Origin: Acidobacteriaceae bacterium | GTDB lineage: Bacteria > Acidobacteriota > Terriglobia > Bryobacterales > Bryobacteraceae | NCBI GenBank assembly: GCA_019243205.1 | Contig: JAFAUR010000176.1 | Coordinates: forward strand, 1-59,957 | DNA length: 59,957 nucleotides | Reading direction: 5' to 3' | Part shown: positions 1 through 59,957 of the stretch, piece after piece | Numbering within the stretch: the stretch's first letter is position 1 | Layout: every line of letters starts with the position of its first letter | Made by a program: the position numbers and the translations under genes | The notes under the pieces: model-generated | Told to the model about the DNA's origin: nothing | Databases searched by the model: none | What the model saw: only the letters and a program-made list of their open reading frames with translations

Positions 1-1136
1 CGTGCCCGTTTACGCTGGTACGGGATTGGGGCCGAAAGTTCCTACCGGCGGCGACGCGATGGCCGCGCGCATTGCGAAACAAGTGGCTGGCCGCGGCGCT
101 GTTTATCACCTTTTTGTGGGCGTATGAAGCGTTCAGCCTGTGGGACAGCCCGGCCGCAACGGCGTGGATTATCTTGGGTTACTTCGCGGCGGCTTTAGTG
201 GTTGATGGATTATTTCGGGGCGCCAGCTTCTGTAAGTACGTTTGTCCGATCGGCCAATTTCATTTTGTGGCGTCGCTGATCTCACCGAAGGAAGTGGGGG
301 TCCGCAAGCAGGCAACATGCGAGTCATGCAAGACGCACGATTGCATTCGCGGGAACGAGGATGCGCGAGGCTGCGAACTTTATTTGTTCCAGCCGAAGAA
401 GGCTGGAAATCTGGATTGCACTTTTTGCCTGGATTGCGTCAAGGCGTGCCCGCATGACAATGTCACGTTGGTGAGTATCGCCCCGGCGAGCACTATCTCA
501 ATCGATCCGTATCGATCATCCGTGGGCAGGATGTCGAAGCGGACGGATCTGACCGTGATGGCTCTGCTGGTAGTGTTTGGCGCGTTCGTGAGCGCGGCAG
601 GCATGGTGAGTCCGGTGATGACCTGGGAGCACGGATGGCATGCGCGACTGGGCGCGAACGCCATGCCGCTGGTGGTCGGCATCTTTACCTTGCTCGGACT
701 GATATTCGTCCCGGCTCTGGCAATTAGCGCGTGCGCGGCTGCGAATCGGTTGTTCGGTCAGGGCTGGAATGTGGCGCGAAGATTCGTGCTTGCGCTGGTA
801 CCGATTGGCATTGGTATGTGGGCGGCACACATGGCCTACCACTTTGGAACCGGGTGGGACGCAGCGTGGCCCACGATAGAGCGGGCGATTGGCGTCGGAA
901 CCACCGCCGCGCCACCGACGGTGCTGTCCTGGCTTTCGGGCGCCCAATTGATCTTGCTCGATGGCGGTCTTCTGCTCACCCTCTACGTCGCGTGGCGGAT
1001 CGCGAAGCAGTCTTCGTCGCGCCTGCGCTCGACTGTGGCGATTGCCATGCCCTGGATTATACTTTCGTTTTTACTGTATGGCGCGGGTGTCTGGATTCTA
1101 CTGCAGCCGATGCAGATGCGCGGGATGGTGCATTGA
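1..1136 (+). CDS. 4Fe-4S ferredoxin-type integral membrane protein (FixG/NapH-like); 5' end probably outside window
   Basis: The frame of ORF 72..1136 stays open back to the window edge. Cys motifs FCKYVCPIG, CESCKTHDC and CTFCLDCVKACPHD are followed by several hydrophobic helices. Confidence 0.7.
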   Translation, partial: CPFTLVRDWGRKFLPAATRWPRALRNKWLAAALFITFLWAYEAFSLWDSPAATAWIILGYFAAALVVDGLFRGASFCKYVCPIGQFHFVASLISPKEVGVRKQATCESCKTHDCIRGNEDARGCELYLFQPKKAGNLDCTFCLDCVKACPHDNVTLVSIAPASTISIDPYRSSVGRMSKRTDLTVMALLVVFGAFVSAAGMVSPVMTWEHGWHARLGANAMPLVVGIFTLLGLIFVPALAISACAAANRLFGQGWNVARRFVLALVPIGIGMWAAHMAYHFGTGWDAAWPTIERAIGVGTTAAPPTVLSWLSGAQLILLDGGLLLTLYVAWRIAKQSSSRLRSTVAIAMPWIILSFLLYGAGVWILLQPMQMRGMVH

Positions 1137-1660
1137 GGCTGGCAGCGCTGTTCCTCTCGCTTGGCGTAGTGAGCGCGTTTGCGGATGGCGGTGCCGTGCT
1201 GCTTACGAAGCAGGCCGGACCGTATCTGGTGACCCTGTTCGGGTCTCCTTCGCCACTGCGGGCGGGACGAGCGGATTTAAGCGTTCTGGTTCAGAACGCG
1301 ACGGACAAAACAAACGTGCTTGACGCGAAAGTCGCTGTTCACCTGACCAGAAGACAGACAGATACGAACAGCATTGTTGCGGTTACGCTTCCGGCGACGC
1401 ACGAGGCGGCTACGAACAAAATGCTTTACGCGGCATCATTGAATGTACCTTCAGCGGGCGACTGGCAGGTGCGTGCCGATATCAAAGCACGCGCGGGCGA
1501 AGCATCAGTAGGCGCCGCGATTCGGGTACTGCCGCCGGAACCGCCGATCGTCACATACTGGCCGTATTTTCTGGTAATACCGGTAGTTGTATTTCTCTTT
1601 GCGTTGAACCAACGGTTGAAGCGGGCACGGAGCGCTGTTCGCCGCCGAGGACCTGCATAG
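1133..1660 (+). CDS. FixH/YtkA-like small exported protein with C-terminal membrane anchor
   Basis: Only the 3' part of ORF 731..1660 lies outside the upstream gene. TTG at 1133 gives a signal-like MRLAALFLSLGVVSAFA, and there is a C-terminal TM segment YWPYFLVIPVVVFLFAL. It sits directly after the FixG-like gene. Confidence 0.5.
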   Translation: MRLAALFLSLGVVSAFADGGAVLLTKQAGPYLVTLFGSPSPLRAGRADLSVLVQNATDKTNVLDAKVAVHLTRRQTDTNSIVAVTLPATHEAATNKMLYAASLNVPSAGDWQVRADIKARAGEASVGAAIRVLPPEPPIVTYWPYFLVIPVVVFLFALNQRLKRARSAVRRRGPA

Positions 1661-3248
1661 CTGCGTTGCGGCCATTGATAGCAATAACGCTCCCGCCGGG
1701 GTGAGTGCAGGCACCGCAGAGATACACTCCCGGCATGGGCGTGCGGCTGCGCAGCCGATTGCTCCACATATATGCAGGCAGGCATTCGCCCTGAAAAATA
1801 TGGCCGCCGGTGAGGCCAACGTTTTTCTCGATGTCAGGTGGGCCGAGCGCTTCCGCTTTAATTACCGCATCGGGGATGTTGGTGCAGAAACGGGCGAGCG
1901 CGTCGAGGGCGAGCGTCTTCGCCGATTCGCGATGCTCGTTCCAGGTTCCTTCGGCAAAGTGGTACGGAACGTATTGTGAGAACACGGACATCGTGTGCGT
2001 GCCTGAAGGCGCGACCGTCGGATCGTGAACGCTTTGGAAGTAGATTTCCGTCCAGAGACGTTCAGGCAGACGACACGCGCGAGCTGCGGCATAGCCGTTC
2101 TTCCACTCGGCTTTCGCAAGAGGCGTGTTGATTTGGCCGAAATGATGGGGCTCGCACGTCCCCGGACGTGTGTGGAAATTGGGCAGCTCACGAAGCCAGA
2201 CGTTGAGCTTTAGCGTGCAGCCTTCGATGGGGACGGACTCGACTTGCTCGCGCCACGTTTTGTCGACAGCATTGCCGAGCAGTCGCAACGTGGAGCGTGG
2301 ATCGGCATTAGACACGACGATGGGTGCGGCGATGCGCTCTCCGCTTTCAAGCAGGACACCTTCGCCGGGCAAAATTTGCGAGACGCTGACGCCGCATGCA
2401 AGCTCTGCGCCCGCCTGCTGGGCCGCATCGGCGATGAGAAACGATACCATGCCCATTCCGCCCGCGACATAGCCCCAGGATCCCGGCAGTCCGCCGAGAC
2501 GACCGGACGAGTGGTGGAAACGAATGGACGCGGTACCTGGATCGAAGGGACTCGCATTCGTGCCGATGACGCCCTGGCCGAGATAAGCGATCTGGAGGCG
2601 TTCGTCGGATAGGTAATGTTCGACGAACTCGGCCATCGACCAGTTGAAAAGCACTTTGTGCGCTTCGGAGTCGTTGCCAAGCCGATGCTCGAGTTGTTCC
2701 ACCGACGGCGGTTCGCCGATCCAGAGGTCGTGCTCATTCGGCGGGCGGAGGGCATCCCGTAACCGGCGGATCACATCGGACATGGCGCGCCAGCCTTCTA
2801 TGTCTTGTGGGGCGAAGCGCCGGAGTTCGGCTCCGCATTGCTCGTCGTCATCGTAGAGCTGAATGCTGGAGCTGTCTTCGAACGGAACGAACAGACCGTT
2901 CGAGGCAGGAGTCCAGGAGAAACCGCGAGAGGGGAGATCGAGTTCTTCGATAACAAGCGGATGAAGCAGGCCGGCAAGATAGGCGCAGGGAGACAAACGA
3001 ACGCCGGGCCACGGTTCTTCGATGGTACAAGCGCCGCCGATGCGGTCGCGCGATTCGAGGACGAGCACGCGTTTGCCGGCCCGCGCCAGATATGCCGCGC
3101 AAGTGAGGCCGTTGTGACCCGCACCGACAATCAGCACGTCCCAAGAACGCGCGGCGAGTTCCCGTATGGGAGCGGGGAGTCCGACCTGGCCCAGAGTGGA
3201 GAGCGCTGAACGTGCCATGAATCGGAAGAGAGAGCGAGGTGCGAGCAC
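1551..3248 (-). CDS. FAD-dependent oxidoreductase, phytoene desaturase (CrtI-like) family
   Basis: N-terminal dinucleotide-binding motif DVLIVGAGHNGLTCAAYLARAGKRVLVLE. The 565-aa length is typical of the family. An alternative start is the Met at 3218. Confidence 0.85.
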   Translation of the reverse strand: MLAPRSLFRFMARSALSTLGQVGLPAPIRELAARSWDVLIVGAGHNGLTCAAYLARAGKRVLVLESRDRIGGACTIEEPWPGVRLSPCAYLAGLLHPLVIEELDLPSRGFSWTPASNGLFVPFEDSSSIQLYDDDEQCGAELRRFAPQDIEGWRAMSDVIRRLRDALRPPNEHDLWIGEPPSVEQLEHRLGNDSEAHKVLFNWSMAEFVEHYLSDERLQIAYLGQGVIGTNASPFDPGTASIRFHHSSGRLGGLPGSWGYVAGGMGMVSFLIADAAQQAGAELACGVSVSQILPGEGVLLESGERIAAPIVVSNADPRSTLRLLGNAVDKTWREQVESVPIEGCTLKLNVWLRELPNFHTRPGTCEPHHFGQINTPLAKAEWKNGYAAARACRLPERLWTEIYFQSVHDPTVAPSGTHTMSVFSQYVPYHFAEGTWNEHRESAKTLALDALARFCTNIPDAVIKAEALGPPDIEKNVGLTGGHIFQGECLPAYMWSNRLRSRTPMPGVYLCGACTHPGGSVIAINGRNAAMQVLGGEQRSVPASTVGSTQREIQLPVLPENTASM

Positions 3249-3273
3249 GTGCCCGCACCTCTGTGGTCAAACG

Positions 3274-6012
<2,739 letters not shown>

Positions 6013-6071
6013 TCCGGTTTTGTGTCTCCTGCTTTGTTGGACATGTTTCAGGTCTTCAGGGGGAAAAGCGC

Positions 6072-8099
6072 TCACGCAATTGTGCCTTGCGTGACGATTT
6101 CAGAAAAATCAGCGATCGTGGAGAACTCGGTCAGCAAGCTGTGAAGCAAGGCCAGGCGGTTCTTCCGGATTTCGAGATCTGGATCGTTCACTAGGATTTT
6201 ATCGAAAAAGAGATCGACCATCGGCCGGAGAGAGGCGATGGCGACGAGTTTCTCGCGGTAGGAAGCGGAGTGGTTTGCTTCCTGGCGGACGCGAAGGAAG
6301 TCGTTGTAGAGGTCGAGTTCAGGGCCGGCGGTCAGACGTGCGGGGTCGGGAGGAGCGGATCCCACAAGTGACGTATTCAGCAGATCGCTTCCAAAATCGA
6401 ACCTTGAGGACTCCGCTTGACGGAGAATGTTCTTGATGCGCTTGAAACTGGCTGCGAGCGGTTCGAAGTCTTCGGTCGGGCGTATGTAATGGATCGCGTC
6501 CACCCGATCGGCCACATTCGCCAGCGTGCTGACAGGCGCGGCGAGAACCGCCTTGACTTCGTCGTAGGCGAAATTCAGGATTTCGCGGAGGTAAAAGTCG
6601 ATACGCTCGAGCAGGAAAGGTTCAAGTTCGGCGATGCCCTCGACGAATTTCATGATTGCGAAGGGCAGACGCGCTTCGAAGAGAATTTTCACGATGCCTT
6701 GGGCGGCCCGCCGCAACGCAAAAGGATCCTTCGAGCCGGTTGGTAGGAGCCCGATGCGGAAGCATTCACGAAGCGTGTCGAGTTTGTCGGCGATGGAGAC
6801 GATCTGGCCTTCGAGCGTACGCGGGATGGAGTCTTCCATGCTGACCGGCTTGTACTGGTCGTAGATGGCCGTGGCAACGGCTTCGGTCTCGCCTTGCGCT
6901 TTGGCGTAAAGCCCGCCGACAACGCCCTGGAGCTCGGTGAACTCCTTGACCATGTCGGTGGTGAGATCGGTTTTGAGTAACAGGGCGGCGCGGTCGACAA
7001 CTGGAAGATTCGCGCCTAATTCGGCCGCGATCTCGCTTGAAAGCTTGCGAACGCGCTCGGTTTTATCGGCGTAGGTGCCGAGTTTGGCTTGGAATGTGAC
7101 GTTCGCCAACTCCGGAACGCGGTTTGCGAGTTTTTTCTTCTGATCAACCTGCCAAAAGAAGCGCGCGTCATTGAAGCGGGCGCGAACAACACGCTCGTTG
7201 CCCTGGCGGATGAGGCCGTCCGGATCGCCGTTTGTATTCGTAATGGCGAGGAACTCGGGGGCGAGACAGCCGTCCGGCTTGTGAACCGAGAAGTAGCGCT
7301 GGTGGTGGCGCATGACGGTCGACAGAATTTCTTGGGGCAACTCAAGATAGGCGGAATCGAACGAGCCGCGAACCGGGGTAGGGAACTCGGTCATGTATAC
7401 GAGCGTGCGGATAAGGTCGTAATCCGGTTCGACTCCGTTGACGAAGCCTGATTCGATGCGCGTTTTCCGCTCCGATTCGTCGACAATGACGAAGTTTTCA
7501 CGCAGAACCTGTTTATAGGTGTCCGTGCTTACCTGGAGCGGGTTCGGGGACCCGAGGATACGATGGCCGCGAGTTTCGTTACCGCTTTTCACGCCGGCTA
7601 TTTCGAAGGGCACGACGCCGCTATCAAGCAGCGCGACAATCCAGCGAATGGGGCGGATAAAACGCAGGCCGCCTTTGCCGGTCCAATACATCGCTTTGGG
7701 GAAACGGATGCCGGCAATCAGTTCCGGGAGCTTCGTCCCGAGGGCCTCGGCCGCGGTTTGTCCCTTGACGTGTTGCCTGGAGACGTAGCGGTCCCCTTTG
7801 GCGTCAGTGATTTTTTCGAGTTCATCGACCGAAACCGCGTTCTTACGCGCAAAGCCTTCGGCGGCCTTGGAGCCGGCCGAGAGATAGGGGCCCTGCACCA
7901 GCGTTTGCGCATCCGGCGCCTGCGGCAGAATGTTTTCGGCAACTAATACAAGACGGCGCGGTGTTCCGTACGTTTGGAGCGCATCGCCGCCGAAAGCGCC
8001 GAATTCGGATTGGAAACGATCACGGAGATCAGTAAGCGCAGTCTGGATCATCCAGTCGGGGATCTCTTCGGCACCGATTTCCAGAAGAAAATCAGCCAT
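6072..8099 (-). CDS. glyS: glycine--tRNA ligase beta subunit
   Basis: [15 protein letters not shown]-terminus and 675-aa length. The start overlaps the glyQ stop (TGATG). Confidence 0.95.
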   Translation of the reverse strand: MADFLLEIGAEEIPDWMIQTALTDLRDRFQSEFGAFGGDALQTYGTPRRLVLVAENILPQAPDAQTLVQGPYLSAGSKAAEGFARKNAVSVDELEKITDAKGDRYVSRQHVKGQTAAEALGTKLPELIAGIRFPKAMYWTGKGGLRFIRPIRWIVALLDSGVVPFEIAGVKSGNETRGHRILGSPNPLQVSTDTYKQVLRENFVIVDESERKTRIESGFVNGVEPDYDLIRTLVYMTEFPTPVRGSFDSAYLELPQEILSTVMRHHQRYFSVHKPDGCLAPEFLAITNTNGDPDGLIRQGNERVVRARFNDARFFWQVDQKKKLANRVPELANVTFQAKLGTYADKTERVRKLSSEIAAELGANLPVVDRAALLLKTDLTTDMVKEFTELQGVVGGLYAKAQGETEAVATAIYDQYKPVSMEDSIPRTLEGQIVSIADKLDTLRECFRIGLLPTGSKDPFALRRAAQGIVKILFEARLPFAIMKFVEGIAELEPFLLERIDFYLREILNFAYDEVKAVLAAPVSTLANVADRVDAIHYIRPTEDFEPLAASFKRIKNILRQAESSRFDFGSDLLNTSLVGSAPPDPARLTAGPELDLYNDFLRVRQEANHSASYREKLVAIASLRPMVDLFFDKILVNDPDLEIRKNRLALLHSLLTEFSTIADFSEIVTQGTIA

Positions 8100-8989
8100 C
8101 AGGCGGCTTCCTCTTTAGGCGGATTTTGCTGCCGCACCCATGCTTCGGCCACGCTCACAGCCAGCTTGCGGACGCGCGCGATAATTCCTACGCGCTCGGT
8201 GACACTGATGGCGCCCCGCGCGTCCAGGATGTTGAACAGGTGTGAACATTTCAGGGCCTGTTCATAAGCAGGGAGAACCGGACTGAATTTGTTGTCAACC
8301 GTTTTGAGCGCGGCTAGCAATTGCTGGCATTCACGTTCATGCAGATCGAACTCTTGCCAGAGGAGCGCGATGTCGGCCATCTCAAAGTTATAAGTCGAGA
8401 ATTGCTGCTCGTCGGCTAAGCGGACATCGGCATAAGTAAACCCGGGCGCCCACTGAATGTCGTAGATGCTGTCCACATTTTGTAGAAACGCGACGATGCG
8501 CTCGAGTCCATAGGTAATCTCGGCGGGAACGAGATCGAGATCGATCCCGCCGCATTGCTGGAAGTACGTGAACTGCGTGATCTCCAGCCCGTCGAGCATC
8601 ACCTGCCAGCCGATTCCCCAAGCGCCGAGGGTGGGCGCTTCCCAGTTATCTTCTTCGAACTTGATGTCATGTTTGCGAAGGTCGATGCCGATCGCTTCCA
8701 GGCTGCCGAGGTACTGATCGAGAACATCATCGGGCGTGGGTTTGAGAATGACCTGCAGCTGCTGGTGCTTGTAGAGGCGGTTGGGATTTTCGCCGTAACG
8801 GCCATCCGCAGGACGCCGGCTGGGCTGCACGTAAGCCACTTTGTACGGCTTGGGCCCGAGTACGCGAAGGAATGTTTCGGGCGACATGGTTCCGGCCCCG
8901 ACTTCCAGGTCATAGGGCTCCTGGATGATGGTGCCGCGGTCGGCCCAGTAGCGCTTCAACTTAAAGATCGTGTCCTGAAAGTAATCCAT
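8099..8989 (-). CDS. glyQ: glycine--tRNA ligase alpha subunit
   Basis: [46 protein letters not shown] is a highly conserved GlyQ sequence. The ORF extends to 9046, but the conserved N-terminus begins at the Met at 8989. Confidence 0.95.
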
Positions 8990-9002
8990 CGTGTGTTGGC
9001 AT

Positions 9003-9662
9003 TCAGAGGCCTTCGAGCAAGGCAGGCGTGTGGAAGCGTCGCTCAACGTGGTCCTCCATCTGGCGAATGAGGAAGCGTCGCAGGTCGATGGCAGTGTCCT
9101 TATTCCAGGTGCGCACGGGTAGCTGTGAGATGGGGGCGCGCAACATATGGGAAGCGAGTTGCCGGGATTCCTGGGAAAGTGCGCGATCGGGGCAGGTTGA
9201 GAGATCGGGCAGAAAGCCTTGCAGCCGAGTGGCCCAGAGCGAGAAGTACGCGACCGCGGTCCAGACGGCGCCGGGCGCGCGCGTGTGCATATGAGCGAGC
9301 ACGGCGTTTATCAATCGAAAGAACCGTTCGTTCGGTTCGTTAGGCGGGAGCAAATGATCGCTGACTTCGGCGACGTAATCGAGCGCAACGCTTGCATCAA
9401 AGTCGGTAAGGAGACCGAACTGCGATTGGAGAAGGTCACAACCATTCAGGTTGACGAGTTCGCGGGTTTCTTTCTGGCCGTACGAGAGGTTGATCAACGA
9501 TAAACGTTCCAGTCCTGAACCGAAGGTGTTTTTCGGCTTCCGGGCGCGCCGGGCAACGCCGCGTAGTTTGCCTTGATCTCTGGTGAAGAAACTGACAATC
9601 AAATCCGATTCGCGGAACGGATAGGTCCGAAGAACGAAACTTTCACTCACCCGAGCCGGCAT
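9003..9662 (-). CDS. recO: DNA repair protein RecO
   Basis: N-terminal OB-fold signature [33 protein letters not shown], 219 aa, immediately upstream of glyQS. Confidence 0.9.
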
Positions 9663-9761
9663 AACTCACACCTGTGCGTATCGCGGCCGGTGCCAAGATT
9701 TGCAGCCGGTAGAACCCATAGGGTAGCAAAGTGCAAAAATTCGTTGTGAAAAAATGAACGA

Positions 9762-10982
9762 TTGCGCCTCGTACTTGTCGCAGTTCTGACCGGCGTGCTT
9801 GCCCCCGCCTGCTTCTCGCAGACTACGGAGAGCCATTCGCCGCAGATTCTGCTAACGGCGCAGCGTCTGCGTCGACTCAAGCGGGACCGTCAACGGCAGA
9901 CGGAGCGCTGGGTCAATTTCGAAAACCGGGTGTCGTCGACGCCGGACTCTCCGGAACGTGGTTTCGAACTGGCGCTTTATCATGCGATCACAAACGATGA
10001 GTCCCGAGGCCGTGAAGCGATCGCCTGGGCCAAGGACCATAGCTGTGATCGACGGCAAGCGGCTCTTGTACTCGACTGGACTTCGGACCTGATTTCCGAC
10101 GAGGACCGTCGAGTGCTGGCCGGACAGGAGTGCGCTCCTGTAAAAGAAAAGAGTGCGCGATCCTTTCGCGATGCGCTGTTCATGCGAATCGCATCCGACC
10201 AGAGCACCAAAGATTTGATATCAGAGTCGCAAAACTCCATGGCTTCCTGGCTCGGCCCCGACGCCCTCATCGATGCTGCAGAATTCTACGCAATGTGCGA
10301 ATTCTTAGGCGTCGTGAAATCGACCGAGCGGATCGATTTGCGGGAAGAAGCGCACACGTTATTTAGCGCACTGCCGCAGGAATTCCTTTTACGGCTGAAA
10401 CCTCAGCAACAGGAACATCCTGAGTGGAGGATCCATGCGGCAGCTCTGGCCTTGGTAGATCTCGACCCAAATCTGGAAGGATCCCAGTATCTGCAGGCCT
10501 GGGCGCTGGAAGACCAGCAGATGGTGCGCGAGGGTCCCGGAGTAGCGTATGAGTTGCTGTGGGCAGATCCATATCTGCCTGGAGTCAGTTATCAGAATAT
10601 GGACCCGTGGGTGTACCAACCAGGGCGAGCGCTGCTGGCAAGAGCTGACTGGAGCCCAGGCAGCTGTTGGATCGATCTATCGATGGACGGGGTAAAACAG
10701 GACAACTGCCCGCCGGACTGGCAGAAGAAAGCGGTGTGGTTTGGACACTTAAACCTGATACCGATGAACGCGCCGTGCATAACTGTCTCGGCGCGGAAGC
10801 CCAATACGGCTGTGATTTTGTGGAAGCTGCGGCCGCACCAGGCCTTGCTTTATGAGAACGTCAGCGAGCCCAATCTAGCTCCCTCCGAAGCCGACGAGCT
10901 GGGTCTCTGGCGCGTGCCGAGTAACGTCGAAGGCAAGGTGTGCCTGAAGCGTGAAGGTCCTGCCAAACAAGCCCGGCGCTAG
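9762..10982 (+). CDS. hypothetical exported protein
   Basis: 406-aa ORF with a signal-like N-terminus MRLVLVAVLTGVLAPACFSQ. I did not recognise a family. Confidence 0.6.
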   Translation: MRLVLVAVLTGVLAPACFSQTTESHSPQILLTAQRLRRLKRDRQRQTERWVNFENRVSSTPDSPERGFELALYHAITNDESRGREAIAWAKDHSCDRRQAALVLDWTSDLISDEDRRVLAGQECAPVKEKSARSFRDALFMRIASDQSTKDLISESQNSMASWLGPDALIDAAEFYAMCEFLGVVKSTERIDLREEAHTLFSALPQEFLLRLKPQQQEHPEWRIHAAALALVDLDPNLEGSQYLQAWALEDQQMVREGPGVAYELLWADPYLPGVSYQNMDPWVYQPGRALLARADWSPGSCWIDLSMDGVKQDNCPPDWQKKAVWFGHLNLIPMNAPCITVSARKPNTAVILWKLRPHQALLYENVSEPNLAPSEADELGLWRVPSNVEGKVCLKREGPAKQARR

Positions 10983-11021
10983 ACGGGGCGGCCTTGGAGT
11001 GCCTGATAAAATTGGACTTTC

Positions 11022-11579
11022 ATGATTGCAGCGACACAATTGCGGCCCGGCATGGTGGTGAAATTCAACAACGAGTTGCACTCGGTGTTCAGCATGGTGC
11101 ATCGGACTCCGGGCAATCTGCGCGGGTTTGTGCAAGCGAAGATGCGGAACCTGCGCTCGGGTTCGATGATCGAACACCGGTTCTCCTCCGAAGATAAGGT
11201 CGAGAGAATTGCTCTTGATGAGCATGAAATGGAATACCTGTATGACGACGGCGAGTACTACTATTTCATGAACACCGAGAACTATGAGCAGATGCACCTG
11301 ACGAAAGACATGCTCGGCGATGGAGTGCTCTATCTGACGCCCCAGTTACGTGTGAATGTTGAGTTCTACGAGGGCAAGCCGATCAGCGTGGAACTGCCGC
11401 CGAGTGTCGAGATGACGGTGATGGAAACCGAACCGGGTTTGAAAGGTGCGACCGTTTCGAACGTAACTAAGCCCGCCAAGATGGAAACCGGGCTCGTCGT
11501 GCAGGTGCCGCCATTCATCAATCAGGGCGAGCGGATTCGGATCAGCACGTCCGAAGGAACCTACCAGGAACGCGCTTAA
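11022..11579 (+). CDS. efp: elongation factor P
   Basis: 185 aa. [53 protein letters not shown] matches the EF-P domain I/II pattern. Confidence 0.95.
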
Positions 11580-11745
11580 GTAAACCGTTTGGTCCGGTAG
11601 ACTGAACGAATCGCCTGCATCGAAATAGGTCGAATGCGGGTGCGCAGTGAACTGCCCGTTCCGCCCTCAATCAACGCTTTAGTTGAGACCGCAGTGCTTG
11701 CGAGTAGTTTGTGTCGCAATGGCGGATATTGCGGCACAATGAATC

Positions 11746-12174
11746 ATGTTTCCCCATTGCGAGGGCGCGGATTCCCGTCATAGCTTTTTCGGACTCAAGC
11801 GAATTCTGTTCGCGATTGCCTTGGCTTTATCCGCGAACACGTTCACCCGCGCGGCCGATCTCACAATTCACCTGCAGGGTGACGCACCGGTGTCTCGCAA
11901 GAACGTCACTTATCAGTGCGACGCGGCGGCGCAACATGTTGGTCTTCCAACGCGACCCTTCACGGTCGAGTACATCAACGGCGGAGGGAACAGCCTGGTA
12001 ACGGTTCCCGTTTCGGGCGAGACTCTGGTGTTTGCGAACGTGATATCAGGTTCTGGAGCACGGTATGTTTCCAAGCAATACACGTGGTGGGAAGCGAAGG
12101 GCTCCGTGACGTTCTATTCAGACGCGCTTTCCGGAAAGCTCCAATCGGAGTGCAAGGTGCTCGAATCCAAATGA
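11746..12174 (+). CDS. MliC-family (membrane-bound lysozyme inhibitor of C-type lysozyme-like) exported protein
   Basis: Signal peptide followed by YQCD..VEYINGGGNSLVTVPVSGETLVFANVISGSGARYVS..YTWWEAKG, the typical MliC beta-barrel pattern with a conserved Cys pair. Confidence 0.7.
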   Translation: MFPHCEGADSRHSFFGLKRILFAIALALSANTFTRAADLTIHLQGDAPVSRKNVTYQCDAAAQHVGLPTRPFTVEYINGGGNSLVTVPVSGETLVFANVISGSGARYVSKQYTWWEAKGSVTFYSDALSGKLQSECKVLESK

Positions 12175-12187
12175 GGGGAATGAATCC

Positions 12188-14017
12188 TTACAGCCGGCAA
12201 ATCAACAGTTCGCGTTCGTAAATCATCTCCGGCGGGAGGTGATCATGAAGGTCGATGAAAAGTTCTTCGTGGCCGATCACTTCCGATCGCCAGGCAGCGT
12301 GGTCGAATGCCTGCAAAGTGACAAAATCCTCGCGCGAGAAATCGAGTCCGTTCCAATCGATATCCTCGTAGCGAGGCATCCAGCCGATGGGTGTCTCTTT
12401 CGCCGCGCTGCGGCTGCGCGCGCGTTCGGCGATCCATTTCAGCACCCGCATGTTCTGGCCGAAACCGGGCCAGATAAAATTTCCGGCCTCATCCTTGCGG
12501 AACCAGTTTACGTGAAAAATGCGAGGCGTCACGCTCAGCGAGCGCTGCATGGTTAACCAATGGCGAAAGTAGTCGCCCATGTGATAGCCGCAGAAAGGCA
12601 GCATGGCCATGGGATCACGCCGCACCCGACCGAGTGCGCCGGTGGCGGCGGCCGTAGTTTCCGAGCCCATCGTGGCACCAACGTAAACACCCGCGCTCCA
12701 GTTAAATGCCTGGTACACCAGCGGGATGGTAGCTGCGCGACGGCCGCCAAAGATGAAAGCGCTTATCGGGAAGCCATTCGGATTTTCCCAATCGGGATCG
12801 ATGGATGGACACTGGGATGCGGGCGCAGTGAAGCGTGAGTTCGGATGGGCGGCCTTCTTGCCGGTTTTCCGCCCGATCTCGGGAGTCCACACATTGCCCT
12901 GCCAATCGAGGCATTCCGCCGGGGGCTCGGCCGTCAGACCTTCCCACCAGACACCGCGATCCGGGGTCATGGCGACGTTCGTAAAGATCGTGTTCCGCGA
13001 CAAAGTGGCGATCGCGTTCGGATTTGTTTTGGGTGAAGTGCCAGGCGCCACGCCGAAAAAGCCGGCTTCAGGATTGATTGCGCGCAACTCACCGCTTGCG
13101 TCGGGCTTAATCCAGGCGATGTCGTCGCCAACCGTCCAGATTTTCCAACCTTCGAAGCCCGGAGGCGGGATCATCATGGCGAAGTTCGTTTTGCCGCAGG
13201 CGCTGGGGAAAGCGGCGGCAACGTAAGTCTTTTCGCCTGCCGGGTTCTCCACTCCAACGATAAGCATGTGCTCCGCCATCCAGCCTTCGTCACGGGCGAT
13301 ATTGGAGGCGATGCGGAGCGCAAAACACTTCTTCCCGAGCAGCGCGTTCCCACCATAACCCGATCCGTAGGACCAGATCTCACGGGTTTCGGGGAAATGC
13401 ACGATATATTTTTCGCTGTTGCAGGGCCAGGGAACGTCGCGCTGGCCGGGAGCGAGAGGCGCACCCACGCTGTGCATGCACGGGACCACGCGTTTCACAT
13501 CCTTGTCGATCTCGCGAAGGACAGGAAGGCCGATGCGCGCCATGATGCGCATGTTGACGACGACGTATGGCGAATCTGTGAGCTCAACGCCAATCTGCGA
13601 CATCGGCGAGTCGATTGGACCCATGCTAAAAGCGAGCACGTACATGGTGCGCCCGCGCATGCATCCTTTGAACAGCGACTTCAGGGTGCGGCGCATCTCA
13701 AACGGATTTACCCAGTTATTCGTGGGTCCTGCGCTCTCTTTCGAAAGGGAACAGATGAATGTCCGATCTTCTACGCGGGCGACGTCACTCGGGTCGGAGC
13801 GAGCGTAATAGCAGCCTGGCCAGAGGTCCTGATTCAACTTGATGAACGTGCCGCTTTCGACCATTTCGGCGCACAGGGCCTCGTTCTCTTCCTGGGAGCC
13901 GTCAACCCAGTGAATCGCTGCCGGGCGGGTCAGATCGGCCATCTTTTCAACCCAACGGATCAGGTGCTTGTTGGTGCTGAGAGGAATCGCCGAAACGGTG
14001 GACTTAGTTGCGCTCAC
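12188..14017 (-). CDS. pckG: phosphoenolpyruvate carboxykinase (GTP)
   Basis: 609 aa. GTP-PEPCK signatures [26 protein letters not shown] and WFRKD. Confidence 0.95.
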
Positions 14018-14043
14018 TCCACTACTGTACAGTTTCGTCGTTG

Positions 14044-15732
14044 CTAGCTGACAAGGTCTTCGGGAGATTGTTCGGCGAGTAAACCGAGATGGCGAAGCAC
14101 GCGCCGAATTTTCTTTGGTGAAACCGCGAGCTTGTGAGCGACACGAGAGACCTTCCGCCCTTCGCGCTCCCAGACCCGCCGGATGAGCAGCTCTTCGAAC
14201 TCTGCGACGACATCGCCCAAGGACTTGTCTCCGATAGAGCCTTCCGACCAGGCGCGGAGATTCGGATCCTCGACACCGGCGTGAAGAATTTTGGCGCGGA
14301 GGAGTTCGATCTCCTGCCAGAGCGCATCGTGGCGATCTCCGTCGAGGAACGATTCAGCGCGATCGCAGCAGGCCCTGGCTGCTTCTATGTTGTGAAAAAA
14401 TCCGCTCACGAACGTGAGGCCCTGGCAGATGTAGGCCTGCGCCAGAAGCCGGCGACTTTCGGTGCGCTGCCCGAATGCGACAGCTTCTTTGGCGCAATCG
14501 TGAGCGAGCTGGGCGAAGCGGCTGGGATCCTCCTCGTCACTGATGTCCTCTTCATAGCGAGCGTGAGCCGTCATGGCCTGCACGATGCGCGCGCGACACA
14601 TCAGTACATAGTCGGCTTTTGCGGCGCCAAGCTGAAACGCTTCGGCGGCTCGCTCCTCGGCTTCATCCAGATTCCCGAGATCGAGCTGGATCTGCGCCTG
14701 ATTCACCGCGACGTTGCCTGCACCGTGGTGATTCCCCAGGCGCTTATAAATTACGTCGGCCTGCGAGAGGTCGGTTTGAGCGTTCCGCAGTAGGTCGTGC
14801 ATGCGCTCCAGCTGCCCGGCTTTATCGTTTCCGTCAACCAGAGTTCGAGGCGCGCCCAGCGCACGCTGCCGTTCCCACCGGGCATCGATGTTCCGGCGCA
14901 ATTGCAGGGCGAGGAAGCGTTTCGATTGCGCAATATTGGTTAGAGACCGAGCGAGATAGCCGCCCAACGACTGACGGCGCTCAAAGAGACTGATGGAGCG
15001 TTCGAAGTATTTGAGGGCATGGTCGTAGCGGCCTTCACGCAGGGCAATTCGTCCGTAAGTGGACTGAATATTACCCAGAGTAATGAAGTCATCGGTATCA
15101 CTGAGTACCGCTTCCGCTTCCGTGAGAATCTTCAATGATTCCGCAGTTTCGCCTTTCTGGAACAGTAGCCAGCTTTCGAGGGTTCGAATGACGGCCGCGA
15201 TGTACGGGAGGTTGGCGCGTGAGGCAAGGTCGATGCCGCGCCGGGTAATTTCCTCGGCCTGATCGTACTCGCCTGCCTTGCGCAGGCAACGGGCTTTCCA
15301 GAGAATCGCGACGGCGGTGATCCGGGGCTCTCCCAAATCTTCGCCCAAAACGAGTGCCGTTTCAAAATGGCGTAGGGAATCCGACAGATTCTCCCTGCGC
15401 ATAGCAACCAATCCCTCGGCGAGCCGGAGATGGACGTAATCGCCGAGGGCGAGTGCCGCCCGGTCGCAGCGTTCGAATTCCGGAAGGAGCCGAACGAGGA
15501 GCCCGCCGTCATCGAAACCGACATCCATCCATTGCGCGAGGCATCCGAGCGCTACGCCAGACCCCTGTTCGCGGGGGCGAAGTGTTGCGAACTCAGCCAC
15601 ATGCGACTGAAGAAGGGCGATGCCGCTACCAATCTGGCGCTCCTGGATCAAAGTGCGGAGCCTGGCGAGGAGTTCAGGTGACGGCATGGTCTCGAGGCAA
15701 ATCTGCGGAGTCGCCCGATACGGAACGGACAA
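14044..15732 (-). CDS. TPR-like repeat protein with C-terminal Fis-type helix-turn-helix (putative transcriptional regulator)
   Basis: Long helical-repeat body. The C-terminus [27 protein letters not shown] resembles Fis/NtrC-family HTH domains. Confidence 0.65.
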
Positions 15733-15799
15733 GTGATCCGATGCGGACTACCTCGTTTGAAGATTATGGCAAATCGAGCGAGACTACGTTAGGGAATTC

Positions 15800-16522
15800 A
15801 TGATCGGACGCAGCGAAGTGATCATCTTTCTGGGACCCCCCGGAGCCGGCAAAGGGACGCAGGCGGGACGAATCGCCTCGATGCTGGGAGTCCCGGCGAT
15901 CTCTACCGGTGAGATGTTGCGGGAAGAGTGCCGGTCGGGTTCGGAACTGGGAGAAGCAGTATCGAAGATCATCGCTTCCGGAAAGCTGGTTAGCGATGGC
16001 GTTGTAAATCAAATCGTCTCGAAACGGCTGGAGCGTCCCGACTGCGAGACGGGCTGTATCCTTGATGGTTATCCAAGAACAGTGGAACAGGCTCGTTTTC
16101 TTGACCGACTTTTAAGAAAACGCGGCGTGGCGCCACCGACCGTGATCGACTTCGATGTCGATTGCCAAGCCATTCTGGCGAGACTTGGCGGACGCCGCCA
16201 ATGCGTAAAGTGCGGCAAGATCTTCAGTTTCGGCCAGGCGGCAGGTAGCGTTCAACTGTTTTGCGACCTGGACGGTAATCCGCTCGTTACGCGCGAGGAT
16301 GACAGTCAGGAAGTGGTCGGAGAGCGGTTGAGAGTGTATGCTCGCAGTACTCTGCCCTTGGTCCGTTACTATCGCCAACGGAAGTACCACAGGATCCAGG
16401 CTGTCAAAGAGCCCGAAGCAGTAACAGCGGAGATATTGTCATTGCTGTCGGCCGGTCGTCGTCCCGTGCGTCGAACGCCCGCGAACCGCAGACTTACATT
16501 TGCCGCTGGTCTCCACGCTTGA
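15800..16522 (+). CDS. adk: adenylate kinase
   Basis: P-loop IIFLGPPGAGKGTQ, ILDGYPRT, and a Cys-containing lid CVKCGKIF..C. It has an unusually long basic C-terminal tail. Confidence 0.9.
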   Translation: MIGRSEVIIFLGPPGAGKGTQAGRIASMLGVPAISTGEMLREECRSGSELGEAVSKIIASGKLVSDGVVNQIVSKRLERPDCETGCILDGYPRTVEQARFLDRLLRKRGVAPPTVIDFDVDCQAILARLGGRRQCVKCGKIFSFGQAAGSVQLFCDLDGNPLVTREDDSQEVVGERLRVYARSTLPLVRYYRQRKYHRIQAVKEPEAVTAEILSLLSAGRRPVRRTPANRRLTFAAGLHA

Positions 16523-16662
16523 GAGCTTAACGTCGATTCGCTCCGCTTTGGATGAGGCAGTTGCAACTAAACCGGCGTCAATGCTTCGGCATGCTTGCCC
16601 CGAGTAATAGCACTGTACTCATTTGAGCGAGCCAAATTTATGGTAAGAGTGTATAAACACTC

Positions 16663-17013
16663 ATGCTGCGATCGTTTCTTCGGCAAGTCTGTCGTCATGC
16701 TCAGGGCAGAGTTGTTATGGCGGGTGCAATCGGTGTTCTTTCCGGCATCGAATGCCTGATGTCAGCGAAGAAGACCGTTCCTCCTGCGGTTGCAAATGTC
16801 CCGATCGATGAAGTACCGAAGGCACGAACCCGCTGCTTCGAGATCCGCCGAACGAAATCGGAACTCGGATATACGTACTGGGTCCTTCGGGGTTTCGGGG
16901 CTTTCCGTTGCTTTGAACTTCACGACACTTGGCAGGAAGCAATGAACGAGGCAACGGGTCGATTGGAAACTGCTGCGAGTGTTCCACCGACAGTGAGTGC
17001 CGTAGCGGTCTAG
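16663..17013 (+). CDS. hypothetical small protein
   Basis: 116-aa ORF in an otherwise empty interval. No recognisable motif. An internal start at MSAKK is possible. Confidence 0.3.
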   Translation: MLRSFLRQVCRHAQGRVVMAGAIGVLSGIECLMSAKKTVPPAVANVPIDEVPKARTRCFEIRRTKSELGYTYWVLRGFGAFRCFELHDTWQEAMNEATGRLETAASVPPTVSAVAV

Positions 17014-17192
17014 CTCGCTCGCTTGTGCCGCCGTTTCCTAGACGGTTGGAGTGTGCTCATCAAGCGCCAGGCCGGTCTGTTTTGTATAGCACTCCTGCAT
17101 AATGGTTGTCACCGCATAGTCGGGAAGATCTGCGACCGCTAACCGGATTACGTAAACGGTTCGAGCGTCTTCATAAACCAGAGGAGAAAAGA

Positions 17193-18809
17193 ATGGGTAA
17201 TCTTCGTGTTGCGATTGCCGGAATCGCCATCTGTTTCGCAGTGGAACTGGCGCAGGGGCAAGCGCAGCAAAACAGACCGTCGCAAGCCGGCGACCAGGTG
17301 ACAACTCCGGCCGCACAGCGGCCGCAGCAGTTTGGCCAGCAGCAACGCACGCAGTTGCCGGCTGAATCGCAACCGCAACTACAGCCGCAAGAGCAGGGTC
17401 GCGCGGCCCAGGAGCGACGAGGCCGGCCCCCAGAAGAGAAGTCCTCCGTCACGCATCACACGGCACGCGTCGGCGGTCAACAGATTCCATATACGGCGAC
17501 GGCGGCAACGTACGTGATTCGCGCCGACGACGGCACTCCGAAAGCGACGTTCTTCTTTGTCGCGTACACGAAGGAGAACGTTGCGGACCCGTCGCGGCGT
17601 CCGCTTTCGTTCGTCTATAACGGTGGCCCGGGATCGGCCTCGTTATTCACACATATGGGTTTGGGTCCACGACGCGTGGTCCTGCAGCCAGACGGGCAGG
17701 GAACGCCGGCGCCTTATGAGATAGAAGACAATCGCGATTCCTTCCTGGATGCGACAGACATGGTGTTCGTCGACGCGATCTCGACGGGATACAGCCGTCC
17801 GGCCCCGGGTGAAGCTGTCAATCAGTTTCACGGAGTCATCGAAGATGCGAACTGGTTTGCGGATTTCATTTATGAGTACGTCACCCGGAACAGCCGGTGG
17901 GCTTCGCCGAAATATCTTATCGGCGAAAGCTACGGAACCACGAGGTCAGCTGAACTTTCGGGCGTGCTGCAGCAAAGGCATGAAATCTATCTGAACGGCA
18001 TCGTCCTGCTGTCTTCAGTTGCCTTTGCGAACTGGGGCGCCGATGACCGGTCAGTCTTTTTTCTGCCGACGTATGTAACAACAGCCTGGTATCATCACCT
18101 GCTGCCCCCCGATCTGCAGAAACTGACAGTTGATCAAGTGGCGGAGAAGGCCCGCGACTTCGCGCATGGAGAGTATGCGCAAGCTCTCGAAAAGGGCGAT
18201 CGTTTATCGCCAGAGGAATACAAGAAAGTAGTGGCGGATGTCGCACGTTATACCGGACTGAGCCAGAAATATGTAGAGGAGACCAATCTGCGGATCAGCC
18301 CCTTCCGCTGGTTCAAAGAACTCGAAAGGGACAAGCGGCGCACCATCGGACGGTTGGATTCACGCTTTGAAGGTATGGAAGCGGATGCAGCCGGCGAGCG
18401 CGTGGAGTATGACGCGAGCGAAGCATCATACGAAGGTGCGTTTGTGGCGACCTTTCAGGACTACGTACGGCGGGAGCTCAAGTGGGACAGCGACATGTAC
18501 TACACGGTGACCGCGCGGGTGCAGCCTTGGGATCAGACGGGCAACACGGCAGTCGCGGAAGTACTGCGGGCTGCGATGACCCAACAGACCTACCTGAAGG
18601 TCTTGGTTTTGTGCGGGTATTACGATGTCGCGACGCCGTTCAACGGTATTGAGCAGACCGTTAGCCACATGGGGCTCGAGCCGCCCGTTCGTAAGAACAT
18701 CAGCTTTGCATATTACGAGTCAGGGCATATGGTGTACATCGACCAAAAGGCGGACGATAAGCTGCACCGAGACGTCGACGAGTTTATTAATTCGACCTGT
18801 AAGCATTAG
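17193..18809 (+). CDS. peptidase S10 (serine carboxypeptidase) family, exported
   Basis: NGGPGSAS and GESYGTTR nucleophile motifs. The start is taken at MGNLRVAIAGIAICFAV (GGAGAA RBS). A Gln/Pro-rich linker follows the signal peptide. Confidence 0.85.
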   Translation: MGNLRVAIAGIAICFAVELAQGQAQQNRPSQAGDQVTTPAAQRPQQFGQQQRTQLPAESQPQLQPQEQGRAAQERRGRPPEEKSSVTHHTARVGGQQIPYTATAATYVIRADDGTPKATFFFVAYTKENVADPSRRPLSFVYNGGPGSASLFTHMGLGPRRVVLQPDGQGTPAPYEIEDNRDSFLDATDMVFVDAISTGYSRPAPGEAVNQFHGVIEDANWFADFIYEYVTRNSRWASPKYLIGESYGTTRSAELSGVLQQRHEIYLNGIVLLSSVAFANWGADDRSVFFLPTYVTTAWYHHLLPPDLQKLTVDQVAEKARDFAHGEYAQALEKGDRLSPEEYKKVVADVARYTGLSQKYVEETNLRISPFRWFKELERDKRRTIGRLDSRFEGMEADAAGERVEYDASEASYEGAFVATFQDYVRRELKWDSDMYYTVTARVQPWDQTGNTAVAEVLRAAMTQQTYLKVLVLCGYYDVATPFNGIEQTVSHMGLEPPVRKNISFAYYESGHMVYIDQKADDKLHRDVDEFINSTCKH

Positions 18810-18831
18810 ATTGCTGCGGCTCTTAGTAAGT

Positions 18832-18852
18832 CGTCGCGAGTCTTACTCGCGA
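18832..18852 (+). terminator. stem-loop just after the S10 peptidase stop (no U-tract)
   Basis: GTCGCGAGT-CTT-ACTCGCGAC is a perfect 9-bp stem with a 3-nt loop, 23 nt after the stop. It is followed by AAAATA rather than a T-run, so intrinsic-terminator function is uncertain. Confidence 0.35.
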
Positions 18853-19518
18853 CAAAATACGCGATCGTTTGTTGTGCATGCGATTTGCGGGGCATATCTG
18901 CTGAGTTACGCCGAGATGCCCCGCGAAGTGAACCCGAAGCGCAGCTGATAGCGGCGCGGCCTTGCAACAATAACAGCACTGTTCCTCCCGCTCAGCGAGT
19001 TGATCGCCGATTTCACCCGTGCCATCGATCCGCATACGTGCAGGTTTGAGTTCCGTTGAGATTCCAAGATTTCAGTCGTAAGAGCAGCCCGATGCGCGGT
19101 GATCATACCGCGCCGTAACCCGGTTGTCGGCCGGCCACGGCAATCAGGTAAAGATATTGTCCGTTCTGCGACACGCCAACAGATACGGACCATCCCGTTC
19201 GCGACCGACAGTCCGATGAGATTTCCCGGTCCCGCCGTTGCCACTACGTTGGAAAGCAGTTCGAGTGCACCCGAAGCTGCGTTCCAGAGGACGAACCCGA
19301 GGCTGGTATTAAAGCGGTGCTCGGCTCACGCGTACAAATTCGAGCGGCGAGGGTGAGCGAAATGGCGTTCGCATGCAAGCACATGGTTAGGAAGATCAAC
19401 GTGTCAGCAATTAGATCACCAGAGAGGCGGTCTGAGTAGTCGATCCCTGCTAGGAATGTTTGCAACCGAATTTCAGGTATCGTAGTCGTACCTGCAGATT
19501 TTTTGCAGGGGGGACATT

Positions 19519-22500
19519 ATGAATTGGTCAGCAAGGACGTTTCGGGAGTTGCTGATAACGGTTGCCTTCTTGATAATTCTAGGGGCAAGCGCGATCCCGG
19601 TTTGGGCTCAATACCGCGCCAGCCTGCAAGGCACCATTACGGACCCGCAAGGCGATGTCGTGCCGGGCGCGAAGATCACGCTTACGAGTACCGAGACAAA
19701 CATTGCGAAAACCGTAACCAGCAGTGGCAGCGGCGTTTACTCCGTTACAGGCTTGGCTCCGGGAACTTATGACTTGGTCGTGGAGAAGCAAGGATTCGCC
19801 AAACAGACGCTGAACGGCATTCGCATCACATCCGAACAGGCGCAAGGCCAGGACGTGCAGCTGCAACTTGAGAATCAGAGTGTTGAGACGGTAACGGTAA
19901 GCGCAAACGTGGAGCCCGCTATTGATACGGAAAATGCGAACATTGCGGGCACGATTTCCAGCCGAGAGCTGCAAGCTTTGCCGACTTTTGGGCGCGACCC
20001 GTTTCAGGTCGCCCAGTTGGCGCCAGGAACATTCGGGGATAACTCGCGAGCGGCAAGCGGAACTGGTGCGAACAATCTGCCTGGGAATGCAGGACCAGGT
20101 GGCACGAGCGGAACTTCGAGCATCTTTTCGACCGAAAACCAGGTTCAGATTTCCGCCAATGGAACTCGCACCAACTCGAACAGCTATCAGGTGGATGGTG
20201 TCTCTGTAAACAGCCTTGCCTGGGGCGGTGCTGCTGTTATTACTCCGAACGAAGAATCGGTGAAAGAAGTCACCGTGCAATCCAATCCCTACAGCGCCGA
20301 GAACGGTCGCAACAGCGGCGCGCAGGTGCTGGTAGTGTCGCAAAACGGAACCAACCAGTTCCACGGCAGCGCGTTATTCAAAGCGGACCGGCCCGGTTTG
20401 AATGCGTATCAGCGTTACAACGGTCCAAACAATCTGCCGCAGCGCGATAATGACCGGTTCAATCAATGGGCCGGAAGCTTAGGCGGTCCCATCGTCAAGA
20501 ATCATCTGTTCTTTTTCTTCTCTTACGAAACTCTGCGGAACAGCTCTTTCAGCACCGGCCTGAACTGGTACGAGACCCCTCAATTCTTGAGTCTTGTAAA
20601 GAGCGCGTCACCGAACAGTATCGGGGCGAAGTTGGCCGGGTATCCGGGGGAAGGCGTCAGCTACAACGCCATTGTGCCGAAGACCTGCGCCGATGCCGGC
20701 CTGCCTAATCCGAATCAGTGCCAGGCAATTTTTTCGAACGGCCAATATCAGGGCTTGGACATCGGATCGCCCCTCAAAGGTGTCGGGTTAGGCGTTGCTG
20801 ACCCCAGCTACGTGAGCAATGGTACGCCGGGTATCGGCGGGGGCTTGGATGGTATTCCCGATGTGTTCTACGTTCAGACGGTCAATCCGACCACTCAGGC
20901 TCCGGAACAATATAACGGACGCATCGATTTCCAGGCAACCAGCAAAGACCTGATCGCCTTCACTACGTATTACGTTCCGAACGACAGCACTTCTTATAAC
21001 GGCCCCGTCCGAGCTGCGAATCTGTGGCATAGCAATCGGCTGAACGAGACGGCGGCTCTTCTATGGGACCGCACGGTGACTGCCACGATTCTCAACGAAG
21101 CGCGCTTCAACGTGACCCGCTGGAAGTTCGATGAGATCGCGAGCAACCCGCAAGAGCCGTGGGGACTTCCGCAGGCACAGGTAGACAATGCAGGAAATGC
21201 TACCATCTCGGGTCAATACCTTGGTGCACCCGGCCCAGGCGTGTTTGCACAAACGACATATAACTTCCGCGACACCGCCACGATGGTATTTGGAAACCAC
21301 TCGATCAAGGTCGGGCCCGATCTGTATTGGGAGCAAGACGCGGATACGCTTGCCGGAAACGCGCGGCCGAATTACTACTTCCGGAACCTGTGGGACTTTG
21401 CAAACGATGCTCCCTATCAGGAATTCGGAAATTTCGATCCAAAGACCGGTCAGCCCACCAGCGCCACCAAGTACATCCGCTCCGGCATTTTCGCGGGCTT
21501 CATCCAGGATGACTATCGCGCTAGGCCGAATCTGACGCTAAATCTCGGACTGCGTTGGGAATACTTCCAGCCGGTGCACGAAAAATATAACAACTTCAGC
21601 AACATTGTTTTGGGTGCCGGTTCGGACCCGCTAACTGGCGCGCGCCTTAAAGTAGGCGGTGACCTATATCAACCGAAGTACAACAACTGGGGCCCGCAGG
21701 TCGGTTTTGCGTGGCGTCCGAATCCCAACAGCCAACGGTTTGTTGTCCGCGGCGGTTTCGGCATCGGATACAACCGTGAAGAGCAGGCAATCACATTGAA
21801 CGGGCGCGCTAATCCTCCGCTAGTAAGCGCGTTTACGCTGACCGGAAACCAGGTCCTGTATCAGGTGCCTGGAAACGTCAACCAGTTTTACGGATGGCCG
21901 GTGAATCAAAACGCAAAATTGACGATCGATCCGAATACAAATCTGCCGCTCGTTGGCGCTGGCGTTACCATCAACGGCTTTCCGCAGAACCTGCCGACCA
22001 CGTACACGTTCAGGTACTCGTTGGACACGCAATACGATCTCGGCGGGAACTGGGTGGCGAAGCTGGGATACCAGGGTAGTTCGACGCGTCACTACGCTCG
22101 CCAAAACAATCTCAACTTGATCTATCAGCCGCTCAATCCGCAGATCCAAACCCTCTATTACTTCACCAACGATGCGAACTCCAGTTACAACGCGATGCTC
22201 GCGGAATTAGAGCACCGCTTTGCTCACAATTTCCAAATGGATTTCCAATATCGCTGGGCCCACGCGATCGATGTTGGGTCGAACGATTATTACATCGGCT
22301 ACTATCCCTACGGGTTGCAGTATCTGCGTGGTTCGGCAGATTATGACGTTCGCCATCTGTTCAAACTCTATGGGGTTTACAGCCCGACTTTATTTGCGAA
22401 CGGCCACGGCTGGAAGTCCATGGTGTTTGGAGGCTGGCAGGTGTCCGGCATTTTCAACTACCACACCGGTTTCCCGTGGACGCCTCGTTATGCGAATACC

Positions 22501-22992
22501 GGATGTAATGTAGTCTATCAAGGCAGCGGATACTGTAATCTGTATCCTGCGGGTTACTCAGGCGGTGCTGGAACGGATTACAGCAACTCTACCTTCGAGA
22601 AGCCAAACGGAAACTTCCCGAATGGCGCGCTGGCCTACTTCACCGTGCCGACATTTCAGACGGCAACTTTCCCGGCTTCCGGTGGACCACCTCCGGTTCC
22701 CTCCGTCGGACGGAATTTATTGAGGGGCCCGAATTACTTCGACATCGACATGACACTGCAGAAATCCTTCGGCCTTCCGAAGCTGCCCATCTTCGGCGAA
22801 AATGCCCGGTTCGAATTCCGTGCGAACGCATACAATCTGTTCAACAAGACCAATCTGCTTACGATGGGGCTGAGCGGATTCCAGAACGACGTCATCAGCA
22901 CGAACGGAACCACCAGCAATCCGATCTTCGGCCAGGCGCAGCAGGCGTTGAGTGGACGTATCATTGAACTGCAGGCCCGGTTTAGTTTCTAG
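19519..22992 (+). CDS. TonB-dependent receptor with N-terminal carboxypeptidase-regulatory-like domain
   Basis: 1157 aa. Signal peptide, then LQGTITDPQGDVVPGAKITLT..YSVTGLAPGTYDLVVEKQGF (CarboxypepD_reg-like), a plug and a long beta-barrel ending in the aromatic RFSF. Confidence 0.9.
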   Translation: MNWSARTFRELLITVAFLIILGASAIPVWAQYRASLQGTITDPQGDVVPGAKITLTSTETNIAKTVTSSGSGVYSVTGLAPGTYDLVVEKQGFAKQTLNGIRITSEQAQGQDVQLQLENQSVETVTVSANVEPAIDTENANIAGTISSRELQALPTFGRDPFQVAQLAPGTFGDNSRAASGTGANNLPGNAGPGGTSGTSSIFSTENQVQISANGTRTNSNSYQVDGVSVNSLAWGGAAVITPNEESVKEVTVQSNPYSAENGRNSGAQVLVVSQNGTNQFHGSALFKADRPGLNAYQRYNGPNNLPQRDNDRFNQWAGSLGGPIVKNHLFFFFSYETLRNSSFSTGLNWYETPQFLSLVKSASPNSIGAKLAGYPGEGVSYNAIVPKTCADAGLPNPNQCQAIFSNGQYQGLDIGSPLKGVGLGVADPSYVSNGTPGIGGGLDGIPDVFYVQTVNPTTQAPEQYNGRIDFQATSKDLIAFTTYYVPNDSTSYNGPVRAANLWHSNRLNETAALLWDRTVTATILNEARFNVTRWKFDEIASNPQEPWGLPQAQVDNAGNATISGQYLGAPGPGVFAQTTYNFRDTATMVFGNHSIKVGPDLYWEQDADTLAGNARPNYYFRNLWDFANDAPYQEFGNFDPKTGQPTSATKYIRSGIFAGFIQDDYRARPNLTLNLGLRWEYFQPVHEKYNNFSNIVLGAGSDPLTGARLKVGGDLYQPKYNNWGPQVGFAWRPNPNSQRFVVRGGFGIGYNREEQAITLNGRANPPLVSAFTLTGNQVLYQVPGNVNQFYGWPVNQNAKLTIDPNTNLPLVGAGVTINGFPQNLPTTYTFRYSLDTQYDLGGNWVAKLGYQGSSTRHYARQNNLNLIYQPLNPQIQTLYYFTNDANSSYNAMLAELEHRFAHNFQMDFQYRWAHAIDVGSNDYYIGYYPYGLQYLRGSADYDVRHLFKLYGVYSPTLFANGHGWKSMVFGGWQVSGIFNYHTGFPWTPRYANTGCNVVYQGSGYCNLYPAGYSGGAGTDYSNSTFEKPNGNFPNGALAYFTVPTFQTATFPASGGPPPVPSVGRNLLRGPNYFDIDMTLQKSFGLPKLPIFGENARFEFRANAYNLFNKTNLLTMGLSGFQNDVISTNGTTSNPIFGQAQQALSGRIIELQARFSF

Positions 22993-23009
22993 GGCCTCCG
23001 CTCTAGAGA

Positions 23010-23858
23010 ATGAATCGTAGATCTGTTTTGAAAATTGCAGCGGCGTCCCTCGCGGGTGCGCCCCTTGCCCATGCGCAGGAGATAAAACCGGGCCCGGCCC
23101 GCCAGGGTAGGTTGAAACAATCCGTCTGCCGTTGGTGCTACAAGGACATGAGCATCGACGACCTTTGCCGCAACAGCGTTGAGATGGGTTTGGTAGCCGT
23201 GGACCTTGTCGCGCCGAACGAGTGGCCAACTCTCAAAAAGTACGGCTTGGTTTCTTCGATGGTTTATAGCGGCGCCACGATCCCCGAGGGCTGGAATCGC
23301 AAGGAAAACCATGACCGCCTTATAAAAGAGATGCAAGCGGGCATTGAACGCGCCGCTGCCAACAAACTGCCCAACGTGATCACGTTCTCGGGCAACCGGC
23401 GCGGCATGTCAGACGAAGAGGGCAAGGAAAACTGCATCCTCGGATTGCGCCGCGTCAGCAAGATGGCGGAGGACGCTAACGTCATCATCAATATGGAGCT
23501 GCTGAACAGCAAGGTGAATCATCCCGATTACATGTGCGACCACACGGCCTGGGGTGTTGCTGTCGTGAAAGGGGTCGGCTCACCGAACGTGAAATTGCTG
23601 TACGACATCTATCACATGCAAATCATGGAGGGCGACATCATTCGCACCATCCGTGACAACATTCAATACCTCGGTCACTTCCACACCGGCGGAGTCCCCG
23701 GGCGTCATGAGTTGGACGATACCCAGGAGCTGCAATGGCGAACTATCGCCAAGGCCATCGCCGACTTAAATTTCCAGGGCTATTTCGCGCATGAGTTCGT
23801 TCCTACGCACGATCCGATGACATCGTTGCGGCAAGCTGCCGAACTCTGTACGGTTTAG
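23010..23858 (+). CDS. hydroxypyruvate isomerase-like sugar phosphate isomerase/epimerase (xylose-isomerase-like TIM barrel), Tat-type signal
   Basis: MNRRSVLKIAAASLAGAPLAHAQ signal. NMELLNSKVNHPDY..LLYDIYHMQIMEGD..GHFHTGG motifs are typical of the Hyi family. Confidence 0.85.
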   Translation: MNRRSVLKIAAASLAGAPLAHAQEIKPGPARQGRLKQSVCRWCYKDMSIDDLCRNSVEMGLVAVDLVAPNEWPTLKKYGLVSSMVYSGATIPEGWNRKENHDRLIKEMQAGIERAAANKLPNVITFSGNRRGMSDEEGKENCILGLRRVSKMAEDANVIINMELLNSKVNHPDYMCDHTAWGVAVVKGVGSPNVKLLYDIYHMQIMEGDIIRTIRDNIQYLGHFHTGGVPGRHELDDTQELQWRTIAKAIADLNFQGYFAHEFVPTHDPMTSLRQAAELCTV

Positions 23859-23965
23859 CACATTCTAGGGCACCCCAAAAAACTCTCCTGTCGTTAGCTT
23901 TTGAATCTGCCCGGTTTTATTGACACCGTATCTGTCCGGTCAGGCCACTTTCGTTGCCTTGGGTT

Positions 23966-24721
23966 TTAGTTTACGCATAGTCGCAGTCGGACGCGTGGGA
24001 AAGTGGGAATCTCGCGGTTTGTTCGAGATTTCCAAGGTGCCTGTGGCGCCGTTTTTCCACCGTCTCGTTCGGCCTGGTGGGTACGCAGCAAGTGCGGTCC
24101 CCAACGCACGGACAAGTGGCCATCGAGATGCTCGCATACCATCACGGTGCAGCCGGCCAGCGTGTTGCGAAAACGTGTTTTATCCAACTGCAGGTAGCGG
24201 TTCTGCAGCACAATCGTGTTGTCCTGCGCAACTGTTCGCTCTGTCTGGATCGAGAACACCCAATTCAGATCTTTACGCGTGCACTTGCGGAATGCCGTCC
24301 CTTTCTCAGCCGCTGACTTGGCGAACTTGCGGTTGAACTCCGCCATATATCACTCGCGTAGAAATGGGTTGGCTTGCTCGAGAGTGCTGATTCCCGCCAA
24401 ACGCAGCTCTTGCGGCAACCGGTTCTGCCAGGTTCCGAAGCTACGTTCACAACGCCCCCGCGCTTGCGGCGAGTAGGCAGCGATCATCTGTACGCCGAGT
24501 TCTTTCATCGCTCCGCCCACTTGGGTGAGGCGGTGCGGATCCACCCTCTCGCCCGCCTTGCGCGTCACAAAGAAATGGCTGCCGCGATCGCTGTACAAAG
24601 AGCAGAACAGCCCTTCGGTTTCGATCACCTCGCGCAGCGCACTCATGACCGTGCGCGTGGACTCTTCCTCGACCAACTGTGCGTAGTAGATCTCGCTGGT
24701 GGCGTCATCCAGGATCACCAC
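23966..24721 (-). pseudogene. DDE (rve integrase-core) transposase remnant, ISNCY-like; N-terminally truncated with an in-frame TGA
   Basis: VVILDDATSEIYYAQLVEEEST..LYSDRGSHFF..AYSPQARGRCERSFGTWQNRLPQELRLAGI is an rve core. The mRNA reads CGC GAG TGA TAT ATG (R E stop Y M) with the TGA at 24350-24352. The same frame continues as MAEFNRKFAKSAAEKGTAF... Confidence 0.75.
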
Positions 24722-25080
24722 CGCCAGAGCCTTCGCCACTATTACGCGCTTCACCTCTGGACCAGCGGTGAAGCTGAACCCGAGAAACTTCCGCTCCTGC
24801 CGTCGCGCTACCGCGCTCTTTGCTTCATTCACGTTGAGTTTGAGCTTGTGCGTGATGAACTGCGTAATGCTCTTCATCACGCGCTGACCTGCCCGCTCGC
24901 TGCGAACGTTAGATATCACAATCATCCGCATAGCGAACGAAACGAAGTCCACGGCGCTCCAACTCCCGGTCGAGTGCATCAAGCACAACATTGCTGAGCA
25001 GTGGCGAAAGCGACCACCCTGTGGGGTCCCTTCTACACTTGGGCCGACCAGTCCGTTCTCCATCACTCCCGCCGGACGGT
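24722..25080 (-). pseudogene. group II intron reverse transcriptase remnant, C-terminal half (RT domains ~3-7, start of X), frameshifted
   Basis: AGVMENGLVGPSVEGTPQGG, then in another frame LSPLLSNVVLDALDRELERRGLRFVRYADDCDI, then back to VRSERAGQRVMKSITQFITHKLKLNVNEAKSAVARRQERKFLGFSF. The YADD box and flanks are classic group II intron IEP sequence. Confidence 0.8.
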
Positions 25081-25239
25081 GGGATGCGAAGCTTGGCATC
25101 CCGACGGTGCTGGATCGATTTATCCAGCAAGCGGTGATGCAGGTTCTGCAACGGCGCTCATCAAGCAGTAGCGCAGGCACAGCAGTATGTCGCCGAAGGC
25201 TACGGCTGGCGCGTCGATCTTGATCTGGGGAGGTTTTTC
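25062..25239 (+). pseudogene. group II intron reverse transcriptase remnant, N-terminal part (RT domains ~0-2), on the opposite strand
   Basis: The plus strand reads KLGIPTVLDRFIQQAVMQVLQ (25089-25151). After a frame change and deletion it reads AHQAVAQAQQYVAEGYGWRVDLDLGRFF (25156-25239). These are the conserved RT1/RT2 blocks that should precede the minus-strand half. Confidence 0.7.
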
Positions 25240-25322
25240 CTATGGTGCGACACGGTAGAATCCGACGTCCACGAATCACGATGGCGTCGTTGGATTGCGT
25301 TACAGATGTCCGGCTGACTCCT

Positions 25323-26885
25323 TCACCGCTCCTGCCGCGCAGACTGCAACAGGAACTCGAATTGCGGTCTTGTAGAATCGGGTGTCACCGTGATCTTCGT
25401 GTCCAAGTGCAGCACCAGTTTCTCCTTGTCGTAACGAGGCCAGTGCCATAGTCCTTCGCCGTTCGGATCGCCGGCCCGGGCAAAATTCGCCCAGTAGCGC
25501 GTCATCTCATCGCTCAAGACGTAGTCTTGCGGCCGCCACTGCGCTCCATGCCGCGTGTCCAGCGTGCCGAACACATATTCGAGCTCGTCAGAGTGGAACG
25601 CATATTTCCCTTCGGGATGAACCTCGCTCGGCGGCGCGGCCAAGTCGAAACGATAGCGATACACCGGCGCCGCGCCAGTATTCACCTGGGCTTCGATCCA
25701 CCTCCACGTTCCGAGAGCAATGAATTGCGCGGTGGTAAGAGCATCGGCCGATTGGATCGCCTCATCATCGCTTCTTCCCTGAAATGCCGCCAGGAACTCA
25801 TCAGCTCGTTTGCCGTAATGGTCTGCGGCGAACGCCTTCCATTTCTTTGAAGTCATGCCTTTGGACAAGGTGCCCGCCCTCTCGTCACGATTCCATCCAG
25901 CCAGCAGTGGGACGTGCGCCTGATTGCCCGCGGTATAGGTTTCGGGGATGCTTTGCTTCAGGAAGCTGCCGTCGATCACCGGGGTAAACCATCCGACTCC
26001 CTTCTTCTGCGCCCCCTCGATCACCTTGGCCGTGGACATCTGCCGAAACTCCGCGAGACCTCGTACCCCTAGCGAGTCCACCCACTCCTGATCGCGCCGT
26101 ATTCGCGCGGCTAGTGACCCCGCCGGTAAGACGTCGCTGAATGCTGCGCCGCTCTCGCCGATCGCCTTCTGGAACAGTCCTCGTGCTCCCGGTGTCGCCA
26201 TCAAGGTACTCACCGCGAACGAGCCTGCACTCTCACCAAAAATGGTGATGTTGTTCGGATCACCACCGAATCGAGCAATGTTGGCCCGCACCCATCGAAG
26301 AGCGGCAACCATGTCCATCAGTCCGTAGTTGCCCGCCGACCCGCCCCCCTCTTTCGCAAGGTCCTCGCTGGCCAGAAACCCGAAGACTCCCAGCCTGTAG
26401 TTAATCGTGACCAGCACAACCCCTTGAAGTGGCAATGTCGAATTGGTGTACCGCGGTTCTGAACCCGCACCGGCTGTATAGCCGCCTCCATGGATCCAGA
26501 ACATGACCGGCAAACGGCCGCTGTTATCCGCTGCGACAGGAGTGTAGACGTTGAGGTAAAGACAATCTTCGCTGGGTCCAGGATCAAGAAAGAGGTAATC
26601 ACTCCAGATCTGCCATTGCCCACAGCGCGAGCCGAATTTGGTTGCATCGCGCACCTGCTGCCAGGAGGCCGGCGGTTGCGGCGGCATCCAGCGCAGCGGT
26701 CCCACAGGCGGAGCAGCATATGGCAGGCCCAGAAACGCGTGAACCTTTCCGCCGCTGATCAGCTTACCCTGCACTTCGCCTTGTGCAGTAGTCACCCTGG
26801 GCGAACTGGCGGCAGCATGCCCACCAGCCCGAATCGCAAATGCTATGACGGCCATCGCAGATGCCAAACGTACTGTTCGAAACAT
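25323..26885 (-). CDS. carboxylesterase type B (para-nitrobenzyl esterase-like), exported
   Basis: FGESAGS nucleophile elbow, EDCLYLNVY, HGGGY. The start is taken at MFRTVRLASAMAVIAFA (signal peptide); the ORF extends to 26966. Confidence 0.9.
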   Translation of the reverse strand: MFRTVRLASAMAVIAFAIRAGGHAAASSPRVTTAQGEVQGKLISGGKVHAFLGLPYAAPPVGPLRWMPPQPPASWQQVRDATKFGSRCGQWQIWSDYLFLDPGPSEDCLYLNVYTPVAADNSGRLPVMFWIHGGGYTAGAGSEPRYTNSTLPLQGVVLVTINYRLGVFGFLASEDLAKEGGGSAGNYGLMDMVAALRWVRANIARFGGDPNNITIFGESAGSFAVSTLMATPGARGLFQKAIGESGAAFSDVLPAGSLAARIRRDQEWVDSLGVRGLAEFRQMSTAKVIEGAQKKGVGWFTPVIDGSFLKQSIPETYTAGNQAHVPLLAGWNRDERAGTLSKGMTSKKWKAFAADHYGKRADEFLAAFQGRSDDEAIQSADALTTAQFIALGTWRWIEAQVNTGAAPVYRYRFDLAAPPSEVHPEGKYAFHSDELEYVFGTLDTRHGAQWRPQDYVLSDEMTRYWANFARAGDPNGEGLWHWPRYDKEKLVLHLDTKITVTPDSTRPQFEFLLQSARQER

Positions 26886-27119
26886 GTTCAAAGGTTCTCC
26901 TGTGACCCGGGAGGTGTTTGTGCGCGCTGCTGCCGCCGGTTCCGGTCGGGTTCTTTGACCGTTCAAGTATACGCGTATAGGTGTCCCGCGCTCAGGTACG
27001 CCTGTCTTTGATCGTCCGATACAGTTTCACGGACCGTGTTCACACCTCGCGGTCTTGGAGTGGTGGTGCTGCGATTAGTCCGTCGGCGGCGTGGGACGGT
27101 TCACTGGCGGGCTATAACG

Positions 27120-28982
27120 CTAAGTCACTGTCCAGATGCAACCGTAGTTGCTAGGTACAGTGAACGTCTGCCCAGCTCCCGCCACAACACCCCTCAAGTT
27201 CTGTGTGGTCTCGATCTGCTCGACGTAATTCCCACTATGTGGGAACACAAAGCTTGCCGTCTGTTGCTGGTTCGTGAAATTCACGACAACCAGGCTGAAC
27301 ACACTTCCGAGTTGTCGCGAAAACGCCAGCAAACCCTTGGAATTGAAATTACCCTCGTCGTTATAAAAGAAATGGCTGCCGTCGGTGAATTGCGATCCGC
27401 CACGACGGATGTTCGTGAGTTTTCGCACTAAGCGGATGATTGGCCGGCCGTCGTTGTCGTAGAAATAGTTCCAGCGTACTGGGCGATATAACATGACCCG
27501 CCCATAGCCACTTCCTGGAATCCAATAGTTCTCACAGAATTCCTGGCCTTCGCAAAGCAGAGGCGTCCCCTTGCTCGTCAGCAACGCAATCAGATACGGC
27601 TGAACGTTCGGCCACTTTCCGTACCTGTCACCCTCCTGAAGCAAAACGTCGTCCGGATTGTTGTCGATCGGGACCGTGCCGAAATTGCAAATGAACCGCT
27701 GATGATCGTGGTTCTCCACGTATTGAAGCGCGGTCTTGGGAATTGTGTCATTGTTCGCCGTCATCGACGTTGGGTATCCATTGAGCCCCAGCTGCAGTCC
27801 CAGTTGTGTAATCGCACCGGGCTGTCCGGCCGCACAACTCTCGGCTGCCCCAAGCGTGCCGTCCTGCCAGGTGCCGGTGCTGTAACTTCCATATAGGATC
27901 TCGGGCGGATTCGGCAAGTATTCGGCGATCTGAATCAGATTGATATCCCCAGCTGAATCGAAGAACCGCTGGTAGTGGTCTGTCGCACTCGCTTTCGATT
28001 TGACATATTGATACGTTGAGTAAACAAGGTTGGCATACCCTGAGCCCGTCGGACCGTCCCAATACTCCGGCACATCATCGAACCGGAATCCGTCCACGTG
28101 AAACGTATCCAACCAGAACTGATTTACCGAATAATAGTAATCCTGCGTGAGCTGCTTGGAGAAATCATTCAGGATCCCGTAGTCTCCGTTACCGTCATTG
28201 AACGGGTTCGGGAGATCGTTCTGCAAAGCAGTGTAAAGCTGGGTGTAGGCGAAGTCATCGCCCGTGTGACCGTATACCGAATCCACAATCACCGCGATTC
28301 CGTTCTGGTGACATTCGTCGACGAAATGCTGAAAATCGGATGGTCCGCCGAAACGCTCCGCGACGCAAAAGTAACCGATCGGATCGTATCCCCAGTCAAT
28401 CGTGCTCAAGACATTGGATACGGGCATAACTTCGATGCAGTTAATGCCCAGATCCGCCAGGTAGGGTAGCTGCCTGATGGTGCGATCGAGGTCGTTACGG
28501 AACTCGCTGATCATTAATTCGTAGATGATCGCGTTCTTAAGAGGCGGCGTTTTCCACCGCGTTTCGCTGGCGGAAAACGCGTAGGGAGTGGACCCGACAG
28601 TAATAGCCGACAAACGGCCTACGCCGACCTCGCGCGAGAACGGATCGATAATGAAATCAATATCGCCGCGCACGGGACTTCGAATCACGTATCGGTAGAC
28701 ATAACGACCGGCTTGTCCGAATGCAGTCGATCCGGGCGGAGTTGCCGCGGTGTTTAGATCGATGGTCCCTGACCAATAATCGCCGTACATCGCGTCCACA
28801 GAGTGAGTTTGCGCTGCGACCGCTGGTTGAGCGGCCTGCAGGTACTGGTCCGTTTCGTGAATGATTTTGACTGAGACGGCGTAGCCCTTCCCCGGATCGA
28901 CGCCAGGCAGAAAAATTCCAAACTGAATGACCTTGGACGATATTTCAAGGGCGCCCAATTTGTTCATCGGAAGATACTTCAT
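27120..28982 (-). CDS. GH13 alpha-amylase-family glycoside hydrolase with N-terminal E-set/CBM48-like domain
   Basis: GH13 conserved regions DSVYGHT, GFRFDDV and YVENHD. The start is taken at MKYLPMNK with a GGAGG RBS; the ORF extends to 29009. Confidence 0.9.
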   Translation of the reverse strand: MKYLPMNKLGALEISSKVIQFGIFLPGVDPGKGYAVSVKIIHETDQYLQAAQPAVAAQTHSVDAMYGDYWSGTIDLNTAATPPGSTAFGQAGRYVYRYVIRSPVRGDIDFIIDPFSREVGVGRLSAITVGSTPYAFSASETRWKTPPLKNAIIYELMISEFRNDLDRTIRQLPYLADLGINCIEVMPVSNVLSTIDWGYDPIGYFCVAERFGGPSDFQHFVDECHQNGIAVIVDSVYGHTGDDFAYTQLYTALQNDLPNPFNDGNGDYGILNDFSKQLTQDYYYSVNQFWLDTFHVDGFRFDDVPEYWDGPTGSGYANLVYSTYQYVKSKASATDHYQRFFDSAGDINLIQIAEYLPNPPEILYGSYSTGTWQDGTLGAAESCAAGQPGAITQLGLQLGLNGYPTSMTANNDTIPKTALQYVENHDHQRFICNFGTVPIDNNPDDVLLQEGDRYGKWPNVQPYLIALLTSKGTPLLCEGQEFCENYWIPGSGYGRVMLYRPVRWNYFYDNDGRPIIRLVRKLTNIRRGGSQFTDGSHFFYNDEGNFNSKGLLAFSRQLGSVFSLVVVNFTNQQQTASFVFPHSGNYVEQIETTQNLRGVVAGAGQTFTVPSNYGCIWTVT

Positions 28983-29212
28983 AAAGACCTCCGAGCATGG
29001 AGTAAACAATGATCCGCTAAGTATATCTTTGGTGGCGCACCCGACCGGGCAAAACGAGCTACAGCATAGGCGGACGGAAGCACGCCACCGGTACCGACGG
29101 CACTTTCACCCCATTGAACACACGGACGGGGCTTGTGCACCTCCGACCTGCCGCTCGCGAGGTGTCCTTCGATGTCCACCAAAGTGCATGATTGTGAAAC
29201 ACCGCGAGGGCA

Positions 29213-30040
29213 TCATGACCCGGTGTTATCAGAGGCGGCAGCTGTTCCCACCAGCAGCATATAGATCGTCGACTCGTTTACGCCATCCAAACCCAGATAG
29301 CGGTCGATCGCCCGATCGTTATAACCGCCGATGTTAGCCGTCACTAAGTTCATTTCCTGCGCGGTCAGATTAGCATTTTGGGAAAGATGCCCTGCCTCAA
29401 ACAACACAAAACGATATCCGCGATCGCCGTATTTGAACGTGGAGCGTGCAAACACAGCCGAGATCATAAGGATTGCCGCGGCGCCGCGTCCTAAATCGCT
29501 CTGAACCATCATGCACGAGATGGTCTCTGATTCGTCGGCGTTTCGGAGAATGTCCAACGCATGGTCTTCGGGATCATAGTGATACAGTCCCGGCTGCAAT
29601 CCATGAACCCGCGTTGCATGTATGTAGATCTCGAGCGGATACAGTGCGCCGCCCGAGGGGATCACCCGAAAGGGCCGAGGATAGCTGGTTCCCGCATTGC
29701 TTCGGTTTACGCCGTAGCTCATCACCAGAATTTTGGCCAGCTGCTCAAGTGGCATAAAGCCCGAACCAAAGCTACGGGCCGTGTGCCTGGTGTGGAGAAC
29801 ATCATCGAAGGACTTGCTGGATGCGGGCAAGCTGGTAGGTAATGCAAGCTTAGGAAAGTCTGCGTATGGTTTCACGCGTCGCAGCATGTTCATGCCCGCA
29901 ACCACGGTGGCGTCGCTGGGCCAAAACTTAAACAGGTGATGCAACTCAACGAAACTCGTCTTAGAGTTTTCGTGGAATAGCTCCCAGTTCGCGTCGTAAT
30001 CGGATTGCAAGAAATGATAATCGAGAGATTCGAAGGCCAT
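29213..30040 (-). CDS. SagB/McbC-type FMN-dependent azoline dehydrogenase (set 1, B1)
   Basis: WELFHENSK N-terminal signature, RVIPSGGALYPLEIY, and FKYGDRGYRFVLFEAGH (Lys-Tyr motif present). Last gene of the RiPP operon. Confidence 0.9.
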   Translation of the reverse strand: MAFESLDYHFLQSDYDANWELFHENSKTSFVELHHLFKFWPSDATVVAGMNMLRRVKPYADFPKLALPTSLPASSKSFDDVLHTRHTARSFGSGFMPLEQLAKILVMSYGVNRSNAGTSYPRPFRVIPSGGALYPLEIYIHATRVHGLQPGLYHYDPEDHALDILRNADESETISCMMVQSDLGRGAAAILMISAVFARSTFKYGDRGYRFVLFEAGHLSQNANLTAQEMNLVTANIGGYNDRAIDRYLGLDGVNESTIYMLLVGTAAASDNTGS

Positions 30041-30046
30041 AGCTGG

Positions 30047-31393
30047 TTATGGAAAAGGATGTGGATACGGGTTATCGGGTTCGTTTCTTGCCAACCCGCG
30101 ATGGCCGAGCTTTCGAGGAACCTCGTAGAGACGGGTGACACCGAGAGCGCGGTTGCGATGCCCCATGTAAAGCGGGTGTGCACCGGGTACGACAACTCTG
30201 ACCACGTGCAGACCGAGCTCGGCGACGTCAGGAGTAGTTAGTTCGACAACGAGCGGTTCGAGGCCGGCGGCAACGGTGTTTTCTACCAATTTGCGAAGCT
30301 GTTCAGAGGGCGAACCCGCAGACAGATCCGGCTCATCGCAGAGATCGATCTGACGAGTGGACGACCAGGCAAATTCGGCGAACGGCTTGGCATATTGCGG
30401 ACAATAGAACCGCAAGTGATCGCGCTGGTCCTTCACGAGAGGATGTCCCCGATCCACTTCGACCGGCAGCGGTGGCGTGTAGCGAAGAAGCTGCCGGGCA
30501 TACATTCGCGTGTGCGCGAGTTCGTCAAGCGATTTCAGTAGACAACGTTCTGGTGAAGGATCCGCAGCCGCCGCAACGGCGACCGCCGGCGATGTTTCCG
30601 CGTTAGAGACGCCGACGGTCATGATGGCCGGAACGCCTATGTCAGTCGTGATGTCCATCAGGTACACCCTGATGCCGACAGCCTCGAATCGCGAGACCAG
30701 GTCACAACCAAAAGCCGGCAGAGTTTCATGGCGAATAACAGGACAACTCATCATCGCCTGCCATGTGATTGTGAACGCGTCACGTTCCAGAACTTCGCAA
30801 AGTCCGGAGATCGTAGCCTCCGCAATCGAACCGCCACAGGCCAATCCCGTCGAGATTGGCTGCAGAATAAAGGCACTGCGAGTTGCCCCGTGGTAATGAA
30901 ACGGGATGTAGACAGCTGCTGCCGGCACGAACACTCGCTCTCCGGTAACCAGCGATCTAGCCGGCGTCCAGTGCACAGGTGTATCGACTGTAAACGGATG
31001 CCAAAGGAAGCCTTCCGACAAATACTGCTCCGGAAGATACATGGTGAGAAGCTCAGGATGTACTGCGCGGAGGTTTAATTCGCGATGGGCCGCGAACCGA
31101 AAACCGGCAGGATCATAGATGGCGCTGCAATAGCGTTCGATGGCTTCACCCATCGCCTTAGCAATGGCGCTGTAGCGGTCTGTTGAGGCTCCACCGTTAT
31201 CACCGAAGTTACGCATTGCGGTGAAGCGAGACGCGTCGCACGCTTTCGAAAAGTAGTGGAAGAAATCGGGATCGTCATCATCGACGGGCAATTCTTCGAT
31301 CCGTTGAATGATCCCTACTTTCGGGTCGACCAATTGATCCCAAAGCCCAACTATTTGTTCCAGCCGTGCGCGGCTCCGGGTGCTCAGCGGCAT
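30047..31393 (-). CDS. YcaO-domain cyclodehydratase (set 1, D1)
   Basis: Canonical MGEAIERYCS and CEVLERDAF motifs. Pro-rich C-terminus NPYPHPFP. Confidence 0.9.
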   Translation of the reverse strand: MPLSTRSRARLEQIVGLWDQLVDPKVGIIQRIEELPVDDDDPDFFHYFSKACDASRFTAMRNFGDNGGASTDRYSAIAKAMGEAIERYCSAIYDPAGFRFAAHRELNLRAVHPELLTMYLPEQYLSEGFLWHPFTVDTPVHWTPARSLVTGERVFVPAAAVYIPFHYHGATRSAFILQPISTGLACGGSIAEATISGLCEVLERDAFTITWQAMMSCPVIRHETLPAFGCDLVSRFEAVGIRVYLMDITTDIGVPAIMTVGVSNAETSPAVAVAAAADPSPERCLLKSLDELAHTRMYARQLLRYTPPLPVEVDRGHPLVKDQRDHLRFYCPQYAKPFAEFAWSSTRQIDLCDEPDLSAGSPSEQLRKLVENTVAAGLEPLVVELTTPDVAELGLHVVRVVVPGAHPLYMGHRNRALGVTRLYEVPRKLGHRGLARNEPDNPYPHPFP

Positions 31394-31414
31394 GCAGACA
31401 ATTCCCGGGCGCGC

Positions 31415-32476
31415 TTATTCATGCGGAATCAGACTGCCGACAATCAGCGCCCGGGAAGCTTTTCGCATGATCTCGCCACAATCCGGACAGCGTGGGATCT
31501 TCAGTATACGGCGAACGGTGGAAGAGAATGAAAACAGATTCAGTTCGATGCTCCGGCCGGCTGTATCTGGCGGCGGGTACCCAGCAATGAATTTCACAAC
31601 CTCAATGGCCGCGATCTCGCCGAGCGCAGAGGCCATGGGAGGAAGCAGTCCCGCGGAAACCATGCTGCCCGGATTGGCGCTTGCGTGACGCCGAAGCGCT
31701 CGCCCGGCGGCATAGTTCGGATTGTTGGATTCCCTTCTCAAGAAGTAGCAGCGGAGACAGGCATTTTCATACGGGTGATTGAGAGGTCCCACATAGCCGA
31801 GCAGGTCCGCCTGCCAAACGGGAAGGAACGGCTTCTCGATTCTCAATGCGGTTCGGCTAAACTCGAGCAGCGCATCGCCTTGATCGAAGTCACTCGTTGC
31901 ACAGATAACCGAGCATTCTGACAGTTCTCCGTCGGAGGACAATTCGGGCACGCGTCGCAGGCGGTCTTCGCCCGGTTGGAATCCAACCGGTGCTACCTCG
32001 TTGTTCAAATTAGTGTCATCCACCAGCGTGATCCTGCCAATGCCCGATTCCAGGAGGCTGCGCAGCATCGCTCGCGCTATCAAAGTAACTCCTGCAACCA
32101 CAACATGCGCGTTCCCGAGCCGCTGTGGAGCATTGCGACCCTCCTCGCCCATGTTCCACCAGAATGCCGTTTGAAGTGACTCGAGGCTTGCCTCGTTGAC
32201 GTCCGGCCCCGGCTCTTCTGTGATGAGCCTCCGAAGCTGCATCGTGGTCAGCAAGTTGCCGACTTCGCCACGCAAATGTTCCGGAAAGCTATCCACAATG
32301 TCTTCGGGCGTACGGCTCCCATCGAACTGTTGGATGAGCGACTCGAGGATAGAGTGCACCTGAGCGCCACTAACTACCAGCTCATTGACGCCGCGCTTCA
32401 GAACCGCAGTATCATCAGAAACCCGGACGTATCGAAGATCGGTGCCGTACACTTTGTCCTCTCTGATTTTTGGCAT
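31415..32476 (-). CDS. TOMM cyclodehydratase C protein / E1-like leader-peptide-binding partner (set 1, C1)
   Basis: N-terminal RRE-like VLKRGVNELVVSGAQVHSILESLIQQFDGSRTPEDIV. Cys pairs CLRC ... CPDC. Adjacent to the YcaO gene. Confidence 0.85.
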   Translation of the reverse strand: MPKIREDKVYGTDLRYVRVSDDTAVLKRGVNELVVSGAQVHSILESLIQQFDGSRTPEDIVDSFPEHLRGEVGNLLTTMQLRRLITEEPGPDVNEASLESLQTAFWWNMGEEGRNAPQRLGNAHVVVAGVTLIARAMLRSLLESGIGRITLVDDTNLNNEVAPVGFQPGEDRLRRVPELSSDGELSECSVICATSDFDQGDALLEFSRTALRIEKPFLPVWQADLLGYVGPLNHPYENACLRCYFLRRESNNPNYAAGRALRRHASANPGSMVSAGLLPPMASALGEIAAIEVVKFIAGYPPPDTAGRSIELNLFSFSSTVRRILKIPRCPDCGEIMRKASRALIVGSLIPHE

Positions 32477-32511
32477 GCCGGCGTAATTGCTTGGTGAGCA
32501 ATCGCGCCGGC
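32477..32511 (-). promoter_or_regulatory. RNA stem-loop between the precursor gene and C1, ending at nucleotide -1 of the C1 start codon
   Basis: The mRNA sense reads GCCGGCG-CG-ATTGCT-CACCA-AGCAAT-TA-CGCCGGC followed directly by ATG. This gives 7 + 6 bp of stem around a 2x2 internal mismatch and a 5-nt loop, with no U-tract. Confidence 0.5.
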
Positions 32512-32531
32512 AAATTTATATTCCGGTAGCG

Positions 32532-32921
32532 TTATACGGCGAGGGGATCGACCTGCACCGCGGCTGAACAACAGGAGCAGCAGGGAGTACAGCAGCAGCA
32601 ACAGCTATCGCCTAATGCCTTAACATTCTGTGGAGTGTGGACACTAGTAAGCTTGTTTACTCCCTGGAAATTCGCGATCACCTGATATCGATAATCGGCA
32701 AAGAGACCGTCAATGGTAACCAGGTCGTGTGTAGTCAGCGCATTCACCTTGGGATTTTCCACAGGAGCAGGCGGCACACCAAAGGCCATCGCCATATCTG
32801 CAAAGTCGGCCGGGGTCATGCTGCGGACTGTGTGTGAGGTTTTGAAGCTGTCCAGTTTCTCTGCGGGAAAGATTTCCTCAACAGAGAACCGTTTCTTGTC
32901 TCCACCAGGTGGAGGATTCAT
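32532..32921 (-). CDS. RiPP precursor peptide with Cys/Ser/Thr-saturated core
   Basis: 129 aa. AGGAG lies 7 nt upstream of the ATG. The C-terminal region reads ..KALGD SCCCCCTPCCSCCS AAVQVDPLAV. It sits between two cyclodehydratase/dehydrogenase sets. Confidence 0.8.
   Translation of the reverse strand: MNPPPGGDKKRFSVEEIFPAEKLDSFKTSHTVRSMTPADFADMAMAFGVPPAPVENPKVNALTTHDLVTIDGLFADYRYQVIANFQGVNKLTSVHTPQNVKALGDSCCCCCTPCCSCCSAAVQVDPLAV
32565..32606 (-). other. predicted core-peptide segment SCCCCCTPCCSCCS (codons 106-119 of the precursor)
   Basis: The mRNA reads AGC TGT TGC TGC TGC TGT ACT CCC TGC TGC TCC TGT TGT TCA. Confidence 0.7.
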
Positions 32922-32936
32922 CTTTACTCTCCTTTC

Positions 32937-33779
32937 TCATAACGTTGTTACTTCCGCTACGCGGCCCTGCCGGCCGCCCCTTTCATGCGCACCAGCTTTG
33001 CCCACCGCTACGATGAAAATCGTGGATGCGGTGAGTCCGTCGAGCGCAAGAAAATCGTCTATTGCCGGGTCAAAGTATTCACCGGTGTTCACGCAGGACA
33101 ATCGAAGAGACCCTGCAATCAGGTTCAGATTGCGGACGACTGCGCCGGCTTCCTGATGTACAAACCGATAACCGCGATCTCTATATCGCAAAACAGAACG
33201 CTCCGGCACAGCTGAGATCAAAACGATCAAGGCGGCCGAGAGCGCGACACGCCCATCTATCAATGCGGCGGCGATCTTCTGCGATTGATCACCGGAACGC
33301 AACAGTCGCAGTGAATTGCCGGGTGGGTAATAGTGATAAAGACCACGTTCGAGGCCCGCGATGCTCGCGTTGTGAACAAAAAGTTCGAGTGGATAAGATG
33401 AATTTTCAGAATGAACAGCCCGGCGCTGGCGCGCGCTGTCCGGATCCGGACGCCGTTCCATAATGCCGTAGCTGTAGTGCAACAGCGCCGCCGCCGCGTC
33501 TAGCGGGACTGTGATCGGTTCCAGTTCGGTAACCACCGCGTTACGCGCGAGCGCTTCCTGTAAAGGCTCCGATCCCAGGGCCGCAGGGTTCGGCAGTTTG
33601 ATCTCCGGGTAGCTCTCGAATCTCAGCGATTCCAGTATCTGCTTCTGATAGAAAGCCGTCACTTCTGCAGGCAGGATGCCGTCGTTCGAAAACAATTTTG
33701 AATTCTCATGGAAAAGCTCCCACGGCGAGTCATGCTCGGGTAACGGCGTCGTCAGGAGCTCCCAAGTTGTCGAAATCAC
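32937..33779 (-). CDS. SagB/McbC-type dehydrogenase paralogue (set 2, B2), divergent
   Basis: WELFHENSK signature and DRGYRFVHQEAG are present. However, B2 has LRY where B1 has FKY, and HSENSSYP where B1 has PSGGALYP. Its GTG start overlaps the D2 stop (GTGA). Confidence 0.85.
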   Translation of the reverse strand: MISTTWELLTTPLPEHDSPWELFHENSKLFSNDGILPAEVTAFYQKQILESLRFESYPEIKLPNPAALGSEPLQEALARNAVVTELEPITVPLDAAAALLHYSYGIMERRPDPDSARQRRAVHSENSSYPLELFVHNASIAGLERGLYHYYPPGNSLRLLRSGDQSQKIAAALIDGRVALSAALIVLISAVPERSVLRYRDRGYRFVHQEAGAVVRNLNLIAGSLRLSCVNTGEYFDPAIDDFLALDGLTASTIFIVAVGKAGAHERGGRQGRVAEVTTL

Positions 33780-35101
33780 GACATCACTCCTTTTCGTGGG
33801 AAAGGATGGGGCAACGGATTATCTCCGGTCTCTGGCCTAATGCCGCCGAGGCTCAGCCCTTGCGGAACTTCCCACAACCGGCACCCTCCTAAAGCGCGTG
33901 AACGGTAGCCGAAGAACAGTGGATGCAGACCCGGAATGATGGCACGGATAACTGTCAGCTCGAGGTCTGCGACGTCTGATGTCGTCAGGTTTGCAAGTAC
34001 TGTGTAATAACCAGCCGCCTCGATATTGTTGAGAAGCTTTTGAAGATCGCGACCCGGATATCCGGTAGATAAATCCTCTAACTGGTCGAATTCGATTCGT
34101 TCGCGCGACGAGAATACAAAATCGGCTTGTGCGGAGTTCCGCGGATCGGACCAGAACCGCAAATGCTCACTCTGATCACGAACGCTTTGCGGATCTCGAT
34201 ATCCACAATCCTGCGCTCTCAACAGCTGGCAATACTGATGAACGTGAGCAAGCATTTCGAGGCTTTTACGGACTCCATTTTCCGGAGTCAAACTGGTTCC
34301 GGCTGCAAAGGTCCGGGCTGGCGCTCCCGGGCGAGAATCTGACAGCACTGCAAGAATGCTGGGTATTCCGAGGTCGAACTCAACCTTGAAGAGCGTGACC
34401 GAAGCACCAGTACTTTCAAATCGCGTCACAAGCTCATAATTGGCGTCGCTCAAGGTCTCCACTCGGATTTGTGGCATGCTCAGCCTCGCCTGCCAAAGCA
34501 GCGCAAGAGCATCACATTCGATCACATCGCAAATTGCCTCTGTCGCTGCGCAAGCGGCAATCCAGTGGCAGGCAAGACCGGTTGAAGTGGGCGGCATAAT
34601 CGGCGCCTCGTCAAACCCGAGGACGGCGGGAGCGGTCAGGAATCGCATCGCGGAAGGAATAAAAACAGATGCCTCTGTTACCGGGTTTACGGCTTCGCTC
34701 CACTGAACCGGTGTGTGTCGACTAAAAGCGACCCAGGGGAAATCGGGCTGCGTATACTGTTCCTCGCTAAACAAGGCGAAATCTTCGGGAACAACACAAG
34801 GAAAAGGCGCGCCGTGGGCTGGGCCAATCGGATGCTTGCCATCTTCCTCCGAGATCAGCGCCGCGCAATACGAGGCGATGCCGTCGAGAACCACGCGTGT
34901 CACAGCACTCTTCCGATCTGCCCCGGCTGCCCCGCCCGGTCCCGGAATCGCGTACTCGCTAAATGCGCGCGTGCTGCACGGGTGAACCACGTAGTGGAAA
35001 AATGATGGAGCGCCTGGCGCAAGACGCATCTCCGCTACTGAGCTGAGCACGCCCACCTCATTATCGACTAACTTGTCGATCAGCTGCGTGATTCCGTTCA
35101 T
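33776..35101 (-). CDS. YcaO-domain protein paralogue (set 2, D2), with substituted acidic motifs
   Basis: It aligns by eye with D1 along its length and has the Pro-rich C-terminus NPLPHPFP. The motifs read VLDGIASYCAA and CDVIECDAL. The start is taken at MNGITQ, which forms an ATGA overlap with the C2 stop. Confidence 0.85.
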   Translation of the reverse strand: MNGITQLIDKLVDNEVGVLSSVAEMRLAPGAPSFFHYVVHPCSTRAFSEYAIPGPGGAAGADRKSAVTRVVLDGIASYCAALISEEDGKHPIGPAHGAPFPCVVPEDFALFSEEQYTQPDFPWVAFSRHTPVQWSEAVNPVTEASVFIPSAMRFLTAPAVLGFDEAPIMPPTSTGLACHWIAACAATEAICDVIECDALALLWQARLSMPQIRVETLSDANYELVTRFESTGASVTLFKVEFDLGIPSILAVLSDSRPGAPARTFAAGTSLTPENGVRKSLEMLAHVHQYCQLLRAQDCGYRDPQSVRDQSEHLRFWSDPRNSAQADFVFSSRERIEFDQLEDLSTGYPGRDLQKLLNNIEAAGYYTVLANLTTSDVADLELTVIRAIIPGLHPLFFGYRSRALGGCRLWEVPQGLSLGGIRPETGDNPLPHPFPRKGVMS

Positions 35102-36171
35102 TGGCCCTCTTCTGTTCTTGGCATCGATAAAGATGCGCGCGTCAAAGCTGTAGAGGGAGTCCGGTTGAGGCGGGAACAAACGGGACAACGCGGGACCTTT
35201 AGGACCTGCAGCGGTTTCATCTCGCTGCCAAGCAAGTTGACTTTGATCAGAGTCCCCGGCCTCGCGATGCTGCCGCCAATGCCAAAGTATTTCGTAATCT
35301 CGAGGGCAGCAATGTCACCGAGAATGGTTGCCATGGAAGGATGAAATCCGCCGATAGCCTGCTTATGAATGAAGGCGGCTTCCACTGCTCGTCGGCTTTG
35401 AAAGTCGAGCAAATGCGCATTCTGCCGGAGCCGGACGCATTCGAAACAGGGGGTTTGACCGGGCACAACAATCGGACCGACATACCCGACGAGGTCCTGA
35501 AGCATCACGGGTACGAACTGCAGGTTGTGGAGCACGCAAAATTCATTCCATAACCGCATTTGTTCGACGCCGCCGCTGTCGGAAGTGGCGATAACACAGT
35601 CGAGAGTATCCGGATCAAGATCTTCAGCGTATTCACTTACAGGGGCAGACCATTCCCGCATCCGAAGAGCACCGCCGTCATCAAACAGAGCTTCATTACG
35701 AAGCAATGGTTGGTCGATGACCTCAAGCTCTTCAGCGCCCGATGCTCGCAGACCGGCTATGAGCTGACGCGAAATATAGTTTACGCCTGTTATCTTGATG
35801 CGCTTCGCATTTAATCTCTCGCGGACCTGCGCAGTTTGTGTACCGAAGTGCCAATAGAAAACCTCGAGCTGCGATTCAGAGGTGCGCCCATCGGCCGCCG
35901 GTGTCTCCTCGCTCACGAGGATCGACCGGCTCAGCAGATGATCAATCAAGGCTTCAGCACCCGCGACTTCGCCCGCTGGGAAGAGCGCGACGAGTTCGTC
36001 ACGGGTTGCGCCATTGCGGGCGCAATCGAGCAGGCGGCCTACCGCGTCTGCGGCTCCGGTTCCGGCGATCCTCAGTTCGACTCGTCCGCGCTTGAGTACG
36101 AGAGCGTCCCCTGTGTCGATCAGGTTTACCGGGAGGACCCGAAGCTTTTCGGATTGGAGTTCCAGTTTCAT
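35098..36171 (-). CDS. TOMM cyclodehydratase C protein / E1-like partner (set 2, C2)
   Basis: RRE-like LVLKRGRVELRIAGTGAADAVGRLLDCARNGATRDELV. Cys pairs CFEC ... CPVC. ATGA overlap with the upstream radical SAM stop. Confidence 0.85.
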   Translation of the reverse strand: MKLELQSEKLRVLPVNLIDTGDALVLKRGRVELRIAGTGAADAVGRLLDCARNGATRDELVALFPAGEVAGAEALIDHLLSRSILVSEETPAADGRTSESQLEVFYWHFGTQTAQVRERLNAKRIKITGVNYISRQLIAGLRASGAEELEVIDQPLLRNEALFDDGGALRMREWSAPVSEYAEDLDPDTLDCVIATSDSGGVEQMRLWNEFCVLHNLQFVPVMLQDLVGYVGPIVVPGQTPCFECVRLRQNAHLLDFQSRRAVEAAFIHKQAIGGFHPSMATILGDIAALEITKYFGIGGSIARPGTLIKVNLLGSEMKPLQVLKVPRCPVCSRLNRTPSTALTRASLSMPRTEEGQ

Positions 36172-37547
36172 GCGTTCAGGATCGGGAACTCACAACTGGG
36201 CTGCGGGGGAGCAGGTTGAAATGTGCGCTCGGCTTCTACCATCGTCAACGCGCTTGGGCGATGCGGCGCATACACGCCTCCAAAAACCCGATACAGGTCT
36301 TGATACTCGTGTTCAAAGACACTCTTCGGCAAGGCGGTTTGTGTGACTGGGTGCTGCAGATCAAATAATTCCCAGTTAGGCCTCCCGTTGGGCTGGCGCT
36401 CCGTTATGGCATCGAACGTATCGAGCGCTTCGGTTCCCGGCAGCGGCGTCAAAACCGTGAACGATGGATAATCGACCCGGTTGTGCTCAATAAAGCGGAT
36501 TAACTGCTTGAAGCAGCGCTTGGTGTAATTGGTGTTCACTATGAACCCGCCAAACACATGTATGCCCAATTGTTTCGCTGCCCGAAGGCCGTTCTCTATC
36601 TGCGCTACGTCGAGCCGTTTGTTGTACTCCTTCAGTTCGTTCGCGGTTACCGCTTCAATGCCAATGAATAGCCGTTCCAGGCCGATTTCAGCCCACATGG
36701 CCATCAACTGTGGTTGGCGCAGAAGTGTATCGATGCGGCAGTACGTGAAGTAGCGTTTGCGGATTCCCGCAGCCCTGATAGCCTGGGCAAGCAGCGTCAT
36801 CCGCTTGCCATTTATAAAAGCCTCGTCATCTACCAGGAAAATCGATTGTTCTTGAACAGAGGCGATCTCCGCAACTACACGGTCGACATCACGCATGTGA
36901 TAACGGCCATCTTGGATCTTCCAAAGCGAGCAGAAGGAGCAGCGATACGGGCATCCAACCGTTGTGCGCAGTAGTGCGATTGGTTTCATCCAATCGATGA
37001 AATAACTTTGGCGGTCCGGACCGGCAATGAAACGATTTGGCGAGGGAAGTTGATCGATGTTGTACGAGAGAGGGTTACCGCCGTCGACGAACTCGTCGCC
37101 TGTGCGCGCCCAGACACCGGGGATGGTCTCCGGAATACCGCGTTCCAAGCCACGCAGGATCGCGCGAAACGGATGAACTCCTTCCCCTCGGACAACAAAA
37201 TCGAACTGAGGCAGGAAGAAATCCTCCGGAAGCAGCGTGGCGTGATGCCCGCCAACGACTACCCGGCATGCCGGCAAGAGCCCCTTGATTCGCTTTGCGA
37301 TCGCGATGTTACGCAGGACGTGCATGCTGTACCCGGTGAGAGCTGCAACATCGGGCCGATATTGGGTCAAGGTGGAGTCGAGATCATTCGGGTGCAGCCG
37401 TAAATCGAGAAGCCGGACATCATGGCCATCGAGTTCCGCGCCCGCTGCCAAATATTCCAGAGCAAGCGGTTCAGCTACGGCGCCCAGATCTCCGTACCCA
37501 ATGATCTCCTTGCGCAGACTGGGATACAAAAGAAGAACTCTCAACAC
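36168..37547 (-). CDS. B12-binding-domain radical SAM enzyme (class B, putative methyltransferase) #2
   Basis: N-terminal B12-binding-like VLLLYPS..LEYLAAGAELDGHDVRLLDL. Radical SAM cluster motif GCPYRCSFCSLW. The start is taken at the GTG at 37547, overlapping the methyltransferase stop; the ORF extends to 37637. Confidence 0.85.
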   Translation of the reverse strand: MLRVLLLYPSLRKEIIGYGDLGAVAEPLALEYLAAGAELDGHDVRLLDLRLHPNDLDSTLTQYRPDVAALTGYSMHVLRNIAIAKRIKGLLPACRVVVGGHHATLLPEDFFLPQFDFVVRGEGVHPFRAILRGLERGIPETIPGVWARTGDEFVDGGNPLSYNIDQLPSPNRFIAGPDRQSYFIDWMKPIALLRTTVGCPYRCSFCSLWKIQDGRYHMRDVDRVVAEIASVQEQSIFLVDDEAFINGKRMTLLAQAIRAAGIRKRYFTYCRIDTLLRQPQLMAMWAEIGLERLFIGIEAVTANELKEYNKRLDVAQIENGLRAAKQLGIHVFGGFIVNTNYTKRCFKQLIRFIEHNRVDYPSFTVLTPLPGTEALDTFDAITERQPNGRPNWELFDLQHPVTQTALPKSVFEHEYQDLYRVFGGVYAPHRPSALTMVEAERTFQPAPPQPSCEFPILNA

Positions 37548-38377
37548 GCCCCCTGCCTCTGTTCCTCTCTGTGCGCAGTGACCATGAAGCTGTGCGGCAC
37601 GTCCTTGAGCGTTCGCGGCAAAACCGGATAGGGCCAACGTCCTTGGCCTGCTCCAGGTTCTCCGGGAGACGTTACATGAGCTGACCAGCCGAGCAAACGA
37701 AGCAGTCCCTCGGGGTCATCAGTAGCCGAAAGCCAAGGTGTCCCGTTCTTAGCGAGGGAGTCCAGCGCTGTTCTCATCCAGGGACTTGTCAGGAAAGAAC
37801 GGCTAATGAAATCCGCCGCGAGAGCGCTGCCAGGCGCGCTGTCTTCCGATAAACGAGCGAGTATCTCCGCTACAGCGTTCTCTTGTAAGTAATAGAACAG
37901 ACCCTCAGCAATCCAGAGAGAGGGCGCGTTAGCTCGAAATCCAGCAGCCCGAAGCGCGCTGGTCCACGAGCCTTCCAGATCCGTGCCTACCGCGACTCTG
38001 CGACACAGGGCTGGAGAATCCCTGCCCAGGATTCTGTTCTTAACCTTGAGCAACTCGGGATCATCGAGTTCAAAGACAGTTGTACTCGCCGGCCACTCCA
38101 GCCGGAGTGCGCGAGTGTCCATTCCTGCTGCCACGAGTACCACCTGTCGAATGCCGTCGTTCGCTACGGAGACAGCGAATTCATCGAAGAAGCGCGTGCG
38201 GATCGCTATATAGGGGCCCACATCCGGCATGCCACGCTCGGGCGAGCGAAGCATTTTGAACCCTTCCTCTCCCGCCAGGGATCGCGCGAAGGGATCTGTG
38301 AAAAGACGATCGGGACGTTCCGATTCCAGAGCCCGAATCGCAGCTGTCATCAGAGCGGTATGTGCGACCTTTCTCAA
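37541..38377 (-). CDS. class I SAM-dependent methyltransferase, leucine carboxyl methyltransferase (LCMT / TIGR00027-like) family
   Basis: TALMTAAIRALES..LFTDPFA, VLVAAGMDTRALRL and VFELDDPELLKVK are typical of this O-methyltransferase family. Confidence 0.85.
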   Translation of the reverse strand: MRKVAHTALMTAAIRALESERPDRLFTDPFARSLAGEEGFKMLRSPERGMPDVGPYIAIRTRFFDEFAVSVANDGIRQVVLVAAGMDTRALRLEWPASTTVFELDDPELLKVKNRILGRDSPALCRRVAVGTDLEGSWTSALRAAGFRANAPSLWIAEGLFYYLQENAVAEILARLSEDSAPGSALAADFISRSFLTSPWMRTALDSLAKNGTPWLSATDDPEGLLRLLGWSAHVTSPGEPGAGQGRWPYPVLPRTLKDVPHSFMVTAHREEQRQGAC

Positions 38378-38587
38378 GACGTCGATTCGCCCTGATAAAA
38401 CTTCCCAATAGACAACGGGAGTGTTGAGGTTGAACCTGCGTCGAACTGTCCCGCAGACATACTTTTCCGCAAACCTTCGAGAGGGGATCAGTATGACATA
38501 GCGGAAGCGTTTCGAAAAGCTATTTTTTTATTTTTATGAATATGAACTCATTGTGAGTTTCTTCGCTGAGCTTTCTAATACTTCCGG
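38378..38587 (-). promoter_or_regulatory. AT-rich 210-bp intergenic gap inside the cluster (candidate internal promoter)
   Basis: This is the only sizeable non-coding gap between 32.5 and 42.0 kb. It contains the A/T tract CTATTTTTTTATTTTTATGAATATGAA. I could not identify a convincing -35/-10 pair. Confidence 0.25.
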
Positions 38588-40252
38588 TTATGCACGCGGC
38601 AGCGGTGGCGATTTACGGCTCAAAATTTCGTGTAACGCAGCGAACTCGGGTGCCGCGCGAATAGCGCTCGCGGATACATCCTTACCCAAAAAGCGATTGA
38701 AAGCGCTTACGCCGAGGCGCACATCGTCAACAGAGAAACCATTTGCGTACAACAAAAACTCCGTCCAAGCCTCGCCGCGCACAGCATTATGAACGGCGTA
38801 CCTCTGCTCTTCCGCCACTTTTCTGGCAAGTACTTGCGCGGTTCGCGAATCCATGGTGTTGTGTTTCCAGTCCATACCCATACCCTCGATACCGAATTCC
38901 ACCGCACGGGCTCCCACCGGTGTGGATGGAATGTAGACCCACGTGCAGACCGTGCAGAACGGAAGCTGCATCTCGTCCAGGAAACTTACAATCTTCCAGG
39001 CCGAATCTTCCGTCTCTCCCGGATAACCCACGATGAAGTTCGCATGAACCTCAATGCCGTATTTGCGTAGGTGGTCAATACCGCGCTTGTACTGCTGTAC
39101 CTGGGCGACCTTGTTCATGTTTTTCAGAATCCGATTGTCAGCGGATTCCAACCCGGCAAAAACCGCCCGGCAGTGCGATTCCTTCATCAGCCGGGCTGTC
39201 TCTTCGTCCGCATATTGCGGACGAAAAAAGGAATACCATTCGAAATCGAACTTGGCCAATACTTTGAGTAACTGTTTGAAACGGCCAAGCGGCACGTTGA
39301 AGGTATCGTCCGTAAAAATCAGGGAGCGCACCGAGCCCAGCTTGCGCAGTTCCTGCAGCTCCCGATCTACAACCTCCACCGGTGTCAACGTGAGCGGTCC
39401 CTGATTAACCGGGTATTCACAAAAGGCGCACTTGAACGCACAGCTTCGCGCGGTGCGTATGTGAACGGTGTGATACAGGTGATCCGTTTGCGGTAATCGG
39501 CTCCAGTGAATGAATGGTTCGTCCGTCTGGAAGGGCGGCTCCGGCGCGTCCGGGGGTGGGATGACGCTGCGGCCACAACGTATGTAGGTACGGGGAATGC
39601 TCGGGTCCGTGATGAGCGCCTGGAGCGAGGACCGTCGAAGTATCTCAAGTAAGGGCACTTCGCCGCGCGGGCTCACAACGTACAGATCCGCGCCATAGGA
39701 TTGCAATTGTGAAAGAAAAATTGGGCGAGGAAGATTTTTCTCGTAACTTACAAGCATTAAGCCCCCGAGAACGATCAGCGCATCTGGCCACTCTTTGCGG
39801 ATTTGGGCGATCGCAAGGGGAATGGTTTCTCTCTCGGCGGCGTCGAAGAGAAGCGTAGTGGAAAGCAGAATGAATCGGGGCTTGTATTCGCACCCGAGGG
39901 CGCTCAAGCGCTCGCGGTTAACCGAGTTAGCGACGCGCACCTTGAACCCGTGGCGCGAAAGCACGTCAAGGTAGTAACTGCCCGCAAGCAGGGTTAGGTT
40001 GAACGGATCATAGCGTTCATGCTCCCGGGTCGAGCCCGTTTTGACCCAGCTTAGGAATCGGCTAAAGTCATACAGCTTTCCGTCGATGACAAGGTCCACC
40101 TCATCCTTCATGAACAATTCATCGGATAATGCGGCGTGAATCCCGCGCGTTCGCGCCATGGACGGCCGCTCGTAGTCGAGATCTGTATCGTTGTGCCACC
40201 GATCCTCGTTGGCATAGAAAGGAATGAACAGCGCGTCCAGAGTCTCAGGCAT
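38588..40252 (-). CDS. B12-binding-domain radical SAM enzyme (class B) #1
   Basis: 554 aa. Radical SAM motif ARSCAFKCAFCEYP preceded by a Rossmann-like B12-binding-type region (RFILLSTTLLFD..LIVLGG). The start overlaps the hydrolase stop by 8 nt (ATGCCTGA). Confidence 0.85.
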   Translation of the reverse strand: MPETLDALFIPFYANEDRWHNDTDLDYERPSMARTRGIHAALSDELFMKDEVDLVIDGKLYDFSRFLSWVKTGSTREHERYDPFNLTLLAGSYYLDVLSRHGFKVRVANSVNRERLSALGCEYKPRFILLSTTLLFDAAERETIPLAIAQIRKEWPDALIVLGGLMLVSYEKNLPRPIFLSQLQSYGADLYVVSPRGEVPLLEILRRSSLQALITDPSIPRTYIRCGRSVIPPPDAPEPPFQTDEPFIHWSRLPQTDHLYHTVHIRTARSCAFKCAFCEYPVNQGPLTLTPVEVVDRELQELRKLGSVRSLIFTDDTFNVPLGRFKQLLKVLAKFDFEWYSFFRPQYADEETARLMKESHCRAVFAGLESADNRILKNMNKVAQVQQYKRGIDHLRKYGIEVHANFIVGYPGETEDSAWKIVSFLDEMQLPFCTVCTWVYIPSTPVGARAVEFGIEGMGMDWKHNTMDSRTAQVLARKVAEEQRYAVHNAVRGEAWTEFLLYANGFSVDDVRLGVSAFNRFLGKDVSASAIRAAPEFAALHEILSRKSPPLPRA

Positions 40253-41075
40253 ATGCTTCGAGTTTTCGGCTGTGCGCCGTCCAGTGTTCCTCGAGGATGT
40301 TATGTACCGCTCGGGGGTCCTCCAGCAGACAGAGGTGTCCCAAAGACGGAAGGTAACGGCGCTCGCAGTTTGGAAGGTATCGCCGAATCAACTCCCCACA
40401 GCGTTTGAAAGCAGGAAGCTCGTTGTCTCCCACTAATACGAGAGTGGGTGTCGGAGAGTTACGCAGCTGCTCAACGCTCTGACGATGATTACTGAGGCGT
40501 CCATAAGATCCATCTTGCAGTTCCCACCAAGGATGCTTTCCAACCAATCCCCACAATCTGTTCCACAATGCCGGATGGGCTTCGGCCCCTTTGAAGATAT
40601 TTGGCGGCGATTGCATCCAGAGCCGTCGAAGTTCAGGCGTAAAGCCTTCGCGACGGTAGATGGCGGCTAGCTCCTCATAACGCGCGCCCACGTCACTATC
40701 CTGCGGACCGCCCCCGAGTGCGGGGGCTCCCAACGTCAAAGACCGAAAGGAATCCGGAAACTCGATAATGATCTGAAGCCCGAGCAGCGTACCGAATGAG
40801 AGTGCCGCGATGTGCTCGATACCTCTCGCCAGTGCCGAACGTGCAACTCGCCGCGCAAGTGAAGGCAGATTCTCAGACGCAGGCAGCGGCAACGAGTAGC
40901 CGTGTCCTGGAAGATCGATGCCCGTGTGATCCCAATCCGGAAGCAGTTCCCAAAGCTCCGACCAAGCGCTCGAATCTATGGTGTAGCCATGCAGCCAAAG
41001 GACCTTGTCCCGCTTGCCCGGCGAGACACGGGCGACAAGATCCCTATCGAACAGAACAAGTGGCGTGTGCTTCAT
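40245..41075 (-). CDS. alpha/beta-fold hydrolase
   Basis: VLWLHGYT..DLPGHGYS oxyanion region, nucleophile elbow AALSFGT, C-terminal LGHLCLLEDP His. The start is taken at MKHTPL; the ORF extends to 41126. It overlaps the Rieske gene 3' end by about 32 nt. Confidence 0.8.
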   Translation of the reverse strand: MKHTPLVLFDRDLVARVSPGKRDKVLWLHGYTIDSSAWSELWELLPDWDHTGIDLPGHGYSLPLPASENLPSLARRVARSALARGIEHIAALSFGTLLGLQIIIEFPDSFRSLTLGAPALGGGPQDSDVGARYEELAAIYRREGFTPELRRLWMQSPPNIFKGAEAHPALWNRLWGLVGKHPWWELQDGSYGRLSNHRQSVEQLRNSPTPTLVLVGDNELPAFKRCGELIRRYLPNCERRYLPSLGHLCLLEDPRAVHNILEEHWTAHSRKLEAYA

Positions 41076-41994
41076 TGGCCGCGGACTCTTCGTCTTCGAA
41101 GCGCATACAGAATTTCTGGAAGGCAAGGATCAGGTCGTCTTCCGGGGTTAGCCGATTCGGCGCATCGTGGATGCGATTTTCCCAGATCACCAGATCTTGT
41201 TCATAAGCAAGTTTGCTGTCGCGCAGAAGAGCACGGATGGCTTGCTGCGAAGGCGGGCTGCCATCCTCAGTAGCGGGCGCCGCAACAGACACGCGGATGG
41301 TACAGCTGCCGTTGCCGTTCGGCGTAGATCCGGAGATCACCGTATTTTCACCCAACCGGCTGACGCACACATTTGGACTAATCACTTGAGCAAGAAATTG
41401 CATTTCCGTGCCTGCATCCTGCACCGCGCCATTGTGCCAGGCTGTTTCGAATGCCTCCGCGTAGAACGTGCCGGAAAGATGTAATTCGCCGCTGTCCCCG
41501 GGACTCAGCTTGAGATTCGGGCGGCGTTTGAGACGATGCACGGATTGAAAGTGCGCCGGGTCAAAGCCATTCTCTACGACGAGTTCAGCCGGAGCTTGTG
41601 CGGTCATAGTAAACCCAGGCACTAAGTAATGTGTTGCGTTCAGCTCTTCGAGCAGACGGGTGAGCCCGTTCTCATGCCGCTCGGACAAGAGGACGAACAA
41701 TAGACCGCCAACGGCTAGTGTGCGGTAACGGGGCGTTTTAAATTGACAGTCGGAATCTGAACCGAGGCCGATGCGGTAACCATGGAACGGACAGATGATT
41801 GCGCCTCTGTCCAGCGTGCCGCCGAAGGCCAGATGAGCTCCTCGGTGCGGGCATGTTGCATTGTACGCGCCAAACTCATTTTCCTGCTTGACTAACAGAA
41901 GCCGAAGGTTGCCAATACGAAGCGGTGTGACTTTATCGCGAATCTCTCTTTCGAATCCGACCTGGTACCAACCGCGATAGAGATGCTGAGGCAT
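41044..41994 (-). CDS. Rieske [2Fe-2S] non-heme iron oxygenase
   Basis: CPHRGAHL-x17-CPFHGYRI Rieske motif. Mononuclear iron motif ENGFDPAHFQSVH (E-x3-D-x2-H-x4-H). GGGAGGA RBS upstream of the ATG. Confidence 0.85.
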   Translation of the reverse strand: MPQHLYRGWYQVGFEREIRDKVTPLRIGNLRLLLVKQENEFGAYNATCPHRGAHLAFGGTLDRGAIICPFHGYRIGLGSDSDCQFKTPRYRTLAVGGLLFVLLSERHENGLTRLLEELNATHYLVPGFTMTAQAPAELVVENGFDPAHFQSVHRLKRRPNLKLSPGDSGELHLSGTFYAEAFETAWHNGAVQDAGTEMQFLAQVISPNVCVSRLGENTVISGSTPNGNGSCTIRVSVAAPATEDGSPPSQQAIRALLRDSKLAYEQDLVIWENRIHDAPNRLTPEDDLILAFQKFCMRFEDEESAANEAHATCSVR

Positions 41995-42370
41995 CTACAG
42001 GTCCTCCCGCCTAGGTTCAACTTTCGTCCATCCTCGCCTATCCTGCCACGCCATCTTCCAGATGAGCCATCTAGGCACGAACCCGGAATGGCCGCACCCA
42101 TACACTGAGAAATTTCAAAGCAGTTTTCGGAGATTATCACAACCTGCCGCACTCTTGGCCCGTGCTGCTCACGGACCTTACTTTTTGCGTTGACGTGGAC
42201 GATTTCGTTCGACACCGACGTGTACAAGTCAGCAACCGGAACACGTGGCATCGCACCGGAAGTCGCCAAGTGTTCTGAACGATTTCCAGAGCGACATGTT
42301 CGGGAACATGCCACATCCGCTACTCCAAAAACGATGATCGCAGCGCCATTTATTTGCAGCGCCGTAGCGA

Positions 42371-43456
42371 TTACTCGATGTGAACGGTCACCGGGAGCAC
42401 GTGATGCACAGAATAGTGCCGCTCCTCAGGTGCATGTTCTAAAGGTTGCACGCGGCCGTTTTCATCGGTGGCGCGAGCCATCAATGTCGCCGAAGGTACA
42501 TCAGCGGGTATGTTCCAGGGGTACTGCCAGCGCACCCAGCAATAGGGCTGAGGCGGATCGAGGAGTTCAGCGCTGTTCCAGCACCGACCGCCGTCCACGC
42601 TCACGCTGACGCTCGCGACGTGTGATTCGCCGGCCCAGGAACTGCCTCTTATCAGATAAACATCGCCTGCCTTGAGTCGCTCGTTTGAGGAAGGTCGCAC
42701 GATCTCTGTTTTTACTTCACCAGGGCCCAAAGGAGCGAGAGTGGGATTTCCTTCTATCCTTTCCCAGTGGCTGTACTCAAACGTTTGAAAGTAACCGGCG
42801 AACGGCTCACGGCAAATTAGGAGGTGAATCAGCCACTTCACCGAAGCCATGCCGTACCATCCCGGTACGATGGCGCGAACCGGAAACCCATGGGCTTCGG
42901 GCAACTCGCGTCCATTCATTGAATAGGCAAGCAAGACATCATCATGTAAGGCCTTCGCGAGCGGCAAGCTACGAGCGAACGGGATGGATCCTGGTGTTTT
43001 CGGCTCCTTATCGATCGCGCCCGCATCAGCACCCTGCAGTACCACCTCTTGAGCATCGTGTTGAAAGCCAACTTCCGCTAGAACAAGTGAGAGCGGGACG
43101 CCTCTCCATTCGGCGTTGCCAACCGCGCCCAGGTGCCAATCGATTCCCGGCGTTGATCCGCCGAGGAACGCTCTAGCATTCCCGGCGCATTCTAAAGTCG
43201 CCACTATGCGGCGGGAAGGCATTGCGAGCAGGTCATCATAGGTGAAGTCGCGCGCTCTTTGCACTGCGCCTGACACGGTCAGACGCCAGAATTTCACGTC
43301 TATGCGCGGCGCCTCGAAGTGATTGCGGATGTAGAAGAGTTCGTTCGGAGTCAGATATGAATCGAGCGCCGCACAAGGCGACTCGAGATTCTCCGGATGG
43401 TGCTTCTTAGTTATCAGATTAGAGTTCGAAGCCATGATCTTGCTGGAACGTGTCAC
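42371..43456 (-). CDS. sulfite oxidase-like molybdopterin oxidoreductase
   Basis: TLECAGNAR Mo-cofactor Cys motif, GFPVRAIVPGWYG, and a C-terminal Ig-like dimerisation-type domain. No obvious signal peptide. Confidence 0.85.
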   Translation of the reverse strand: MTRSSKIMASNSNLITKKHHPENLESPCAALDSYLTPNELFYIRNHFEAPRIDVKFWRLTVSGAVQRARDFTYDDLLAMPSRRIVATLECAGNARAFLGGSTPGIDWHLGAVGNAEWRGVPLSLVLAEVGFQHDAQEVVLQGADAGAIDKEPKTPGSIPFARSLPLAKALHDDVLLAYSMNGRELPEAHGFPVRAIVPGWYGMASVKWLIHLLICREPFAGYFQTFEYSHWERIEGNPTLAPLGPGEVKTEIVRPSSNERLKAGDVYLIRGSSWAGESHVASVSVSVDGGRCWNSAELLDPPQPYCWVRWQYPWNIPADVPSATLMARATDENGRVQPLEHAPEERHYSVHHVLPVTVHIE

Positions 43457-43669
43457 TTCGTCGACGTTCGGAGTTGAGCGAAATGTTTCAAAGCCGTGAG
43501 AAGTGGCGTTCTATCGTTAGGAATGACAGAAGGTTTCGTTGATCTGCCGTGTTACGGGCCAGCCGAAGAGTGCATACCTGGCGAGCAAGCTCGGGCTTCG
43601 GTTGCCAACGTTGTTGACGGAGACAGCGGGGACTGTGATGCGGTTTTGGAATCTTTCGTCTTGAAGTGA

Positions 43670-45502
43670 TTGCACATCTGTATGCGACTGATCGTTAAGG
43701 AGAAAGATTTGCTGCATCGAAGAGAGTTTTGCAACTTGTTGAGTACAGGGGCGGCGGCATTAGCGGTCGCCGGCAGAGATACCGCGGGCCCGTTGCCGGA
43801 AGGCTTCAATAAACTCACGCAGGATTATGCCGCATTCTGCAGAACTCCAGCGAACGAGAGAATCTTTTACGCAGTCGAGAGCGGCAAGATCATGGGCGAA
43901 AAGCTAGATGATCGCAACTGGCAGCCTACGGAGTGGGGGAAGGCTCCAGAGCTCCCCGTCCCGGGCGGATCCTGGGACGGCGTCCCGATGAACTCACCTG
44001 TTCTGGGACTGAGCGGCGAAGGACCTTACCAACCCACTTGGGAATCTTTGCTCCAGTACGAAGCCCCCGAGTGGTATCGCGACGCGAAGTTTGGCATTTG
44101 GGCTCATTGGAGTCCTCAGTGCGTACCGGAAGCAGGCGATTGGTATGCACGCAACATGTACATCGAGGGCTCGAAAGACTACAAGTACCAGCTTGATCAT
44201 TATGGGCATCCTTCGAAGTTCGGCTACAAAGAGCTGTGCTCACAGTGGACACTGCTCAACTGGGAGCCGGAAGAGCTGATGGAACGCTACAAGAAAGCGG
44301 GAGCCAAATTTTTCGTCGCGCTCGCCAATCACCATGACGGCTTCGACGCGTGGGACTCGAAGCACCAGCCTTGGAATTCGATCAACATGGGGCCGCATCG
44401 AGACGTGGTAGGTACTTGGGCTGCTCTGGCGCGAAAACACGGGTTACGGTTCGGAGTCACCGTGCATCAGGCCCGCAACTGGTGGTGGTTCCAGACAGCG
44501 CATGCAGCGGACAAAGCAGGCGCTTTGGCGGCTGTCGCATACGATGGTCGACTGACCGAACCCGAAGGGAAAGGCGAGTGGTGGCAGGGCTTTGATCCAC
44601 ACCGTATTTACGGCGTGAAGCATCCTTTCAACGCGCTTCCTGACACTTCATACGTTAAGGACTTCTACGATCGCACGCGGGACCTGCTCGACCAGCATGA
44701 TCCAGATCTCCTCTACTTCGACAATTCGCTATTTCCGCTCGGCTGGGGGGGCATGAACATTGGGGCTTACTTTTACAACCACAATCTCAAGACTCGCGGC
44801 AAGCTGGAGGCTGTCGCGACTGTTAAGCAAGTGCCCGACAATTTGGCGAAAGCTGTGGTGGCGGACTATGAGCGCGGCCTGACAAATCGGATCATGCCGT
44901 ATGCGTGGCAATCGGAAACCTGTATTGGCGAATGGCATTATAATCGGGCGGTGTACGACAAGCCCGGCGAGTTTGGCGGCTACACGTCTCCGCGGGACGT
45001 CGTGCATTGGCTGATTGATGCCGTCAGTAAAAACGGTACATTCGTTTTGAATGTTCCTGGAAAGCCAGACGGAACCATCGACTCGAAAGAGGAAGTGATC
45101 CTCGATCAAGTCACGGCGTGGATGCAGGTTAATCGCGAAGCTATTTACGCCACACGGCCCTGGAAGATCTACGGTGAAGGCCCGAATGTGGTCAAGGCAG
45201 GATCATTTCAGGGGCACAGCATTGCCAGTCTAGGGGCGAAAGATATCCGCTTCACGCGCAATAAGGCTAACTCGGTCATCTACGCGATTGTCCTGGGTTG
45301 GCCTCAGGAGCCGATCCATATTCAGGCGATTGGGACCTCAACGCCTACGAATCCGGGAAAAATCGAGCGGGTTGAGCTGTTGGGCACAGAACAAACGCTC
45401 GACTGGAAGCAGGAGGCGGTTGCGCTTCGCGTATCACTGCCGAGCGATTATCACCCTCGAGCCGACTTTGCCGCTTCGTTGAAACTAACGTTGGCCGGAT
45501 AA
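43670..45502 (+). CDS. alpha-L-fucosidase (GH29), Tat-type signal
   Basis: RREFCNLLSTGAAALAVAG signal. WYRDAKFGIWAHW and FVALANHHDGFDAWDS are GH29 signatures. The exact start is uncertain. Confidence 0.85.
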   Translation: MHICMRLIVKEKDLLHRREFCNLLSTGAAALAVAGRDTAGPLPEGFNKLTQDYAAFCRTPANERIFYAVESGKIMGEKLDDRNWQPTEWGKAPELPVPGGSWDGVPMNSPVLGLSGEGPYQPTWESLLQYEAPEWYRDAKFGIWAHWSPQCVPEAGDWYARNMYIEGSKDYKYQLDHYGHPSKFGYKELCSQWTLLNWEPEELMERYKKAGAKFFVALANHHDGFDAWDSKHQPWNSINMGPHRDVVGTWAALARKHGLRFGVTVHQARNWWWFQTAHAADKAGALAAVAYDGRLTEPEGKGEWWQGFDPHRIYGVKHPFNALPDTSYVKDFYDRTRDLLDQHDPDLLYFDNSLFPLGWGGMNIGAYFYNHNLKTRGKLEAVATVKQVPDNLAKAVVADYERGLTNRIMPYAWQSETCIGEWHYNRAVYDKPGEFGGYTSPRDVVHWLIDAVSKNGTFVLNVPGKPDGTIDSKEEVILDQVTAWMQVNREAIYATRPWKIYGEGPNVVKAGSFQGHSIASLGAKDIRFTRNKANSVIYAIVLGWPQEPIHIQAIGTSTPTNPGKIERVELLGTEQTLDWKQEAVALRVSLPSDYHPRADFAASLKLTLAG

Positions 45503-45616
45503 CGGGTTTTATGGCCAACCATCGTTAGCACTGGATCTCGACAGGAAGACTCAAGGATCGATGAGGATTATCGCGGCAGTCTCCACGTCGGTCCCAAGCC
45601 GGTAACCCACTGGCTT

Positions 45617-46714
45617 TCAGTGGTCGGCGTGCGCAAGAACCGTTTGCGGGATAGTGACGGGACTATCGAGGCTAAAGCCGATCAATGTGCCGGCGGGCAG
45701 CATGGCCGTTCTCTTCGTTGCTGCATATGTAATCCTTCGACCGCCGGCCGTTGATGCTGATGTGATGCCTGCACCTTCTTCGGCCCCCGCTACAGCTCCC
45801 ATCACGGCACCGAACGCGGCTCCGGTGGCCATTCTGGCGCTGTTCAGAAGATTGTTGTGGCTCCCTTGTACCTCACAGATGCTGCTTTTGATCGGTACCG
45901 TGCTTTCGTCGGCCATTGTAAGGTGCGTGAGAGTTATCGTCAGATCCGAACTTCCACCGAGCACTCCTCCCCTACGGACTAGAGCCACACGCCCCAGGAC
46001 GCTTGAATCGGCGTTAGATACTACGACTCCGTTCACAAGCAACGAGGAAACCAGAGTGGCGCGGAATGTATCCCCGCTTCGGTTTTGCTTGCTCGACAGG
46101 GATTCGGATAGGCGAACTCGAACAAGTGTTCCGCGAGGAACGGTAACCACTCCCACCTCCGAGCCTGCGGCCGGTACTTCCGGCTTTGAGGGTTGTTCGT
46201 TCCGTTGTTGGTGTCCTTCGGGCGCCTGAAACGGCGCAACTTGAAGCGGGACGCGCTCGGCAGTCGTACTCGGCAAGTGAGGTGGTCTCGGAGCCGTGCG
46301 GGTCTGCTCAACTTTGCCGACGTTTGGTTTGTCCGAACTGGCTGTTCCGGCTTTACCATCAACGGCGGGACTCGTTTCTGGATGATGCGCACTCGTTCCC
46401 GCGATCGCGACACTCAAAGCGCCCGACCCGGCGCTTTCAGGAGCTGGCTGCCCGTCGTCATCACTGGAGGAAGAAGTTTGCTCAGTCGTGGTGCTGTTCG
46501 GTTCTGATGAACTCGCCGCGCCACTGGTCGAAAGGCCACCCGGGCGCGAGTCCGTGGTGCCTCGCTCGTACGCCGCCCCAGGCAGCGAGGGCCGAATCGC
46601 GTGCACAGGTGACGGGTCACGAAAGACTTTTGAGAAGATCAAGCAGCCGGCAAACGCGGTCATCAGCGATAGAACGAAACATGCAACAATTTGCGGGGTC
46701 TTGTTAGCCATCAA
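45617..46714 (-). CDS. hypothetical membrane-anchored protein with Ser/Thr/Pro-rich linker and Gly-zipper-like C-terminus
   Basis: N-terminal TM IVACFVLSLMTAFAGCLIF, a low-complexity S/T/P-rich region, and C-terminal ATGAAFGAVMGAVAGAEEGAG. Confidence 0.6.
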   Translation of the reverse strand: MMANKTPQIVACFVLSLMTAFAGCLIFSKVFRDPSPVHAIRPSLPGAAYERGTTDSRPGGLSTSGAASSSEPNSTTTEQTSSSSDDDGQPAPESAGSGALSVAIAGTSAHHPETSPAVDGKAGTASSDKPNVGKVEQTRTAPRPPHLPSTTAERVPLQVAPFQAPEGHQQRNEQPSKPEVPAAGSEVGVVTVPRGTLVRVRLSESLSSKQNRSGDTFRATLVSSLLVNGVVVSNADSSVLGRVALVRRGGVLGGSSDLTITLTHLTMADESTVPIKSSICEVQGSHNNLLNSARMATGAAFGAVMGAVAGAEEGAGITSASTAGGRRITYAATKRTAMLPAGTLIGFSLDSPVTIPQTVLAHADH

Positions 46715-47011
46715 TAGATCGCGTTTACGAATTTGCCTGGTCCAGCAGCAAAGTCTATAACAATGTTCGCATCACACGTGCTTCAACGGCATTGTCCAGT
46801 CGGAGTTCGGTAGTAGGCGTGCCGACCGAGGTTGAACCTGCTTCACGCGCCCTCTGATGAACGGTAGGCTCGCCAGGATGCGTCCCGACAGACCAGTACT
46901 AAATCCAAAGTAGCTCCATACGGAAGTTACAAAAAGCTTGCAGTGCATCGGGAAAAAGCGCACAATAAGGCGCCGCCGCAGGTAAAGCAAATCTATTAGG
47001 GGGAGGATCCA

Positions 47012-47917
47012 ATGCGGAATCATGCTCTTTTGAAGGGCTGCGCCGCTGCTATCGCATTGTTCCTGGGGGGAATCGCGCCGCTTCCGTGCGCAGCCCAAAT
47101 GCCGAGTGAGCCAGGCTATCTCGAAAGTACCTGGATCAAGGTCCGTCAGGACAAGGTCGCTGAATTCAACCAGATCGCCGTGCGGGTTGCCGATGCGAAC
47201 CGACACGGCAAGGGCGACAACTGGACTGCCGCAGTCGACATGTATGGGAAAGACAACTATGTCTGGATGACATCTACCCGGGCTTCCTTGAGCGAGATCG
47301 AACCCGGTATGAACAAATTTGGCGGCGCGATGAAAGAATTCATGGGGTTTTCCTGGGATCGCTTCATGGCCGAGACGTCAAAGGTGACAGACAGTTCCGG
47401 ATCGGAGCTACGCGTTCGGCGTAACGAACTAAGTTGGAATATAAAGGACATGCCATCTTGGCTAGCTCAGGTGGGTAAAGCCAAATACCTTGCCACGGCC
47501 ATCGTCCAGGTTAAGCCGGGCCACATGGCAGATGCCGAGAAGCAACTTATGATGATCCACGATGCGGCACAGGGCAAACCCGAAGCGATGGCGGCTGGCG
47601 TATCGCAGGTCATGTTTGGGGGGAATCCCGGAACGTTCTGGATAGTTATACCGCTCTCGGAGCTCACAGACCTTACCAAAATGGGCAGTCCCCGCAGCCT
47701 GCTGGGCGAAGAGGGGTACCGTCGGTACTCTGAGATGGCAGCCCAAAACTATGCCAGTGTCGATTACTCACTCAAGCGTTTCGTGCCGGAATGGAGTAAT
47801 CCACCGGCCGCTTTCGTAGAGGCGAACCCGAAGTTCTGGAACGTGAAAGCTCCGGCGATGGCGAAACCCAAACCGCCAACAGCGACCGCCAAACCCGCTG
47901 CGACCTCCGGACAATAG
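47012..47917 (+). CDS. hypothetical exported protein
   Basis: GGGGGAGG RBS, signal peptide MRNHALLKGCAAAIALFLGGIAPLPCAAQ, 301 aa. I did not recognise a family. Confidence 0.6.
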   Translation: MRNHALLKGCAAAIALFLGGIAPLPCAAQMPSEPGYLESTWIKVRQDKVAEFNQIAVRVADANRHGKGDNWTAAVDMYGKDNYVWMTSTRASLSEIEPGMNKFGGAMKEFMGFSWDRFMAETSKVTDSSGSELRVRRNELSWNIKDMPSWLAQVGKAKYLATAIVQVKPGHMADAEKQLMMIHDAAQGKPEAMAAGVSQVMFGGNPGTFWIVIPLSELTDLTKMGSPRSLLGEEGYRRYSEMAAQNYASVDYSLKRFVPEWSNPPAAFVEANPKFWNVKAPAMAKPKPPTATAKPAATSGQ

Positions 47918-48077
47918 ACGTTCTTCGCGCTCGCTAGCAACATCCGCGCGTCGCGTCCGCGCCAGTTTGTTTGACAACCGAGGTCTGTGGCGTCCGACCG
48001 TTCCGCTCCACTCATGAGCGGTCTCGAAAAATCGTTAACAGTGACCGCCATAGACCGAGTGTTAACCTGCCCGAGTA

Positions 48078-49637
48078 ATGAGACGCGCAGAATTCGGATT
48101 ATGCGCTGCGCTCGGGTGTTTCGCCGCCCTCACGTTGGCGCAGAAGACAATTCCGAGCAGTAGCGATTACGATGTCGTTATCCGCAACGGTGACGTTATT
48201 GACGGCTCGGGCCGTCCACCCCAGCGCCTCGACGTTGGTGTTACGCGTGATCGCATTAACTTTCTCGGAAACGGTGCCACTCTAACAGCAAAACAAATCA
48301 TTGATGCGAGCGGGCTCGTCGTGGCTCCCGGCTTCATTGATCCACACACCCATACTCTCGAAGATTTGTCGGATCCCAAGCGCAGCCGGAATGATCCGTA
48401 TCTTATGCAGGGGGTCACGACAGTGATCACAGGCAATGACGGTGAGGGTCCCGTCGAGATCGGTGCCACCTCAGAAAAGTGGCGGACCCAGGGCATCGGC
48501 ACCAACGCAGCTCTCTACATCGGGGAAGGCGCAATCCGGCGTGAGGTCATGGGCATGTCGGAAGCGGCGCCGAAGCCGGAGCAGCTTGCACGCATGCAGC
48601 AGCTCGTTGCTCGCGGCATGCAGCAGGGCGCGATCGGCATGTCGACCGGCCTATATTATGCCCCGGGCAATTACGCCAGCACCGAAGAAATCGTCGCGCT
48701 CGCGAAAACGGCCGCCCAGCACGGCGGCGTGTACGACACGCACATGCGCGATGAGAGCACATACAACATCGGTCTCCTCGCTGCTGTTCAGGAAACTATT
48801 CGCATCGGACGCGAGGCAGGTCTGCCGGTCCACATTTCGCATATCAAAGCGCTGGGCCGGGATGTTTGGGGCAAGAGCACGGATGTGATTGCACTCGTGA
48901 ACCAGGCGCGCGCCGAAGGGCTCAGGGTCACCGCCAGCCAATATCCTTACGAAGCTTCCGGGTCCAGCATTACAGCCTCACTGGTCCCACGCTGGGCTGA
49001 GGCGGGCGGCAATACGGAGCTTCTGAAGCGCATCTCTGACCCGCAAGTCCGGCCGCGTCTGATTTCCGAGATGGAGCGCAACCTCGATCGGCGGGGTGGT
49101 CCGGATTCCCTGTTGATCATCTCCGGCCGTGACACGCAGATTATGGGAAAGACACTTCGCCAGATCGCTGCGCAGCACTCCGAGAGTGCTGTGGATGCGG
49201 CACTCGACATCGTGAAAAACGGAGGCGCCGGTGTAGCGTCTTTCAATATGCGCGACGACGACATCAAGAACTTTATGCGCCAGGATTGGGTGATGACCTG
49301 CTCTGACGGCTCGGCCGGCCATCCAAGAAAGTACGGCACGTTCCCACGCAAGCTACGGAAGTACGTATTCGACGAGCACGTCATCAGTCTTCCCTTTGCA
49401 ATTCGCTCCAGCACATCGCTACCGGCGGAAACCTTCGGTTTGAAGGAACGTGGGCGGCTGAAGCAGGGCTACTTCGCCGATATCGTTGTCTTCGACCCAG
49501 CGACTATACGCGACCTCGCCACCTACACCGACCCGGAAGTGCTTTCGACAGGCGTACGGTATCTGCTCGTGAATGGCAAACTGGCAGTATCTGACGGCCA
49601 GATTCAAAATGTCCGTGCAGGGATCGCGCTGCATTGA
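48078..49637 (+). CDS. N-acyl-D-amino-acid deacylase (D-aminoacylase) family amidohydrolase, exported
   Basis: VIRNGDVIDGSG..APGFIDPHTH metal-binding start. SHIKA and the C-terminal beta-sandwich pattern are typical of D-aminoacylases. Confidence 0.85.
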   Translation: MRRAEFGLCAALGCFAALTLAQKTIPSSSDYDVVIRNGDVIDGSGRPPQRLDVGVTRDRINFLGNGATLTAKQIIDASGLVVAPGFIDPHTHTLEDLSDPKRSRNDPYLMQGVTTVITGNDGEGPVEIGATSEKWRTQGIGTNAALYIGEGAIRREVMGMSEAAPKPEQLARMQQLVARGMQQGAIGMSTGLYYAPGNYASTEEIVALAKTAAQHGGVYDTHMRDESTYNIGLLAAVQETIRIGREAGLPVHISHIKALGRDVWGKSTDVIALVNQARAEGLRVTASQYPYEASGSSITASLVPRWAEAGGNTELLKRISDPQVRPRLISEMERNLDRRGGPDSLLIISGRDTQIMGKTLRQIAAQHSESAVDAALDIVKNGGAGVASFNMRDDDIKNFMRQDWVMTCSDGSAGHPRKYGTFPRKLRKYVFDEHVISLPFAIRSSTSLPAETFGLKERGRLKQGYFADIVVFDPATIRDLATYTDPEVLSTGVRYLLVNGKLAVSDGQIQNVRAGIALH

Positions 49638-49716
49638 TTTAGGGCGACGCTCATAAAACTTGCCGCGTGATCTCGTAAGCGCGGTGGCCCGAACGTCGAA
49701 CTCTTAATCCAAATCG

Positions 49717-50649
49717 CTAGACGAACCCGAACAGCTCGGCCGGATTTTGAACCAGGATTCGATCGCGAATAGCATTATCGTCCGTCCATCGGGCAAGCAG
49801 ATTCATCAAAGCAACGTCATTTGGCTTGTGCTTACTTGTTGGATGGGGCCAGTTCGTCCCCCAAAGCAGCCGGCCCGGAACTTCTCCAATGAACGCCCTT
49901 GCGACCGGCAGCACGTCCGCGTAATCCGGTTCACCTGATTTGCTGATCGTTTCGGCGCCGGAAAGCTTTGTCCATGCTTTTCCATTTCGCATGAGCCTGC
50001 AGAGAAGAGGTAATGCTGGATCGTTGACACGAGACACATGGCCGAAATGATCGAATACGACCTGAACGGGAAGGTTTTCCCACATTTCGGCGAATGAGAG
50101 TATTTGAACGGAAGAAGCATTCACTTGAATGTGCCATCCAAATTTCGCAATGCGCTCCGACAGTGGTCTGATCATCTCCGGTGTCGTGGCTCCGGATTGC
50201 ACCAGGTTGAATCGAATGCCACGTACGCCGCCTTTCTGAAGTAGGTTCAATTGATCGTCGGACACGGTTGTATCCACGACGGCAATTCCTAACGCAGTAT
50301 CCGTACCTAAACGACTGAGCGCATCGAGAAGGCACCTGTTATCGACGCCGTAAGTCGAAGGTTGCACCACAATACTGCGGCTCGTTCCGAGAGTTCGTTG
50401 CAGATGGCGGTAATCAGCTACGGTGGCATCGGGCGGCCGCAGCTCTGCTCTCGGGTCCGGGGGGAACCGCGAATCGTAGATGTGATGATGCGCATCCGTT
50501 GCGTGTGCCGGCACCTCGAAATCGATCCGCTCCGAATTCGATGCCTGAGATTCCGAAAGCACACGAACCTCCTCAGCCGACGCTCCAAGCGCGGCAACTC
50601 CCGAGGCACCTAACATCTTCAGGAAGAAACGGCGATGCCCATTTTCCAT
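49717..50649 (-). CDS. amidohydrolase-2 family metal-dependent hydrolase (TIM barrel), Tat-type signal
   Basis: RRFFLKMLGASGVAALGASA signal, DAHHHIYD HxH motif, and DHFGH and WGTNWPHP motifs. Confidence 0.8.
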   Translation of the reverse strand: MENGHRRFFLKMLGASGVAALGASAEEVRVLSESQASNSERIDFEVPAHATDAHHHIYDSRFPPDPRAELRPPDATVADYRHLQRTLGTSRSIVVQPSTYGVDNRCLLDALSRLGTDTALGIAVVDTTVSDDQLNLLQKGGVRGIRFNLVQSGATTPEMIRPLSERIAKFGWHIQVNASSVQILSFAEMWENLPVQVVFDHFGHVSRVNDPALPLLCRLMRNGKAWTKLSGAETISKSGEPDYADVLPVARAFIGEVPGRLLWGTNWPHPTSKHKPNDVALMNLLARWTDDNAIRDRILVQNPAELFGFV

Positions 50650-50809
50650 TTCGAGGTGGACCTTTATGGCGTCGATCCGATAATCTGCAAATTTGTAATT
50701 GACAGAATTGGTCAGACCAGTATACCATCACTTCCAGCTAAATATACTGCTGGTCTCGACCTCCTGGCATCGTGTTCTACCCATGGGCAGCCGGCAGTTA
50801 GGAGCCTCG

Positions 50810-53008
50810 ATGGTCTCGTTAACTCGCCTCTGTTGGGCGGTCGCGCTCTCTGCGCAATTCTCCTTTGCGGCACAGGATCTAGTTTTCCCTTACGGCGCCG
50901 TCTATTTCAGGAAATCGAACCCGCCTGAACCGGATTGGGAGCGCGATCACAAGAACGCAGCTCAGATCGGAATGAACATGTTCCGGCACTGGGTGATGTG
51001 GTCCGCCGTAGAAATTGCGCCGGGTCAATATGACTGGCGAGACTACGACCGCATGCTTGATCTGGAAGGGCGCTACGGCATAAAGGCGGTGCTTGCCGAA
51101 ATGGTGACCGCCGCGCCGGAATGGGCCTTCCGCATGTATCCAGAGGCTCGCTTTGAGGCACAGGACGGGTACAAAGGCGTCCCCGAATACTCCGGTTCCA
51201 GTGCGACCGGAGGGTTTCCGGGATTGTGCCTTGACAACCCCGATGTTCGTGCCCGTGCAGGGGCATTTTTGAAAGCCCTCGCGACCAGATACAAGGATAA
51301 TCCCGCCCTCTATGGTTACGACTTGTGGAACGAAGGCAACACGAGCGGCGGTGCGGGCGTTTACTTTCAGACCGCATCGAGTGCTTACATCCCGAATGAA
51401 CATCACGGCACCGGAGTTGGGCGCATGTATTGTTACTGCCCGGCATCCATAGCGGAGTTCCGAAAATGGCTGGAGAAAAAATACGGCAGCTTAGATGAAT
51501 TGCGGAAAGCATGGCGGCGTTACAGCTTCGCCGACTGGAAAGACGTTCAGCCGTCCCGCACTGGGGGGCCGTATCCTGATTGGCTCGATTGGGTGGAGTT
51601 CAAAGAGGATCGCGCGCACGAACTGCTCCGCTGGCGTAAAGAAATAATCCGCTCGGTTGACACGAAAAACAAGATCACGATGCATGGGCTCGCTTATGCG
51701 ATCGAGTTGCTGCCGAGCGCTTCCGCGAACGATTGGCGCGCTGCCGCCGAGGTCGACAGTTACGGTTTTACCTGGGTAAACGCGCGCAAGGGGAACGAGC
51801 CATGGAAGCAGTATCACGCGGTTGACCTCGTTCGCGCCGCTTCGCGCGGCAAGCCGTTTTGGCATGCCGAAATGCAGGGCGGTCCTCTTTGGCTCGCATC
51901 CGAAGTAACGAACCGGCCGCTGGAGGATGCTCGGAAGCCCGACGCCGACGATGTTCGCGTATGGAACCTGGTCTCGATGAGTGGCGGCGTTAGTGGCGTG
52001 CTTTATTTGCGCTATCGACCTCTATTGGACGGTCCGCTATTCGGCGCATTTGGCCCCTTTGCGATGGATGGTTCGCCCACGCCGCGATCGGAAATGGCGG
52101 GTAAGTTTGCGAAGTGGGCAAACGCAAATCCGGATCTTTGGAAATCCCCTCCCGTGAAGGGAGATATCGCCATCGTTTTCGTTCCGGAAGCAGAACGGTT
52201 TAACTACGCGCAGCAGGGCAACACATCTTATTACGCAACTTCAGCACGCGGCGCTTACAAAGCATTCTTCGACTCAGATATTCAACCTGATTGGGTGCAC
52301 ATCGACAACATCGAAGAATACCGCGCCGTCTATCTGCCCTACCCGGTTATGGTGACCGCAAAAACTGCTGCGAAACTGCGAGCTTATGTACAGAACGGCG
52401 GCACGCTCATCAGTGAAGGCCTTCCCGGGTACTTCGGTGATGGTGGCCATGCAGGCGCGACCCAGCCGAATCTCGGGCTACAGGACGTGTTCGGAGCGAC
52501 GGAGCAGGATGTGGACTTCACACCCGACCTGCTCGAAAATCTCACTCTGCGGGTAGACGGTCACACCATCGGGGGCCGCTACTTCAAACAGGTCTATCGT
52601 CCCACGACGGGAAAAGCGATAGGACAGTACGCGAACGGCTCGGTTGCGGCGGTTCAAAACCGTTTCGGAAAAGGAACCGCCATCCTGATCGGCACATTCC
52701 CAGGGGCTTCTTATTTCAAGAAGCCGACCGAGGAGGCGCGAGCGTTGTTTCAGAGTCTGCTTCCGGAGAAGCAACACGTGACTGTCAGTGACTGTCAGGT
52801 AACAGCGCGGCTGCATCAGGGGTCCGGCGGCAGCTTTCTTTGGGTCGTGAACCCTACGCGTGATCCAAAGTCCGTTTCGATTCACGTAAATAAGGGAGCG
52901 TGGAAATCGGGTACGGACATGTGGGGCGGCAACAACGCGCAAGTAAACGGTGACAGCATTCGTGTCACTGTCCCGGAAAGAGATGGCGTTGTTTTGCGAT
53001 TGGAATAA
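50810..53008 (+). CDS. GH42 beta-galactosidase-family glycoside hydrolase, exported (paralogue a)
   Basis: FPYGAVYFRKSNPP..FRHWVMWSAVEIAPGQYDWRDYD..AAPEW..YDLWNEG matches the GH42 N-terminal TIM barrel. The start is chosen at MVSLTRLCWAVALSAQFSFA; the ORF opens at 50699. Confidence 0.85.
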   Translation: MVSLTRLCWAVALSAQFSFAAQDLVFPYGAVYFRKSNPPEPDWERDHKNAAQIGMNMFRHWVMWSAVEIAPGQYDWRDYDRMLDLEGRYGIKAVLAEMVTAAPEWAFRMYPEARFEAQDGYKGVPEYSGSSATGGFPGLCLDNPDVRARAGAFLKALATRYKDNPALYGYDLWNEGNTSGGAGVYFQTASSAYIPNEHHGTGVGRMYCYCPASIAEFRKWLEKKYGSLDELRKAWRRYSFADWKDVQPSRTGGPYPDWLDWVEFKEDRAHELLRWRKEIIRSVDTKNKITMHGLAYAIELLPSASANDWRAAAEVDSYGFTWVNARKGNEPWKQYHAVDLVRAASRGKPFWHAEMQGGPLWLASEVTNRPLEDARKPDADDVRVWNLVSMSGGVSGVLYLRYRPLLDGPLFGAFGPFAMDGSPTPRSEMAGKFAKWANANPDLWKSPPVKGDIAIVFVPEAERFNYAQQGNTSYYATSARGAYKAFFDSDIQPDWVHIDNIEEYRAVYLPYPVMVTAKTAAKLRAYVQNGGTLISEGLPGYFGDGGHAGATQPNLGLQDVFGATEQDVDFTPDLLENLTLRVDGHTIGGRYFKQVYRPTTGKAIGQYANGSVAAVQNRFGKGTAILIGTFPGASYFKKPTEEARALFQSLLPEKQHVTVSDCQVTARLHQGSGGSFLWVVNPTRDPKSVSIHVNKGAWKSGTDMWGGNNAQVNGDSIRVTVPERDGVVLRLE

Positions 53009-53028
53009 CGACGCAAGGAGAGGATCTC

Positions 53029-56000
53029 GTGTTAACAGGAATTCGAATATTAGCTGTTTGTGTTTTGTTGGGATCAATCGCCCGGGGTCAGGTGTCGTCC
53101 GGGACAATCGTCGGTGTCGTGGAGGACGTTAGCGGGGCTGTTGTCGCAGGCGCGCGAATTACCATCCGAGAAGTCACGACAGGTGAATCGCGCGATGTGC
53201 AAACGAACCAGGTGGGTGAGTTCACCGCAACCTTTTTGAAGCCCGGCAACTACGCCGTAACCGCTTCGGCTAGCGGTTTCAAATCGAAAGCACTCACCGG
53301 CGTGACGCTGGAAGTTGACCAGACAGCTAATCTGAGGATTCAGGTCGAGCTTGGGTCGCCCACCGAGACGGTGGAAGTGACGGGTGCCGCACCGCTGGTT
53401 GACTCCGCCACCTCCTCGCTGGGCCAGGTTATCGAAAACAAGCAAATCGTCGATCTGCCCCTGAACGGTCGAAATCCGTTTGCGCTTGGATTGTTGTCCG
53501 GCAACACGACGCCGATGTTCGGCATGGGATCGAACCTACCCTTCATCGCCGGCGGCGGCCGTTTCTCTGCGAATGAAGTCACGCTCGATGGCGTGGACAA
53601 CAACACGGTCTCTAACGCCGGAGCTATCGGCAGAAATGGCATAGCATTTACGCCATCTGTCGATGCCGTACAGGAATTCAAGGTCAAGACCAGCACGTTC
53701 TCGGCCGAGTTCGGCCATGCCGCCGGAGCCGTCATAAACGCAACTGTCAAGAGCGGCACCAACGAGTTTCACGGGACGGTATTTGAATTTCTGCGGAACA
53801 ACAACCTGGATGCAAACAACTTCTTTACCAATGCGGCCGGTCAGCCTCGCGCTCCGTTTCATCAGAATCAGTTTGGCTTTGCCGCGGGCGGGCCGGTAGT
53901 TTTGCCGAAGCTCTACAACGGACGGAACCGCACATTCTTCTTTGCTGATTACCAAGGCACTCGACAGAGTACGTCCGCAGGCAGTTCGATTACCGATGTT
54001 CCCCCCGCGGCGTTACGGTCAGGAGATTTCTCAAAAGTCAGCACAATCATCTACGACCCGGCGTCGCGGCATATAGGTCCCACAGGGTTGGTCATCGCAA
54101 CACCGTTCGCAGGCAATATCATTCCGCAGAATCGCATCAACACCAGCGCGAGCGCAATTACGTCACTCATCCCTCTCCCCAACTTTGGAAGCGCGGGCGC
54201 CCTGGCCCGAAACTACTTTTATCAGCCAAGCCAATTCTCAAACACAGATCAAGGCGATATCCGCGTAGACCAAGCCATCTCATCGAAGAACAATTTCTAT
54301 GCTCGATTTTCGATCGGTGCAAACGCACAACCGGCTGTCGGCACTTTTCCGGGCTTTATTGGCGGCGGCACATCGTCTATTAATAACAGCGCCCAAGGTG
54401 TGATTTCAGACGTACACATATTCACTCCGGCATTGATCAATGAATTCCGGTTCGGCTATGTCCGTCATAACGGAAGCTTATATGGAACGGGCCAGAACGG
54501 CGTTTCTTTTGCGCAAGAGCATAACGTCGCACTGTTTCCGGCGCCGCTGCTCGGATTTCCTAGCATCGCCTTCAATTACTCAGGCCAACTTTCAGGCACT
54601 TCGGAGTTCTCCGGATGGGGCGGTGGGGATCCGAACCTGAACATAGAGAACCGGTTCCAGTGGTCAGACAACGTCAGCTGGACCAGAGGGGCGCACGCTC
54701 TCAAGTTCGGCGCTGATATCCGGCGCGCCCGTTTCGACACCTTGAAGGGGACGCCATTCTTTGGGCAGGAGATCTATGGAGCCACCTTTACCTCGAGTTC
54801 CAATGCGCCCGGGTCAGGTTTGCCCTTTGCGGACTTTCTTTTGGGATACCCCAGCTTCATTCAGGGGACGCCCATGCTCGATTGGGGACGGCAGCGCAGC
54901 ATCTACACCGGTTTGTTTGCTCAAGATGACTGGAAGGTGACAAAGAACCTGACGCTGAATCTCGGTTTACGGTATGAGCTATTCACTCAACCCGTTGATG
55001 CTCGCAATCTCGGCAGTCTGTTCAATATTGCCACGGGGCAGTACGCGTTGCCAGGTAAAGGCGGGTATTCGCGAGCCATCGTCGATGGAGATCACAACAA
55101 TTTTGGACCGCGGGCGGGGTTTGCATGGCAGGCTCTTCCGAAGCTCGTGGTCCGAGGCGGCTACGGCCTGTTTTACGGCGAGCGAGATCAGAATCAGCAA
55201 GTCACTCAGTTCTCAGGGAATCTGCCGAACGTGCCCACCGTGTCATTGCCAAGCGTATCCGCGACGCAAACTGTAGCTCCGCCGTTTACTATCAACACCC
55301 CAATCAACGTGGTTCCAACCGATCCATCGCTCGCCTCTTTCACGCCCGCCAGTCCATTTGTCGGCACAATACGTACGGCTGGATTTCACGATGCTCGCGA
55401 CCCGATGCTACACCAATTCAATGTTGACCTGCAATACCAGGTCACTTACTCCATTCTTCTTGAGGCATCCTATAGCGGGGCGCTCGGTCGTGATCTTTCG
55501 TCGCTTTTCATCAACGAAAATCAAATTCCGTTTTCTCAGGCGCTGACGGGGGCCAATAAACAGGTAAACCGGCCGTACCCCAACATCAACGGAACGGTGC
55601 TGACGACATTTTCAACCGCCAGCAACGATTACAATGCGGTCAATTTCCGAATGGAAAAGCGCACCACGAAAGGGCTCGCTTTACTGATCAACTATACGAT
55701 TCAGAAGAACCTGGAATCCGGCGGCGCGGGACCCGACGCTTATGTCCAAAACGGTGGAACCAGCGTAGCCATGGACACTTACAATCTCTCGAGAGAGCGC
55801 TCCTACGCTCCTATCGATGTCCCGCAGATCTTCTCCGGAAGTGCTGCGTATGAGCTGCCGTTCGGACCCGGAAAACGCTGGCTGACGCGGGGAGGGGTAT
55901 CTGGCAAGATCCTCGGTGGCTGGCAGATCAACACGATCATCACTCTGCGCGGCGGCTTCCCCACCGATATTCGAACGAACGTGTTGCCGCCGATCTTCAA

Positions 56001-56427
56001 CACTTTCAACGTCGCTGATCGCGTGATCGGACAATCGATGGTGCTGAGTAATGCAGGCGTCGACGGATATTTCAATCCAGCGGCATTCCGTGTTCCCGGT
56101 ACGGTCCCGAGTGCAACGGGTGCGCCGATTCAGCTATTCGGTGATGCCGCGCGTCGCGTTGCACGCGGCCCGGGATCGACAAACGCCGATGTATCTATAT
56201 TCAAGAACACCAATCTCGGTGAGCGAGCAATGCTCCAGTTCCGCGCAGAGTTTTTCAATTTTACAAACACGCCAACGTTCTTCCTACCTTCGGCAAATAG
56301 TCCCACCCTGACGTGCATCGGTTCGCCGGGAAGCGCGTGTAACGCAAACAATCCCGCCTTTGGCACGCTTTCGAATGGCACCGCGACGGGAAGGCAGATC
56401 CAGTTCGGATTGAAGCTCTATTTTTAA
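53029..56427 (+). CDS. TonB-dependent receptor with N-terminal carboxypeptidase-regulatory-like domain
   Basis: 1132 aa. Signal peptide, GTIVGVVEDVSGAVVAGARITI..NYAVTASASGFK, plug and barrel, ending in LKLYF. Paralogous to 19519..22992. Confidence 0.9.
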   Translation: MLTGIRILAVCVLLGSIARGQVSSGTIVGVVEDVSGAVVAGARITIREVTTGESRDVQTNQVGEFTATFLKPGNYAVTASASGFKSKALTGVTLEVDQTANLRIQVELGSPTETVEVTGAAPLVDSATSSLGQVIENKQIVDLPLNGRNPFALGLLSGNTTPMFGMGSNLPFIAGGGRFSANEVTLDGVDNNTVSNAGAIGRNGIAFTPSVDAVQEFKVKTSTFSAEFGHAAGAVINATVKSGTNEFHGTVFEFLRNNNLDANNFFTNAAGQPRAPFHQNQFGFAAGGPVVLPKLYNGRNRTFFFADYQGTRQSTSAGSSITDVPPAALRSGDFSKVSTIIYDPASRHIGPTGLVIATPFAGNIIPQNRINTSASAITSLIPLPNFGSAGALARNYFYQPSQFSNTDQGDIRVDQAISSKNNFYARFSIGANAQPAVGTFPGFIGGGTSSINNSAQGVISDVHIFTPALINEFRFGYVRHNGSLYGTGQNGVSFAQEHNVALFPAPLLGFPSIAFNYSGQLSGTSEFSGWGGGDPNLNIENRFQWSDNVSWTRGAHALKFGADIRRARFDTLKGTPFFGQEIYGATFTSSSNAPGSGLPFADFLLGYPSFIQGTPMLDWGRQRSIYTGLFAQDDWKVTKNLTLNLGLRYELFTQPVDARNLGSLFNIATGQYALPGKGGYSRAIVDGDHNNFGPRAGFAWQALPKLVVRGGYGLFYGERDQNQQVTQFSGNLPNVPTVSLPSVSATQTVAPPFTINTPINVVPTDPSLASFTPASPFVGTIRTAGFHDARDPMLHQFNVDLQYQVTYSILLEASYSGALGRDLSSLFINENQIPFSQALTGANKQVNRPYPNINGTVLTTFSTASNDYNAVNFRMEKRTTKGLALLINYTIQKNLESGGAGPDAYVQNGGTSVAMDTYNLSRERSYAPIDVPQIFSGSAAYELPFGPGKRWLTRGGVSGKILGGWQINTIITLRGGFPTDIRTNVLPPIFNTFNVADRVIGQSMVLSNAGVDGYFNPAAFRVPGTVPSATGAPIQLFGDAARRVARGPGSTNADVSIFKNTNLGERAMLQFRAEFFNFTNTPTFFLPSANSPTLTCIGSPGSACNANNPAFGTLSNGTATGRQIQFGLKLYF

Positions 56428-56444
56428 GCGCAAGAGGTCCTGAT

Positions 56445-58607
56445 TTGCGACTACTCAGAACCCTACTGATTCTCGGCGCTGTTGCCCAAATAGGCCGCGC
56501 GGCGGCACCCAGCGAGGCTAAACCGGTATTCCCGTACGGTGCCGTTTACTTCCGTAAATCGAATCCACCGGAATCGGATTGGGCGCGCGATCACGCGACC
56601 GCGTCTCGCATCGGAATGAATACGTTTCGCCACTGGTTTATGTGGTCGGCCATCGAAGTTGGACCAGGCAAGTACGACTGGCGCGACTACGACCGAATGA
56701 TGGACCTCGCCGCGCAGAACGGAATCAAAGTTGTCATCGCCGAGCTCATAACCGCTGCGCCCGAATGGTTGTTTCACAAGTATCCACAAGGCCGTTATCT
56801 CGCAAGTGACGGAACCGTACTGAACAGCAGCATCGGCGGGAGTAGCGCAACCGGCGGTTTCCCCGGATTATGTCTCGACAATCCCGAGGTGCGTGCGGAA
56901 GCCGAGAAGTTTCTGGTCGCGCTCGTCGAACGCTACCGCAATCACCCGGCGCTACTTGGCTACGATCTCTGGAACGAGAACACGTATTTGGGTGGCAATC
57001 CTCGAAAGATGTACTGCTACTGCGACGCTACCAAGCGCAAGTTACGAGAGTGGCTTCGGCATCGCTATGGAACGCTGGAACAAACCGCCCGTGTTTGGAA
57101 CCGGTACAGCTATTCGACCTGGGACGATGTTGAACCGCCCTACGATTTCGGAGGATATCCCGATAGCCTCGACTGGCTGCAGTTCCGCATCGATGATGCG
57201 TTCGATCTCCTCCACTGGCGATCCGAGCTCTTTCGCAAACTCGACGGAAAGCATTTGGTCACGGCGCATGGCGTAGCGGGAACACTCGAGTCATTGCCCT
57301 CAAACGCACATGACGAATGGCGATCAGCATCCGAAGTCGACACTTGGGGTTTCACTTTCGTCGCATCCCGCAAAGGTGACGAGCCATGGAAGCAGTTTCA
57401 GGCCGTCGATCTTGTCCGCGCGGGCGCTCATGGGAAGCCATTCTGGCATGCGGAAGCCGAAGGCGGCCCGCTGTGGATGCAGCCGCAGGTGATTCACCGC
57501 CCCCGTGACGATGGGCGCATTCCCGACGCCAACGACGTTAGACTCTGGAACTTGGTATCGTGCGCGGGCGGAGCCACGGGCATTCTGTATCCGCGCTGGC
57601 GGCCCCTTCTTGATGGACCTTTGTTTGGCGCTTTCGGCCCATTTGCGATGGATGGTTCCGTGACACCGCGTGCCGAAATGGCCGGCAAATTTGCACGTTG
57701 GGCAAATTCCCATCCAGACATCTGGAAATCGCCTGCTGTCAAGGGCGATGTGGGCCTGGTTTTCATTCCTGAATCGGAGATGTTTAACTACGTCCAGCAG
57801 GGTGACACCAACTTCTATGCCGAATCGATCCGGGGCGCTTATCAGGCCTTCTTCGATTCCAATATTCAGGCTGACTTCGTTTCACTCGATGACATAAGTC
57901 AATACAAACTGATCTATGTGCCCTACCCCCTCATGTTGAAGCAAGAGAGCGTTGCGAAACTGCGCGCCTACGTGGCAGCGGGCGGAACGCTGGTTAGCGA
58001 AGGGCTGCCGGCATATTTTGGTGATCACGGTCACGCCGGTACTACGCAGCCCAACTACGGACTAGACCAGGTATTCGGAGCGCGCGAGCAATACGTGGAG
58101 TTTACACCCGACCTTTTAGACAAGCTTGTTGTTGAAGTAAACAGCCGTTCGATTTACGGTCGTTACTTCCTCCAAGAGTTTGAGGCTGTCGGTGGCCACC
58201 CGGTTGGACATTATCAAAACGGACATATCGCAGCCGTCGAAAATCGCTACGGTAAGGGACGGACGCTTTTGATTGGTACGTTTCCAGGGGCTGGTTACTA
58301 CCTTCATCATGCTTCTGAATCGAAGGCATTCTTCGCGGATTTGCTGAAGCTGGCCAACGTGCAGCAACACGTTCGCGTCGACAATACGGAGGTCCAGGCA
58401 CGCCTCCATACTGGTCCAGGCGGCAATTACCTCTGGATCACAAATCCAACCAGGAATTCCAAGACGATCACTGCCTCCACCTATGGCGATGGGTCAGAGT
58501 TTCACTCGCCCGTCGACGTATGGGAAGAACGGAGCATTTCGGTGAACCGTCGCGATTTAAAGGTCACAGTAGACGCTCGCGATGGCGCTGTCATTGCTCT
58601 CCGTTGA
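56445..58607 (+). CDS. GH42 beta-galactosidase-family glycoside hydrolase, exported (paralogue b)
   Basis: Signal peptide. Collinear by eye with 50810..53008 (FPYGAVYFRKSNPPESDW..FMWSAIEVGPGKYDWRDYD..YDLWNEN). Confidence 0.9.
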   Translation: MRLLRTLLILGAVAQIGRAAAPSEAKPVFPYGAVYFRKSNPPESDWARDHATASRIGMNTFRHWFMWSAIEVGPGKYDWRDYDRMMDLAAQNGIKVVIAELITAAPEWLFHKYPQGRYLASDGTVLNSSIGGSSATGGFPGLCLDNPEVRAEAEKFLVALVERYRNHPALLGYDLWNENTYLGGNPRKMYCYCDATKRKLREWLRHRYGTLEQTARVWNRYSYSTWDDVEPPYDFGGYPDSLDWLQFRIDDAFDLLHWRSELFRKLDGKHLVTAHGVAGTLESLPSNAHDEWRSASEVDTWGFTFVASRKGDEPWKQFQAVDLVRAGAHGKPFWHAEAEGGPLWMQPQVIHRPRDDGRIPDANDVRLWNLVSCAGGATGILYPRWRPLLDGPLFGAFGPFAMDGSVTPRAEMAGKFARWANSHPDIWKSPAVKGDVGLVFIPESEMFNYVQQGDTNFYAESIRGAYQAFFDSNIQADFVSLDDISQYKLIYVPYPLMLKQESVAKLRAYVAAGGTLVSEGLPAYFGDHGHAGTTQPNYGLDQVFGAREQYVEFTPDLLDKLVVEVNSRSIYGRYFLQEFEAVGGHPVGHYQNGHIAAVENRYGKGRTLLIGTFPGAGYYLHHASESKAFFADLLKLANVQQHVRVDNTEVQARLHTGPGGNYLWITNPTRNSKTITASTYGDGSEFHSPVDVWEERSISVNRRDLKVTVDARDGAVIALR

Positions 58608-58717
58608 CTCAGAGTATTGAAGTGGCTCGTCGACGCAAATGATAGCCGGTGAGTGGATGTGATGTTGAGCTGAGCGGAGCGGCAAGTAAAATAGTCAACT
58701 GCTTGATCTGAGGAGCG

Positions 58718-59957
58718 ATGGTTCGATTCCATTCTTACGTGCTGCTGGTTCTGCTGGGCGCGGCCCAACCAATCCCCGCCCAGCGCGCGCCCATCATCCG
58801 GCAACTCACTTTCACTCCCTATGATTCGAGTGATATCTATGACGTCGGGGAAACGGTCGGTTGGACGGTGACACCGGGTCCCGTCTCGCCCACTTACCGC
58901 TACCAATGGATCATTCGACGGAACAATGCTGTCGTTCTCAAGGAAGGGAAACTCGACTTGTCTTCCGGGAGCGACAAGATAGAAATCGTCGGCGATCAGC
59001 CAGGCATGCTCTATGTCGCCATCGAGCCTTACGGCGAGCTTGCTCCGAATGACAGGGCTCTCCCGAGTTCTCGGCAACCGGCTTCAGATAGCAAGCCCGC
59101 CCCCGCGTACATCGGTGGCAATACCGGGCGTAACAACGGATTGTATGCGGTCGGAGCAGCGGTTGCGCCTACAAAAATTGGGCTCTCGACACCGTCTCCA
59201 TCCGATTTCGATGCCTTTTGGGACGGCAAACTGGAGGCACAGGCGAAGATCCCGATCAATCCCCTGTTATCGCCGGTCGAGGCTGACGTGCCAGGCGTAG
59301 ACATGAGTATGTTCGTTCTGGACGCGTTAGGATCGCATGCGCACGGCTATGTCGCCAAGCCGGCCAAACCGGGCAGGTTTCCCGCGGTGATCCAATTGCA
59401 GTACGCCGGCGTGTATGCACTCAATGCTCATGCGGACGCCGTGCGCGCCGCCCAAGGCTGGCTTCTGCTCAATGTTGACTCGCATGACAAGTCACCGGCT
59501 GATCCATCCGGCAACATTCCACGGAACTACCAGACAATCGGCAACACAGATCGCGACAAGTCGTATTTCCTGAATATGTATCTGCGAGATTCGAGAGTGC
59601 TCGACTATCTGCTGACTCGACCCGATTGGGATGGCACGACTATTGTCGTGATGGGTGGCAGCATGGGTGGGCAACAGAGTCTCGCGCTCGCTGGTCTTCG
59701 CCCCGAGAAAATAAGCGCGGTACTCGTTTGCGTTCCGGCCGGCGCGGATACAAACGGCAATCTCCACGGACGCAAAGCGGGCTACCCGAACTGGCCCTCC
59801 GACAACCCGGACGCGATGAAAACGGCACTGTACTTCGACACCGTGAACTTCGCTTCACGAATTAAAGCCCCGGTTCTGGCAGGTATGGGCTTCATCGATA
59901 CCGTTTCTCCGCCCGCCGGGATTTGGACGTTGCTGAATCAGATTCCTGGCCCCAAAG
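58718..59957 (+). CDS. acetyl xylan esterase-like (CE7/AXE1-type) alpha/beta hydrolase, exported; 3' end outside window
   Basis: Not in the ORF track because it runs off the window. AGGAG RBS, ATG at 58718, signal MVRFHSYVLLVLLGAAQPIPAQ. The frame is open to 59957. Nucleophile elbow VVMGGSMGG. Confidence 0.8.
   Translation, partial: MVRFHSYVLLVLLGAAQPIPAQRAPIIRQLTFTPYDSSDIYDVGETVGWTVTPGPVSPTYRYQWIIRRNNAVVLKEGKLDLSSGSDKIEIVGDQPGMLYVAIEPYGELAPNDRALPSSRQPASDSKPAPAYIGGNTGRNNGLYAVGAAVAPTKIGLSTPSPSDFDAFWDGKLEAQAKIPINPLLSPVEADVPGVDMSMFVLDALGSHAHGYVAKPAKPGRFPAVIQLQYAGVYALNAHADAVRAAQGWLLLNVDSHDKSPADPSGNIPRNYQTIGNTDRDKSYFLNMYLRDSRVLDYLLTRPDWDGTTIVVMGGSMGGQQSLALAGLRPEKISAVLVCVPAGADTNGNLHGRKAGYPNWPSDNPDAMKTALYFDTVNFASRIKAPVLAGMGFIDTVSPPAGIWTLLNQIPGPK

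Follow-up and report, generated by a model that had tools for sequence, protein, structure and literature searches.

A modular soil-bacterial gene cluster with two C/D/B sets and a conserved poly-Cys core appears to represent an undescribed azole-RiPP family

What peptide is made by a gene cluster that carries two C/D/B sets beside one poly-Cys precursor, and do both sets take part in making it? The question is raised by a 59,957-nt stretch of an Acidobacteriaceae bacterium (contig JAFAUR010000176.1; this whole stretch is the window), in which thirteen genes follow one another on the minus strand between positions 29213 and 41994. They run in the order of the original prediction, and its open reading frames were confirmed at their exact positions: Rieske oxygenase, alpha/beta hydrolase, a first radical SAM enzyme (rSAM#1), LCM methyltransferase, a second radical SAM enzyme (rSAM#2), C2/D2/B2 (set 2), a 129-aa precursor, and C1/D1/B1 (set 1). 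HMM searches supported all of the assignments, those of YcaO, SagB, C-protein, B12-radical SAM, LCM and Rieske among them (Table 1). The product of the operon is probably a ribosomal peptide from an apparently undescribed azole-RiPP family, set 2 being a non-catalytic or re-purposed scaffold; we infer every chemical step of this pathway from homology.

The boundaries of the cluster are sharp, because the flanking genes are unrelated to it (amylase and esterase genes at one end, Mo-oxidoreductase and fucosidase genes at the other). Overlaps of 4-8 nt occur between genes of the cluster, and the Rieske and hydrolase genes overlap by 32 nt, as they also do in loci L002, L006 and L033; such overlaps suggest translational coupling and were counted in favor of a single operon. 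The region would thus be transcribed as one unit, or perhaps as two, divided at the 210-bp gap, which is real, as had been claimed, and AT-rich. This gap matches no Rfam family, so that no cobalamin riboswitch was found there, and a consensus scan of its minus strand gave no sigma-70 match; possibly it is an internal promoter or regulatory region. Three start codons (D2, rSAM#2 and hydrolase) were reset from the N-termini of orthologues, with additional guidance from the shared 32-nt overlap for the hydrolase and from the GTGTTGA overlap with the LCM stop codon for rSAM#2, the orthologues of which begin with MKILLLYPS.

Table 1. Features of the cluster in the order of transcription, with positions in the window
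Feature	Position	Strand	Details
Rieske non-haem-iron oxygenase (first gene)	41044..41994	-	316 aa; PF00355 3.5e-13, KshA_C
Alpha/beta-fold serine hydrolase	40245..41075	-	276 aa from revised ATG 41075 (longest ORF begins at 41126); Abhydrolase_6/_1
rSAM#1, PhpK-like, cobalamin-type architecture	38588..40252	-	554 aa; PF04055 3.7e-24, CAFKCAFC
Intergenic gap	38378..38587	-	210 bp, AT-rich
LCM/TIGR00027-family SAM-dependent methyltransferase	37541..38377	-	278 aa; PF04072 173.6 bits, 5.5e-51
rSAM#2, B12-binding radical SAM	36168..37547	-	459 aa from revised GTG 37547 (longest ORF begins at 37637); PF02310 + PF04055
C2, E1/ThiF-like partner	35098..36171	-	357 aa; TIGR03603 82 bits, TIGR03882 49 bits
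D2, YcaO paralogue, remodelled active site	33776..35101	-	441 aa from revised ATG 35101; PF02624 150 bits, 1e-43
B2, SagB-like paralogue	32937..33779	-	280 aa; TIGR03605 104 bits
Precursor gene	32532..32921	-	129 aa; 36 close homologues, 76 profile matches
Folded helical leader	32667-32894	-	about residues 10-85
Core	32565-32606	-	residues 106-119, SCCCCCTPCCSCCS
Follower	32535-32564	-	AAVQVDPLAV; conserved
Stem-loop	32476..32512	-	just 3' of precursor stop, ends at C1 start codon
C1, E1/ThiF-like leader-binding partner	31415..32476	-	353 aa; TIGR03882 52 bits, TIGR03603 56 bits, ThiF
D1, canonical YcaO cyclodehydratase	30047..31393	-	448 aa; PF02624 235 bits, 2e-69
B1, SagB-type FMN dehydrogenase (last gene)	29213..30040	-	275 aa; TIGR03605 154 bits

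The precursor gene has a ribosome-binding site (AAGGAG) 7 nt upstream of its ATG, and its product, with the C-terminal end ...ALGDSCCCCCTPCCSCCSAAVQVDPLAV, consists of leader, variable linker, the poly-Cys core that had been predicted, and follower. The core reads S-CCCCC-T-P-CC-S-CC-S, with 9 Cys among 14 residues; across the precursor superfamily (76 profile-search matches, 94 sequences aligned) the pattern CCxC-TP-CCxC-AA....P is nearly invariant, with the consensus VS-CCCC-TP-CCCC-AA. The core has a mean column identity of 0.83 and the leader one of 0.34, the reverse of most RiPPs. The AF2 model has a confidently folded leader (pLDDT 94-98) and a disordered core. NHLP and Nif11 HMMs match the leader of none of the 36 precursor family members, the predicted fold of the leader has no match in PDB (best E 2.4), and this leader is of a different family from the NHLP leaders. 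The stem-loop behind the precursor has a dG of -26.4 kcal/mol (z = -4.9), and strong hairpins, unrelated in sequence, stand at the equivalent position in L001, L002, L004, L005 and L006, i.e., in six of six loci including the window. Some members of the precursor family have N-terminal twin-arginine signals (P0206, P0209, P0211-P0213), and others have zinc ribbons (P0169, P0188, L008).

No protease, transporter or immunity gene adjoins the cluster in the window, which counts against the favored reading as far as release and export of the peptide are concerned. The invariant residues A120, A121 and P126 of the follower could form a signal, AA....P(F), for a macrocyclase encoded elsewhere, in which case the peptide would end up as a polyazole macrocyclized head to tail, of the cyanobactin, telomestatin or YM-216391 type; on the P0029 contig, an S8 protease bearing PatG_D and PatG_C domains indeed adjoins the cluster. 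A PatG-like or other protease is absent, however, from the 60-kb window and from L001, L002, L006 and L033, and other lineages bear unrelated peptidases (C70/C39-like in L008, M36 in L034), so that macrocyclization seems very improbable.

The leader might, alternatively, be kept, giving a small folded protein to which a polyazole tail is attached, or a putative molecule that resembles a cofactor or binds metal and whose physiological role is conserved, in contrast to a secreted hypervariable antibiotic. In precursors of PQQ or mycofactocin type, the core is likewise more conserved than the leader; the confident fold of the leader, the twin-arginine signals or zinc ribbons of some relatives, and a window cluster without transporter, immunity and protease genes would all fit such a product. 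Yet differing peptidases adjoin some family members (P0029 contig, L008, L034), and a variable linker splits leader from core, as in cleaved RiPPs; we think it improbable that the leader is retained.

In the pathway that we favor, ring formation would be the task of set 1. The claim of azole-type C, D and B genes is borne out by TIGR03603, TIGR03882, PF02624, TIGR03604 and TIGR03605. D1 scores above the cut-off of TIGR03604 (290.5 bits; cut-off 219), its GEAIERY and CEVLERD motifs coincide in the alignment with the ExxER helices of five solved YcaOs, among them TruD, LynD and MusD, and the protein terminates exactly at ...PHPFP; B1 matches PF00881 with 66.5 bits over residues 84-265 and carries RxTARxF, PSGGALYP and FKYGDRGYRF. 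In McbBCD, almost no activity remains when a Glu that coordinates Mg is mutated, the free carboxylate at the C-terminal Pro is important, FMN phosphate is bound by two Arg, and a Lys-Tyr pair is catalytic (PMC6395948). Homology, conservation and context support set 1 as a thiazole/oxazole synthetase with all of the catalytic hallmarks. C1 would bind the precursor leader, D1 would cyclodehydrate Cys, and probably Thr/Ser too, with ATP, and the azolines would then be oxidized by B1, resulting in two contiguous polyazole blocks hinged at a single Pro.

Of the two full heterocyclase/dehydrogenase sets in the original prediction, the second is present, but "full" overstates it: the canonical Mg/ATP motifs of YcaO are absent from it, as are the free Pro at the C-terminus and part of the FMN site of SagB. 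D2, 37% identical to D1 and just under the TIGR03604 cut-off (203.7 bits versus 219), has LDGIASY in place of GEAIERY, CDVIECD in place of CEVLERD, and the tail RKGVMS after PHPFP, and these changes are kept in about 26 D2-type sequences. In a comparison of about 80 YcaOs, the canonical ones all carry GExxERY together with CExxERD and stop at PHP(F/Y)P; every D2-type one has xD(A/G)(V/I)(A/S)xY, almost always with CD(V/A)(I/V)ECD, and a PHPF(P/S)-R(K/R)G.. tail, i.e., none has kept either ExxER Mg/ATP motif, and all extend beyond the terminal PxPxP. D2 retains the YcaO fold, PxPxP and one of the four Glu, with two conservative Glu-to-Asp changes. The Pfam nitroreductase match of B2 is limited to residues 170-261; B2 lacks RxTARxF and PSGGALYP, the FMN-phosphate motifs of B1, and its Lys-Tyr is Arg-Tyr in four of five orthologues, (R/K)-Y and DRGYRF being retained. 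C2 is 28% identical to C1 and keeps the CxxC...CxxC (Zn-type) motif. Set 2 thus seems to have lost catalytic residues, and D2 and B2 may have residual or altered catalysis. Identity between orthologues is 52-65% for the set-2 proteins versus 56-59% for C1, so set 2 is not decaying but is under purifying selection. Clusters with set 1 only process nearly the same core, hence ring formation does not require set 2.

Could both sets be active and share the work, with set 1 making Cys thiazoles and set 2 Ser/Thr oxazoles, or each making one Pro-flanking block? The purifying selection on both sets, the features retained in C2, D2 and B2 (CxxC...CxxC; YcaO fold and PxPxP; (R/K)Y-x-DRGYRF), the extra Ser of the window core (CCSCCS versus the common CCCC form), and two-D-protein precedents in coryneazolisins and bottromycin (PMC4603692) are compatible with such division of labor. 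We nevertheless consider it unlikely: Glu and Arg have been lost from each of the two ExxER helices in D2-type proteins, the C-terminal Pro of which is no longer terminal, while mutating such residues cripples McbD (PMC6395948); B2 is without RxTARxF and PSGG; cores of single-set clusters have the same Thr and some have Ser; and in L034 set 2 stands beside an ordinary CCSC-TP-CCCC core.

A scaffold role of set 2 is suggested by its neighbor. In all loci with set 2 in which its position is known, rSAM#2 immediately precedes C2 (window, L001, L004, L005, L006, L033, L034, the P0020 and P0029 contigs, and L008), even in the distant loci L008 and L034. Set 2 would most likely be a non-catalytic or re-purposed scaffold which, to judge from this gene adjacency, would present the peptide to rSAM#2.

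The remaining enzymes would tailor the peptide. The predicted Rieske oxygenase, widespread in the superfamily, is confirmed; its motifs CPHRGA..GG / CPFHGxRI and ENxFDxxHFxxVH do not vary among 10 homologues, indicating that both metal sites are intact, its nearest PDB relatives are only KshA and SxtT (24-28 bits), and it probably hydroxylates the peptide. The serine hydrolase, also widespread, has an invariant (A/G)LSFG nucleophile elbow and GHLCxLE His, together with a conserved acid, and probably performs a hydrolytic step, candidates being follower removal, leader removal or ester cleavage. Its nearest PDB entries are generic esterases and do not include BotH. Unactivated carbons would be C-methylated by the two cobalamin-type radical SAM enzymes. 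Both had been predicted to be of class B, which holds for rSAM#2 (PF02310; top NCBIfam match HpnR, 238 bits, below cut-off); in rSAM#1 Pfam detects no B12 domain, and the evidence pointing to one is the full-length match to TIGR04479, the PhpK family (344 bits over residues 52-518, below the model cut-off of 600), and the predicted fold (AF2 pLDDT 90.8), for which the best Foldseek matches are TsrM (E 3.6e-17, 583 columns), MgmA, TokK and CysS. More than 100 homologues of rSAM#1 have at least 59% identity. The methyltransferase, predicted to be of carboxyl type, is assigned at the level of the family by PF04072 and TIGR00027 (227.8 bits, above cut-off; best PDB match ML2640, 118 bits), and would O-methylate a carboxylate.

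Five or more further soil-metagenome contigs have the same gene set, and the central eight-gene block is also present in one Solibacteraceae MAG. The set is syntenic in L001, L002, L006 and L033 (the tailoring block of four genes and the core block being convergent); L004, L005 and the P0020 contig cover parts of it, and it is found with variations on the P0029 contig. This recurrence is far beyond chance. The commonest module set of the superfamily is the precursor, one C/D/B set, Rieske oxygenase and hydrolase, as in the single-set clusters with nearly the same core (L012, L014, L017, L025, L028 and L032), to which the window's clade adds two radical SAMs, the LCM methyltransferase and set 2. 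By comparison of sequences, the cluster is no one-off but a member of a conserved, modular soil-bacterial family. Literature searches gave no match for the core motif or for the gene combination, and no solved structure is close to the cluster proteins of this family, in agreement with the earlier view that the combination is not recognized from any characterized family; the azole-RiPP family appears undescribed.

Known systems share parts of this complement. Bottromycin also has two YcaO enzymes (PMC4603692). These are stand-alone, without C protein or SagB dehydrogenase, and both are active, one forming a macroamidine, and the bottromycin precursor is leaderless, unlike that of the window. 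Several B12-radical SAM C-methyltransferases, an alpha/beta-hydrolase-fold protein, an O-methyltransferase and a follower peptide are further likenesses; BotH, however, has no catalytic triad, whereas the window hydrolase keeps Ser/His/acid and found no sequence match to BotH in the PDB search. In proteusins/NHLP RiPPs, the long structured leader is recognized as a protein domain (PMC12455567), and proteusins (polytheonamides, aeronamides, azole-containing members) resemble our cluster in this leader, in B12-radical SAM C-methyltransferases and sometimes in YcaO cyclodehydratases, but the window leader lacks their HMM signature. With cyanobactin-like polyazoles the cluster shares a follower-like C-terminal motif, and one relative (P0029 contig) has a PatG-type protease; the window itself has no PatA/PatG, its C and D are separate and not fused into one heterocyclase, its core is of 14 residues with 9 Cys, and macrocyclization is unsupported here. 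Closest in layout are plantazolicin-type LAP/TOMM clusters and microcin B17 McbBCD, with separate C (E1-like), D (YcaO) and B (SagB) proteins, an adjacent precursor, and two contiguous heterocyclizable runs split by non-cyclizable residue(s); the catalytic motifs described in McbD and McbC are present in D1 and B1. Plantazolicin precursors total about 45 aa, whereas the window leader alone is a folded domain of roughly 100 aa, and the N-terminal Arg, PznL-type N-methyltransferase, cluster-encoded protease and ABC exporter of plantazolicin are missing. Relative to both systems, the cluster adds Rieske oxygenase, serine hydrolase, two cobalamin-type radical SAMs, LCM methyltransferase and a degenerate second C/D/B set, and its core is nearly invariant across the family. 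The predicted product, finally, would resemble telomestatin, YM-216391 and curacozole in its long contiguous azole runs.

The thirteen minus-strand open reading frames of the original prediction fill positions 29213-41994, and each of its domain assignments is backed by Pfam and NCBIfam models (see the table). Neighbouring genes share 4-32 nt or lie no more than 55 nt apart, except for one AT-rich gap of 210 bp. The starts of D2, radical SAM #2 and the hydrolase were revised on the basis of orthologue N-termini and stop/start codon overlaps; the new ATG of D2 overlaps the stop codon of C2 in the sequence ATGA. As far as sequence comparison can tell, the region is a true biosynthetic operon, compact and conserved, whose predicted product is a peptide with heavy azole modification, from a family that has not been described. 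The interpretation first given to the cluster stands overall, with one exception: of its two groups of C (E1/ThiF-like), D (YcaO) and B (SagB-type) genes, set 2 (C2/D2/B2) looks catalytically degenerate. Because the whole cluster spans 12.8 kb on a single strand, it is directly amenable to synthesis and heterologous expression.

Positions, strands and model matches of features in the cluster, its surroundings and related loci (L numbers)
Feature	Position	Strand	Model matches or remarks
Rieske oxygenase		minus	PF00355 + KshA_C
Alpha/beta hydrolase	start ATG 41075	minus	
Radical SAM #1		minus	PF04055; TIGR04479 (PhpK family) full-length, 344 bits, sub-threshold
LCM methyltransferase		minus	LCM/TIGR00027 family
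Radical SAM #2	start GTG 37547	minus	PF02310 (B12-binding) + PF04055
C2 and C1		minus	TIGR03603 + TIGR03882
D2	start ATG 35101	minus	PF02624; TIGR03604 204 bits, just below cut-off 219
D1		minus	PF02624; TIGR03604 290.5 bits, above cut-off 219
B2		minus	TIGR03605, 104 bits
B1		minus	TIGR03605, 154 bits (cut-off 78.4)
Precursor gene	32532-32921	minus	129-aa ORF
Stem-loop	32476-32512	minus	dG -26 kcal/mol, z = -4.9
ORF near cluster	24350-25279	minus	no Pfam match
ORF near cluster	45617-46714	minus	no Pfam match
ORF near cluster	47012-47917	plus	no Pfam match
L007, Gemmatimonadales MAG	1-12727		GCA_011772375.1, WVZQ01000112.1
L008 precursor	6294-6758	minus	zinc-ribbon extension
L008 peptidase	6779-8068	minus	Peptidase_C70/C39_2
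L034 peptidase	15874-19365	plus	M36 fungalysin-like, 1163 aa
L028 candidate tailoring genes	8108-11589		N-terminal motifs only
L012 candidate tailoring genes	12219-13457		N-terminal motifs only

The precursor carries the core SCCCCCTPCCSCCS, and its gene is preceded by an AAGGAG ribosome-binding site. This site, a downstream hairpin and 94 aligned relatives bear out the proposal of a precursor with a Cys-rich core among the C/D/B genes. The hairpin directly follows the precursor stop and ends at the start of C1; hairpins of unrelated sequence occupy the same position in all five orthologous loci examined (L001, L002, L004, L005 and L006). A hairpin after the precursor gene is a common means of raising precursor over enzyme expression, and the stem-loop between precursor and C1 is probably an attenuator or an mRNA-stability element.

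A word-indexed search of 5.8 billion proteins retrieved 36 precursor homologues, all but one of them metagenomic; the exception comes from a peat-soil MAG of Acidobacteriota, Solibacteraceae 'Ca. Sulfopaludibacter' SbA4. Profile search of 1.84 billion cluster representatives gave 76 matches, with the core consensus VS-CCCC-TP-CCCC-AA-x-x-x-x-P-F. In a scan of a genome collection, a single species representative out of 185,579, Solibacteraceae SbA4, had the precursor, and since it is the sole carrier the taxonomic assignment rests on this MAG and on the gene content of the window. That content is in keeping with an acidobacterial chromosome, as it includes CarboxypepD_reg-type TonB outer-membrane proteins, GH42 and a fucosidase. 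The window appears to be an entire metagenomic contig, the longest one on record for its precursor measuring 59957 bases. The hosts of the window's clade are probably Acidobacteriota of the Solibacteraceae type, hard-to-culture soil bacteria; the wider precursor family has relatives in other phyla.

Conservation was measured as mean per-column pairwise identity over 94 aligned precursors (P0001-P0036, P0157-P0216 and that of the window), and amounts to 0.83 in the core, 0.34 in the leader and 0.16 in the linker. The motif CCxC-TP-CCxC-AA is near-invariant across the alignment. RiPPs usually have a conserved leader and a variable core; this family shows the opposite, a hint that the product has a fixed target or serves a physiological role. 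In the AlphaFold2 model, residues 10-85 of the precursor form a helical domain (pLDDT 94-98), and the core is disordered. The fold of this domain has no Foldseek match in PDB (best E 2.4), and none of the 36 precursor members matches the NHLP (TIGR03793) or Nif11 (TIGR03798) models even at E <= 10; by these two results, NHLP or Nif11 identity of the leader is rejected. N-terminal Tat signals (RRxF(L/M/V)K, a hydrophobic stretch and AxA) are seen in P0206, P0209, P0211, P0212 and P0213, and a zinc-ribbon extension, CxxC...CPHCG, in P0169, P0188 and the precursor of L008. Such additions suggest protein-domain behaviour of the 'leader' and, for some members, export in the folded state.

To judge from its motifs, set 1 (C1/D1/B1) is canonical, with a predicted intact ATP/Mg site, a C-terminal PxPxP, an E1-like partner and a SagB dehydrogenase. 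In alignments, the ExxER helices of TruD, LynD and MusD correspond to GEAIERY and CEVLERD of D1, and CEVLERD corresponds as well to those of two further solved YcaOs; D1 ends exactly in ...PHPFP. C1 matches ThiF and, at 52 bits (cut-off 36.9), TIGR03882; B1 carries the Lys-Tyr and RxTARxF motifs.

The set 2 paralogues share 37% (D1/D2), 35% (B1/B2) and 28% (C1/C2) identity with their set 1 counterparts. D2 has LDGIASY and CDVIECD as the equivalent segments, MLAHVH in place of ELAHTR of D1, and a six-residue tail, RKGVMS, after PHPFP. About 80 YcaOs retrieved with D2 divide cleanly: every canonical one among them has GExxERY and CExxERD and ends in PHP(F/Y)P, and some 26 D2-type proteins share the D2 substitutions together with an R(K/R)G.. 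tail. A small number of more divergent lineages show other forms of degeneration. In L008, the distant D2 copy likewise has no ExxER. B2 lacks the RxTARxF and PSGGALYP of B1 and mostly has Arg-Tyr. In microcin B17 synthetase, a Glu that coordinates Mg is almost indispensable, the carboxylate left free on the terminal Pro is important, the FMN phosphate is bound by two Arg, and Lys-Tyr is catalytic (PMC6395948). Set 2 had been taken for a second full heterocyclase/dehydrogenase set, a reading contradicted by the loss of ExxER and of a free C-terminal Pro in D2 and of the FMN-phosphate Arg motif in B2. Set 2 proteins are conserved between orthologues as well as C1 is, so set 2 should be functional in some sense; it appears dispensable for ring formation, since clusters with a single set carry essentially the same core.

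Among the tailoring enzymes, the Rieske oxygenase matches PF00355, and its [2Fe-2S] ligands and mononuclear-iron motif are kept in all homologues; of the proteins with solved structures, KshA and SxtT come closest to it, at about 25 bits. The hydrolase retains the Ser/His/acid triad and resembles generic esterases. Its reading as a BotH-like epimerase is unsupported, given the triad and the lack of a BotH match. Radical SAM #2 combines PF02310 with PF04055 and thus has an explicit B12-binding domain; the closest named models, HpnR, BchE and ApyD, all fall below cut-off. Radical SAM #1, also predicted to be B12-dependent, has no Pfam B12 match, but it matches TIGR04479 over the full length, and in its AlphaFold2 model (pLDDT 90.8) the whole chain can be aligned with the cobalamin radical SAM methylases TsrM, MgmA, TokK and CysS. 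By the criteria of an N-terminal B12-binding Rossmann domain and a CxxxCxxC radical SAM core, both proteins are classed as putative class B (cobalamin-dependent) radical SAM enzymes. The methyltransferase, predicted to be of LCM type, falls in the ML2640/TIGR00027 group. As to the sites of tailoring, one may speculate that they lie at the T-P and A-A positions, which do not vary.

The full gene set also occurs in L001, L002, L006 and L033, where the LCM-Rieske-hydrolase-radical SAM #1 block and the core block converge. Parts of it are seen in L004, L005 and the contig of precursor P0020, and the contig of P0029 has it with variations. Eight loci of the wider superfamily have just one C/D/B set, with 49-59% identity to D1. 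A Rieske gene is present in six of these (L012, L014, L017, L025, L028 and L032), five times together with a hydrolase; set 2, the radical SAM genes and the LCM gene are found in none of the eight. L034 has radical SAM #2-C2-D2-B2 and set 1, with no Rieske or hydrolase gene within 21 kb; L008 has both sets, radical SAM #2, the hydrolase and radical SAM #1, and neither Rieske nor LCM. L007 encodes a radical SAM #1 homologue (65% identical) and two hydrolase copies in an azole cluster with two fused E1-YcaO proteins of cyanobactin type, a ThcOx-type oxidase, an asparagine synthetase and a second small radical SAM protein; a Cys-rich scan and an HMM search found no precursor within 21 kb. The genes thus travel as five modules, namely precursor with C1/D1/B1, Rieske with hydrolase, radical SAM #1 with hydrolase, radical SAM #2 with C2/D2/B2, and LCM, all of which are held by the cluster in the window.

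Several relatives have additional genes. The P0029 contig (JGI 3300056388) has an extra ThiF-like gene after B1, a class-I methyltransferase in place of LCM, a 1197-aa S8 peptidase and an S8 protease with PatG_D/PatG_C macrocyclase-type domains. Other peptidases lie beside the L008 and L034 clusters. With unrelated peptidases in different lineages, proteolytic maturation seems to be lineage-specific. L028 and L012, which are single-set clusters, carry further candidate tailoring genes recognised by N-terminal motifs: an SDR, a P450-like ORF and an FAD amine-oxidase-like protein, the last of which occurs in both loci. The unassigned proteins of 602 aa near L033 and L034 are mutually unrelated.

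The flanks of the cluster are unrelated to it, with amylase and carboxylesterase genes on one side and molybdopterin oxidoreductase and fucosidase genes on the other. The rest of the 60-kb window holds housekeeping and glycan-utilisation genes, including those for TonB-type outer-membrane proteins; no protease, transporter/exporter or immunity gene was found among its other large ORFs. Close to the cluster lie three ORFs of 301-365 aa that are absent beside it in other loci; they are probably unrelated to it. No Rfam family matches the window at the gathering threshold, and no tRNA was found in it; for the 210-bp gap, the search thus gave neither a cobalamin riboswitch nor another RNA element. 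Counts of sigma-70 promoters and intrinsic terminators do not exceed the shuffled expectation and are hence uninformative.

The constant neighbour of set 2 is radical SAM #2, and set 2 may be a non-catalytic or re-purposed scaffold. To our knowledge, no pseudo-enzyme scaffold of this kind has been described in RiPP biosynthesis. A two-part proposal, which we regard as rather unlikely to hold jointly, would have an invariant-core bis(polythiazole) with a conserved physiological job and a catalytically dead set 2 as radical SAM scaffold. The core CCxC-TP-CCxC would become a hinged bis(polythiazole) engaged in metal binding, a cofactor-like role or the recognition of a fixed molecular target, and would not be a variable antibiotic; in the window's clade, C2/D2/B2 would have been co-opted to present the substrate to a cobalamin radical SAM enzyme. 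Set 2 is a whole paralogous synthetase whose catalytic residues are gone but which selection has maintained next to a B12 radical SAM enzyme, and it offers a testable case of possible pseudo-enzyme recruitment.

By predicted gene content, the cluster is an azole RiPP locus (TOMM, or linear azol(in)e peptide), and it differs from each of the related classes. Thiopeptide clusters encode LanB-type dehydratases and a [4+2] pyridine synthase, absent among the thirteen genes and their flanks; C2 has only a chance-level match to Lant_dehydr_N (E 0.0044, below cut-off). Cyanobactin-type macrocycles require PatA/PatG subtilisin proteases that include a macrocyclase domain, of which there are none in the window and one only in the P0029 relative. 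Bottromycins have stand-alone YcaOs without C protein or SagB, a follower-only precursor, and in BotH a hydrolase fold without the triad, whereas here C and B proteins, a long leader and an intact triad are present. Proteusins have NHLP/Nif11 or nitrile-hydratase-alpha-like leaders, and the leader here resembles neither by HMM or by fold. The 2015 TOMM census makes no mention of Acidobacteria, radical SAM or Rieske. In the literature searched, which covered journals other than subscription ones, no paper has the core motif or the combination of YcaO, Rieske and B12 proteins, and no azole-RiPP paper mentions Rieske enzymes; within this scope, the original view that the gene combination matches no recognised family is sustained. 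If confirmed, the cluster would represent a new family of azole peptides from soil bacteria that are hard to culture, with a Rieske oxygenase as a recurrent component and a predicted product of up to 13 azoles in 14 residues, decorated by C-methyl, hydroxyl and O-methyl groups. The class of chemistry is familiar; what sets the family apart is its invariant core and folded leader, the pairing of Rieske oxygenase and hydrolase, and a putative pseudo-synthetase that is conserved beside a B12 radical SAM enzyme.

Follow-up and report, generated by a model that had tools for sequence, protein, structure and literature searches.

Two C-D-B triads around one poly-cysteine precursor in an Acidobacteriaceae bacterium: a canonical azole synthetase and a conserved second set that has probably lost catalysis

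We have analysed a stretch of 59,957 nucleotides from an Acidobacteriaceae bacterium (contig JAFAUR010000176.1; hereafter, the window), in which a single precursor gene of a putative linear-azole peptide is flanked by two triads, each encoding a ThiF/SagC-type (C1, C2), a YcaO/SagD-type (D1, D2) and a SagB/nitroreductase-type (B1, B2) protein. In set 1 (C1-D1-B1), every canonical catalytic motif is retained in D1 and B1, and set 2 (C2-D2-B2) is very probably inactive in the canonical reactions. We lean towards a model in which set 1 is the azole synthetase and set 2 a non-catalytic scaffold serving a B12-binding radical SAM (rSAM) enzyme. Of the options raised in the initial annotation, a non-canonical role for one of the sets fits the data best.

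All seven core genes (7/7) are intact open reading frames on the minus strand, arranged in the order C2-D2-B2 (36171-32937), precursor (32921-32532) and C1-D1-B1 (32476-29213), so that both the two full triads around one precursor and the coordinates given in the initial annotation are borne out. The features of the locus, with the basis of each assignment in brackets, are:

29213-30040, minus strand: B1, canonical SagB-type FMN azoline dehydrogenase, 275 aa (TIGR03605 and motifs)
30047-31393, minus strand: D1, canonical YcaO cyclodehydratase, 448 aa (TIGR03604 and motifs)
31415-32476, minus strand: C1, E1-like partner with N-terminal RRE, 353 aa (TIGR03882, AF2, Foldseek)
32532-32921, minus strand: precursor peptide, 129 aa (RBS, orthologues, dN/dS)
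32535-32603, minus strand: precursor core region CCCCCTPCCSCCSAAVQVDPLAV, residues 107-129 (conserved signature)
32937-33779, minus strand: B2, SagB-fold paralogue with degenerate FMN/catalytic site, 280 aa (substitutions relative to B1)
33776-35101, minus strand: D2, YcaO-fold paralogue with degenerate ATP/Mg site and blocked C-terminus, 441 aa (motifs)
35098-36171, minus strand: C2, E1-like partner with N-terminal RRE, 357 aa (AF2, Foldseek, identity)
36168-37547, minus strand: B12-binding radical SAM enzyme, probable C-methyltransferase (domains, CPYRCSFC)
37541-38377, minus strand: SAM-dependent LCM/TIGR00027-type methyltransferase, tailoring gene (PF04072, TIGR00027)
38588-40252, minus strand: second radical SAM enzyme, PhpK-like, 554 aa (TIGR04479, below cutoff)
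40245-41126, minus strand: alpha/beta hydrolase, start codon uncertain (Abhydrolase_6, Abhydrolase_1)
41044-41994, minus strand: Rieske/KshA-like non-haem iron oxygenase (PF00355, PF19298)

The precursor gene is preceded by a good ribosome-binding site (aaggagag) upstream of its ATG, and encodes a long leader of about 105 aa with two repeats of the motif [LM]TxxD[LF]..F, followed by a core that is a near-contiguous poly-Cys run; this core begins CCCCCTPCCSCCSAA, and is also given as CCCCCTPCCSCCS. The peptide matches no Pfam or NCBIfam family, whereas orthologues with 47-87% identity are present in four related loci (L047, L018, L020, L022), and its dN/dS, from one sequence pair, is 0.14. The core signature CCCC[TS]PCC[CS]CA is conserved across all related loci. 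As in TOMM/LAP clusters generally, the gene next to the triads encodes a leader followed by a core rich in Cys, Ser and Thr. The initial annotation had considered a second precursor gene that pairs with one of the sets; the 60-kb window holds only one Cys-rich precursor, the other Cys-rich frames being antisense or off-frame within real genes. Further copies of YcaO, SagB or ThiF proteins were not found in the window either. Because the window has neither dehydratase nor pyridine synthase genes, the product is not expected to be a thiopeptide.

The evidence that set 1 is canonical comes from family profiles and from individual residues. D1 scores 290.5 bits against TIGR03604 (SagD family; cutoff 219.25), and its motifs GEAIERYC and CEVLERDAF are matched in the alignment by CEAVERY and ELVERD from LynD/TruD, GEAIER and EVLERD falling on the Mg/ATP residues E423/E426/R427 and E548/E551/R552 of LynD. 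Its C-terminus (...PYPHPFP) stops exactly at PHPFP and hence provides a free PxPxP end. B1, which scores 154 bits against TIGR03605 (cutoff 78.4) and aligns with McbC, retains the FMN-binding arginines R85/R89 (RHTAR), PSGGALYP, EAGH and the Lys-Tyr pair (F-K203-Y204), which aligns with the KY pair of BmdC.

Both C proteins have an RRE-like domain of their own and Cys-x2-Cys pairs, as the initial annotation proposed. The pairs can be read in the sequence (CLRC and CPDC in C1, CFEC and CPVC in C2), and the AF2 models of C1 (pLDDT 86.6) and C2 (pLDDT 87.3) have the same topology, with a three-strand, three-helix (bbb-aaa) domain at the N-terminus and an E1-like domain after it. Foldseek returned full-length matches to TruD, MccB, LynD and PaaA for C1 and to MccB, LynD, TruD and PaaA for C2. 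Both proteins pass the TIGR03882 cutoff of 36.9 (C1 with 52.4 bits), the C1-family profile matches the isolated PbtF RRE domain (E = 5e-4), and C2 has kept all family-invariant residues.

The situation is different for D2 and B2. D2 has LDGIASYC in place of GEAxERYC and CDVIECDAL in place of CEVxERDAF, and thus lacks the Glu/Arg pattern of the YcaO Mg/ATP site (LDGIAS, DVIECD); its C-terminus, PHPFPRKGVMS, buries the PxPxP end by a six-residue extension (RKGVMS), and an extension past PHPFP is conserved throughout the D2 clade. The score of D2 against TIGR03604 (203.7 bits) is below the cutoff of 219.25. Canonical D proteins share 69 alignment columns with a conservation of at least 95% each; D2 retains 48-50 of these, and the approximately 20 changed columns cluster in three helices (the ATP sphere) and at the C-terminus, a pattern that reads as loss of the active site with retention of the fold. 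It should be noted that in this sub-clade the four acidic positions have become Asp, Ala and Asp or, in the last case, remained Glu, so that three are still acidic; the replacement residues are well conserved inside the sub-clade, and room is left for D2 to bind metal to some extent or to have gained another activity. B2 carries the substitutions R85N, R89T, P128H (PSGG to HSEN), K203R, H218A and G239E (B1 numbering), leaving it with N85, T89, R203 and EAGA where the FMN-phosphate arginines, the catalytic Lys-Tyr pair and EAGH are expected. It keeps 34 of the 48 columns conserved among canonical B proteins, and matches Pfam Nitroreductase with 27 bits only (residues 170-261); its TIGR03605 score (104.3 bits) is still above the cutoff of 78.4. 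In the microcin B17 synthetase, the mutation E167A of a Mg-binding Glu or the loss of the C-terminal Pro cripples McbD, and K201-Y202 is the catalytic pair of McbC (PMC6395948).

Set 2 is nevertheless maintained. Its dN/dS values, from one pair consisting of the window and an 86%-identical relative, are 0.11 (C2), 0.16 (D2) and 0.18 (B2), and its orthologues are intact in more than 10 independent contigs of a clade spanning about 40-86% identity. Because catalytic residues have been lost and yet purifying selection acts on the genes, set 2 is, judged from sequence, a pseudoenzyme set and not a pseudogene set. The suggestion in the initial annotation that one triad might be pseudogenised is therefore right as to the loss of catalytic residues, but not as to relaxed selection.

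The origin of the two sets became apparent from a comparison of about 50 related loci. Type I clusters have a single triad, in the order precursor, B12-rSAM and C-D-B, and type II clusters have a precursor followed by C-D-B, without the rSAM gene. These types are two old lineages that serve one poly-Cys precursor family, and the double-triad clusters combine both, set 1 belonging to type II and set 2 stemming from type I. Consistent with this view, C2, the orthologue of the single C protein of type I clusters, shares 36-46% identity with type I C proteins (C1, 27-31%), and in trees made by neighbour-joining only (200 bootstraps) the split between {set 1 + type II} and {set 2 + type I} has 100% bootstrap in each of the C and B trees, D2 groups with type I to the exclusion of D1 (98%), and the degenerate D2 clade is monophyletic (100%). 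Pairwise, set 1 and set 2 proteins are only 28-37% identical. A recent tandem duplication, one of the origins considered in the initial annotation, does not agree with two old lineages of which one is linked to rSAM. As to co-occurrence of both sets in relatives, other double-triad loci do exist, but type I and type II relatives have a single triad.

The loss of catalytic motifs follows the same division. GEAxERYC, CEVxERDAF and a PHP[FY]P end are present in D1 and in all of the at least 26 single-triad D proteins, whether from type I or type II loci, and are missing from D2 and from every rSAM-linked D protein of the double-triad loci. The double-triad places are the window and L006, L013, L014, L018, L019, L020, L022, L043, L044, L048, L051, L053 and L054, of which L018, L019 and L006 are near-duplicates; in all 13 where both D proteins are readable, a degenerate D2 accompanies a canonical D1. 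A degenerate D2 has been seen only where a canonical second triad exists, and 14 degenerate D clusters (at 50% identity) were found among the best 150 representatives. The D2 sub-clades differ in their former active-site residues, which fits loss of the site and not acquisition of a new defined one. B2 is more variable, being nearly canonical in sub-clade b and lost outright in L048, where C2-D2 remain.

The rSAM enzyme has B12-binding and Radical_SAM domains and the motif CPYRCSFC; its best NCBIfam match is HpnR-like (1.7e-70), below the family cutoff, and it has no recognisable leader-binding domain. Four-nucleotide overlaps occur at each of the junctions rSAM/C2, C2/D2 and D2/B2: the rSAM stop codon overlaps the C2 start (ATGA), and the true start of D2 is the ATG overlapping the C2 stop codon (ATGA), giving the 441 aa that public data also call. 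The likely GTG start of the rSAM gene at 37547 overlaps the stop codon of the LCM methyltransferase gene. The rSAM gene is thus predicted to be translationally coupled to C2-D2-B2 and not to set 1. Where upstream DNA is covered, an rSAM homologue lies directly upstream of C2 in every double-triad locus and is present in the type I loci, where it is as a rule the neighbour of the C gene (L003, L026 and L028 are the exceptions); the P0153 contig, which ends directly after the rSAM gene, is uninformative. Set 2 and rSAM occur together in at least 11 loci of the D1 lineage, and both are absent from the type II loci L049, L050 and L052, a small sample (n=3). The link between rSAM and set 2 is, translational coupling included, a purely syntenic one. 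We infer from it that the retained role of set 2 is to serve the rSAM enzyme, which we consider plausible, if just short of probable.

The remaining tailoring genes differ in their distribution. Type I, type II and double clusters all retain the Rieske/KshA-like oxygenase, and the alpha/beta hydrolase gene, also conserved, adjoins it in most related loci. The PhpK-like rSAM enzyme (TIGR04479, 9.9e-103) recurs in the subtype-a double clusters L019, L020 and L022 and on the P0129 contig. No homologue of the LCM methyltransferase (PF04072, 5.5e-51; TIGR00027, 227.8 bits, cutoff 93.55) was found in the other loci compared.

Other explanations for the second set have to be weighed. The initial annotation held that two independent heterocyclisation machines act on the one substrate, dividing the work by residue type (Cys versus Ser/Thr) or by core half, or acting sequentially. 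Two complete triads with an RRE in both C proteins agree with this, and sulfomycin offers a precedent, its biosynthesis being reported to involve a pair of active YcaO proteins that divide the work between them (PMC10634744). Nevertheless, we regard two active machines as very unlikely: D2 lacks two motif-1 Mg-binding Glu residues (one replaced by Asp, one by Ala), both Arg residues and the free PxPxP end and falls under the NCBIfam SagD cutoff, the catalytic Lys and the Arg residues for the FMN phosphate are gone from B2, and McbD and McbC with equivalent mutations have almost no activity left (PMC6395948). A split by residue type or core half is further disfavoured by the single-triad relatives, which act on a core of the same kind (CCCC[TS]PCC[CS]C), with a Ser/Thr content equal to that of double-triad cores. 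The opposite extreme, that set 2 is a functionless relic on its way to pseudogenes, could be argued from the missing catalytic residues, the absence of B2 in L048 and the D2 frameshifts in L006, a metagenome-assembled genome. These frameshifts are, however, assembly errors, because rSAM and D1 are affected as well and the near-identical L018 and L019 are free of them. The dN/dS range of 0.11-0.18, the intact reading frames in independent contigs, the 70% of fold-defining columns retained and the preserved start/stop codon overlaps essentially refute the relic reading, which is hardly tenable.

Two readings would give set 2 a function of another kind. In one, both sets form a single heteromeric McbBCD-like complex, in which the set-2 subunits fill places in the azole synthetase that are structural and not catalytic, independently of rSAM, C1 and C2 being specialised, for example, in the different roles of two McbB copies. 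In each half of McbB4C2D2 the two McbB copies indeed differ, in that one contributes to the peptide clamp and its partner contacts the nucleotide in McbD (PMC6395948); C1 and C2 are both intact, the two leader repeats could dock two RREs, and the sulfomycin pathway is reported to have a heterotrimeric dehydrogenase complex whose subunits are paralogous (summarised in PMC10634744). This is unlikely, as single-triad relatives of both lineages need one copy of each protein for the same two-motif leader, set 2 is missing exactly where rSAM is (L049, L050, L052) and is coupled translationally to rSAM rather than to set 1, and B2 is dispensable in L048. The other reading is that D2, and perhaps B2, has been neofunctionalised for a new reaction on the polythiazole peptide, ATP-independent or with another cofactor or metal. 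The replacements in sub-clade a are nearly invariant (D73, D192, E195, C196, D197), the former Mg site is now surrounded by three Cys residues, and the strongly purifying selection and the conserved C-terminal extension ([RN][KR]G) would also fit. Against it, other D2 sub-clades carry EALRF/DAIRDD, RAVSV/DVIKED or AAVAA/DAIEHD, sub-clade b having an Arg at a Mg-binding Glu position; because the sub-clades differ so widely here, they share no common new active site. Nor is there a consistent new chemistry for B, B2 being lost in L048 and near-canonical in sub-clade b. We consider neofunctionalisation quite unlikely.

According to the scaffold model, the locus would be a linear-azole (TOMM/LAP) peptide cluster assembled from two old, related modules. 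The first (precursor-C1-D1-B1) would be the working azole synthetase, in which C1 binds the leader, D1 carries out the ATP-driven cyclodehydration of the poly-Cys (and Ser/Thr) core to azolines and B1 oxidises these to azoles in an FMN-dependent reaction. The second (B12-rSAM-C2-D2-B2) would derive from the resident triad of the sister cluster type, in which a single triad performs all steps. Once the modules had joined, D2 would have lost its ATP/Mg site and free C-terminus, and B2, in this sub-lineage, its FMN site and catalytic Lys, while C2 stayed intact. Maintained by purifying selection as a non-catalytic scaffold, C2 (through its RRE) and D2 (through the YcaO fold, presumably its peptide groove) would hold the precursor so that its core is presented to the coupled B12 rSAM enzyme.

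Several known systems resemble parts of this arrangement. Like McbBCD of microcin B17, the cluster uses discrete C-, D- and B-type proteins on a leader-bearing, Cys/Ser-rich precursor (PMC6395948); set 1 shows all of its catalytic hallmarks, with Mg-binding Glu motifs, a Pro-rich tail at the C-terminus and a Lys-Tyr pair, and the C proteins share the RRE, the E1-like domain and the Zn-type CxxC pairs. It differs in the extra, catalytically degenerate copy of all three proteins, in the leader of about 105 aa with two repeated motifs, in the near-contiguous poly-Cys core and in the extra tailoring genes (two rSAM enzymes, methyltransferase, Rieske oxygenase and hydrolase). The sulfomycin proteins SulB-SulG comprise several RRE/E1-like paralogues together with two homologues each of YcaO and of the dehydrogenase, all for one precursor and acting in defined sub-complexes (Du et al. 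2020, as summarised in PMC10634744). Both of those YcaO proteins are reported there to be active and split by residue type, whereas D2 has no ATP/Mg site; the locus does not belong to a type with two competent YcaO proteins, each for a residue subset. In addition, the paralogous set described here is tied to a B12-rSAM enzyme, and the product of the locus is not expected to be a thiopeptide. HcaF and TclI (Ocin-ThiF-like) are non-catalytic RRE proteins whose task is to present the precursor to the enzymes that modify it (PMC10634744), but each of them is one scaffold protein from another fold family, whereas the putative scaffold here is a whole former enzyme set (E1-like, YcaO, SagB) that would have lost catalysis secondarily. 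The closest functional analogy to the proposed role of D2 is E. coli YcaO, a YcaO-fold protein that, going by the name of NCBIfam family NF040716, serves as accessory factor to RimO, a radical-SAM methylthiotransferase whose substrate is a peptide or protein. Unlike D2, it retains its ATP-binding site and stands outside any C-D-B triad, and neither D protein belongs to NF040716 (D1, 17 bits, cutoff 700; D2, no match at E<=0.01).

As a more tentative proposal, set 2 could be the first recognised case, in a literature thinly covered here, of a whole azole-synthetase triad turned into a conserved pseudoenzyme complex, in which pseudo-YcaO and pseudo-SagB proteins accompany an intact RRE protein, and which docks the precursor or a polythiazole intermediate and delivers it to a B12 rSAM enzyme. 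If true, YcaO folds would be general adaptors for radical-SAM enzymes, as E. coli YcaO/RimO hints, and the cluster would be one member of an uncharacterised but widespread family, present in at least eight phyla, whose products are contiguous-polythiazole peptides.

The initial annotation had described two complete C, YcaO and SagB triads around a single precursor gene, and this observation holds as written, since the gene content is as stated and no other precursor-like gene, and no further copy of a YcaO, SagB or ThiF gene, is present in the 60-kb window. The two triads, set 2 (C2-D2-B2) and set 1 (C1-D1-B1), each consisting of an E1-like (C), a YcaO (D) and a SagB-type (B) protein, are part of one minus-strand operon whose genes are listed here.

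Genes of the operon in order of transcription, first to twelfth (C, D and B types according to Pfam and NCBIfam)
41994-41044, minus strand, Rieske oxygenase
41126-40245, minus strand, alpha/beta hydrolase
40252-38588, minus strand, PhpK-like radical SAM enzyme
38377-37541, minus strand, LCM-type methyltransferase
about 37547-36168, minus strand, B12-binding radical SAM enzyme (rSAM)
36171-35098, minus strand, C2, ThiF/SagC type
35101-33776, minus strand, D2, YcaO/SagD type
33779-32937, minus strand, B2, SagB/nitroreductase type
32921-32532, minus strand, precursor (129 aa)
32476-31415, minus strand, C1, ThiF/SagC type
31393-30047, minus strand, D1, YcaO/SagD type
30040-29213, minus strand, B1, SagB/nitroreductase type

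Stop and start codons overlap at the LCM/rSAM, rSAM/C2, C2/D2 and D2/B2 junctions, and the genes of set 1 are separated by short intergenic gaps without such overlap. Scans for a cobalamin riboswitch or other RNA elements and for tRNAs found none, and a promoter and terminator scan returned fewer sites than in shuffled sequence. Downstream of the cluster lie an alpha-amylase-family gene (27120-29009) and a carboxylesterase gene (25323-26966), followed at 23966-25279 on the minus strand by two adjoining ORFs of 126 and 309 aa that recall integrase/transposase and reverse-transcriptase fragments; these ORFs have no Pfam match at E<=1e-3, and are possibly what is left of a mobile element, some 4 kb from the cluster.

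Genome and metagenome scans together with contig look-ups yielded about 50 related loci (handles beginning with L or P), which fall into three architectures. Type I clusters have one triad, in the order precursor, B12-rSAM, C, D, B, a protein of ~780 aa, Rieske protein and hydrolase, and are found in Chloroflexia, Tateyamaria, Bryobacterales, Nitrospirota, Solirubrobacterales, Acetobacteraceae, Chitinophagaceae, Spirosoma, Paracoccaceae, Undibacterium, Vulcanimicrobiota and Rugamonas rubra ATCC 43154. Type II clusters (L049, L050, L052) consist of the precursor and a C, D and B of the set-1 lineage, their sole triad, without a B12-rSAM. Double clusters combine rSAM-C2-D2-B2 with precursor-C1-D1-B1, and include the window, L006, L013, L014, L018-L020, L022, L043, L044, L048, L051, L053, L054 and the P0129 contig. 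Among clusters that contain the set-1 lineage, set 2 and the rSAM are both present in at least 11 loci and both absent from 3, and neither occurs alone in any locus where this could be observed.

The accessory genes differ between these clusters. The PhpK-like protein is a second radical SAM enzyme, 554 aa long. It is also encoded in other double clusters of the window's sub-clade (L019, L020, L022, P0129 contig) as well as in the P0153 contig, and is absent from type I clusters. The LCM/TIGR00027-type methyltransferase, whose gene lies directly upstream of the rSAM gene and overlaps it, has no homologue in any related locus examined, and appears to be a tailoring step specific to the window's lineage. 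The ~780-aa protein (L008 12190-14529), which gives weak TPR matches only, has homologues in L001, L003, L005, L009, L020, L024, L036, L039 and other loci; in type I clusters its gene immediately follows that of B, in L020 and L021 it precedes the rSAM gene, and the window lacks it. The accompanying proteases vary, from a PatG-like subtilisin with macrocyclase domains, accompanied by an extra ThiF protein (P0129 contig), to S8 peptidases (L050, L052) and an M36 peptidase (L053). In many type II and double clusters the flanking genes include P450s and LuxC/LuxE-like genes. Some products of the family may be macrocyclised or acylated.

The precursor gene is preceded by a strong ribosome-binding site. 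The peptide ends in GDSCCCCCTPCCSCCSAAVQVDPLAV, and the core signature CCCC[TS]PCC[CS]CA... is common to all ~50 related loci. In its long leader a 13-residue motif, [LM][TS]xxD[LIF]xx.xxxF, occurs twice.

Leader motifs of the precursor
32781-32819, minus strand, motif 1, MTPADFADMAMAF, precursor residues 35-47
32700-32738, minus strand, motif 2, LTTHDLVTIDGLF, precursor residues 62-74

The two copies are separated by 20-27 residues in almost all precursors, whether from type I, type II or double clusters, the exceptions being L005 (41), L004 (37) and L002, in which a single copy was found; they could be docking sites for two leader-binding (RRE) domains. A second precursor gene pairing with one of the sets had been considered in the initial annotation, and neither a six-frame scan for Cys-rich peptides nor tblastn with the precursor found one in the window: the other Cys-rich matches were rejected, as they are antisense or off-frame inside a peptidase gene (17106-18809). 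L023 has a tandem pair of precursor genes, placed between B2 and C1 (2462-3306). The precursor has no Pfam or NCBIfam match, so that an NHLP/Nif11-type or other curated precursor family was also rejected. Family members occur in Acidobacteriota, Chloroflexota, Pseudomonadota, Bacteroidota, Nitrospirota, Actinomycetota, Myxococcota and Vulcanimicrobiota, and one of them is from a cultured strain, the type I host R. rubra. Our search, which covered part of the literature, found no description of this poly-Cys family, which is widespread and appears to be uncharacterised.

The proteins of the two sets are distant from each other, with identities of 28% for C, 37% for D and 35% for B. C1 and C2 each have two CxxC pairs, and confident AlphaFold2 models were built on alignments of public homologues (pLDDT 86.6 and 87.3, respectively). 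In both, the N-terminal region (about residues 15-81) consists of three strands and three helices, and an E1-like domain comes next. TruD, LynD, MccB and PaaA have an N-terminal leader-binding (RRE) domain ahead of an E1-like fold, and in Foldseek both models align with these proteins over their full length. In addition, the C1-family profile matches the isolated PbtF RRE (E = 5e-4). The RRE-like N-terminal region attributed earlier to each C protein is thereby borne out. C2 retains all residues that are invariant in the family.

The D proteins differ at their catalytic motifs. In D1, GEAIERYC and CEVLERDAF align with E423/E426/R427 and E548/E551/R552 of LynD, and the protein ends exactly at PHPFP. 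The roles presumed for residues of E. coli YcaO and BalhD follow the McbBCD paper and general background on these enzymes. D2 carries LDGIASYC and CDVIECDAL at the corresponding positions, and its C-terminus extends past PHPFP (PHPFPRKGVMS). In the window's sub-clade, D73, D192, E195 and C196 are newly conserved in D2. Canonical D proteins share 69 alignment columns with at least 95% conservation, and the D2 clade keeps 48-50 of them. The ~20 that differ are clustered at D1 positions 62-68, 79-87, 178-180, 200-204 and 284-296 and at the last Pro; these are the helices of the nucleotide sphere and the catalytic tail. D1 (290.5 bits) passes the NCBIfam SagD cutoff of 219.25 bits and D2 (203.7 bits) falls below it. 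In McbD, mutation of one Mg-binding Glu (E167A) almost abolishes processing, and removal of the C-terminal Pro cripples the enzyme (PMC6395948).

B1 retains R85, R89, PSGGALYP, K203-Y204 and EAGH, and B2 has N85, T89, HSENSSYP, R203-Y204 and EAGA at the same positions; the catalytic pair of McbC is K201-Y202 (PMC6395948). The best solved-structure match of B1 is PDB 3eo7, a protein of 511 aa with two tandem SagB-like domains, the first of which has, like B2, R-Y instead of the K-Y pair; it is possibly a fused analogue of an active/inactive SagB pair.

Among the related loci, D and B are canonical wherever a single triad is present, and in double clusters the rSAM-linked D is always degenerate and its partner D1 always canonical. 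In the sub-clade of L013, L014, L044, L051 and L054, D2 has lost its motifs in another way (xEALRFYC, CDAIRDDAL, PHPYLNKG...) and B2 keeps 44 of 48 conserved columns, compared with 34 of 48 in the window's sub-clade. L048 (5653-13324) has the order rSAM-C2-D2-precursor-C1-D1-B1 without B2, followed by a caspase-like (C14) peptidase. The degeneration is graded: D2 would be dead in all double clusters, and B2 is nearly canonical, degenerate or deleted (L048).

Set 2 is nevertheless under selection. In a comparison with one relative, L047, of 86% amino-acid identity, dN/dS is 0.11 for C2, 0.16 for D2, 0.18 for B2 and 0.14 for the precursor. The D2-type clade has dozens of intact members with a mean column identity of 69% (21 sequences), and at least 14 distinct degenerate clusters are found among the top 150 relatives in a library of 50%-identity representatives. 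Pseudogene decay of set 2 was rejected on the dN/dS values and the number of intact orthologues. In L006 (3115-10902, the MAG Solibacteraceae bacterium SbA4), frameshifts interrupt the genes for rSAM, D2 and D1. Assembly error is the most likely cause, not pseudogenisation, since rSAM and D1 are hit as well as D2, and all three genes are intact, without these frameshifts, in the near-identical metagenome contigs L018 and L019.

A recent tandem duplication of the triads, one of the two origins that the initial annotation had wished to distinguish, was rejected on the pairwise alignments and trees: the sets share only 28-37% identity, and set 2 groups with type I. In a neighbour-joining tree of D proteins with modest sampling and distant TOMM YcaO proteins as the root, 100% bootstrap support is found both for the D1 clade and for the clade of degenerate D2 proteins, and a grouping of D2 with the D proteins of type I that excludes D1 has 98%; the type I proteins alone are monophyletic in only 1.5% of replicates. 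Neighbour-joining trees of C and B support the split between set 1 plus type II and set 2 plus type I at 100%. These trees indicate that the double cluster joins two ancient sister lineages of one pathway, and that the lineage bringing the rSAM appears to have lost catalysis, and once only.

Every hallmark of an active azole synthetase is present in set 1, whose lineage works unaided in type II clusters. Set 2 lacks these hallmarks yet is selected; it is very probably inactive in the canonical reactions. Set 1 would form azoles from the core Cys residues and perhaps from Ser/Thr, and set 2 would persist since the B12-rSAM needs it, its role being, as we tentatively propose, to present the substrate to this enzyme. 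Such a need is suggested by the joint presence or absence of the rSAM and set 2, their translational coupling, the invariant residues kept in C2, the persistence of C2-D2 without B2, and the fact that B12-binding and radical-SAM domains are the only ones detected in the rSAM. A named precedent (NF040716) also exists: in E. coli, YcaO serves the radical-SAM enzyme RimO.

The main rival is a single mixed complex with set-2 subunits in structural positions, in favour of which are the two motifs of the leader and the different roles played by the two McbB copies in McbB4C2D2 (PMC6395948); we consider it unlikely. A new, remodelled active site in set 2 is a little less likely still, because the residues found at the former site in different D2 sub-clades are unrelated. 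Of the main reading in the initial annotation, two independent heterocyclisation machines acting on one substrate, the two triads and the RRE in both C proteins stand, whereas the activity of both machines is improbable given the catalytic residues lost from D2 and B2. This same loss fits the idea of a pseudogenised triad in part, but with set 2 under selection and its orthologues intact, decaying relics are the least credible explanation.

Set 1 is a typical TOMM/LAP C-D-B system, of the microcin B17 type. A cluster with several RRE, YcaO and dehydrogenase paralogues is known for sulfomycin, whose YcaO proteins are reported to be active and to divide the work (PMC10634744), whereas D2 is degenerate. 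In the literature covered by our search, which was incomplete, no conserved, catalytically degenerate YcaO/SagB set was found described. The locus is not a new class of system, but it is a clean, directly testable case of enzyme-to-pseudoenzyme conversion in a RiPP pathway.

If this is true, a duplicated RiPP machine is not automatically two active enzymes, the duplicate here being a selected pseudoenzyme set, and genome mining based on counts of YcaO genes would mis-predict the chemistry. The family would also provide a natural experiment on the non-catalytic roles of the YcaO and SagB folds, since the enzymes are active in single-triad relatives and a dead copy of the same lineage is present in double-triad relatives, and it would bear on the long-standing question of how RimO is helped by E. 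coli YcaO. The predicted products, contiguous thiazole runs that are probably C-methylated and oxygenated, would be chemically unusual.

Follow-up and report, generated by a model that had tools for sequence, protein, structure and literature searches.

The window analysed here, a 59,957-nucleotide stretch of DNA from an acidobacterium (Acidobacteriaceae bacterium, contig JAFAUR010000176.1), contains a 12-gene cluster in which a short open reading frame (ORF) with a Cys-rich C-terminus is flanked by two C/D/B sets of azole-forming enzymes. The following features were assigned to this ORF and its immediate surroundings:

32532..32921 (minus strand): gene for the 129-aa precursor peptide, stop codon included; supported by its ATG, a Shine-Dalgarno sequence, 36 close homologues and synonymous-only core variation
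32927..32933 (minus strand): AGGAGAG, a Shine-Dalgarno site whose end lies 5 nt ahead of the precursor ATG; read from the sequence
32640..32897 (minus strand): predicted folded leader domain (residues 9-94), all-helical, with two LTxxD[LF]xxhxxxF-like motifs; AlphaFold2 and hhalign
32607..32639 (minus strand): linker of variable sequence (residues 95-105) with the conserved G104-[SD]105 at its end; variable alignment columns, pLDDT below 50
32565..32606 (minus strand): core SCCCCCTPCCSCCS (residues 106-119); translation, alignment, codon comparison and Cys-window scan
32535..32564 (minus strand): follower AAVQVDPLAV (residues 120-129); A120, A121 and P126 invariant among close homologues
32476..32512 (minus strand): GC-rich RNA hairpin, located between the stop codon of the precursor gene and C2; -27.2 kcal/mol, z -3.1

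The precursor gene

The ORF encodes the protein MNPPPGGDKKRFSVEEIFPAEKLDSFKTSHTVRSMTPADFADMAMAFGVPPAPVENPKVNALTTHDLVTIDGLFADYRYQVIANFQGVNKLTSVHTPQNVKALGDSCCCCCTPCCSCCSAAVQVDPLAV, whose C-terminus reads ...KALGD-SCCCCCTPCCSCCS-AAVQVDPLAV. Translation confirmed the composition originally described for the core: 13 of its 14 residues are Cys, Ser or Thr, nine are Cys, C107 to C111 are consecutive, and Pro113 is the sole exception. When all 84,408 stop-free 14-aa windows of the six frames were scanned, every window with at least seven Cys fell inside this ORF, and neither a second precursor nor any other Cys-rich ORF was found in the window. Comparison of six loci revealed that the core codons vary synonymously only (TGT/TGC, ACT/ACG/ACA, CCC/CCG, TCC/TCG, AGC/AGT/TCG). 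Considering also the Shine-Dalgarno sequence, which lies near the B1 stop codon (32937..32939), and the homologues, the ORF is a real gene under selection. The 3' arm of the hairpin downstream of the gene reaches as far as the first base (A) of the C2 start codon. A hairpin occurs at the equivalent position in four related loci (L001, L006, L007 and L008; z -2.7 to -5.2), the sequences being unrelated. A consensus scan of the cluster for promoters and terminators was uninformative, because the counts were below the shuffled expectation.

Conservation of the precursor family

As anticipated, homologues keep the Cys-rich C-terminus: in an alignment of the 36 close homologues (A1), residues C107-C111, T112, P113, C114 and C115, that is CCCCCTPCC, are invariant in every sequence. 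The motif is also kept in more than 120 further homologue clusters, and the family as a whole comprises more than 200 such clusters, across which [S]CCCC(C)TPCC..AA recurs as a nearly invariant core. The hosts are soil Acidobacteria, Actinobacteria and Proteobacteria; the wider family reaches Streptosporangium and Cryptosporangium, both with cultured members, as well as Pseudonocardia and Sphingomonas. Strict patterns retrieved a single species representative, Solibacteraceae SbA4, from the genome collection. Cores of antibiotic RiPPs are usually variable, and such near-invariance is unusual for RiPPs.

The segments bordering the core are conserved to different degrees. Gly104 and Ser106 are nearly invariant among close homologues, and in the wider family D[VI]S precedes the Cys run. 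The leader/core junction had been placed at KALGD|S and noted to lack a double-glycine site; the residues are as described, but with D[VI]S in the wider family this position is no more than a candidate cleavage site. In the follower, AA...P[FIL] is retained by the wider family, and Asp125 is not conserved among close homologues.

Conservation of the ORF beside homologous clusters had been set beforehand as one of three tests that could overturn the prediction, and the ORF proved to be conserved in the related loci. Each of the 11 loci examined, which represent three phyla, contains it together with C-D-B genes, and the minimal unit of the wider family is A-C-D-B, mostly accompanied by a Rieske protein and a hydrolase. 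No Pfam or NCBIfam model for the family was found. Searches of the open-access literature, whose coverage is incomplete, returned nothing for CCCCCTPCC or CCCCTPCC, nothing relevant for the combination of Acidobacteria, YcaO and azole, and nothing for YcaO combined with Rieske, RiPP, thiazole and hydrolase. A text-string check of a 2015 paper on the TOMM landscape gave no occurrence of Acidobacteri, Solibacter, CCCC or radical SAM. As far as the searched databases and open-access papers go, we could find no description of this precursor family.

A predicted folded leader domain

AlphaFold2 modelling on alignment A1 yielded pLDDT values of 94-98 over residues about 11-80, and the leader is thus confidently predicted to form a helical domain of roughly 75 aa. 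Core and tail are disordered in the model, as expected of a substrate segment. A Foldseek search with the leader fold gave no match in the PDB (best E 2.4), and a profile search of PDB sequences returned only compositional matches to the core, namely to PbtA and to a poly-Cys-tailed designed protein. Beyond the close homologues, hhalign identifies the leader domain as a homologue of the wider-family leader (probability 99.9%).

The leader had been judged unlike NHLP and Nif11 leaders, and this assessment holds, as it matches no Pfam or NCBIfam family, streptolysin S included. The window protein has no relevant match in either database at E values up to 10. NHLP/Nif11 models (TIGR03793/TIGR03798 or their Pfam equivalents) were matched by none of the 53 members of the wider alignment A2 in NCBIfam and by none of the 36 members of A1 in Pfam, and scanning all 36 plus 53 relatives against Pfam/NCBIfam produced nothing but weak Tat-signal and streptolysin-S matches. 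The TAT_signal_seq model is matched by 12 of the 53 distant members. A sequence-pattern scan flags further Tat candidates in the wider set, some with a clear RRxF[LM]K (P0086, P0089, P0093 and P0108, for example); by the same scan, the window protein and its acidobacterial relatives carry no Tat signal.

Two non-equivalent C/D/B sets

The two enzyme sets that flank the precursor gene are composed as follows:

29213..30040 (minus strand): B2, SagB-type FMN dehydrogenase; TIGR03605 154 bits (cut-off 78.4), with PSGGALYPLE, K-Y and EAGH intact
30047..31393 (minus strand): D2, canonical YcaO cyclodehydratase; TIGR03604 290 bits (cut-off 219), PF02624 2.1e-69
31415..32476 (minus strand): C2, E1/ThiF-like protein of the canonical set, TOMM leader-binding type; TIGR03882 52.4 bits (cut-off 36.9)
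32937..33779 (minus strand): B1, divergent SagB-type protein; TIGR03605 104 bits (cut-off 78.4)
33776..35101 (minus strand): D1, divergent YcaO paralogue; TIGR03604 204 bits, below the cut-off of 219
35098..36171 (minus strand): C1, second E1/ThiF-like leader-binding protein; TIGR03882 49.4 bits (cut-off 36.9)

The components by which an azole-type RiPP locus is recognized were found as follows: a precursor with a leader at its N-terminus and a Cys/Ser/Thr-rich core towards its C-terminus, a YcaO protein encoded next to it (D2), E1/ThiF-like partners (C1 and C2, by family match, with predicted leader binding), and SagB-type FMN dehydrogenases (B2 and B1, the latter with atypical FMN and K-Y motifs). 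D2 aligns with the cyanobactin heterocyclases LynD, TruD and MusD, its ATP/Mg motifs GEAIERY and CEVLERDAF are intact, and it ends in PHPFP. It shares 52-56% identity with the single D protein of Streptosporangium-type loci (L003/L004) and 47% with that of Cryptosporangium (L005), and the single C protein of Streptosporangium is 36% identical to C2 as compared to 25% to C1.

The members of set 1 are distant from their counterparts, with identities of 28% for C1 versus C2, 37% for D1 versus D2 and 33-35% for B1 versus B2. D1, whose ORF extends to 35188 with the ATG at 35101 favoured by orthologues, carries LDGIASY in place of GEAIERY and CDVIECD in place of CEVLERD, and RKGVMS is appended to PHPFP. 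About 30 representatives of D1-type clusters show this pattern, in contrast to the canonical relatives, all of which, D2 included, retain the YcaO motifs and end at PHP[FY]P. The acidic Mg/ATP-binding motifs and the free C-terminal PxPxP end are functionally important in YcaO proteins, and D1 departs from the hallmarks of a canonical azoline-forming YcaO (GE.[IV]ERY, CE..ERD and a free PxPxP end). We know of no characterised precedent for the combined loss of the canonical Mg/ATP residues and extension of the C-terminus. B1 has HSENS for PSGGA, R-Y for K-Y and EAGA for EAGH, changes that are common to B1 orthologues.

Judged by these motifs and identities, C2-D2-B2 is the canonical, ancestral set, and the two sets are not equivalent. 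The original prediction had treated each C/D/B set alike: two sets do flank the precursor, but set 1 (D1/B1) deviates from the catalytic motifs of all other relatives. Because D1 and B1 depart from these motifs, C1-D1-B1 may not be a cyclodehydratase/dehydrogenase pair.

Accessory genes and synteny

Five further genes complete the cluster:

36168..37544 (minus strand): B12-binding radical SAM enzyme, HpnR-like; PF02310 and PF04055, TIGR04367 238 bits, below cut-off
37541..38377 (minus strand): LCM/TIGR00027-type SAM-dependent O-methyltransferase; PF04072 5.5e-51, TIGR00027 228 bits (cut-off 94)
38588..40252 (minus strand): second radical SAM enzyme (554 aa), PhpK-family-like B12 methyltransferase; TIGR04479 344 bits, below the cut-off of 600
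40245..41126 (minus strand): alpha/beta hydrolase, start codon uncertain; PF12697 and PF00561, Ser, Asp/Glu and His positions intact
41044..41994 (minus strand): Rieske/KshA_C-type non-haem iron oxygenase; PF00355 and PF19298

The HpnR-like enzyme is, on sequence grounds, probably a C-methyltransferase. Its ORF extends to 37637, orthologues align from residue 32, and it is 74% identical to the orthologue in L001 and 54% identical to that in the Tat-type locus L009. An orthologue of the 554-aa radical SAM enzyme occurs in L001, L006, L008 and one related contig (P0029). The hydrolase motifs A[LM]SFG, VG[DE] and GHL are kept in seven orthologues, including those from actinobacterial and Tat-type loci, and the Rieske motifs CPHRGA..CPFHG and ENxFDxxHFxxVH are invariant in six. 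Both genes occur as a pair in L001, L004, L006, L008, L009 and the P0029 contig; in L003 the hydrolase is paired with a truncated gene that retains KshA_C only. The LCM methyltransferase gene was found in L001, L006, L007 and L008, that is in the acidobacterial branch only, and one locus has a class-I methyltransferase in its place. It had been suggested that an LCM-type enzyme could act on a carboxyl group of the tail, Asp125 or the C-terminus. The gene is indeed present, as indicated by PF04072 and TIGR00027, but Asp125 is not conserved; as the enzyme is in addition confined to the acidobacterial branch, any assignment of a carboxyl target is a guess.

At least five further acidobacterial loci show synteny with the 12-gene cluster. 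L001, L006, L008, the P0029 contig and, in part, L007 repeat the gene order B12-radical SAM, C1, D1, B1, A, C2, D2, B2, and the syntenic loci also hold the 554-aa radical SAM enzyme, the hydrolase, the Rieske protein and a methyltransferase. Three flanking genes were rejected as cluster members since they are missing from all related loci: a GH13-like gene (27120..29009), a carboxylesterase gene (25323..26966) and a sulfite-oxidase-like gene (42371..43456). Among the ORFs of at least 100 aa, no protease (C39, CaaX, PatA/G), exporter or immunity gene was detected in the window cluster.

Proposed pathway

The proposal of a precursor peptide with a long leader beside azole-forming enzymes gains support from synteny, the conserved core and a leader without matches to known families. 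We consider it very probable that this ORF encodes an azole-type (LAP/TOMM) RiPP precursor of a so far undescribed family and that its product is modified by the neighbouring enzymes. The 129-aa product would consist of a folded helical leader (residues about 9-94), a flexible linker, the 14-residue core and a 10-residue follower. The hairpin 3' of the gene would probably raise the precursor-to-enzyme ratio, and one or both E1-like C proteins would bind the leader domain. Canonical D2 together with C2 would then use ATP to cyclodehydrate Cys, and probably Ser/Thr, onto the preceding carbonyls, and the FMN dehydrogenase B2 would oxidise the resulting azolines. In this way, the core would very probably be converted into long runs of thiazole rings, with up to seven contiguous azoles (S106-T112), Pro113 and up to six further azoles (C114-S119).

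Subsequent tailoring may comprise C-methylation by the two B12-dependent radical SAM methyltransferases, hydroxylation by the Rieske oxygenase and O-methylation by the LCM-type enzyme. For removal of follower or leader, the alpha/beta hydrolase is the only hydrolase candidate of the cluster. C1-D1-B1, which is specific to the acidobacterial branch, appears to be no simple duplicate and may act as a non-catalytic or regulatory partner or carry out a different reaction. Bottromycin biosynthesis likewise employs two YcaO proteins, one forming the thiazoline and the other the macroamidine. As in such two-YcaO pathways, two paralogous YcaO proteins would here serve a single precursor, pointing to divided tasks, and B12 radical SAM methyltransferases and an alpha/beta-hydrolase-fold protein belong to the cluster. 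In contrast to bottromycin, each YcaO protein in the window has its own C and B partner.

Discussion

The locus resembles those of LAPs/TOMMs of the microcin B17, plantazolicin and goadsporin type in placing a Cys/Ser/Thr-rich C-terminal core beside a C protein, a YcaO-type D protein and a SagB-type FMN dehydrogenase. It differs from them in its folded leader of about 105 aa, which belongs to no known family, in a core that is nearly invariant over more than 200 homologue clusters, and in the second, motif-divergent C/D/B set. The accessories also differ, comprising a Rieske oxygenase, an alpha/beta hydrolase and two B12 radical SAM enzymes, and neither a CaaX protease nor an ABC exporter is present. 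Plantazolicin was originally named as the nearest analogy. Contiguous azoles would indeed be expected in the window product as well, but SagA and PbtA are the closer look-alikes of the core. For cyanobactins, subtilisin proteases or a macrocyclase of the PatA/PatG type are absent from the window, and this class was rejected. Separately, the P0029 contig encodes a protein with PatG_D and PatG_C domains. A ribosomal origin of methyl-thiazoline natural products such as thiangazole, tantazole and mirabazole, which a CCCCC-T core combined with B12 radical SAM enzymes might bring to mind, was not adopted; since the search for papers describing their gene clusters gave none, this link is speculation.

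Could the product instead be a conserved functional molecule, i.e. a polyazole cofactor, metallophore, chromophore or a prosthetic group left on the folded leader, which some lineages export in the folded state via Tat? In that case, the mature species would be the modified protein in its entirety. A core nearly invariant across phyla, as in cofactor-type RiPPs, a leader confidently predicted to be a folded domain and the lack of a protease, exporter or immunity gene in the window cluster are consistent with this reading, as are the TAT_signal_seq matches in 12 of 53 distant members and the additional candidates flagged by pattern. However, the window protein and its acidobacterial relatives lack a Tat signal, the conserved follower and the hydrolase fit proteolytic trimming, and no metal-uptake or redox partner is encoded in the cluster. 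Moreover, a structured leader need not be retained, as proteusins lose their structured NHLP leaders (described in PMC12455567) all the same. We therefore regard this reading as unlikely. The comparison with proteusins and NHLP/Nif11 peptides is instructive in itself: a long structured leader recognised as a protein domain (a concept found in PMC12455567) and B12 radical SAM C-methyltransferases are shared features, but none of the 89 members matches the respective models, no PDB-like fold was found, and the C39-peptidase ABC exporter and the double-glycine site are missing.

Distinctly improbable is a polythiazole membrane-damaging cytolysin of the streptolysin S type, matured by SagBCD-type enzymes. 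The enzymes do belong to the SagB, SagC and SagD families, and CCCCCTPCC is similar to the SagA core CCCCCTTCC in that five Cys, a Thr and then two Cys follow each other. In addition, 9 of 53 wider-family members match TIGR03602 weakly (best E 0.011), but the window protein does not, even at E values up to 10. Further, the SagA leader has roughly 23 aa, and the folded leader of about 105 aa in the window is four to five times longer; Pro113 is invariant, and equivalents of SagE, SagF and SagGHI are missing from the cluster, with no SagE-type CaaX protease or SagGHI ABC transporter among window ORFs of at least 100 aa. The host is a soil acidobacterium, and the family occurs in environmental Acidobacteria/Actinobacteria.

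A thiopeptide-type precursor, whose pyridine macrocycle would arise from Ser106 and Ser116, is highly improbable and effectively refuted by gene content. Thiazole-rich scaffolds of GE2270/thiomuracin-type thiopeptides undergo radical SAM C-methylation and hydroxylation. The family profile matches the GE2270 precursor PbtA, SCNCVCGFCCSCSPSA, over the core (E 0.012), and the Cys/Ser spacing is alike, with GE2270-type S1, C2, C4, C6, C9, C10, S11, C12 and S14 coinciding with the window core. However, the window encodes neither a Ser/Thr dehydratase of the LanB type nor a pyridine synthase ([4+2] cyclase), the sole trace being a sub-threshold Lant_dehydr_N match over 76 residues of C1 (E 0.0044; 15.7 bits, cut-off 28). 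The leaders are unrelated, and the pyridine-forming Ser is not conserved: many homologues have Cys or a gap in place of Ser116, and the wider family lacks it. Finally, metal binding by the nine Cys of the 14-residue core is conceivable, but we give hardly any credence to an unmodified metallothionein-like protein or a spurious ORF among enzyme genes, in view of its strict co-occurrence with C-D-B in 11 of 11 loci from three phyla, protein-level purifying selection on the core, and a Shine-Dalgarno sequence and post-gene hairpin typical of a highly expressed precursor gene.

Returning to the azole-type RiPP precursor, a more far-reaching and, in our estimate, rather unlikely extension is that the family makes a single conserved polythiazole scaffold, with two azole blocks hinged at the invariant Thr-Pro, which would serve a housekeeping-like role as cofactor, metallophore, chromophore or redox wire instead of that of a variable antibiotic. 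It would be built on a folded carrier that some lineages export via Tat after cytoplasmic modification, and acidobacterial D1 would have been neofunctionalised for a reaction other than azoline formation.

If the product is as predicted, it would contain one of the longest contiguous polythiazole runs of ribosomal peptides, with at most seven azoles before the Pro hinge and six after it. The leader, being unrelated to NHLP/Nif11, would add a second type of folded domain to the RiPP leaders and offer a new system for protein-protein substrate recognition; the Tat signals on distant members imply export of a folded, pre-modified precursor. D1 belongs to a conserved YcaO subfamily whose active-site motifs are rewired, and may be a pseudo-enzyme partner or perform new YcaO chemistry. 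A core that hardly varies points to a molecular target or function that is itself conserved, and the cultured actinomycete members make the family accessible to experiment.

A polycysteine precursor gene in a conserved, probable azole RiPP cluster

The precursor gene starts with an ATG placed 5 nt behind the end of an AGGAGAG sequence, and the C-terminus of its 129-aa product reads ...NVKALGD-SCCCCCTPCCSCCS-AAVQVDPLAV. On the same strand, it lies between two sets of genes for an E1/ThiF-like leader-binding protein (C), a YcaO protein (D) and a SagB-type FMN dehydrogenase (B):

41044..41994 (-), Rieske/KshA_C oxygenase
40245..41126 (-), alpha/beta hydrolase
38588..40252 (-), PhpK-like radical SAM enzyme, 554 aa
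37541..38377 (-), LCM-type methyltransferase
36168..37544 (-), B12-binding radical SAM enzyme (B12-rSAM)
35098..36171 (-), C1, set 1
33776..35101 (-), D1, set 1
32937..33779 (-), B1, set 1, followed by the precursor gene
32532..32921 (-), precursor gene (A)
32565..32606 (-), precursor core, residues 106-119
31415..32476 (-), C2, set 2, after the precursor gene
30047..31393 (-), D2, set 2
29213..30040 (-), B2, set 2

Re-translation confirmed the residue numbering of the original prediction as well as its nine Cys (five consecutive), Pro113 as the only core residue other than Cys, Ser or Thr, and the 10-aa tail. Six-frame translation of the window gave 84,408 stop-free 14-residue windows, and all those containing at least seven Cys fall inside this ORF. 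A search of 5.8 billion proteins retrieved 36 homologue clusters with 44-87% identity, one of them represented by a hypothetical protein of the acidobacterium Candidatus Sulfopaludibacter / Solibacteraceae SbA4. In their alignment C107-C111, T112, P113, C114, C115, A120, A121 and P126 are invariant, as are N56, L62, D66, L67, L73, F74, Y77, R78 and N84 of the leader. Core codons differ only synonymously among six loci, and thus the core is under purifying selection at the protein level.

Five other metagenomic loci surround their precursor homologue with the same gene set, in the fixed order B12-rSAM, C1, D1, B1, A, C2, D2, B2 and with a rearranged accessory block. Homologous small ORFs, which the original prediction proposed to seek beside C/D/B genes elsewhere, are indeed present, and their cores align; the reasons for doubt that it had named did not materialize, as the ORF is conserved beside such clusters, the Cys-rich end is kept and the leader matches no known family. 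In one of these loci (P0029 contig, JGI 3300056388), a class-I methyltransferase replaces LCM and a third ThiF-like gene is added. The same contig encodes two S8 proteases, one of 1197 aa and the other carrying PatG_D and PatG_C domains, which hints at macrocyclisation in that branch.

Flanking genes for GH13-like, carboxylesterase and sulfite-oxidase-like proteins are not conserved in related loci and were rejected as cluster members. Elsewhere the window carries ordinary chromosomal genes (glyQS, recO, efp, PEPCK, PPDK, adk, TonB-dependent receptors, glycosidases). Approximately 4 kb downstream of the cluster, at 23966..25279 (-), two neighbouring ORFs match portions of an ISNCY-family transposase and the longer one additionally a segment of a group II intron reverse transcriptase/maturase, which looks like a disrupted mobile element. 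No Pfam match was obtained for the ORFs at 45617..46714 (-; 365 aa), 47012..47917 (+; 301 aa) and 9762..10982 (+; 406 aa), the first of which likewise has no NCBIfam match.

The space separating C2 from the precursor stop codon is taken up by a GC-rich hairpin (z -3.1), whose last base is the A of the C2 start codon and which overlaps the place expected for the C2 ribosome-binding site. Four other acidobacterial loci have hairpins of unrelated sequence at the same place (z -2.7 to -5.2), that is, position is conserved but not sequence:

32476..32512 (-), hairpin of the window
~10407-10476, counterpart in L001
~3241-3279, counterpart in L006
~10450-10478, counterpart in L007
~5429-5473, counterpart in L008

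RiPP operons commonly have a device that keeps precursor levels above those of the enzymes, and a hairpin behind the precursor gene fits this.

The leader is a predicted folded domain and is shared by a wider family

The precursor protein matched no Pfam or NCBIfam model, even at an E-value of 10, and neither NHLP, Nif11 nor other precursor families were detected among 36 close (Pfam) or 53 distant relatives (NCBIfam), which bears out the earlier impression of a leader unlike NHLP and Nif11. AlphaFold2, run with the family alignment, predicts a compact all-helical domain for residues ~11-80 (pLDDT 94-98), with pLDDT below 50 for linker, core and follower. A Foldseek comparison of this predicted fold with the PDB returned no match (best E 2.4). 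Since no family model exists, the fold is predicted confidently and the PDB holds no match, the modelled leader represents a new type of folded domain. NHLP leaders are structured as well (PMC12455567); the concept is similar, but the sequences are unrelated. The leader contains two similar motifs of the form [ML]TxxD[FL]xx[MIL]xxxF, namely MTPADFADMAMAF and LTTHDLVTIDGLF (residues ~35-47 and 62-74; 32690..32820 (-)), which the wider family keeps as LTxxDLxDLAxxF and LTxxDxxxIExxF. The pair may stem from a duplication within the leader or mark two docking sites.

A profile searched exhaustively against 1.84 billion representatives yielded 76 clusters, and a second, word-indexed search with distant members as queries yielded 128. 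Nearly all members end in [DN][VI]SCCCCTPCC[CS]CAA..[DE]xxP[FIL] or close variants, and profile-profile comparison (probability 99.9%) shows that homology between the close and the wider family includes the leaders, beyond the cores alone. Among the named sources are Streptosporangium spp., Cryptosporangium aurantiacum, Pseudonocardia and Sphingomonas, the annotation always being 'hypothetical protein'. Many members of the distant branch carry textbook RRxF[LM]K-hydrophobic-AxA signals, and 12 of 53 match the TAT_signal_seq model. These signals precede the leader domain (precursors P0086, P0089, P0091, P0093, P0108, P0110 and others; Tat-type locus L009, 10001-10561) and would imply cytoplasmic modification followed by export of the folded precursor; the window precursor has no Tat signal.

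The minimal unit kept in the neighbourhoods of the wider family is A-C-D-B, mostly together with the Rieske and hydrolase pair. In the Rieske protein the [2Fe-2S] ligands are intact, as is the mononuclear-iron motif, and the Ser, Asp/Glu and His positions of the hydrolase are kept across acidobacterial, actinobacterial and Tat-type loci; both proteins are probably active and form the signature accessories of the precursor family. In the Sphingomonas sp. locus (L010, DATBDV010000011.1), a PhyH-type oxygenase stands in for the Rieske protein. Variable extras comprise LuxC/LuxE, JmjC, SDR, P450, amine oxidase, a B12-rSAM (54% identical to that of the window) and an uncharacterised protein of ~700 aa. 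The latter has no Pfam hit on record, occurs in the Cryptosporangium locus L005 (13799-16009), L009 (15192-17222) and L010 (1650-3893) with 25-32% mutual identity, and is absent from the window and the acidobacterial loci. The actinobacterial clusters of Streptosporangium becharense (L003) and a related metagenomic contig (L004) have the precursor and C-D-B beside LuxE/LuxC (acyl-protein synthetase and reductase), JmjC, SDR, P450 and amine-oxidase genes, a tailoring set that differs from the window's.

The two C/D/B sets are not equivalent

Pairwise identity between the paralogues is 37% (D1/D2), 28% (C1/C2) and 33-35% (B1/B2). Compared with the single set of the Streptosporangium-type loci, D2/B2 show 50-56% identity and D1/B1 29-36%, and we assign D2 and B2 as orthologues of that set. 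Alignment to LynD, TruD and MusD shows that D2 has intact GEAIERY and CEVLERDAF motifs and ends in ...PHPFP. In D1, LDGIASY and CDVIECD replace the GEAIERY and CEVLERD motifs, six additional residues (RKGVMS) extend beyond PHPFP, and the score lies under the TIGR03604 cut-off. The C-terminus of azoline-forming YcaOs reaches the active site. B1 has HS/YSxxS..P[LV]E in place of PSGGALYPLE and EAGA in place of EAGH, and the Lys of its K-Y motif is Arg in four of five B1 orthologues. From published YcaO and SagB work, we take the positions changed in D1 and B1 to bind Mg-ATP or FMN and to be needed for activity. At the sequence level, set 1 and set 2 are not equivalent.

The departures of D1 are not random decay, because they are common to ~30 D1-type cluster representatives (47-86% identical), which share xD[AG][IV][AS]xY, CD[VA][IV]ECD and, at the C-terminus, R[KR]G[MV]xS, whereas GE.[IV]ERY, CE..ERD and a PHP[FY]P end are present in every canonical relative retrieved. 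Members of this conserved subfamily are P0213-P0237, P0241, P0255, P0258 and P0260; still more divergent relatives (P0262, P0264, P0269, P0280) have degenerate motifs and extended C-termini, too. L010 also has two C-D-B sets, and as both are canonical, this duplication is independent.

Relation to known systems and proposed route

Judged by gene content, the cluster is an azole RiPP cluster, and the features of membership open to testing are present. The CCCCCT.CC core resembles SagA most; membership in the streptolysin S group was rejected, as an HMM match, SagE and SagGHI are missing and the leader is long and folded. The core spacing mimics that of the thiopeptides GE2270 and thiomuracin; dehydratase and pyridine synthase are absent and Ser116 is not conserved, and a thiopeptide was therefore rejected. 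A proteusin was dismissed as NHLP and Nif11 models are unmatched, and a cyanobactin as the window lacks a PatA/G protease. Of the plantazolicin analogy drawn in the original prediction, only the idea of contiguous azoles survives.

On the enzyme family assignments, which are established, we infer each chemical step of the following route. The folded leader would be docked by C2, and perhaps also by C1, whereupon D2 would cyclodehydrate Cys, probably Ser and Thr too, and B2 would oxidise the rings formed, giving as many as seven contiguous azoles and, beyond a Pro hinge, up to six further ones. Both B12 rSAM enzymes could C-methylate, the Rieske enzyme hydroxylate and LCM O-methylate a carboxyl or hydroxyl group, and the hydrolase may trim off either the leader or the conserved AA...P follower. 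C1-D1-B1 would be a non-catalytic partner or perform a different reaction.

The gene very probably encodes a genuine precursor of an azole RiPP, which the adjacent C/D/B enzymes process; any one specific final structure deserves far less confidence. That the product is a conserved polyazole, cofactor-like or protein-borne, with new YcaO chemistry in D1, seems rather unlikely. Neither Pfam (2025) nor NCBIfam (June 2026) has a model for the precursor family, the core motif was found in no open-access paper and related literature queries were empty, although an earlier description elsewhere is possible. New here is a precursor family that combines a novel leader fold with a polycysteine core of unusual invariance, relatives with Tat signals and a rewired YcaO paralogue.

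Follow-up and report, generated by a model that had tools for sequence, protein, structure and literature searches.

A conserved YcaO-fold paralogue with an ablated ATP/Mg2+ site beside a canonical cyclodehydratase in a RiPP gene cluster of soil Acidobacteriota

A 59,957-nt stretch of DNA from an Acidobacteriaceae bacterium (contig JAFAUR010000176.1; the whole stretch is referred to here as the window) encodes two YcaO proteins, D1 and D2, within a single gene cluster. To our knowledge, every characterised YcaO activates a backbone amide with ATP, and the E/E/R motifs serve as the diagnostic signature of the family. A sequence-only reading of the window had proposed that D2 carries substitutions in these motifs and may be catalytically impaired or use altered chemistry. 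The question raised by the locus is thus whether D2 is still an ATP-dependent YcaO enzyme and, if not, what a YcaO fold would be retained for beside a canonical one.

Fold and family of D2

The longer ORF of D2 spans 33776-35188 on the minus strand; translation almost certainly begins with the ATG at 35101 (Table 1), which shares an ATGA with the stop codon of C2 and yields a 441-aa product that fits the called protein P0001 and all orthologues. D2 was found to match Pfam PF02624 across the full domain (150.3 bits against a cut-off of 25.7 bits, with profile positions 4-325 of 325 matched), as do members of the YcaO superfamily. When scored against NCBIfam TIGR03604 (SagD family), D2 reached 203.7 bits and fell outside the family at its cut-off of 219.25 bits, while D1 was above it. 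The AlphaFold2 model of D2 (pLDDT 90.7, pTM 0.93) had the YcaO fold, and Foldseek related this model at a probability of 1.00 to LynD, MusD, TruD, MJ1094, Mk-YcaO, Ec-YcaO, and McbD, with LynD the best structural match (TMq 0.80). Elements of the substrate side were retained in D2, including the STG beta-turn, W134, H286, and PHPF, and the gene has the context of a TOMM D protein, flanked by C2 and B2 with the gene of precursor A following B2.

Canonical TOMM/LAP D proteins (SagD, McbD, and BalhD type; TIGR03604), D1 among them, resemble D2 in their YcaO fold, length of about 440 aa, STG turn, and PHPF, as well as in gene context, with an E1-like C protein on one side, a SagB-type dehydrogenase on the other, and a Cys-rich precursor alongside. 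D2 differs from them in (i) the replacement of six of the seven ATP/Mg2+ residues; (ii) a C-terminus longer by 6 residues; (iii) a score just under the TIGR03604 cut-off; and (iv) its status as an additional copy, paired with a canonical YcaO in almost all of the loci examined. E. coli YcaO, which thioamidates uL16, likewise shares the fold and, unlike D2, keeps the ATP-binding residues and has a large C-terminal dimerisation domain in place of the 6-residue tail. Its E202A variant is impaired in thioamidation (PMC13063428), and it has no terminal Pro in the active site because its chain runs on beyond this point (PMC6395948).

Table 1. Features of the gene cluster in the window
Feature	Position	Strand	Details
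B1, canonical SagB-type FMN dehydrogenase	29213..30040	(-)	KY, RxTxR, PSGG, EAGH, and GG present
D1, canonical TOMM YcaO cyclodehydratase	30047..31393	(-)	Pfam 234.8 bits; TIGR03604 290.5 bits
C1, E1-like C protein of the canonical set	31415..32476	(-)	
Hairpin between the A stop codon and the C1 ATG	32477..32511	(-)	15-bp stem
Precursor peptide A	32532..32921	(-)	129 aa; folded helical leader and core GDSCCCCCTPCCSCCSAAVQVDPLAV
B2, degenerate SagB-type dehydrogenase paralogue	32937..33779	(-)	
D2, YcaO-fold paralogue with ablated ATP/Mg2+ site	33776..35101	(-)	441 aa
D2 PHPFP and 6-residue extension	33779..33811	(-)	extension RKGVMS
D2 motif 3	34244..34267	(-)	KSLEMLAH for KSLDELAH; predicted helix 273-297
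D2 motif 2	34505..34531	(-)	CDVIECDAL for CEVLERDAF; predicted helix 182-204
D2 motif 1	34865..34888	(-)	LDGIASYC for GEAIERYC; predicted helix 63-81
C2, E1-like/ThiF-like C protein	35098..36171	(-)	ThiF, TIGR03603, and TIGR03882 matches
B12-binding radical SAM enzyme, head of the rSAM-C2-D2-B2 unit	36168..37637	(-)	ORF as listed
Four co-conserved tailoring genes	37541..41994	(-)	the next four rows
LCM-type methyltransferase	37541-38377	(-)	
PhpK-like radical SAM	38588-40252	(-)	
alpha/beta hydrolase	40245-41126	(-)	
Rieske/KshA-like oxygenase	41044-41994	(-)	

Register and conservation of the ATP/Mg2+ motifs

Alignment of D2 with D1 by BLASTP (37% identity, E = 4e-88) paired the motifs without gaps, with AVTRVVLDGIASYCAA opposite AIAKAMGEAIERYCSA and ICDVIECDAL opposite LCEVLERDAF. 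By phmmer, the CDVIECD of D2 fell on the ELVERD of LynD and TruD, and the GEAIERY and EVLERD of D1 fell on CEA(V/I)ERY and ELVERD of the same proteins, in agreement with the earlier description of the D1 motifs as canonical. A profile of both clades matched the same columns in TruD, LynD, MusD (aligned at CEAIERY and EIVERD), and MJ1094, and for the M. kandleri YcaO the profile alignment was confident from the second motif onward only. In the AlphaFold2 model, the motifs lie on predicted helices (Table 1), and the D2 translation was found to contain no E-x2-E-R string at any position. The sequence-only reading had set VLDGIASYCAA and CDVIECDAL opposite the D1 motifs, and this register was right; the codons that it assigned, 34868-34888 and 34511-34528, encode LDGIASY and DVIECD, and the full strings occupy 34859-34891 and 34505-34531, respectively. 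That the by-eye alignment was mistaken, with canonical Glu and Arg residues lying elsewhere in D2, is ruled out by the concordance of BLASTP (gap-free), phmmer, MAFFT, and hmmalign, by the predicted helices, and by the lack of an E-x2-E-R string, and carries a negligible probability.

Instead of the E-x2-E-R, the E-x2-E-R-D, and the third-helix Glu (Gln in McbD) of ATP-utilising YcaOs, D2 reads D-x2-A-S, D-x2-E-C-D, and Met at the three helices of the ATP sphere. In motif 1, Gly is changed to Leu, and the two Glu and the Arg to D73, A76, and S77; in motif 2, Glu and Arg are changed to D192 and C196, with E195 and D197 unchanged; and in motif 3, the invariant Glu is changed to Met283. Of the invariant set E,E,R / E,E,R / E, D2 thus keeps one residue and differs at the other six. 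The replacements of E-x2-E by D-x2-A and of E-x2-E-R by D-x2-E-C had been noted before, and the damage proved wider, extending to the Glu of the third helix, absent from the earlier account, and to the C-terminus (see below). Among 55 canonical homologues, E83, E86, R87, E200, E203, and R204 were present in 100% and E291 in 98%, with this last residue aligning with the Glu of LynD AVTEVNQ and with that of TruD, MusD, MJ1094, and Mk-YcaO. In the D2 clade, whose 25 sequences are 47-86% identical, the seven positions read D, A/S/T, G/S/A, D, E, C, and M. The variant residues were thus common to the 25 orthologues down to 47% identity: D in 24 and A/S/T in all 25 at motif 1, where Arg was found in none, and D192 in 25, E195 in 24, and C196 in 24 at motif 2. 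Four of the six replacements are nonconservative (E to A, R to S/G, R to C, and E to M). Mean column identity in the clade was 69%, below that of D73, D192, E195, and C196.

To place these residues in the wider family, a survey was made of 133 full-length representative clusters, those closest to D2 (50%-identity level). None of the seven positions was changed in 117 clusters, one in 2, two in 1, and five to seven in 13. No cluster among the 133 had three or four changes, so the state of the ATP site is all-or-none (bimodal, with 0-2 changes in 120 and 5-7 in 13). A neighbour-joining tree grouped the degenerate YcaOs together, a grouping to which long-branch attraction possibly contributes. 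The degenerate subclades differ from one another at the seven positions (DASDECM, ERFSQDD, RSVDKEE, AAREAHQ, and others), and since different residues are borne at the same positions, the variation fits a release from the ATP constraint rather than one common new chemistry. A scan of genome contigs with the D2 protein as the lone query gave no matches; with the D2-clade alignment, matches were obtained, mostly to single canonical YcaOs.

These patterns bear on the possibility that D2 is an enzyme with a remodelled pocket, in which the smaller Asp, Ala, Ser, Cys, and Met side chains together with E188 would work with an altered metal stoichiometry or with another nucleotide or activating group, or would catalyse some other reaction of the poly-Cys core, for example, at Cys residues beside existing azoles or by thiol- or metal-dependent chemistry via the conserved Cys196. 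The near-invariance of D73, D192, E195, D197, and C196 in the 25 orthologues is in its favour, as are the E/D found four residues ahead of D192 in 21 of 25 clade members (rare there in canonical YcaOs), the retained STG turn, W134, H286, and PHPF, and the existence of two-YcaO clusters with separate chemistries (bottromycin, TfuA-linked second YcaOs, and lactazolicin). MusD, as far as its PDB entry (7u58) goes, is an ATP-dependent peptidase and an instance of diversified YcaO chemistry. However, the known YcaO chemistries, the MusD peptidase included, are all ATP-dependent with E/E/R motifs, and D2 has lost both Arg and two Glu. The sister subclades carry unrelated and even charge-reversed residues (R, K, Q, and F), with no common catalytic constellation across a clade that shares its C-terminal extension and gene context, and a new two-step chemistry does not predict the loss of motifs in B2 described below. 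We consider a retooled enzyme of this kind unlikely, if well short of implausible.

At the C-terminus, the Pro-rich PLPHPFP is present in D2 (33797-33817), as the sequence-only reading had it, but is not terminal, since RKGVMS comes after. D1 ends exactly with PHPFP, and in 112 of 112 canonical representatives the chain ends one residue past the aromatic of PHP[FY]. By comparison, 11 of 13 degenerate YcaOs have 6-8 residues past this aromatic, such that among the representative relatives the extension co-occurs with the ablated class. D2 thus lacks the terminal PxPxP and free carboxylate of TOMM D proteins. For McbD, the terminal carboxylate of the Pro-rich tail has been proposed as a general base. 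As PHPFP is nonterminal in D2, its presence gives no argument for retained catalysis. The tail codons contain an AAAGGAG run that resembles a Shine-Dalgarno sequence for B2, and for this reason the tail may be conserved as a nucleotide sequence; its conservation was rejected as proof of a role of the tail in the protein.

Selection on the gene was also examined. The dN/dS of D2 was 0.156 (versus an 86%-identical orthologue), with values of 0.11 for C2 and 0.18 for B2, and D2 was covered by contigs of a close relative in soil metatranscriptomes. The retention of the fold together with purifying selection indicates that D2 is functional rather than decaying. A recently inactivated, pseudogene-like duplicate with neutral substitutions could be read from the somewhat lower conservation of D2 and B2 orthologues (66/60/47% identity for D2 versus 70/67/61% for D1; 55/50/45% for B2 versus 71/69/65% for B1) and from the SbA4 genome, where the D2 copy is broken into two ORFs. 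Set against this are an intact ORF with the same variant residues in at least 25 orthologues (47-86% identity), a dN/dS of 0.16, a confident predicted fold, RNA contigs over the gene, and the age and diversity of the degenerate clade (13 clusters at the 50%-identity level). The data on selection and conservation in effect refute a decay of D2, which we hold to be highly improbable.

The C2-D2-B2 module and its gene cluster

The genes of the radical SAM enzyme, C2, D2, and B2 are joined by 4-bp overlaps and are translationally coupled, C2 being coupled to the radical SAM gene upstream and to D2 downstream. The radical SAM ORF probably has an internal true start, as its orthologues are 445-461 aa. 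C2 has an N-terminal winged-helix-like region and a CxxC...CPxC motif. In B2, the catalytic and FMN motifs were found to be changed (KY to RY, RxTxR to N..T, PSGGA to HSENS, EAGH to EAGA, and IGGY to TGEY), while all five motifs were present in 21 of 21 B proteins beside canonical YcaOs. With B2 degenerate as well, the unit to be explained is the whole C2-D2-B2 module. The canonical D1 has GEAIERY, EVLERD, and KSLDELAH, and its phmmer matches to TruD and LynD were at about 1e-24.

The order rSAM-C2-D2-B2-precursor-C1-D1-B1, with a canonical D1, was detected in the window and in loci L001/L002, L003, L004, L006, and L013. A canonical YcaO partner was also present with the type-II degenerate YcaOs of L020 and L021. 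The partner was found beside the degenerate YcaO in each locus with enough sequence; the exception was L005, which has C2-D2-B2 with no D1 within 4 kb and is followed by a transposase gene. The methyltransferase, PhpK-like radical SAM, hydrolase, and oxygenase genes also adjoin the cluster in L001 and L003.

The leader of precursor A is folded and helical over about residues 10-93 (roughly 90 residues), with no structural relative in the PDB by Foldseek, and the precursor matched no family in Pfam or NCBIfam. CCCCCTPCC in the core was invariant among 28 aligned homologues. Past the precursor gene, the 96-nt stretch containing the hairpin had an MFE of -34 kcal/mol (z = -3.3); a scan for consensus terminators found none on the minus strand there, despite the strong hairpin. 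The cluster is that of an uncharacterised RiPP family of soil Acidobacteriota with two radical SAMs, a methyltransferase, and a Rieske oxygenase, and a close relative's version of it is covered by contigs of soil metatranscriptomes.

In a further reading, C2-D2-B2 would act outside the synthetase in self-protection, sequestration, or chaperone-export by holding the mature poly-thiazole peptide or the poly-Cys precursor (e.g., keeping 9-10 thiols reduced or metal-free). The conserved core of the cluster had no recognisable gene for transport or immunity, and the fold and substrate-side motifs of D2 are kept while catalysis appears lost. Transcripts of precursor A, present in four of four soil metatranscriptomes and with the top RNA contig depth in three, make a stoichiometric binder conceivable. 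Coupling to a radical SAM tailoring enzyme and placement upstream of the precursor are nonetheless better suited to a biosynthetic complex, and C2 keeps a TIGR03882 domain of the leader-binding type, which suggests engagement of the leader rather than of the mature product. We judge such a binding role doubtful, and a weaker candidate than a retooled enzyme.

A probable non-catalytic partner for D1

The computed evidence points to a loss of canonical ATP/Mg2+-dependent activity in D2, in line with the earlier suggestion that the protein is impaired or uses altered chemistry. Operationally, a pseudoenzyme is an enzyme homologue that is without catalytic or cofactor motifs and is still maintained by selection; the motifs of D2 are lost, and its conservation and purifying selection are retained. 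D2 is most likely a non-catalytic partner because its fold and selection are kept and six of seven ATP/Mg2+ residues and the exact C-terminus are lost. On sequence grounds, we thus put at roughly 0.6 the probability that D2 is a conserved pseudo-enzyme that has lost canonical ATP/Mg2+ amide activation and serves as a non-catalytic subunit beside D1. An ancestral two-fold-symmetric azole synthetase (compare McbB4C2D2) would have undergone duplication, after which one half, C2-D2-B2, would have lost catalysis to become a scaffold or docking platform, e.g., for the folded leader of about 90 residues or the poly-Cys core, with the thiazol(in)es presumably made by D1 and B1. Mutations in McbD illustrate the cost of such losses: E167A, at a Mg2+-coordinating Glu that maps only approximately to D2, nearly abolishes processing; Q264A, in the ATP sphere and likewise mapping only approximately to D2, strongly lowers it; and deletion of the terminal Pro396 dysregulates it (PMC6395948).

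Several observations stand as counterpoints to an inactive D2. The near-invariant D73, D192, E195, and C196 are not obviously needed by a purely structural pocket, and the two Asp and one Glu left in D2 could still bind metal. A terminal-carboxylate base is needed less for Cys than for Ser cyclisation, and the core of precursor A is almost all Cys; thiazoles are still made by the McbD mutant with Pro396 deleted (PMC6395948). Because D73, D192, E195, and C196 are strictly conserved in its immediate (type-I) clade, D2 may yet use altered chemistry, and sequence alone does not separate this from a scaffold. A bolder and tentative proposal, to which we give about the same low credence as to a retooled enzyme, is that C2-D2-B2 represents a novel functional class of accessory complex for RiPPs in which YcaO and nitroreductase folds have been put to new use, acting either as a dedicated receptor or chaperone of the protein-like leader that passes the poly-Cys core processively to D1 and B1, or through ATP-independent chemistry in the D2 pocket. 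For the latter version, the conserved Asp/Asp/Glu/Cys/Met pocket may bind a new ligand or metal. If either version of this accessory-complex proposal is true, no protein with a YcaO fold would have been shown before D2 to function independently of ATP.

The preferred reading, that of a non-catalytic subunit, has parallels in known azole synthetases. LynD, TruD, and PatD, like McbB, set the precedent for paralogue domains in azole synthetases that are without catalytic activity, hold the leader, and give the complex its organisation; in microcin B17 synthetase (McbB4C2D2), the E1-like McbB is described as non-catalytic and adopts two different conformations within the octamer (PMC6395948). In these systems the dead module is E1/ThiF-like and the YcaO is always active, whereas here the YcaO and the dehydrogenase would form the dead module. 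Paralogue pairs within one cluster are also known from two-YcaO RiPP clusters (bottromycin, lactazolicin, coryneazolisin, and TfuA-linked), and the second YcaO of lactazolicin is without the PxP motif. In the literature on such clusters, the second YcaO is catalytic, as assumed or shown (forming an amidine or thioamide, acting on a second substrate, or modifying the precursor further), and none without the ATP/Mg2+ motifs was reported in the papers examined. Non-TOMM YcaOs all retain the canonical ATP pocket (PMC4603692). Our literature search found no description of a degenerate, non-catalytic, or inactive YcaO subunit.

D2 belongs to a conserved and diversified YcaO clade (13 of the 133 nearest full-length representative clusters) that is without the ATP site and still under selection. 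If these paralogues are inactive, pseudo-symmetric hetero-complexes in which one half is dead can arise in azole synthetases, as they have in many other molecular machines, and genome-mining counts based on one YcaO, one chemistry would over-predict the modifications in such clusters. They would also offer a natural system for the non-catalytic scaffold roles of a YcaO, including leader docking, processivity over contiguous Cys, and complex assembly.

Motif registration and the nucleotide-binding site of D2

The start codon of D2, the second YcaO gene of the cluster, is likely the ATG at 35101, as this codon overlaps the upstream stop (ATGA) and gives a 441-residue product that is collinear with all orthologues and has the same sequence as the called protein P0001; residue numbers here refer to this protein (the longer open reading frame adds 29). 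The sequence-only reading had reported substitutions in both acidic ATP/Mg2+-binding motifs of D2, and translation of the window returned the same codons, LDGIASY at 34868-34888 and DVIECD at 34511-34528, with the complete quoted strings running from 34859 to 34891 and from 34505 to 34531. The by-eye registration was also found to be right, with BLASTP, phmmer, profile alignment, AlphaFold2 and Foldseek all in agreement. By BLASTP, D2 was 37% identical over 446 residues to D1, the canonical YcaO of the cluster at 30047-31393, and the D2 segments VVLDGIASYCAA and ICDVIECDAL paired with AMGEAIERYCSA and LCEVLERDAF of D1, respectively, without nearby gaps. When searched against the PDB with phmmer, CDVIECD of D2 was aligned to ELVERD of LynD and TruD, while GEAIERY and EVLERD of D1 were aligned to CEA(V/I)ERY and ELVERD of these proteins. 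A profile built from both clades gave this column assignment for TruD, LynD, MusD and M. jannaschii MJ1094 as well, and aligned the M. kandleri YcaO confidently only from the second motif on. An AlphaFold2 model, the check proposed with the sequence-only reading, was confident (pLDDT 90.7, pTM 0.93) and carried these two motifs and a third on three long helices (63-81, 182-204 and 273-297); its Foldseek matches were YcaO structures only, with LynD the best (TMq 0.80). Mis-registration of the motifs is refuted by these data.

The substitutions proved to be conserved among D2 orthologues when 25 D2-type sequences were set against the 55 canonical homologues that the same search had returned.

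Positions (nearly) invariant in canonical homologues (D1 numbering) and their state in the D2 clade
Position	Canonical set	D2 clade
G68	96%	A
G82	96%	L/T
E83	100%	D (24/25)
E86	100%	A/S/T
R87	100%	G/S/A/F
E200	100%	D (25/25)
E203	100%	E, kept (24/25)
R204	100%	C (24/25)
D205	100%	D, kept
E291	98%	M (21/25)

The third-helix glutamate E291, which the sequence-only reading did not include, lies in KSLDELAH of D1 versus KSLEMLAH of D2, and matches the glutamate of AVTEVNQ in LynD, ALTEVNQ in TruD, ALTEVAQ in MJ1094 and ALLEVAQ in Mk-YcaO. D2 is without the residues by which every characterised relative holds ATP and Mg2+. In McbD, substitution of the conserved Mg2+-coordinating glutamate (E167A) almost abolished processing, and Q264A on the third helix strongly reduced it (PMC6395948); the Ec-YcaO E202A variant was impaired in thioamidation (PMC13063428). 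A genomic survey found the canonical ATP pocket to be retained by all non-TOMM YcaO proteins (PMC4603692). Semi-conserved cysteines near the active-site motifs (ERYC, GLAC[HG] and a C just before E/D-x2-E) were common to D1-like and D2-like proteins, unlike LynD and TruD, which do not have them; D2 has an extra one, Cys196.

The D2 C-terminus and the dehydrogenase B2

The sequence-only reading had D2 keeping the proline-rich C-terminus; the PLPHPFP string is indeed present, but not as the C-terminus, since six residues (RKGVMS) come after it. The final proline was the exact protein end in all 55 canonical homologues, and in 112 of 112 canonical representatives a single residue was left after the aromatic of P-H-P-[FY], compared with 6-8 further residues in 11 of 13 degenerate representatives. 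For McbD, it is proposed that the terminal residue, Pro396, supplies the general base through its free carboxylate; deletion of this residue dysregulated processing, leaving thiazoles only (PMC6395948). The D2 tail codons hold a purine-rich Shine-Dalgarno-like run for the SagB-type dehydrogenase gene B2 (AAAGGAG, 7 nt ahead of the GTG start), and the stop of D2 and the start of B2 share GTGA; a similar run was found at every orthologous D2-B2 junction checked (L001, L003, L004, L006 and L007). Because of this run, a nucleotide-level constraint may lie behind the conserved tail residues [RK]-G. In canonical D1 genes the proline codon is always the last one, and B1 is then without a visible Shine-Dalgarno sequence (window, L001 and L003). 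Whatever constrains the tail, the rule of ending exactly here, kept by every canonical relative, is lifted in D2.

Five dehydrogenase motifs (R-x-[TS]-x-[RK], PS[GA]G, a Lys-Tyr pair, EAGH and GG[YF]) were kept in 21 of 21 SagB-type dehydrogenases beside canonical YcaOs in the loci examined; the Lys-Tyr pair is catalytic (Lys201 and Tyr202 in McbC, PMC6395948) and the other four motifs are of FMN type. In B2 beside D2-like (type-I) YcaOs, all five were altered (window, L001, L003, L004, L007 and L013), with N..T, HSENS, RY, EAGA and TGEY at these sites in the window and VD replacing the KY pair in L004. B2 and D2 have a somewhat higher evolutionary rate than B1 and D1, and conservation of C2 is at least that of C1; both C proteins retain the E1-like core, the CxxC...CPxC motif and a TIGR03882 leader-binding-type domain.

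Distribution and genomic setting of degenerate YcaO proteins

The best 150 matches were taken from 1.84 billion representative proteins by a profile search, and the 133 full-length clusters among them were scored at seven positions (E,E,R / E,E,R / E). No position was changed in 117 clusters, one in two clusters, two in one cluster, three to four in none and five to seven in 13; D2 reads DASDECM, with six changes. The distribution is bimodal; a discrete functional class would be expected to give this pattern, and drift would not. After removal of the motif columns, a neighbour-joining tree, which is crude and open to long-branch attraction, grouped 12 degenerate clusters as one clade and placed the other two beside a single canonical sequence. 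Against the 86%-identical orthologous locus L007, dN/dS was 0.16 for D2, 0.11 for C2, 0.18 for B2 and 0.14 for the precursor gene. Pseudogene decay of D2 is likewise refuted by the data.

Features of the window and of homologous loci
Feature	Location	Coordinates	Strand	Remark
D2, YcaO-domain ORF	window	33776-35188	minus	Pfam, 150 bits
D2 third-helix motif	window	34244-34267	minus	KSLEMLAH
D2 tail codons	window	33776-33796	minus
B2	window	32937-33779	minus
Precursor A	window	32532-32921	minus	ORF; 129 residues, ends GDSCCCCCTPCCSCCSAAVQVDPLAV
Strong hairpin, 15-bp stem	window	32477-32511		between precursor stop and C1 start; 3' arm ends directly at ATG
Tailoring genes	window	37541-41994	minus	LCM-type methyltransferase, PhpK-like radical SAM, alpha/beta hydrolase, Rieske/KshA-like oxygenase
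Type-I D2 of SbA4	L013	5509-7015		split into two overlapping ORFs
rSAM-C2-D2-B2 locus	L005	7523-15300		then aminotransferase and DDE transposase gene
Type-II YcaO	L006, metagenome contig	472-1761		adjoins canonical YcaO, same position as D2
Type-II YcaO	L020, Archangium MAG	about 8001-9311		adjoins canonical YcaO, same position as D2
Type-II YcaO	L021, Acidobacteriota MAG	about 8001-9317		adjoins canonical YcaO, same position as D2

On the minus strand the gene order is Rieske oxygenase, alpha/beta hydrolase, PhpK-like radical SAM, LCM methyltransferase, B12-binding radical SAM (rSAM) and C2-D2-B2-A-C1-D1-B1, with rSAM, C2, D2 and B2 joined by 4-bp start/stop overlaps; D2 is thus coupled to both of its neighbours, C2 and B2, and its set and a canonical one flank a single precursor gene. 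The order from rSAM to B1 recurs in L001/L002, L003, L004 and L013 (Solibacteraceae bacterium SbA4), the last being the nearest genome match (66% identity), so that the window probably belongs to a member of the Acidobacteriota; the split D2 of SbA4 is either a frameshift or a MAG assembly error. Since the four tailoring genes also accompany the cluster, differently arranged, in L001 and L003, they suggest a C-methylated, O-methylated and hydroxylated product. Thirteen other genome loci had a single canonical YcaO. No precursor, D1 or canonical set was found within 4 kb in L005, and several further contigs are too short to show whether a canonical partner adjoins the degenerate YcaO. In P0025, the D2-clade member of L005, the motifs are in an intermediate state (TDAVALY, CDVVGCD and LEELAL), and the B2 of this locus retains KY and RxTxR.

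In a second, differently degenerate type (type II), the motifs read xEALRFY and C[DG]AIRDD, and the tail reads L-x-[KR]-G; this type keeps the third-helix glutamate and adjoins a largely canonical dehydrogenase. Another degenerate subclade (P0052/P0100) has LRAVSVY, [CE/CD]VIKED and the tail AACGFYHE; downstream of its YcaO gene the contigs have a dehydrogenase-like gene and then, instead of another CDB set, a gene for a 765-784-residue protein without a Pfam match. Neofunctionalisation of D2 would fit with D73, D192, E195 and C196 hardly varying among type-I sequences, but is unlikely given that sister subclades have unrelated or charge-reversed residues at these positions and that B2 degenerated in parallel with D2.

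Precursor, expression and proposed role of the second set

Precursor A has 36 homologues, every named one a 'hypothetical protein', and matched no Pfam or NCBIfam family; CCCCCTPCC was invariant in 28 aligned sequences. AlphaFold2 predicted a helical domain (about residues 10-93, mostly pLDDT > 90) in the leader of about 90 residues and a disordered core, and Foldseek found no PDB relative of this domain. Contigs from four soil metatranscriptomes were 95-99% identical to the cluster (29000-42000) and covered the precursor, B2, D2 (34220-35099), C2, radical SAM and methyltransferase genes; those of one run extended over D2, C2, the two radical SAM genes and the methyltransferase. In three of the four runs contig depth peaked at the precursor gene, although depth is a poor measure of expression and DNA carry-over is possible. 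Based on these contigs, a close relative appears to express the cluster in soil. In two runs the contig over the precursor gene stopped at 32522, flanked by adapter letters, about 10 nt beyond the precursor stop and just before the hairpin; this may be a defined 3' end or an attenuation point splitting the precursor from set 1.

Taken together, the observation on D2 is confirmed and its interpretation as catalytically impaired is supported, being extended by the third motif, the C-terminus, B2, clade-wide conservation and the all-or-none census. By profile and fold, D2 is a member of the YcaO superfamily; judged from its sequence, it is placed outside the ATP-using, azoline-forming D-protein family, as none of three defining features was found. 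With the predicted fold retained, the exact C-terminus lost and the gene conserved, D2 would be a pseudoenzyme by operational definition, and probably is without canonical ATP-dependent cyclodehydratase activity. Two-YcaO clusters are on record (bottromycin, coryneazolisin, TfuA-linked copies and lactazolicin); in the literature consulted, their second YcaO is treated as catalytic or likely further-modifying, and that of lactazolicin is without the PxP motif. Our search for inactive, degenerate, pseudo- or non-catalytic YcaOs returned no relevant report, which is weak evidence because most subscription papers lay outside its scope.

In the microcin B17 synthetase McbB4C2D2, the E1-like subunit is already non-catalytic and has two roles (PMC6395948). 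An ancestral synthetase, probably two-fold symmetric and McbB4C2D2-like, may have been duplicated, after which one half, C2-D2-B2, would have lost catalysis and been retained as a scaffold or docking platform. Binding of product or precursor by C2-D2-B2 outside the synthetase complex is improbable, more so than neofunctionalisation. We assign a probability of about 0.6 to the full statement of an inactive D2 with a scaffold role for C2-D2-B2, in which cyclodehydration and oxidation would be carried out by D1 and B1, and the platform would plausibly serve the large folded leader or the nine to ten contiguous cysteines.
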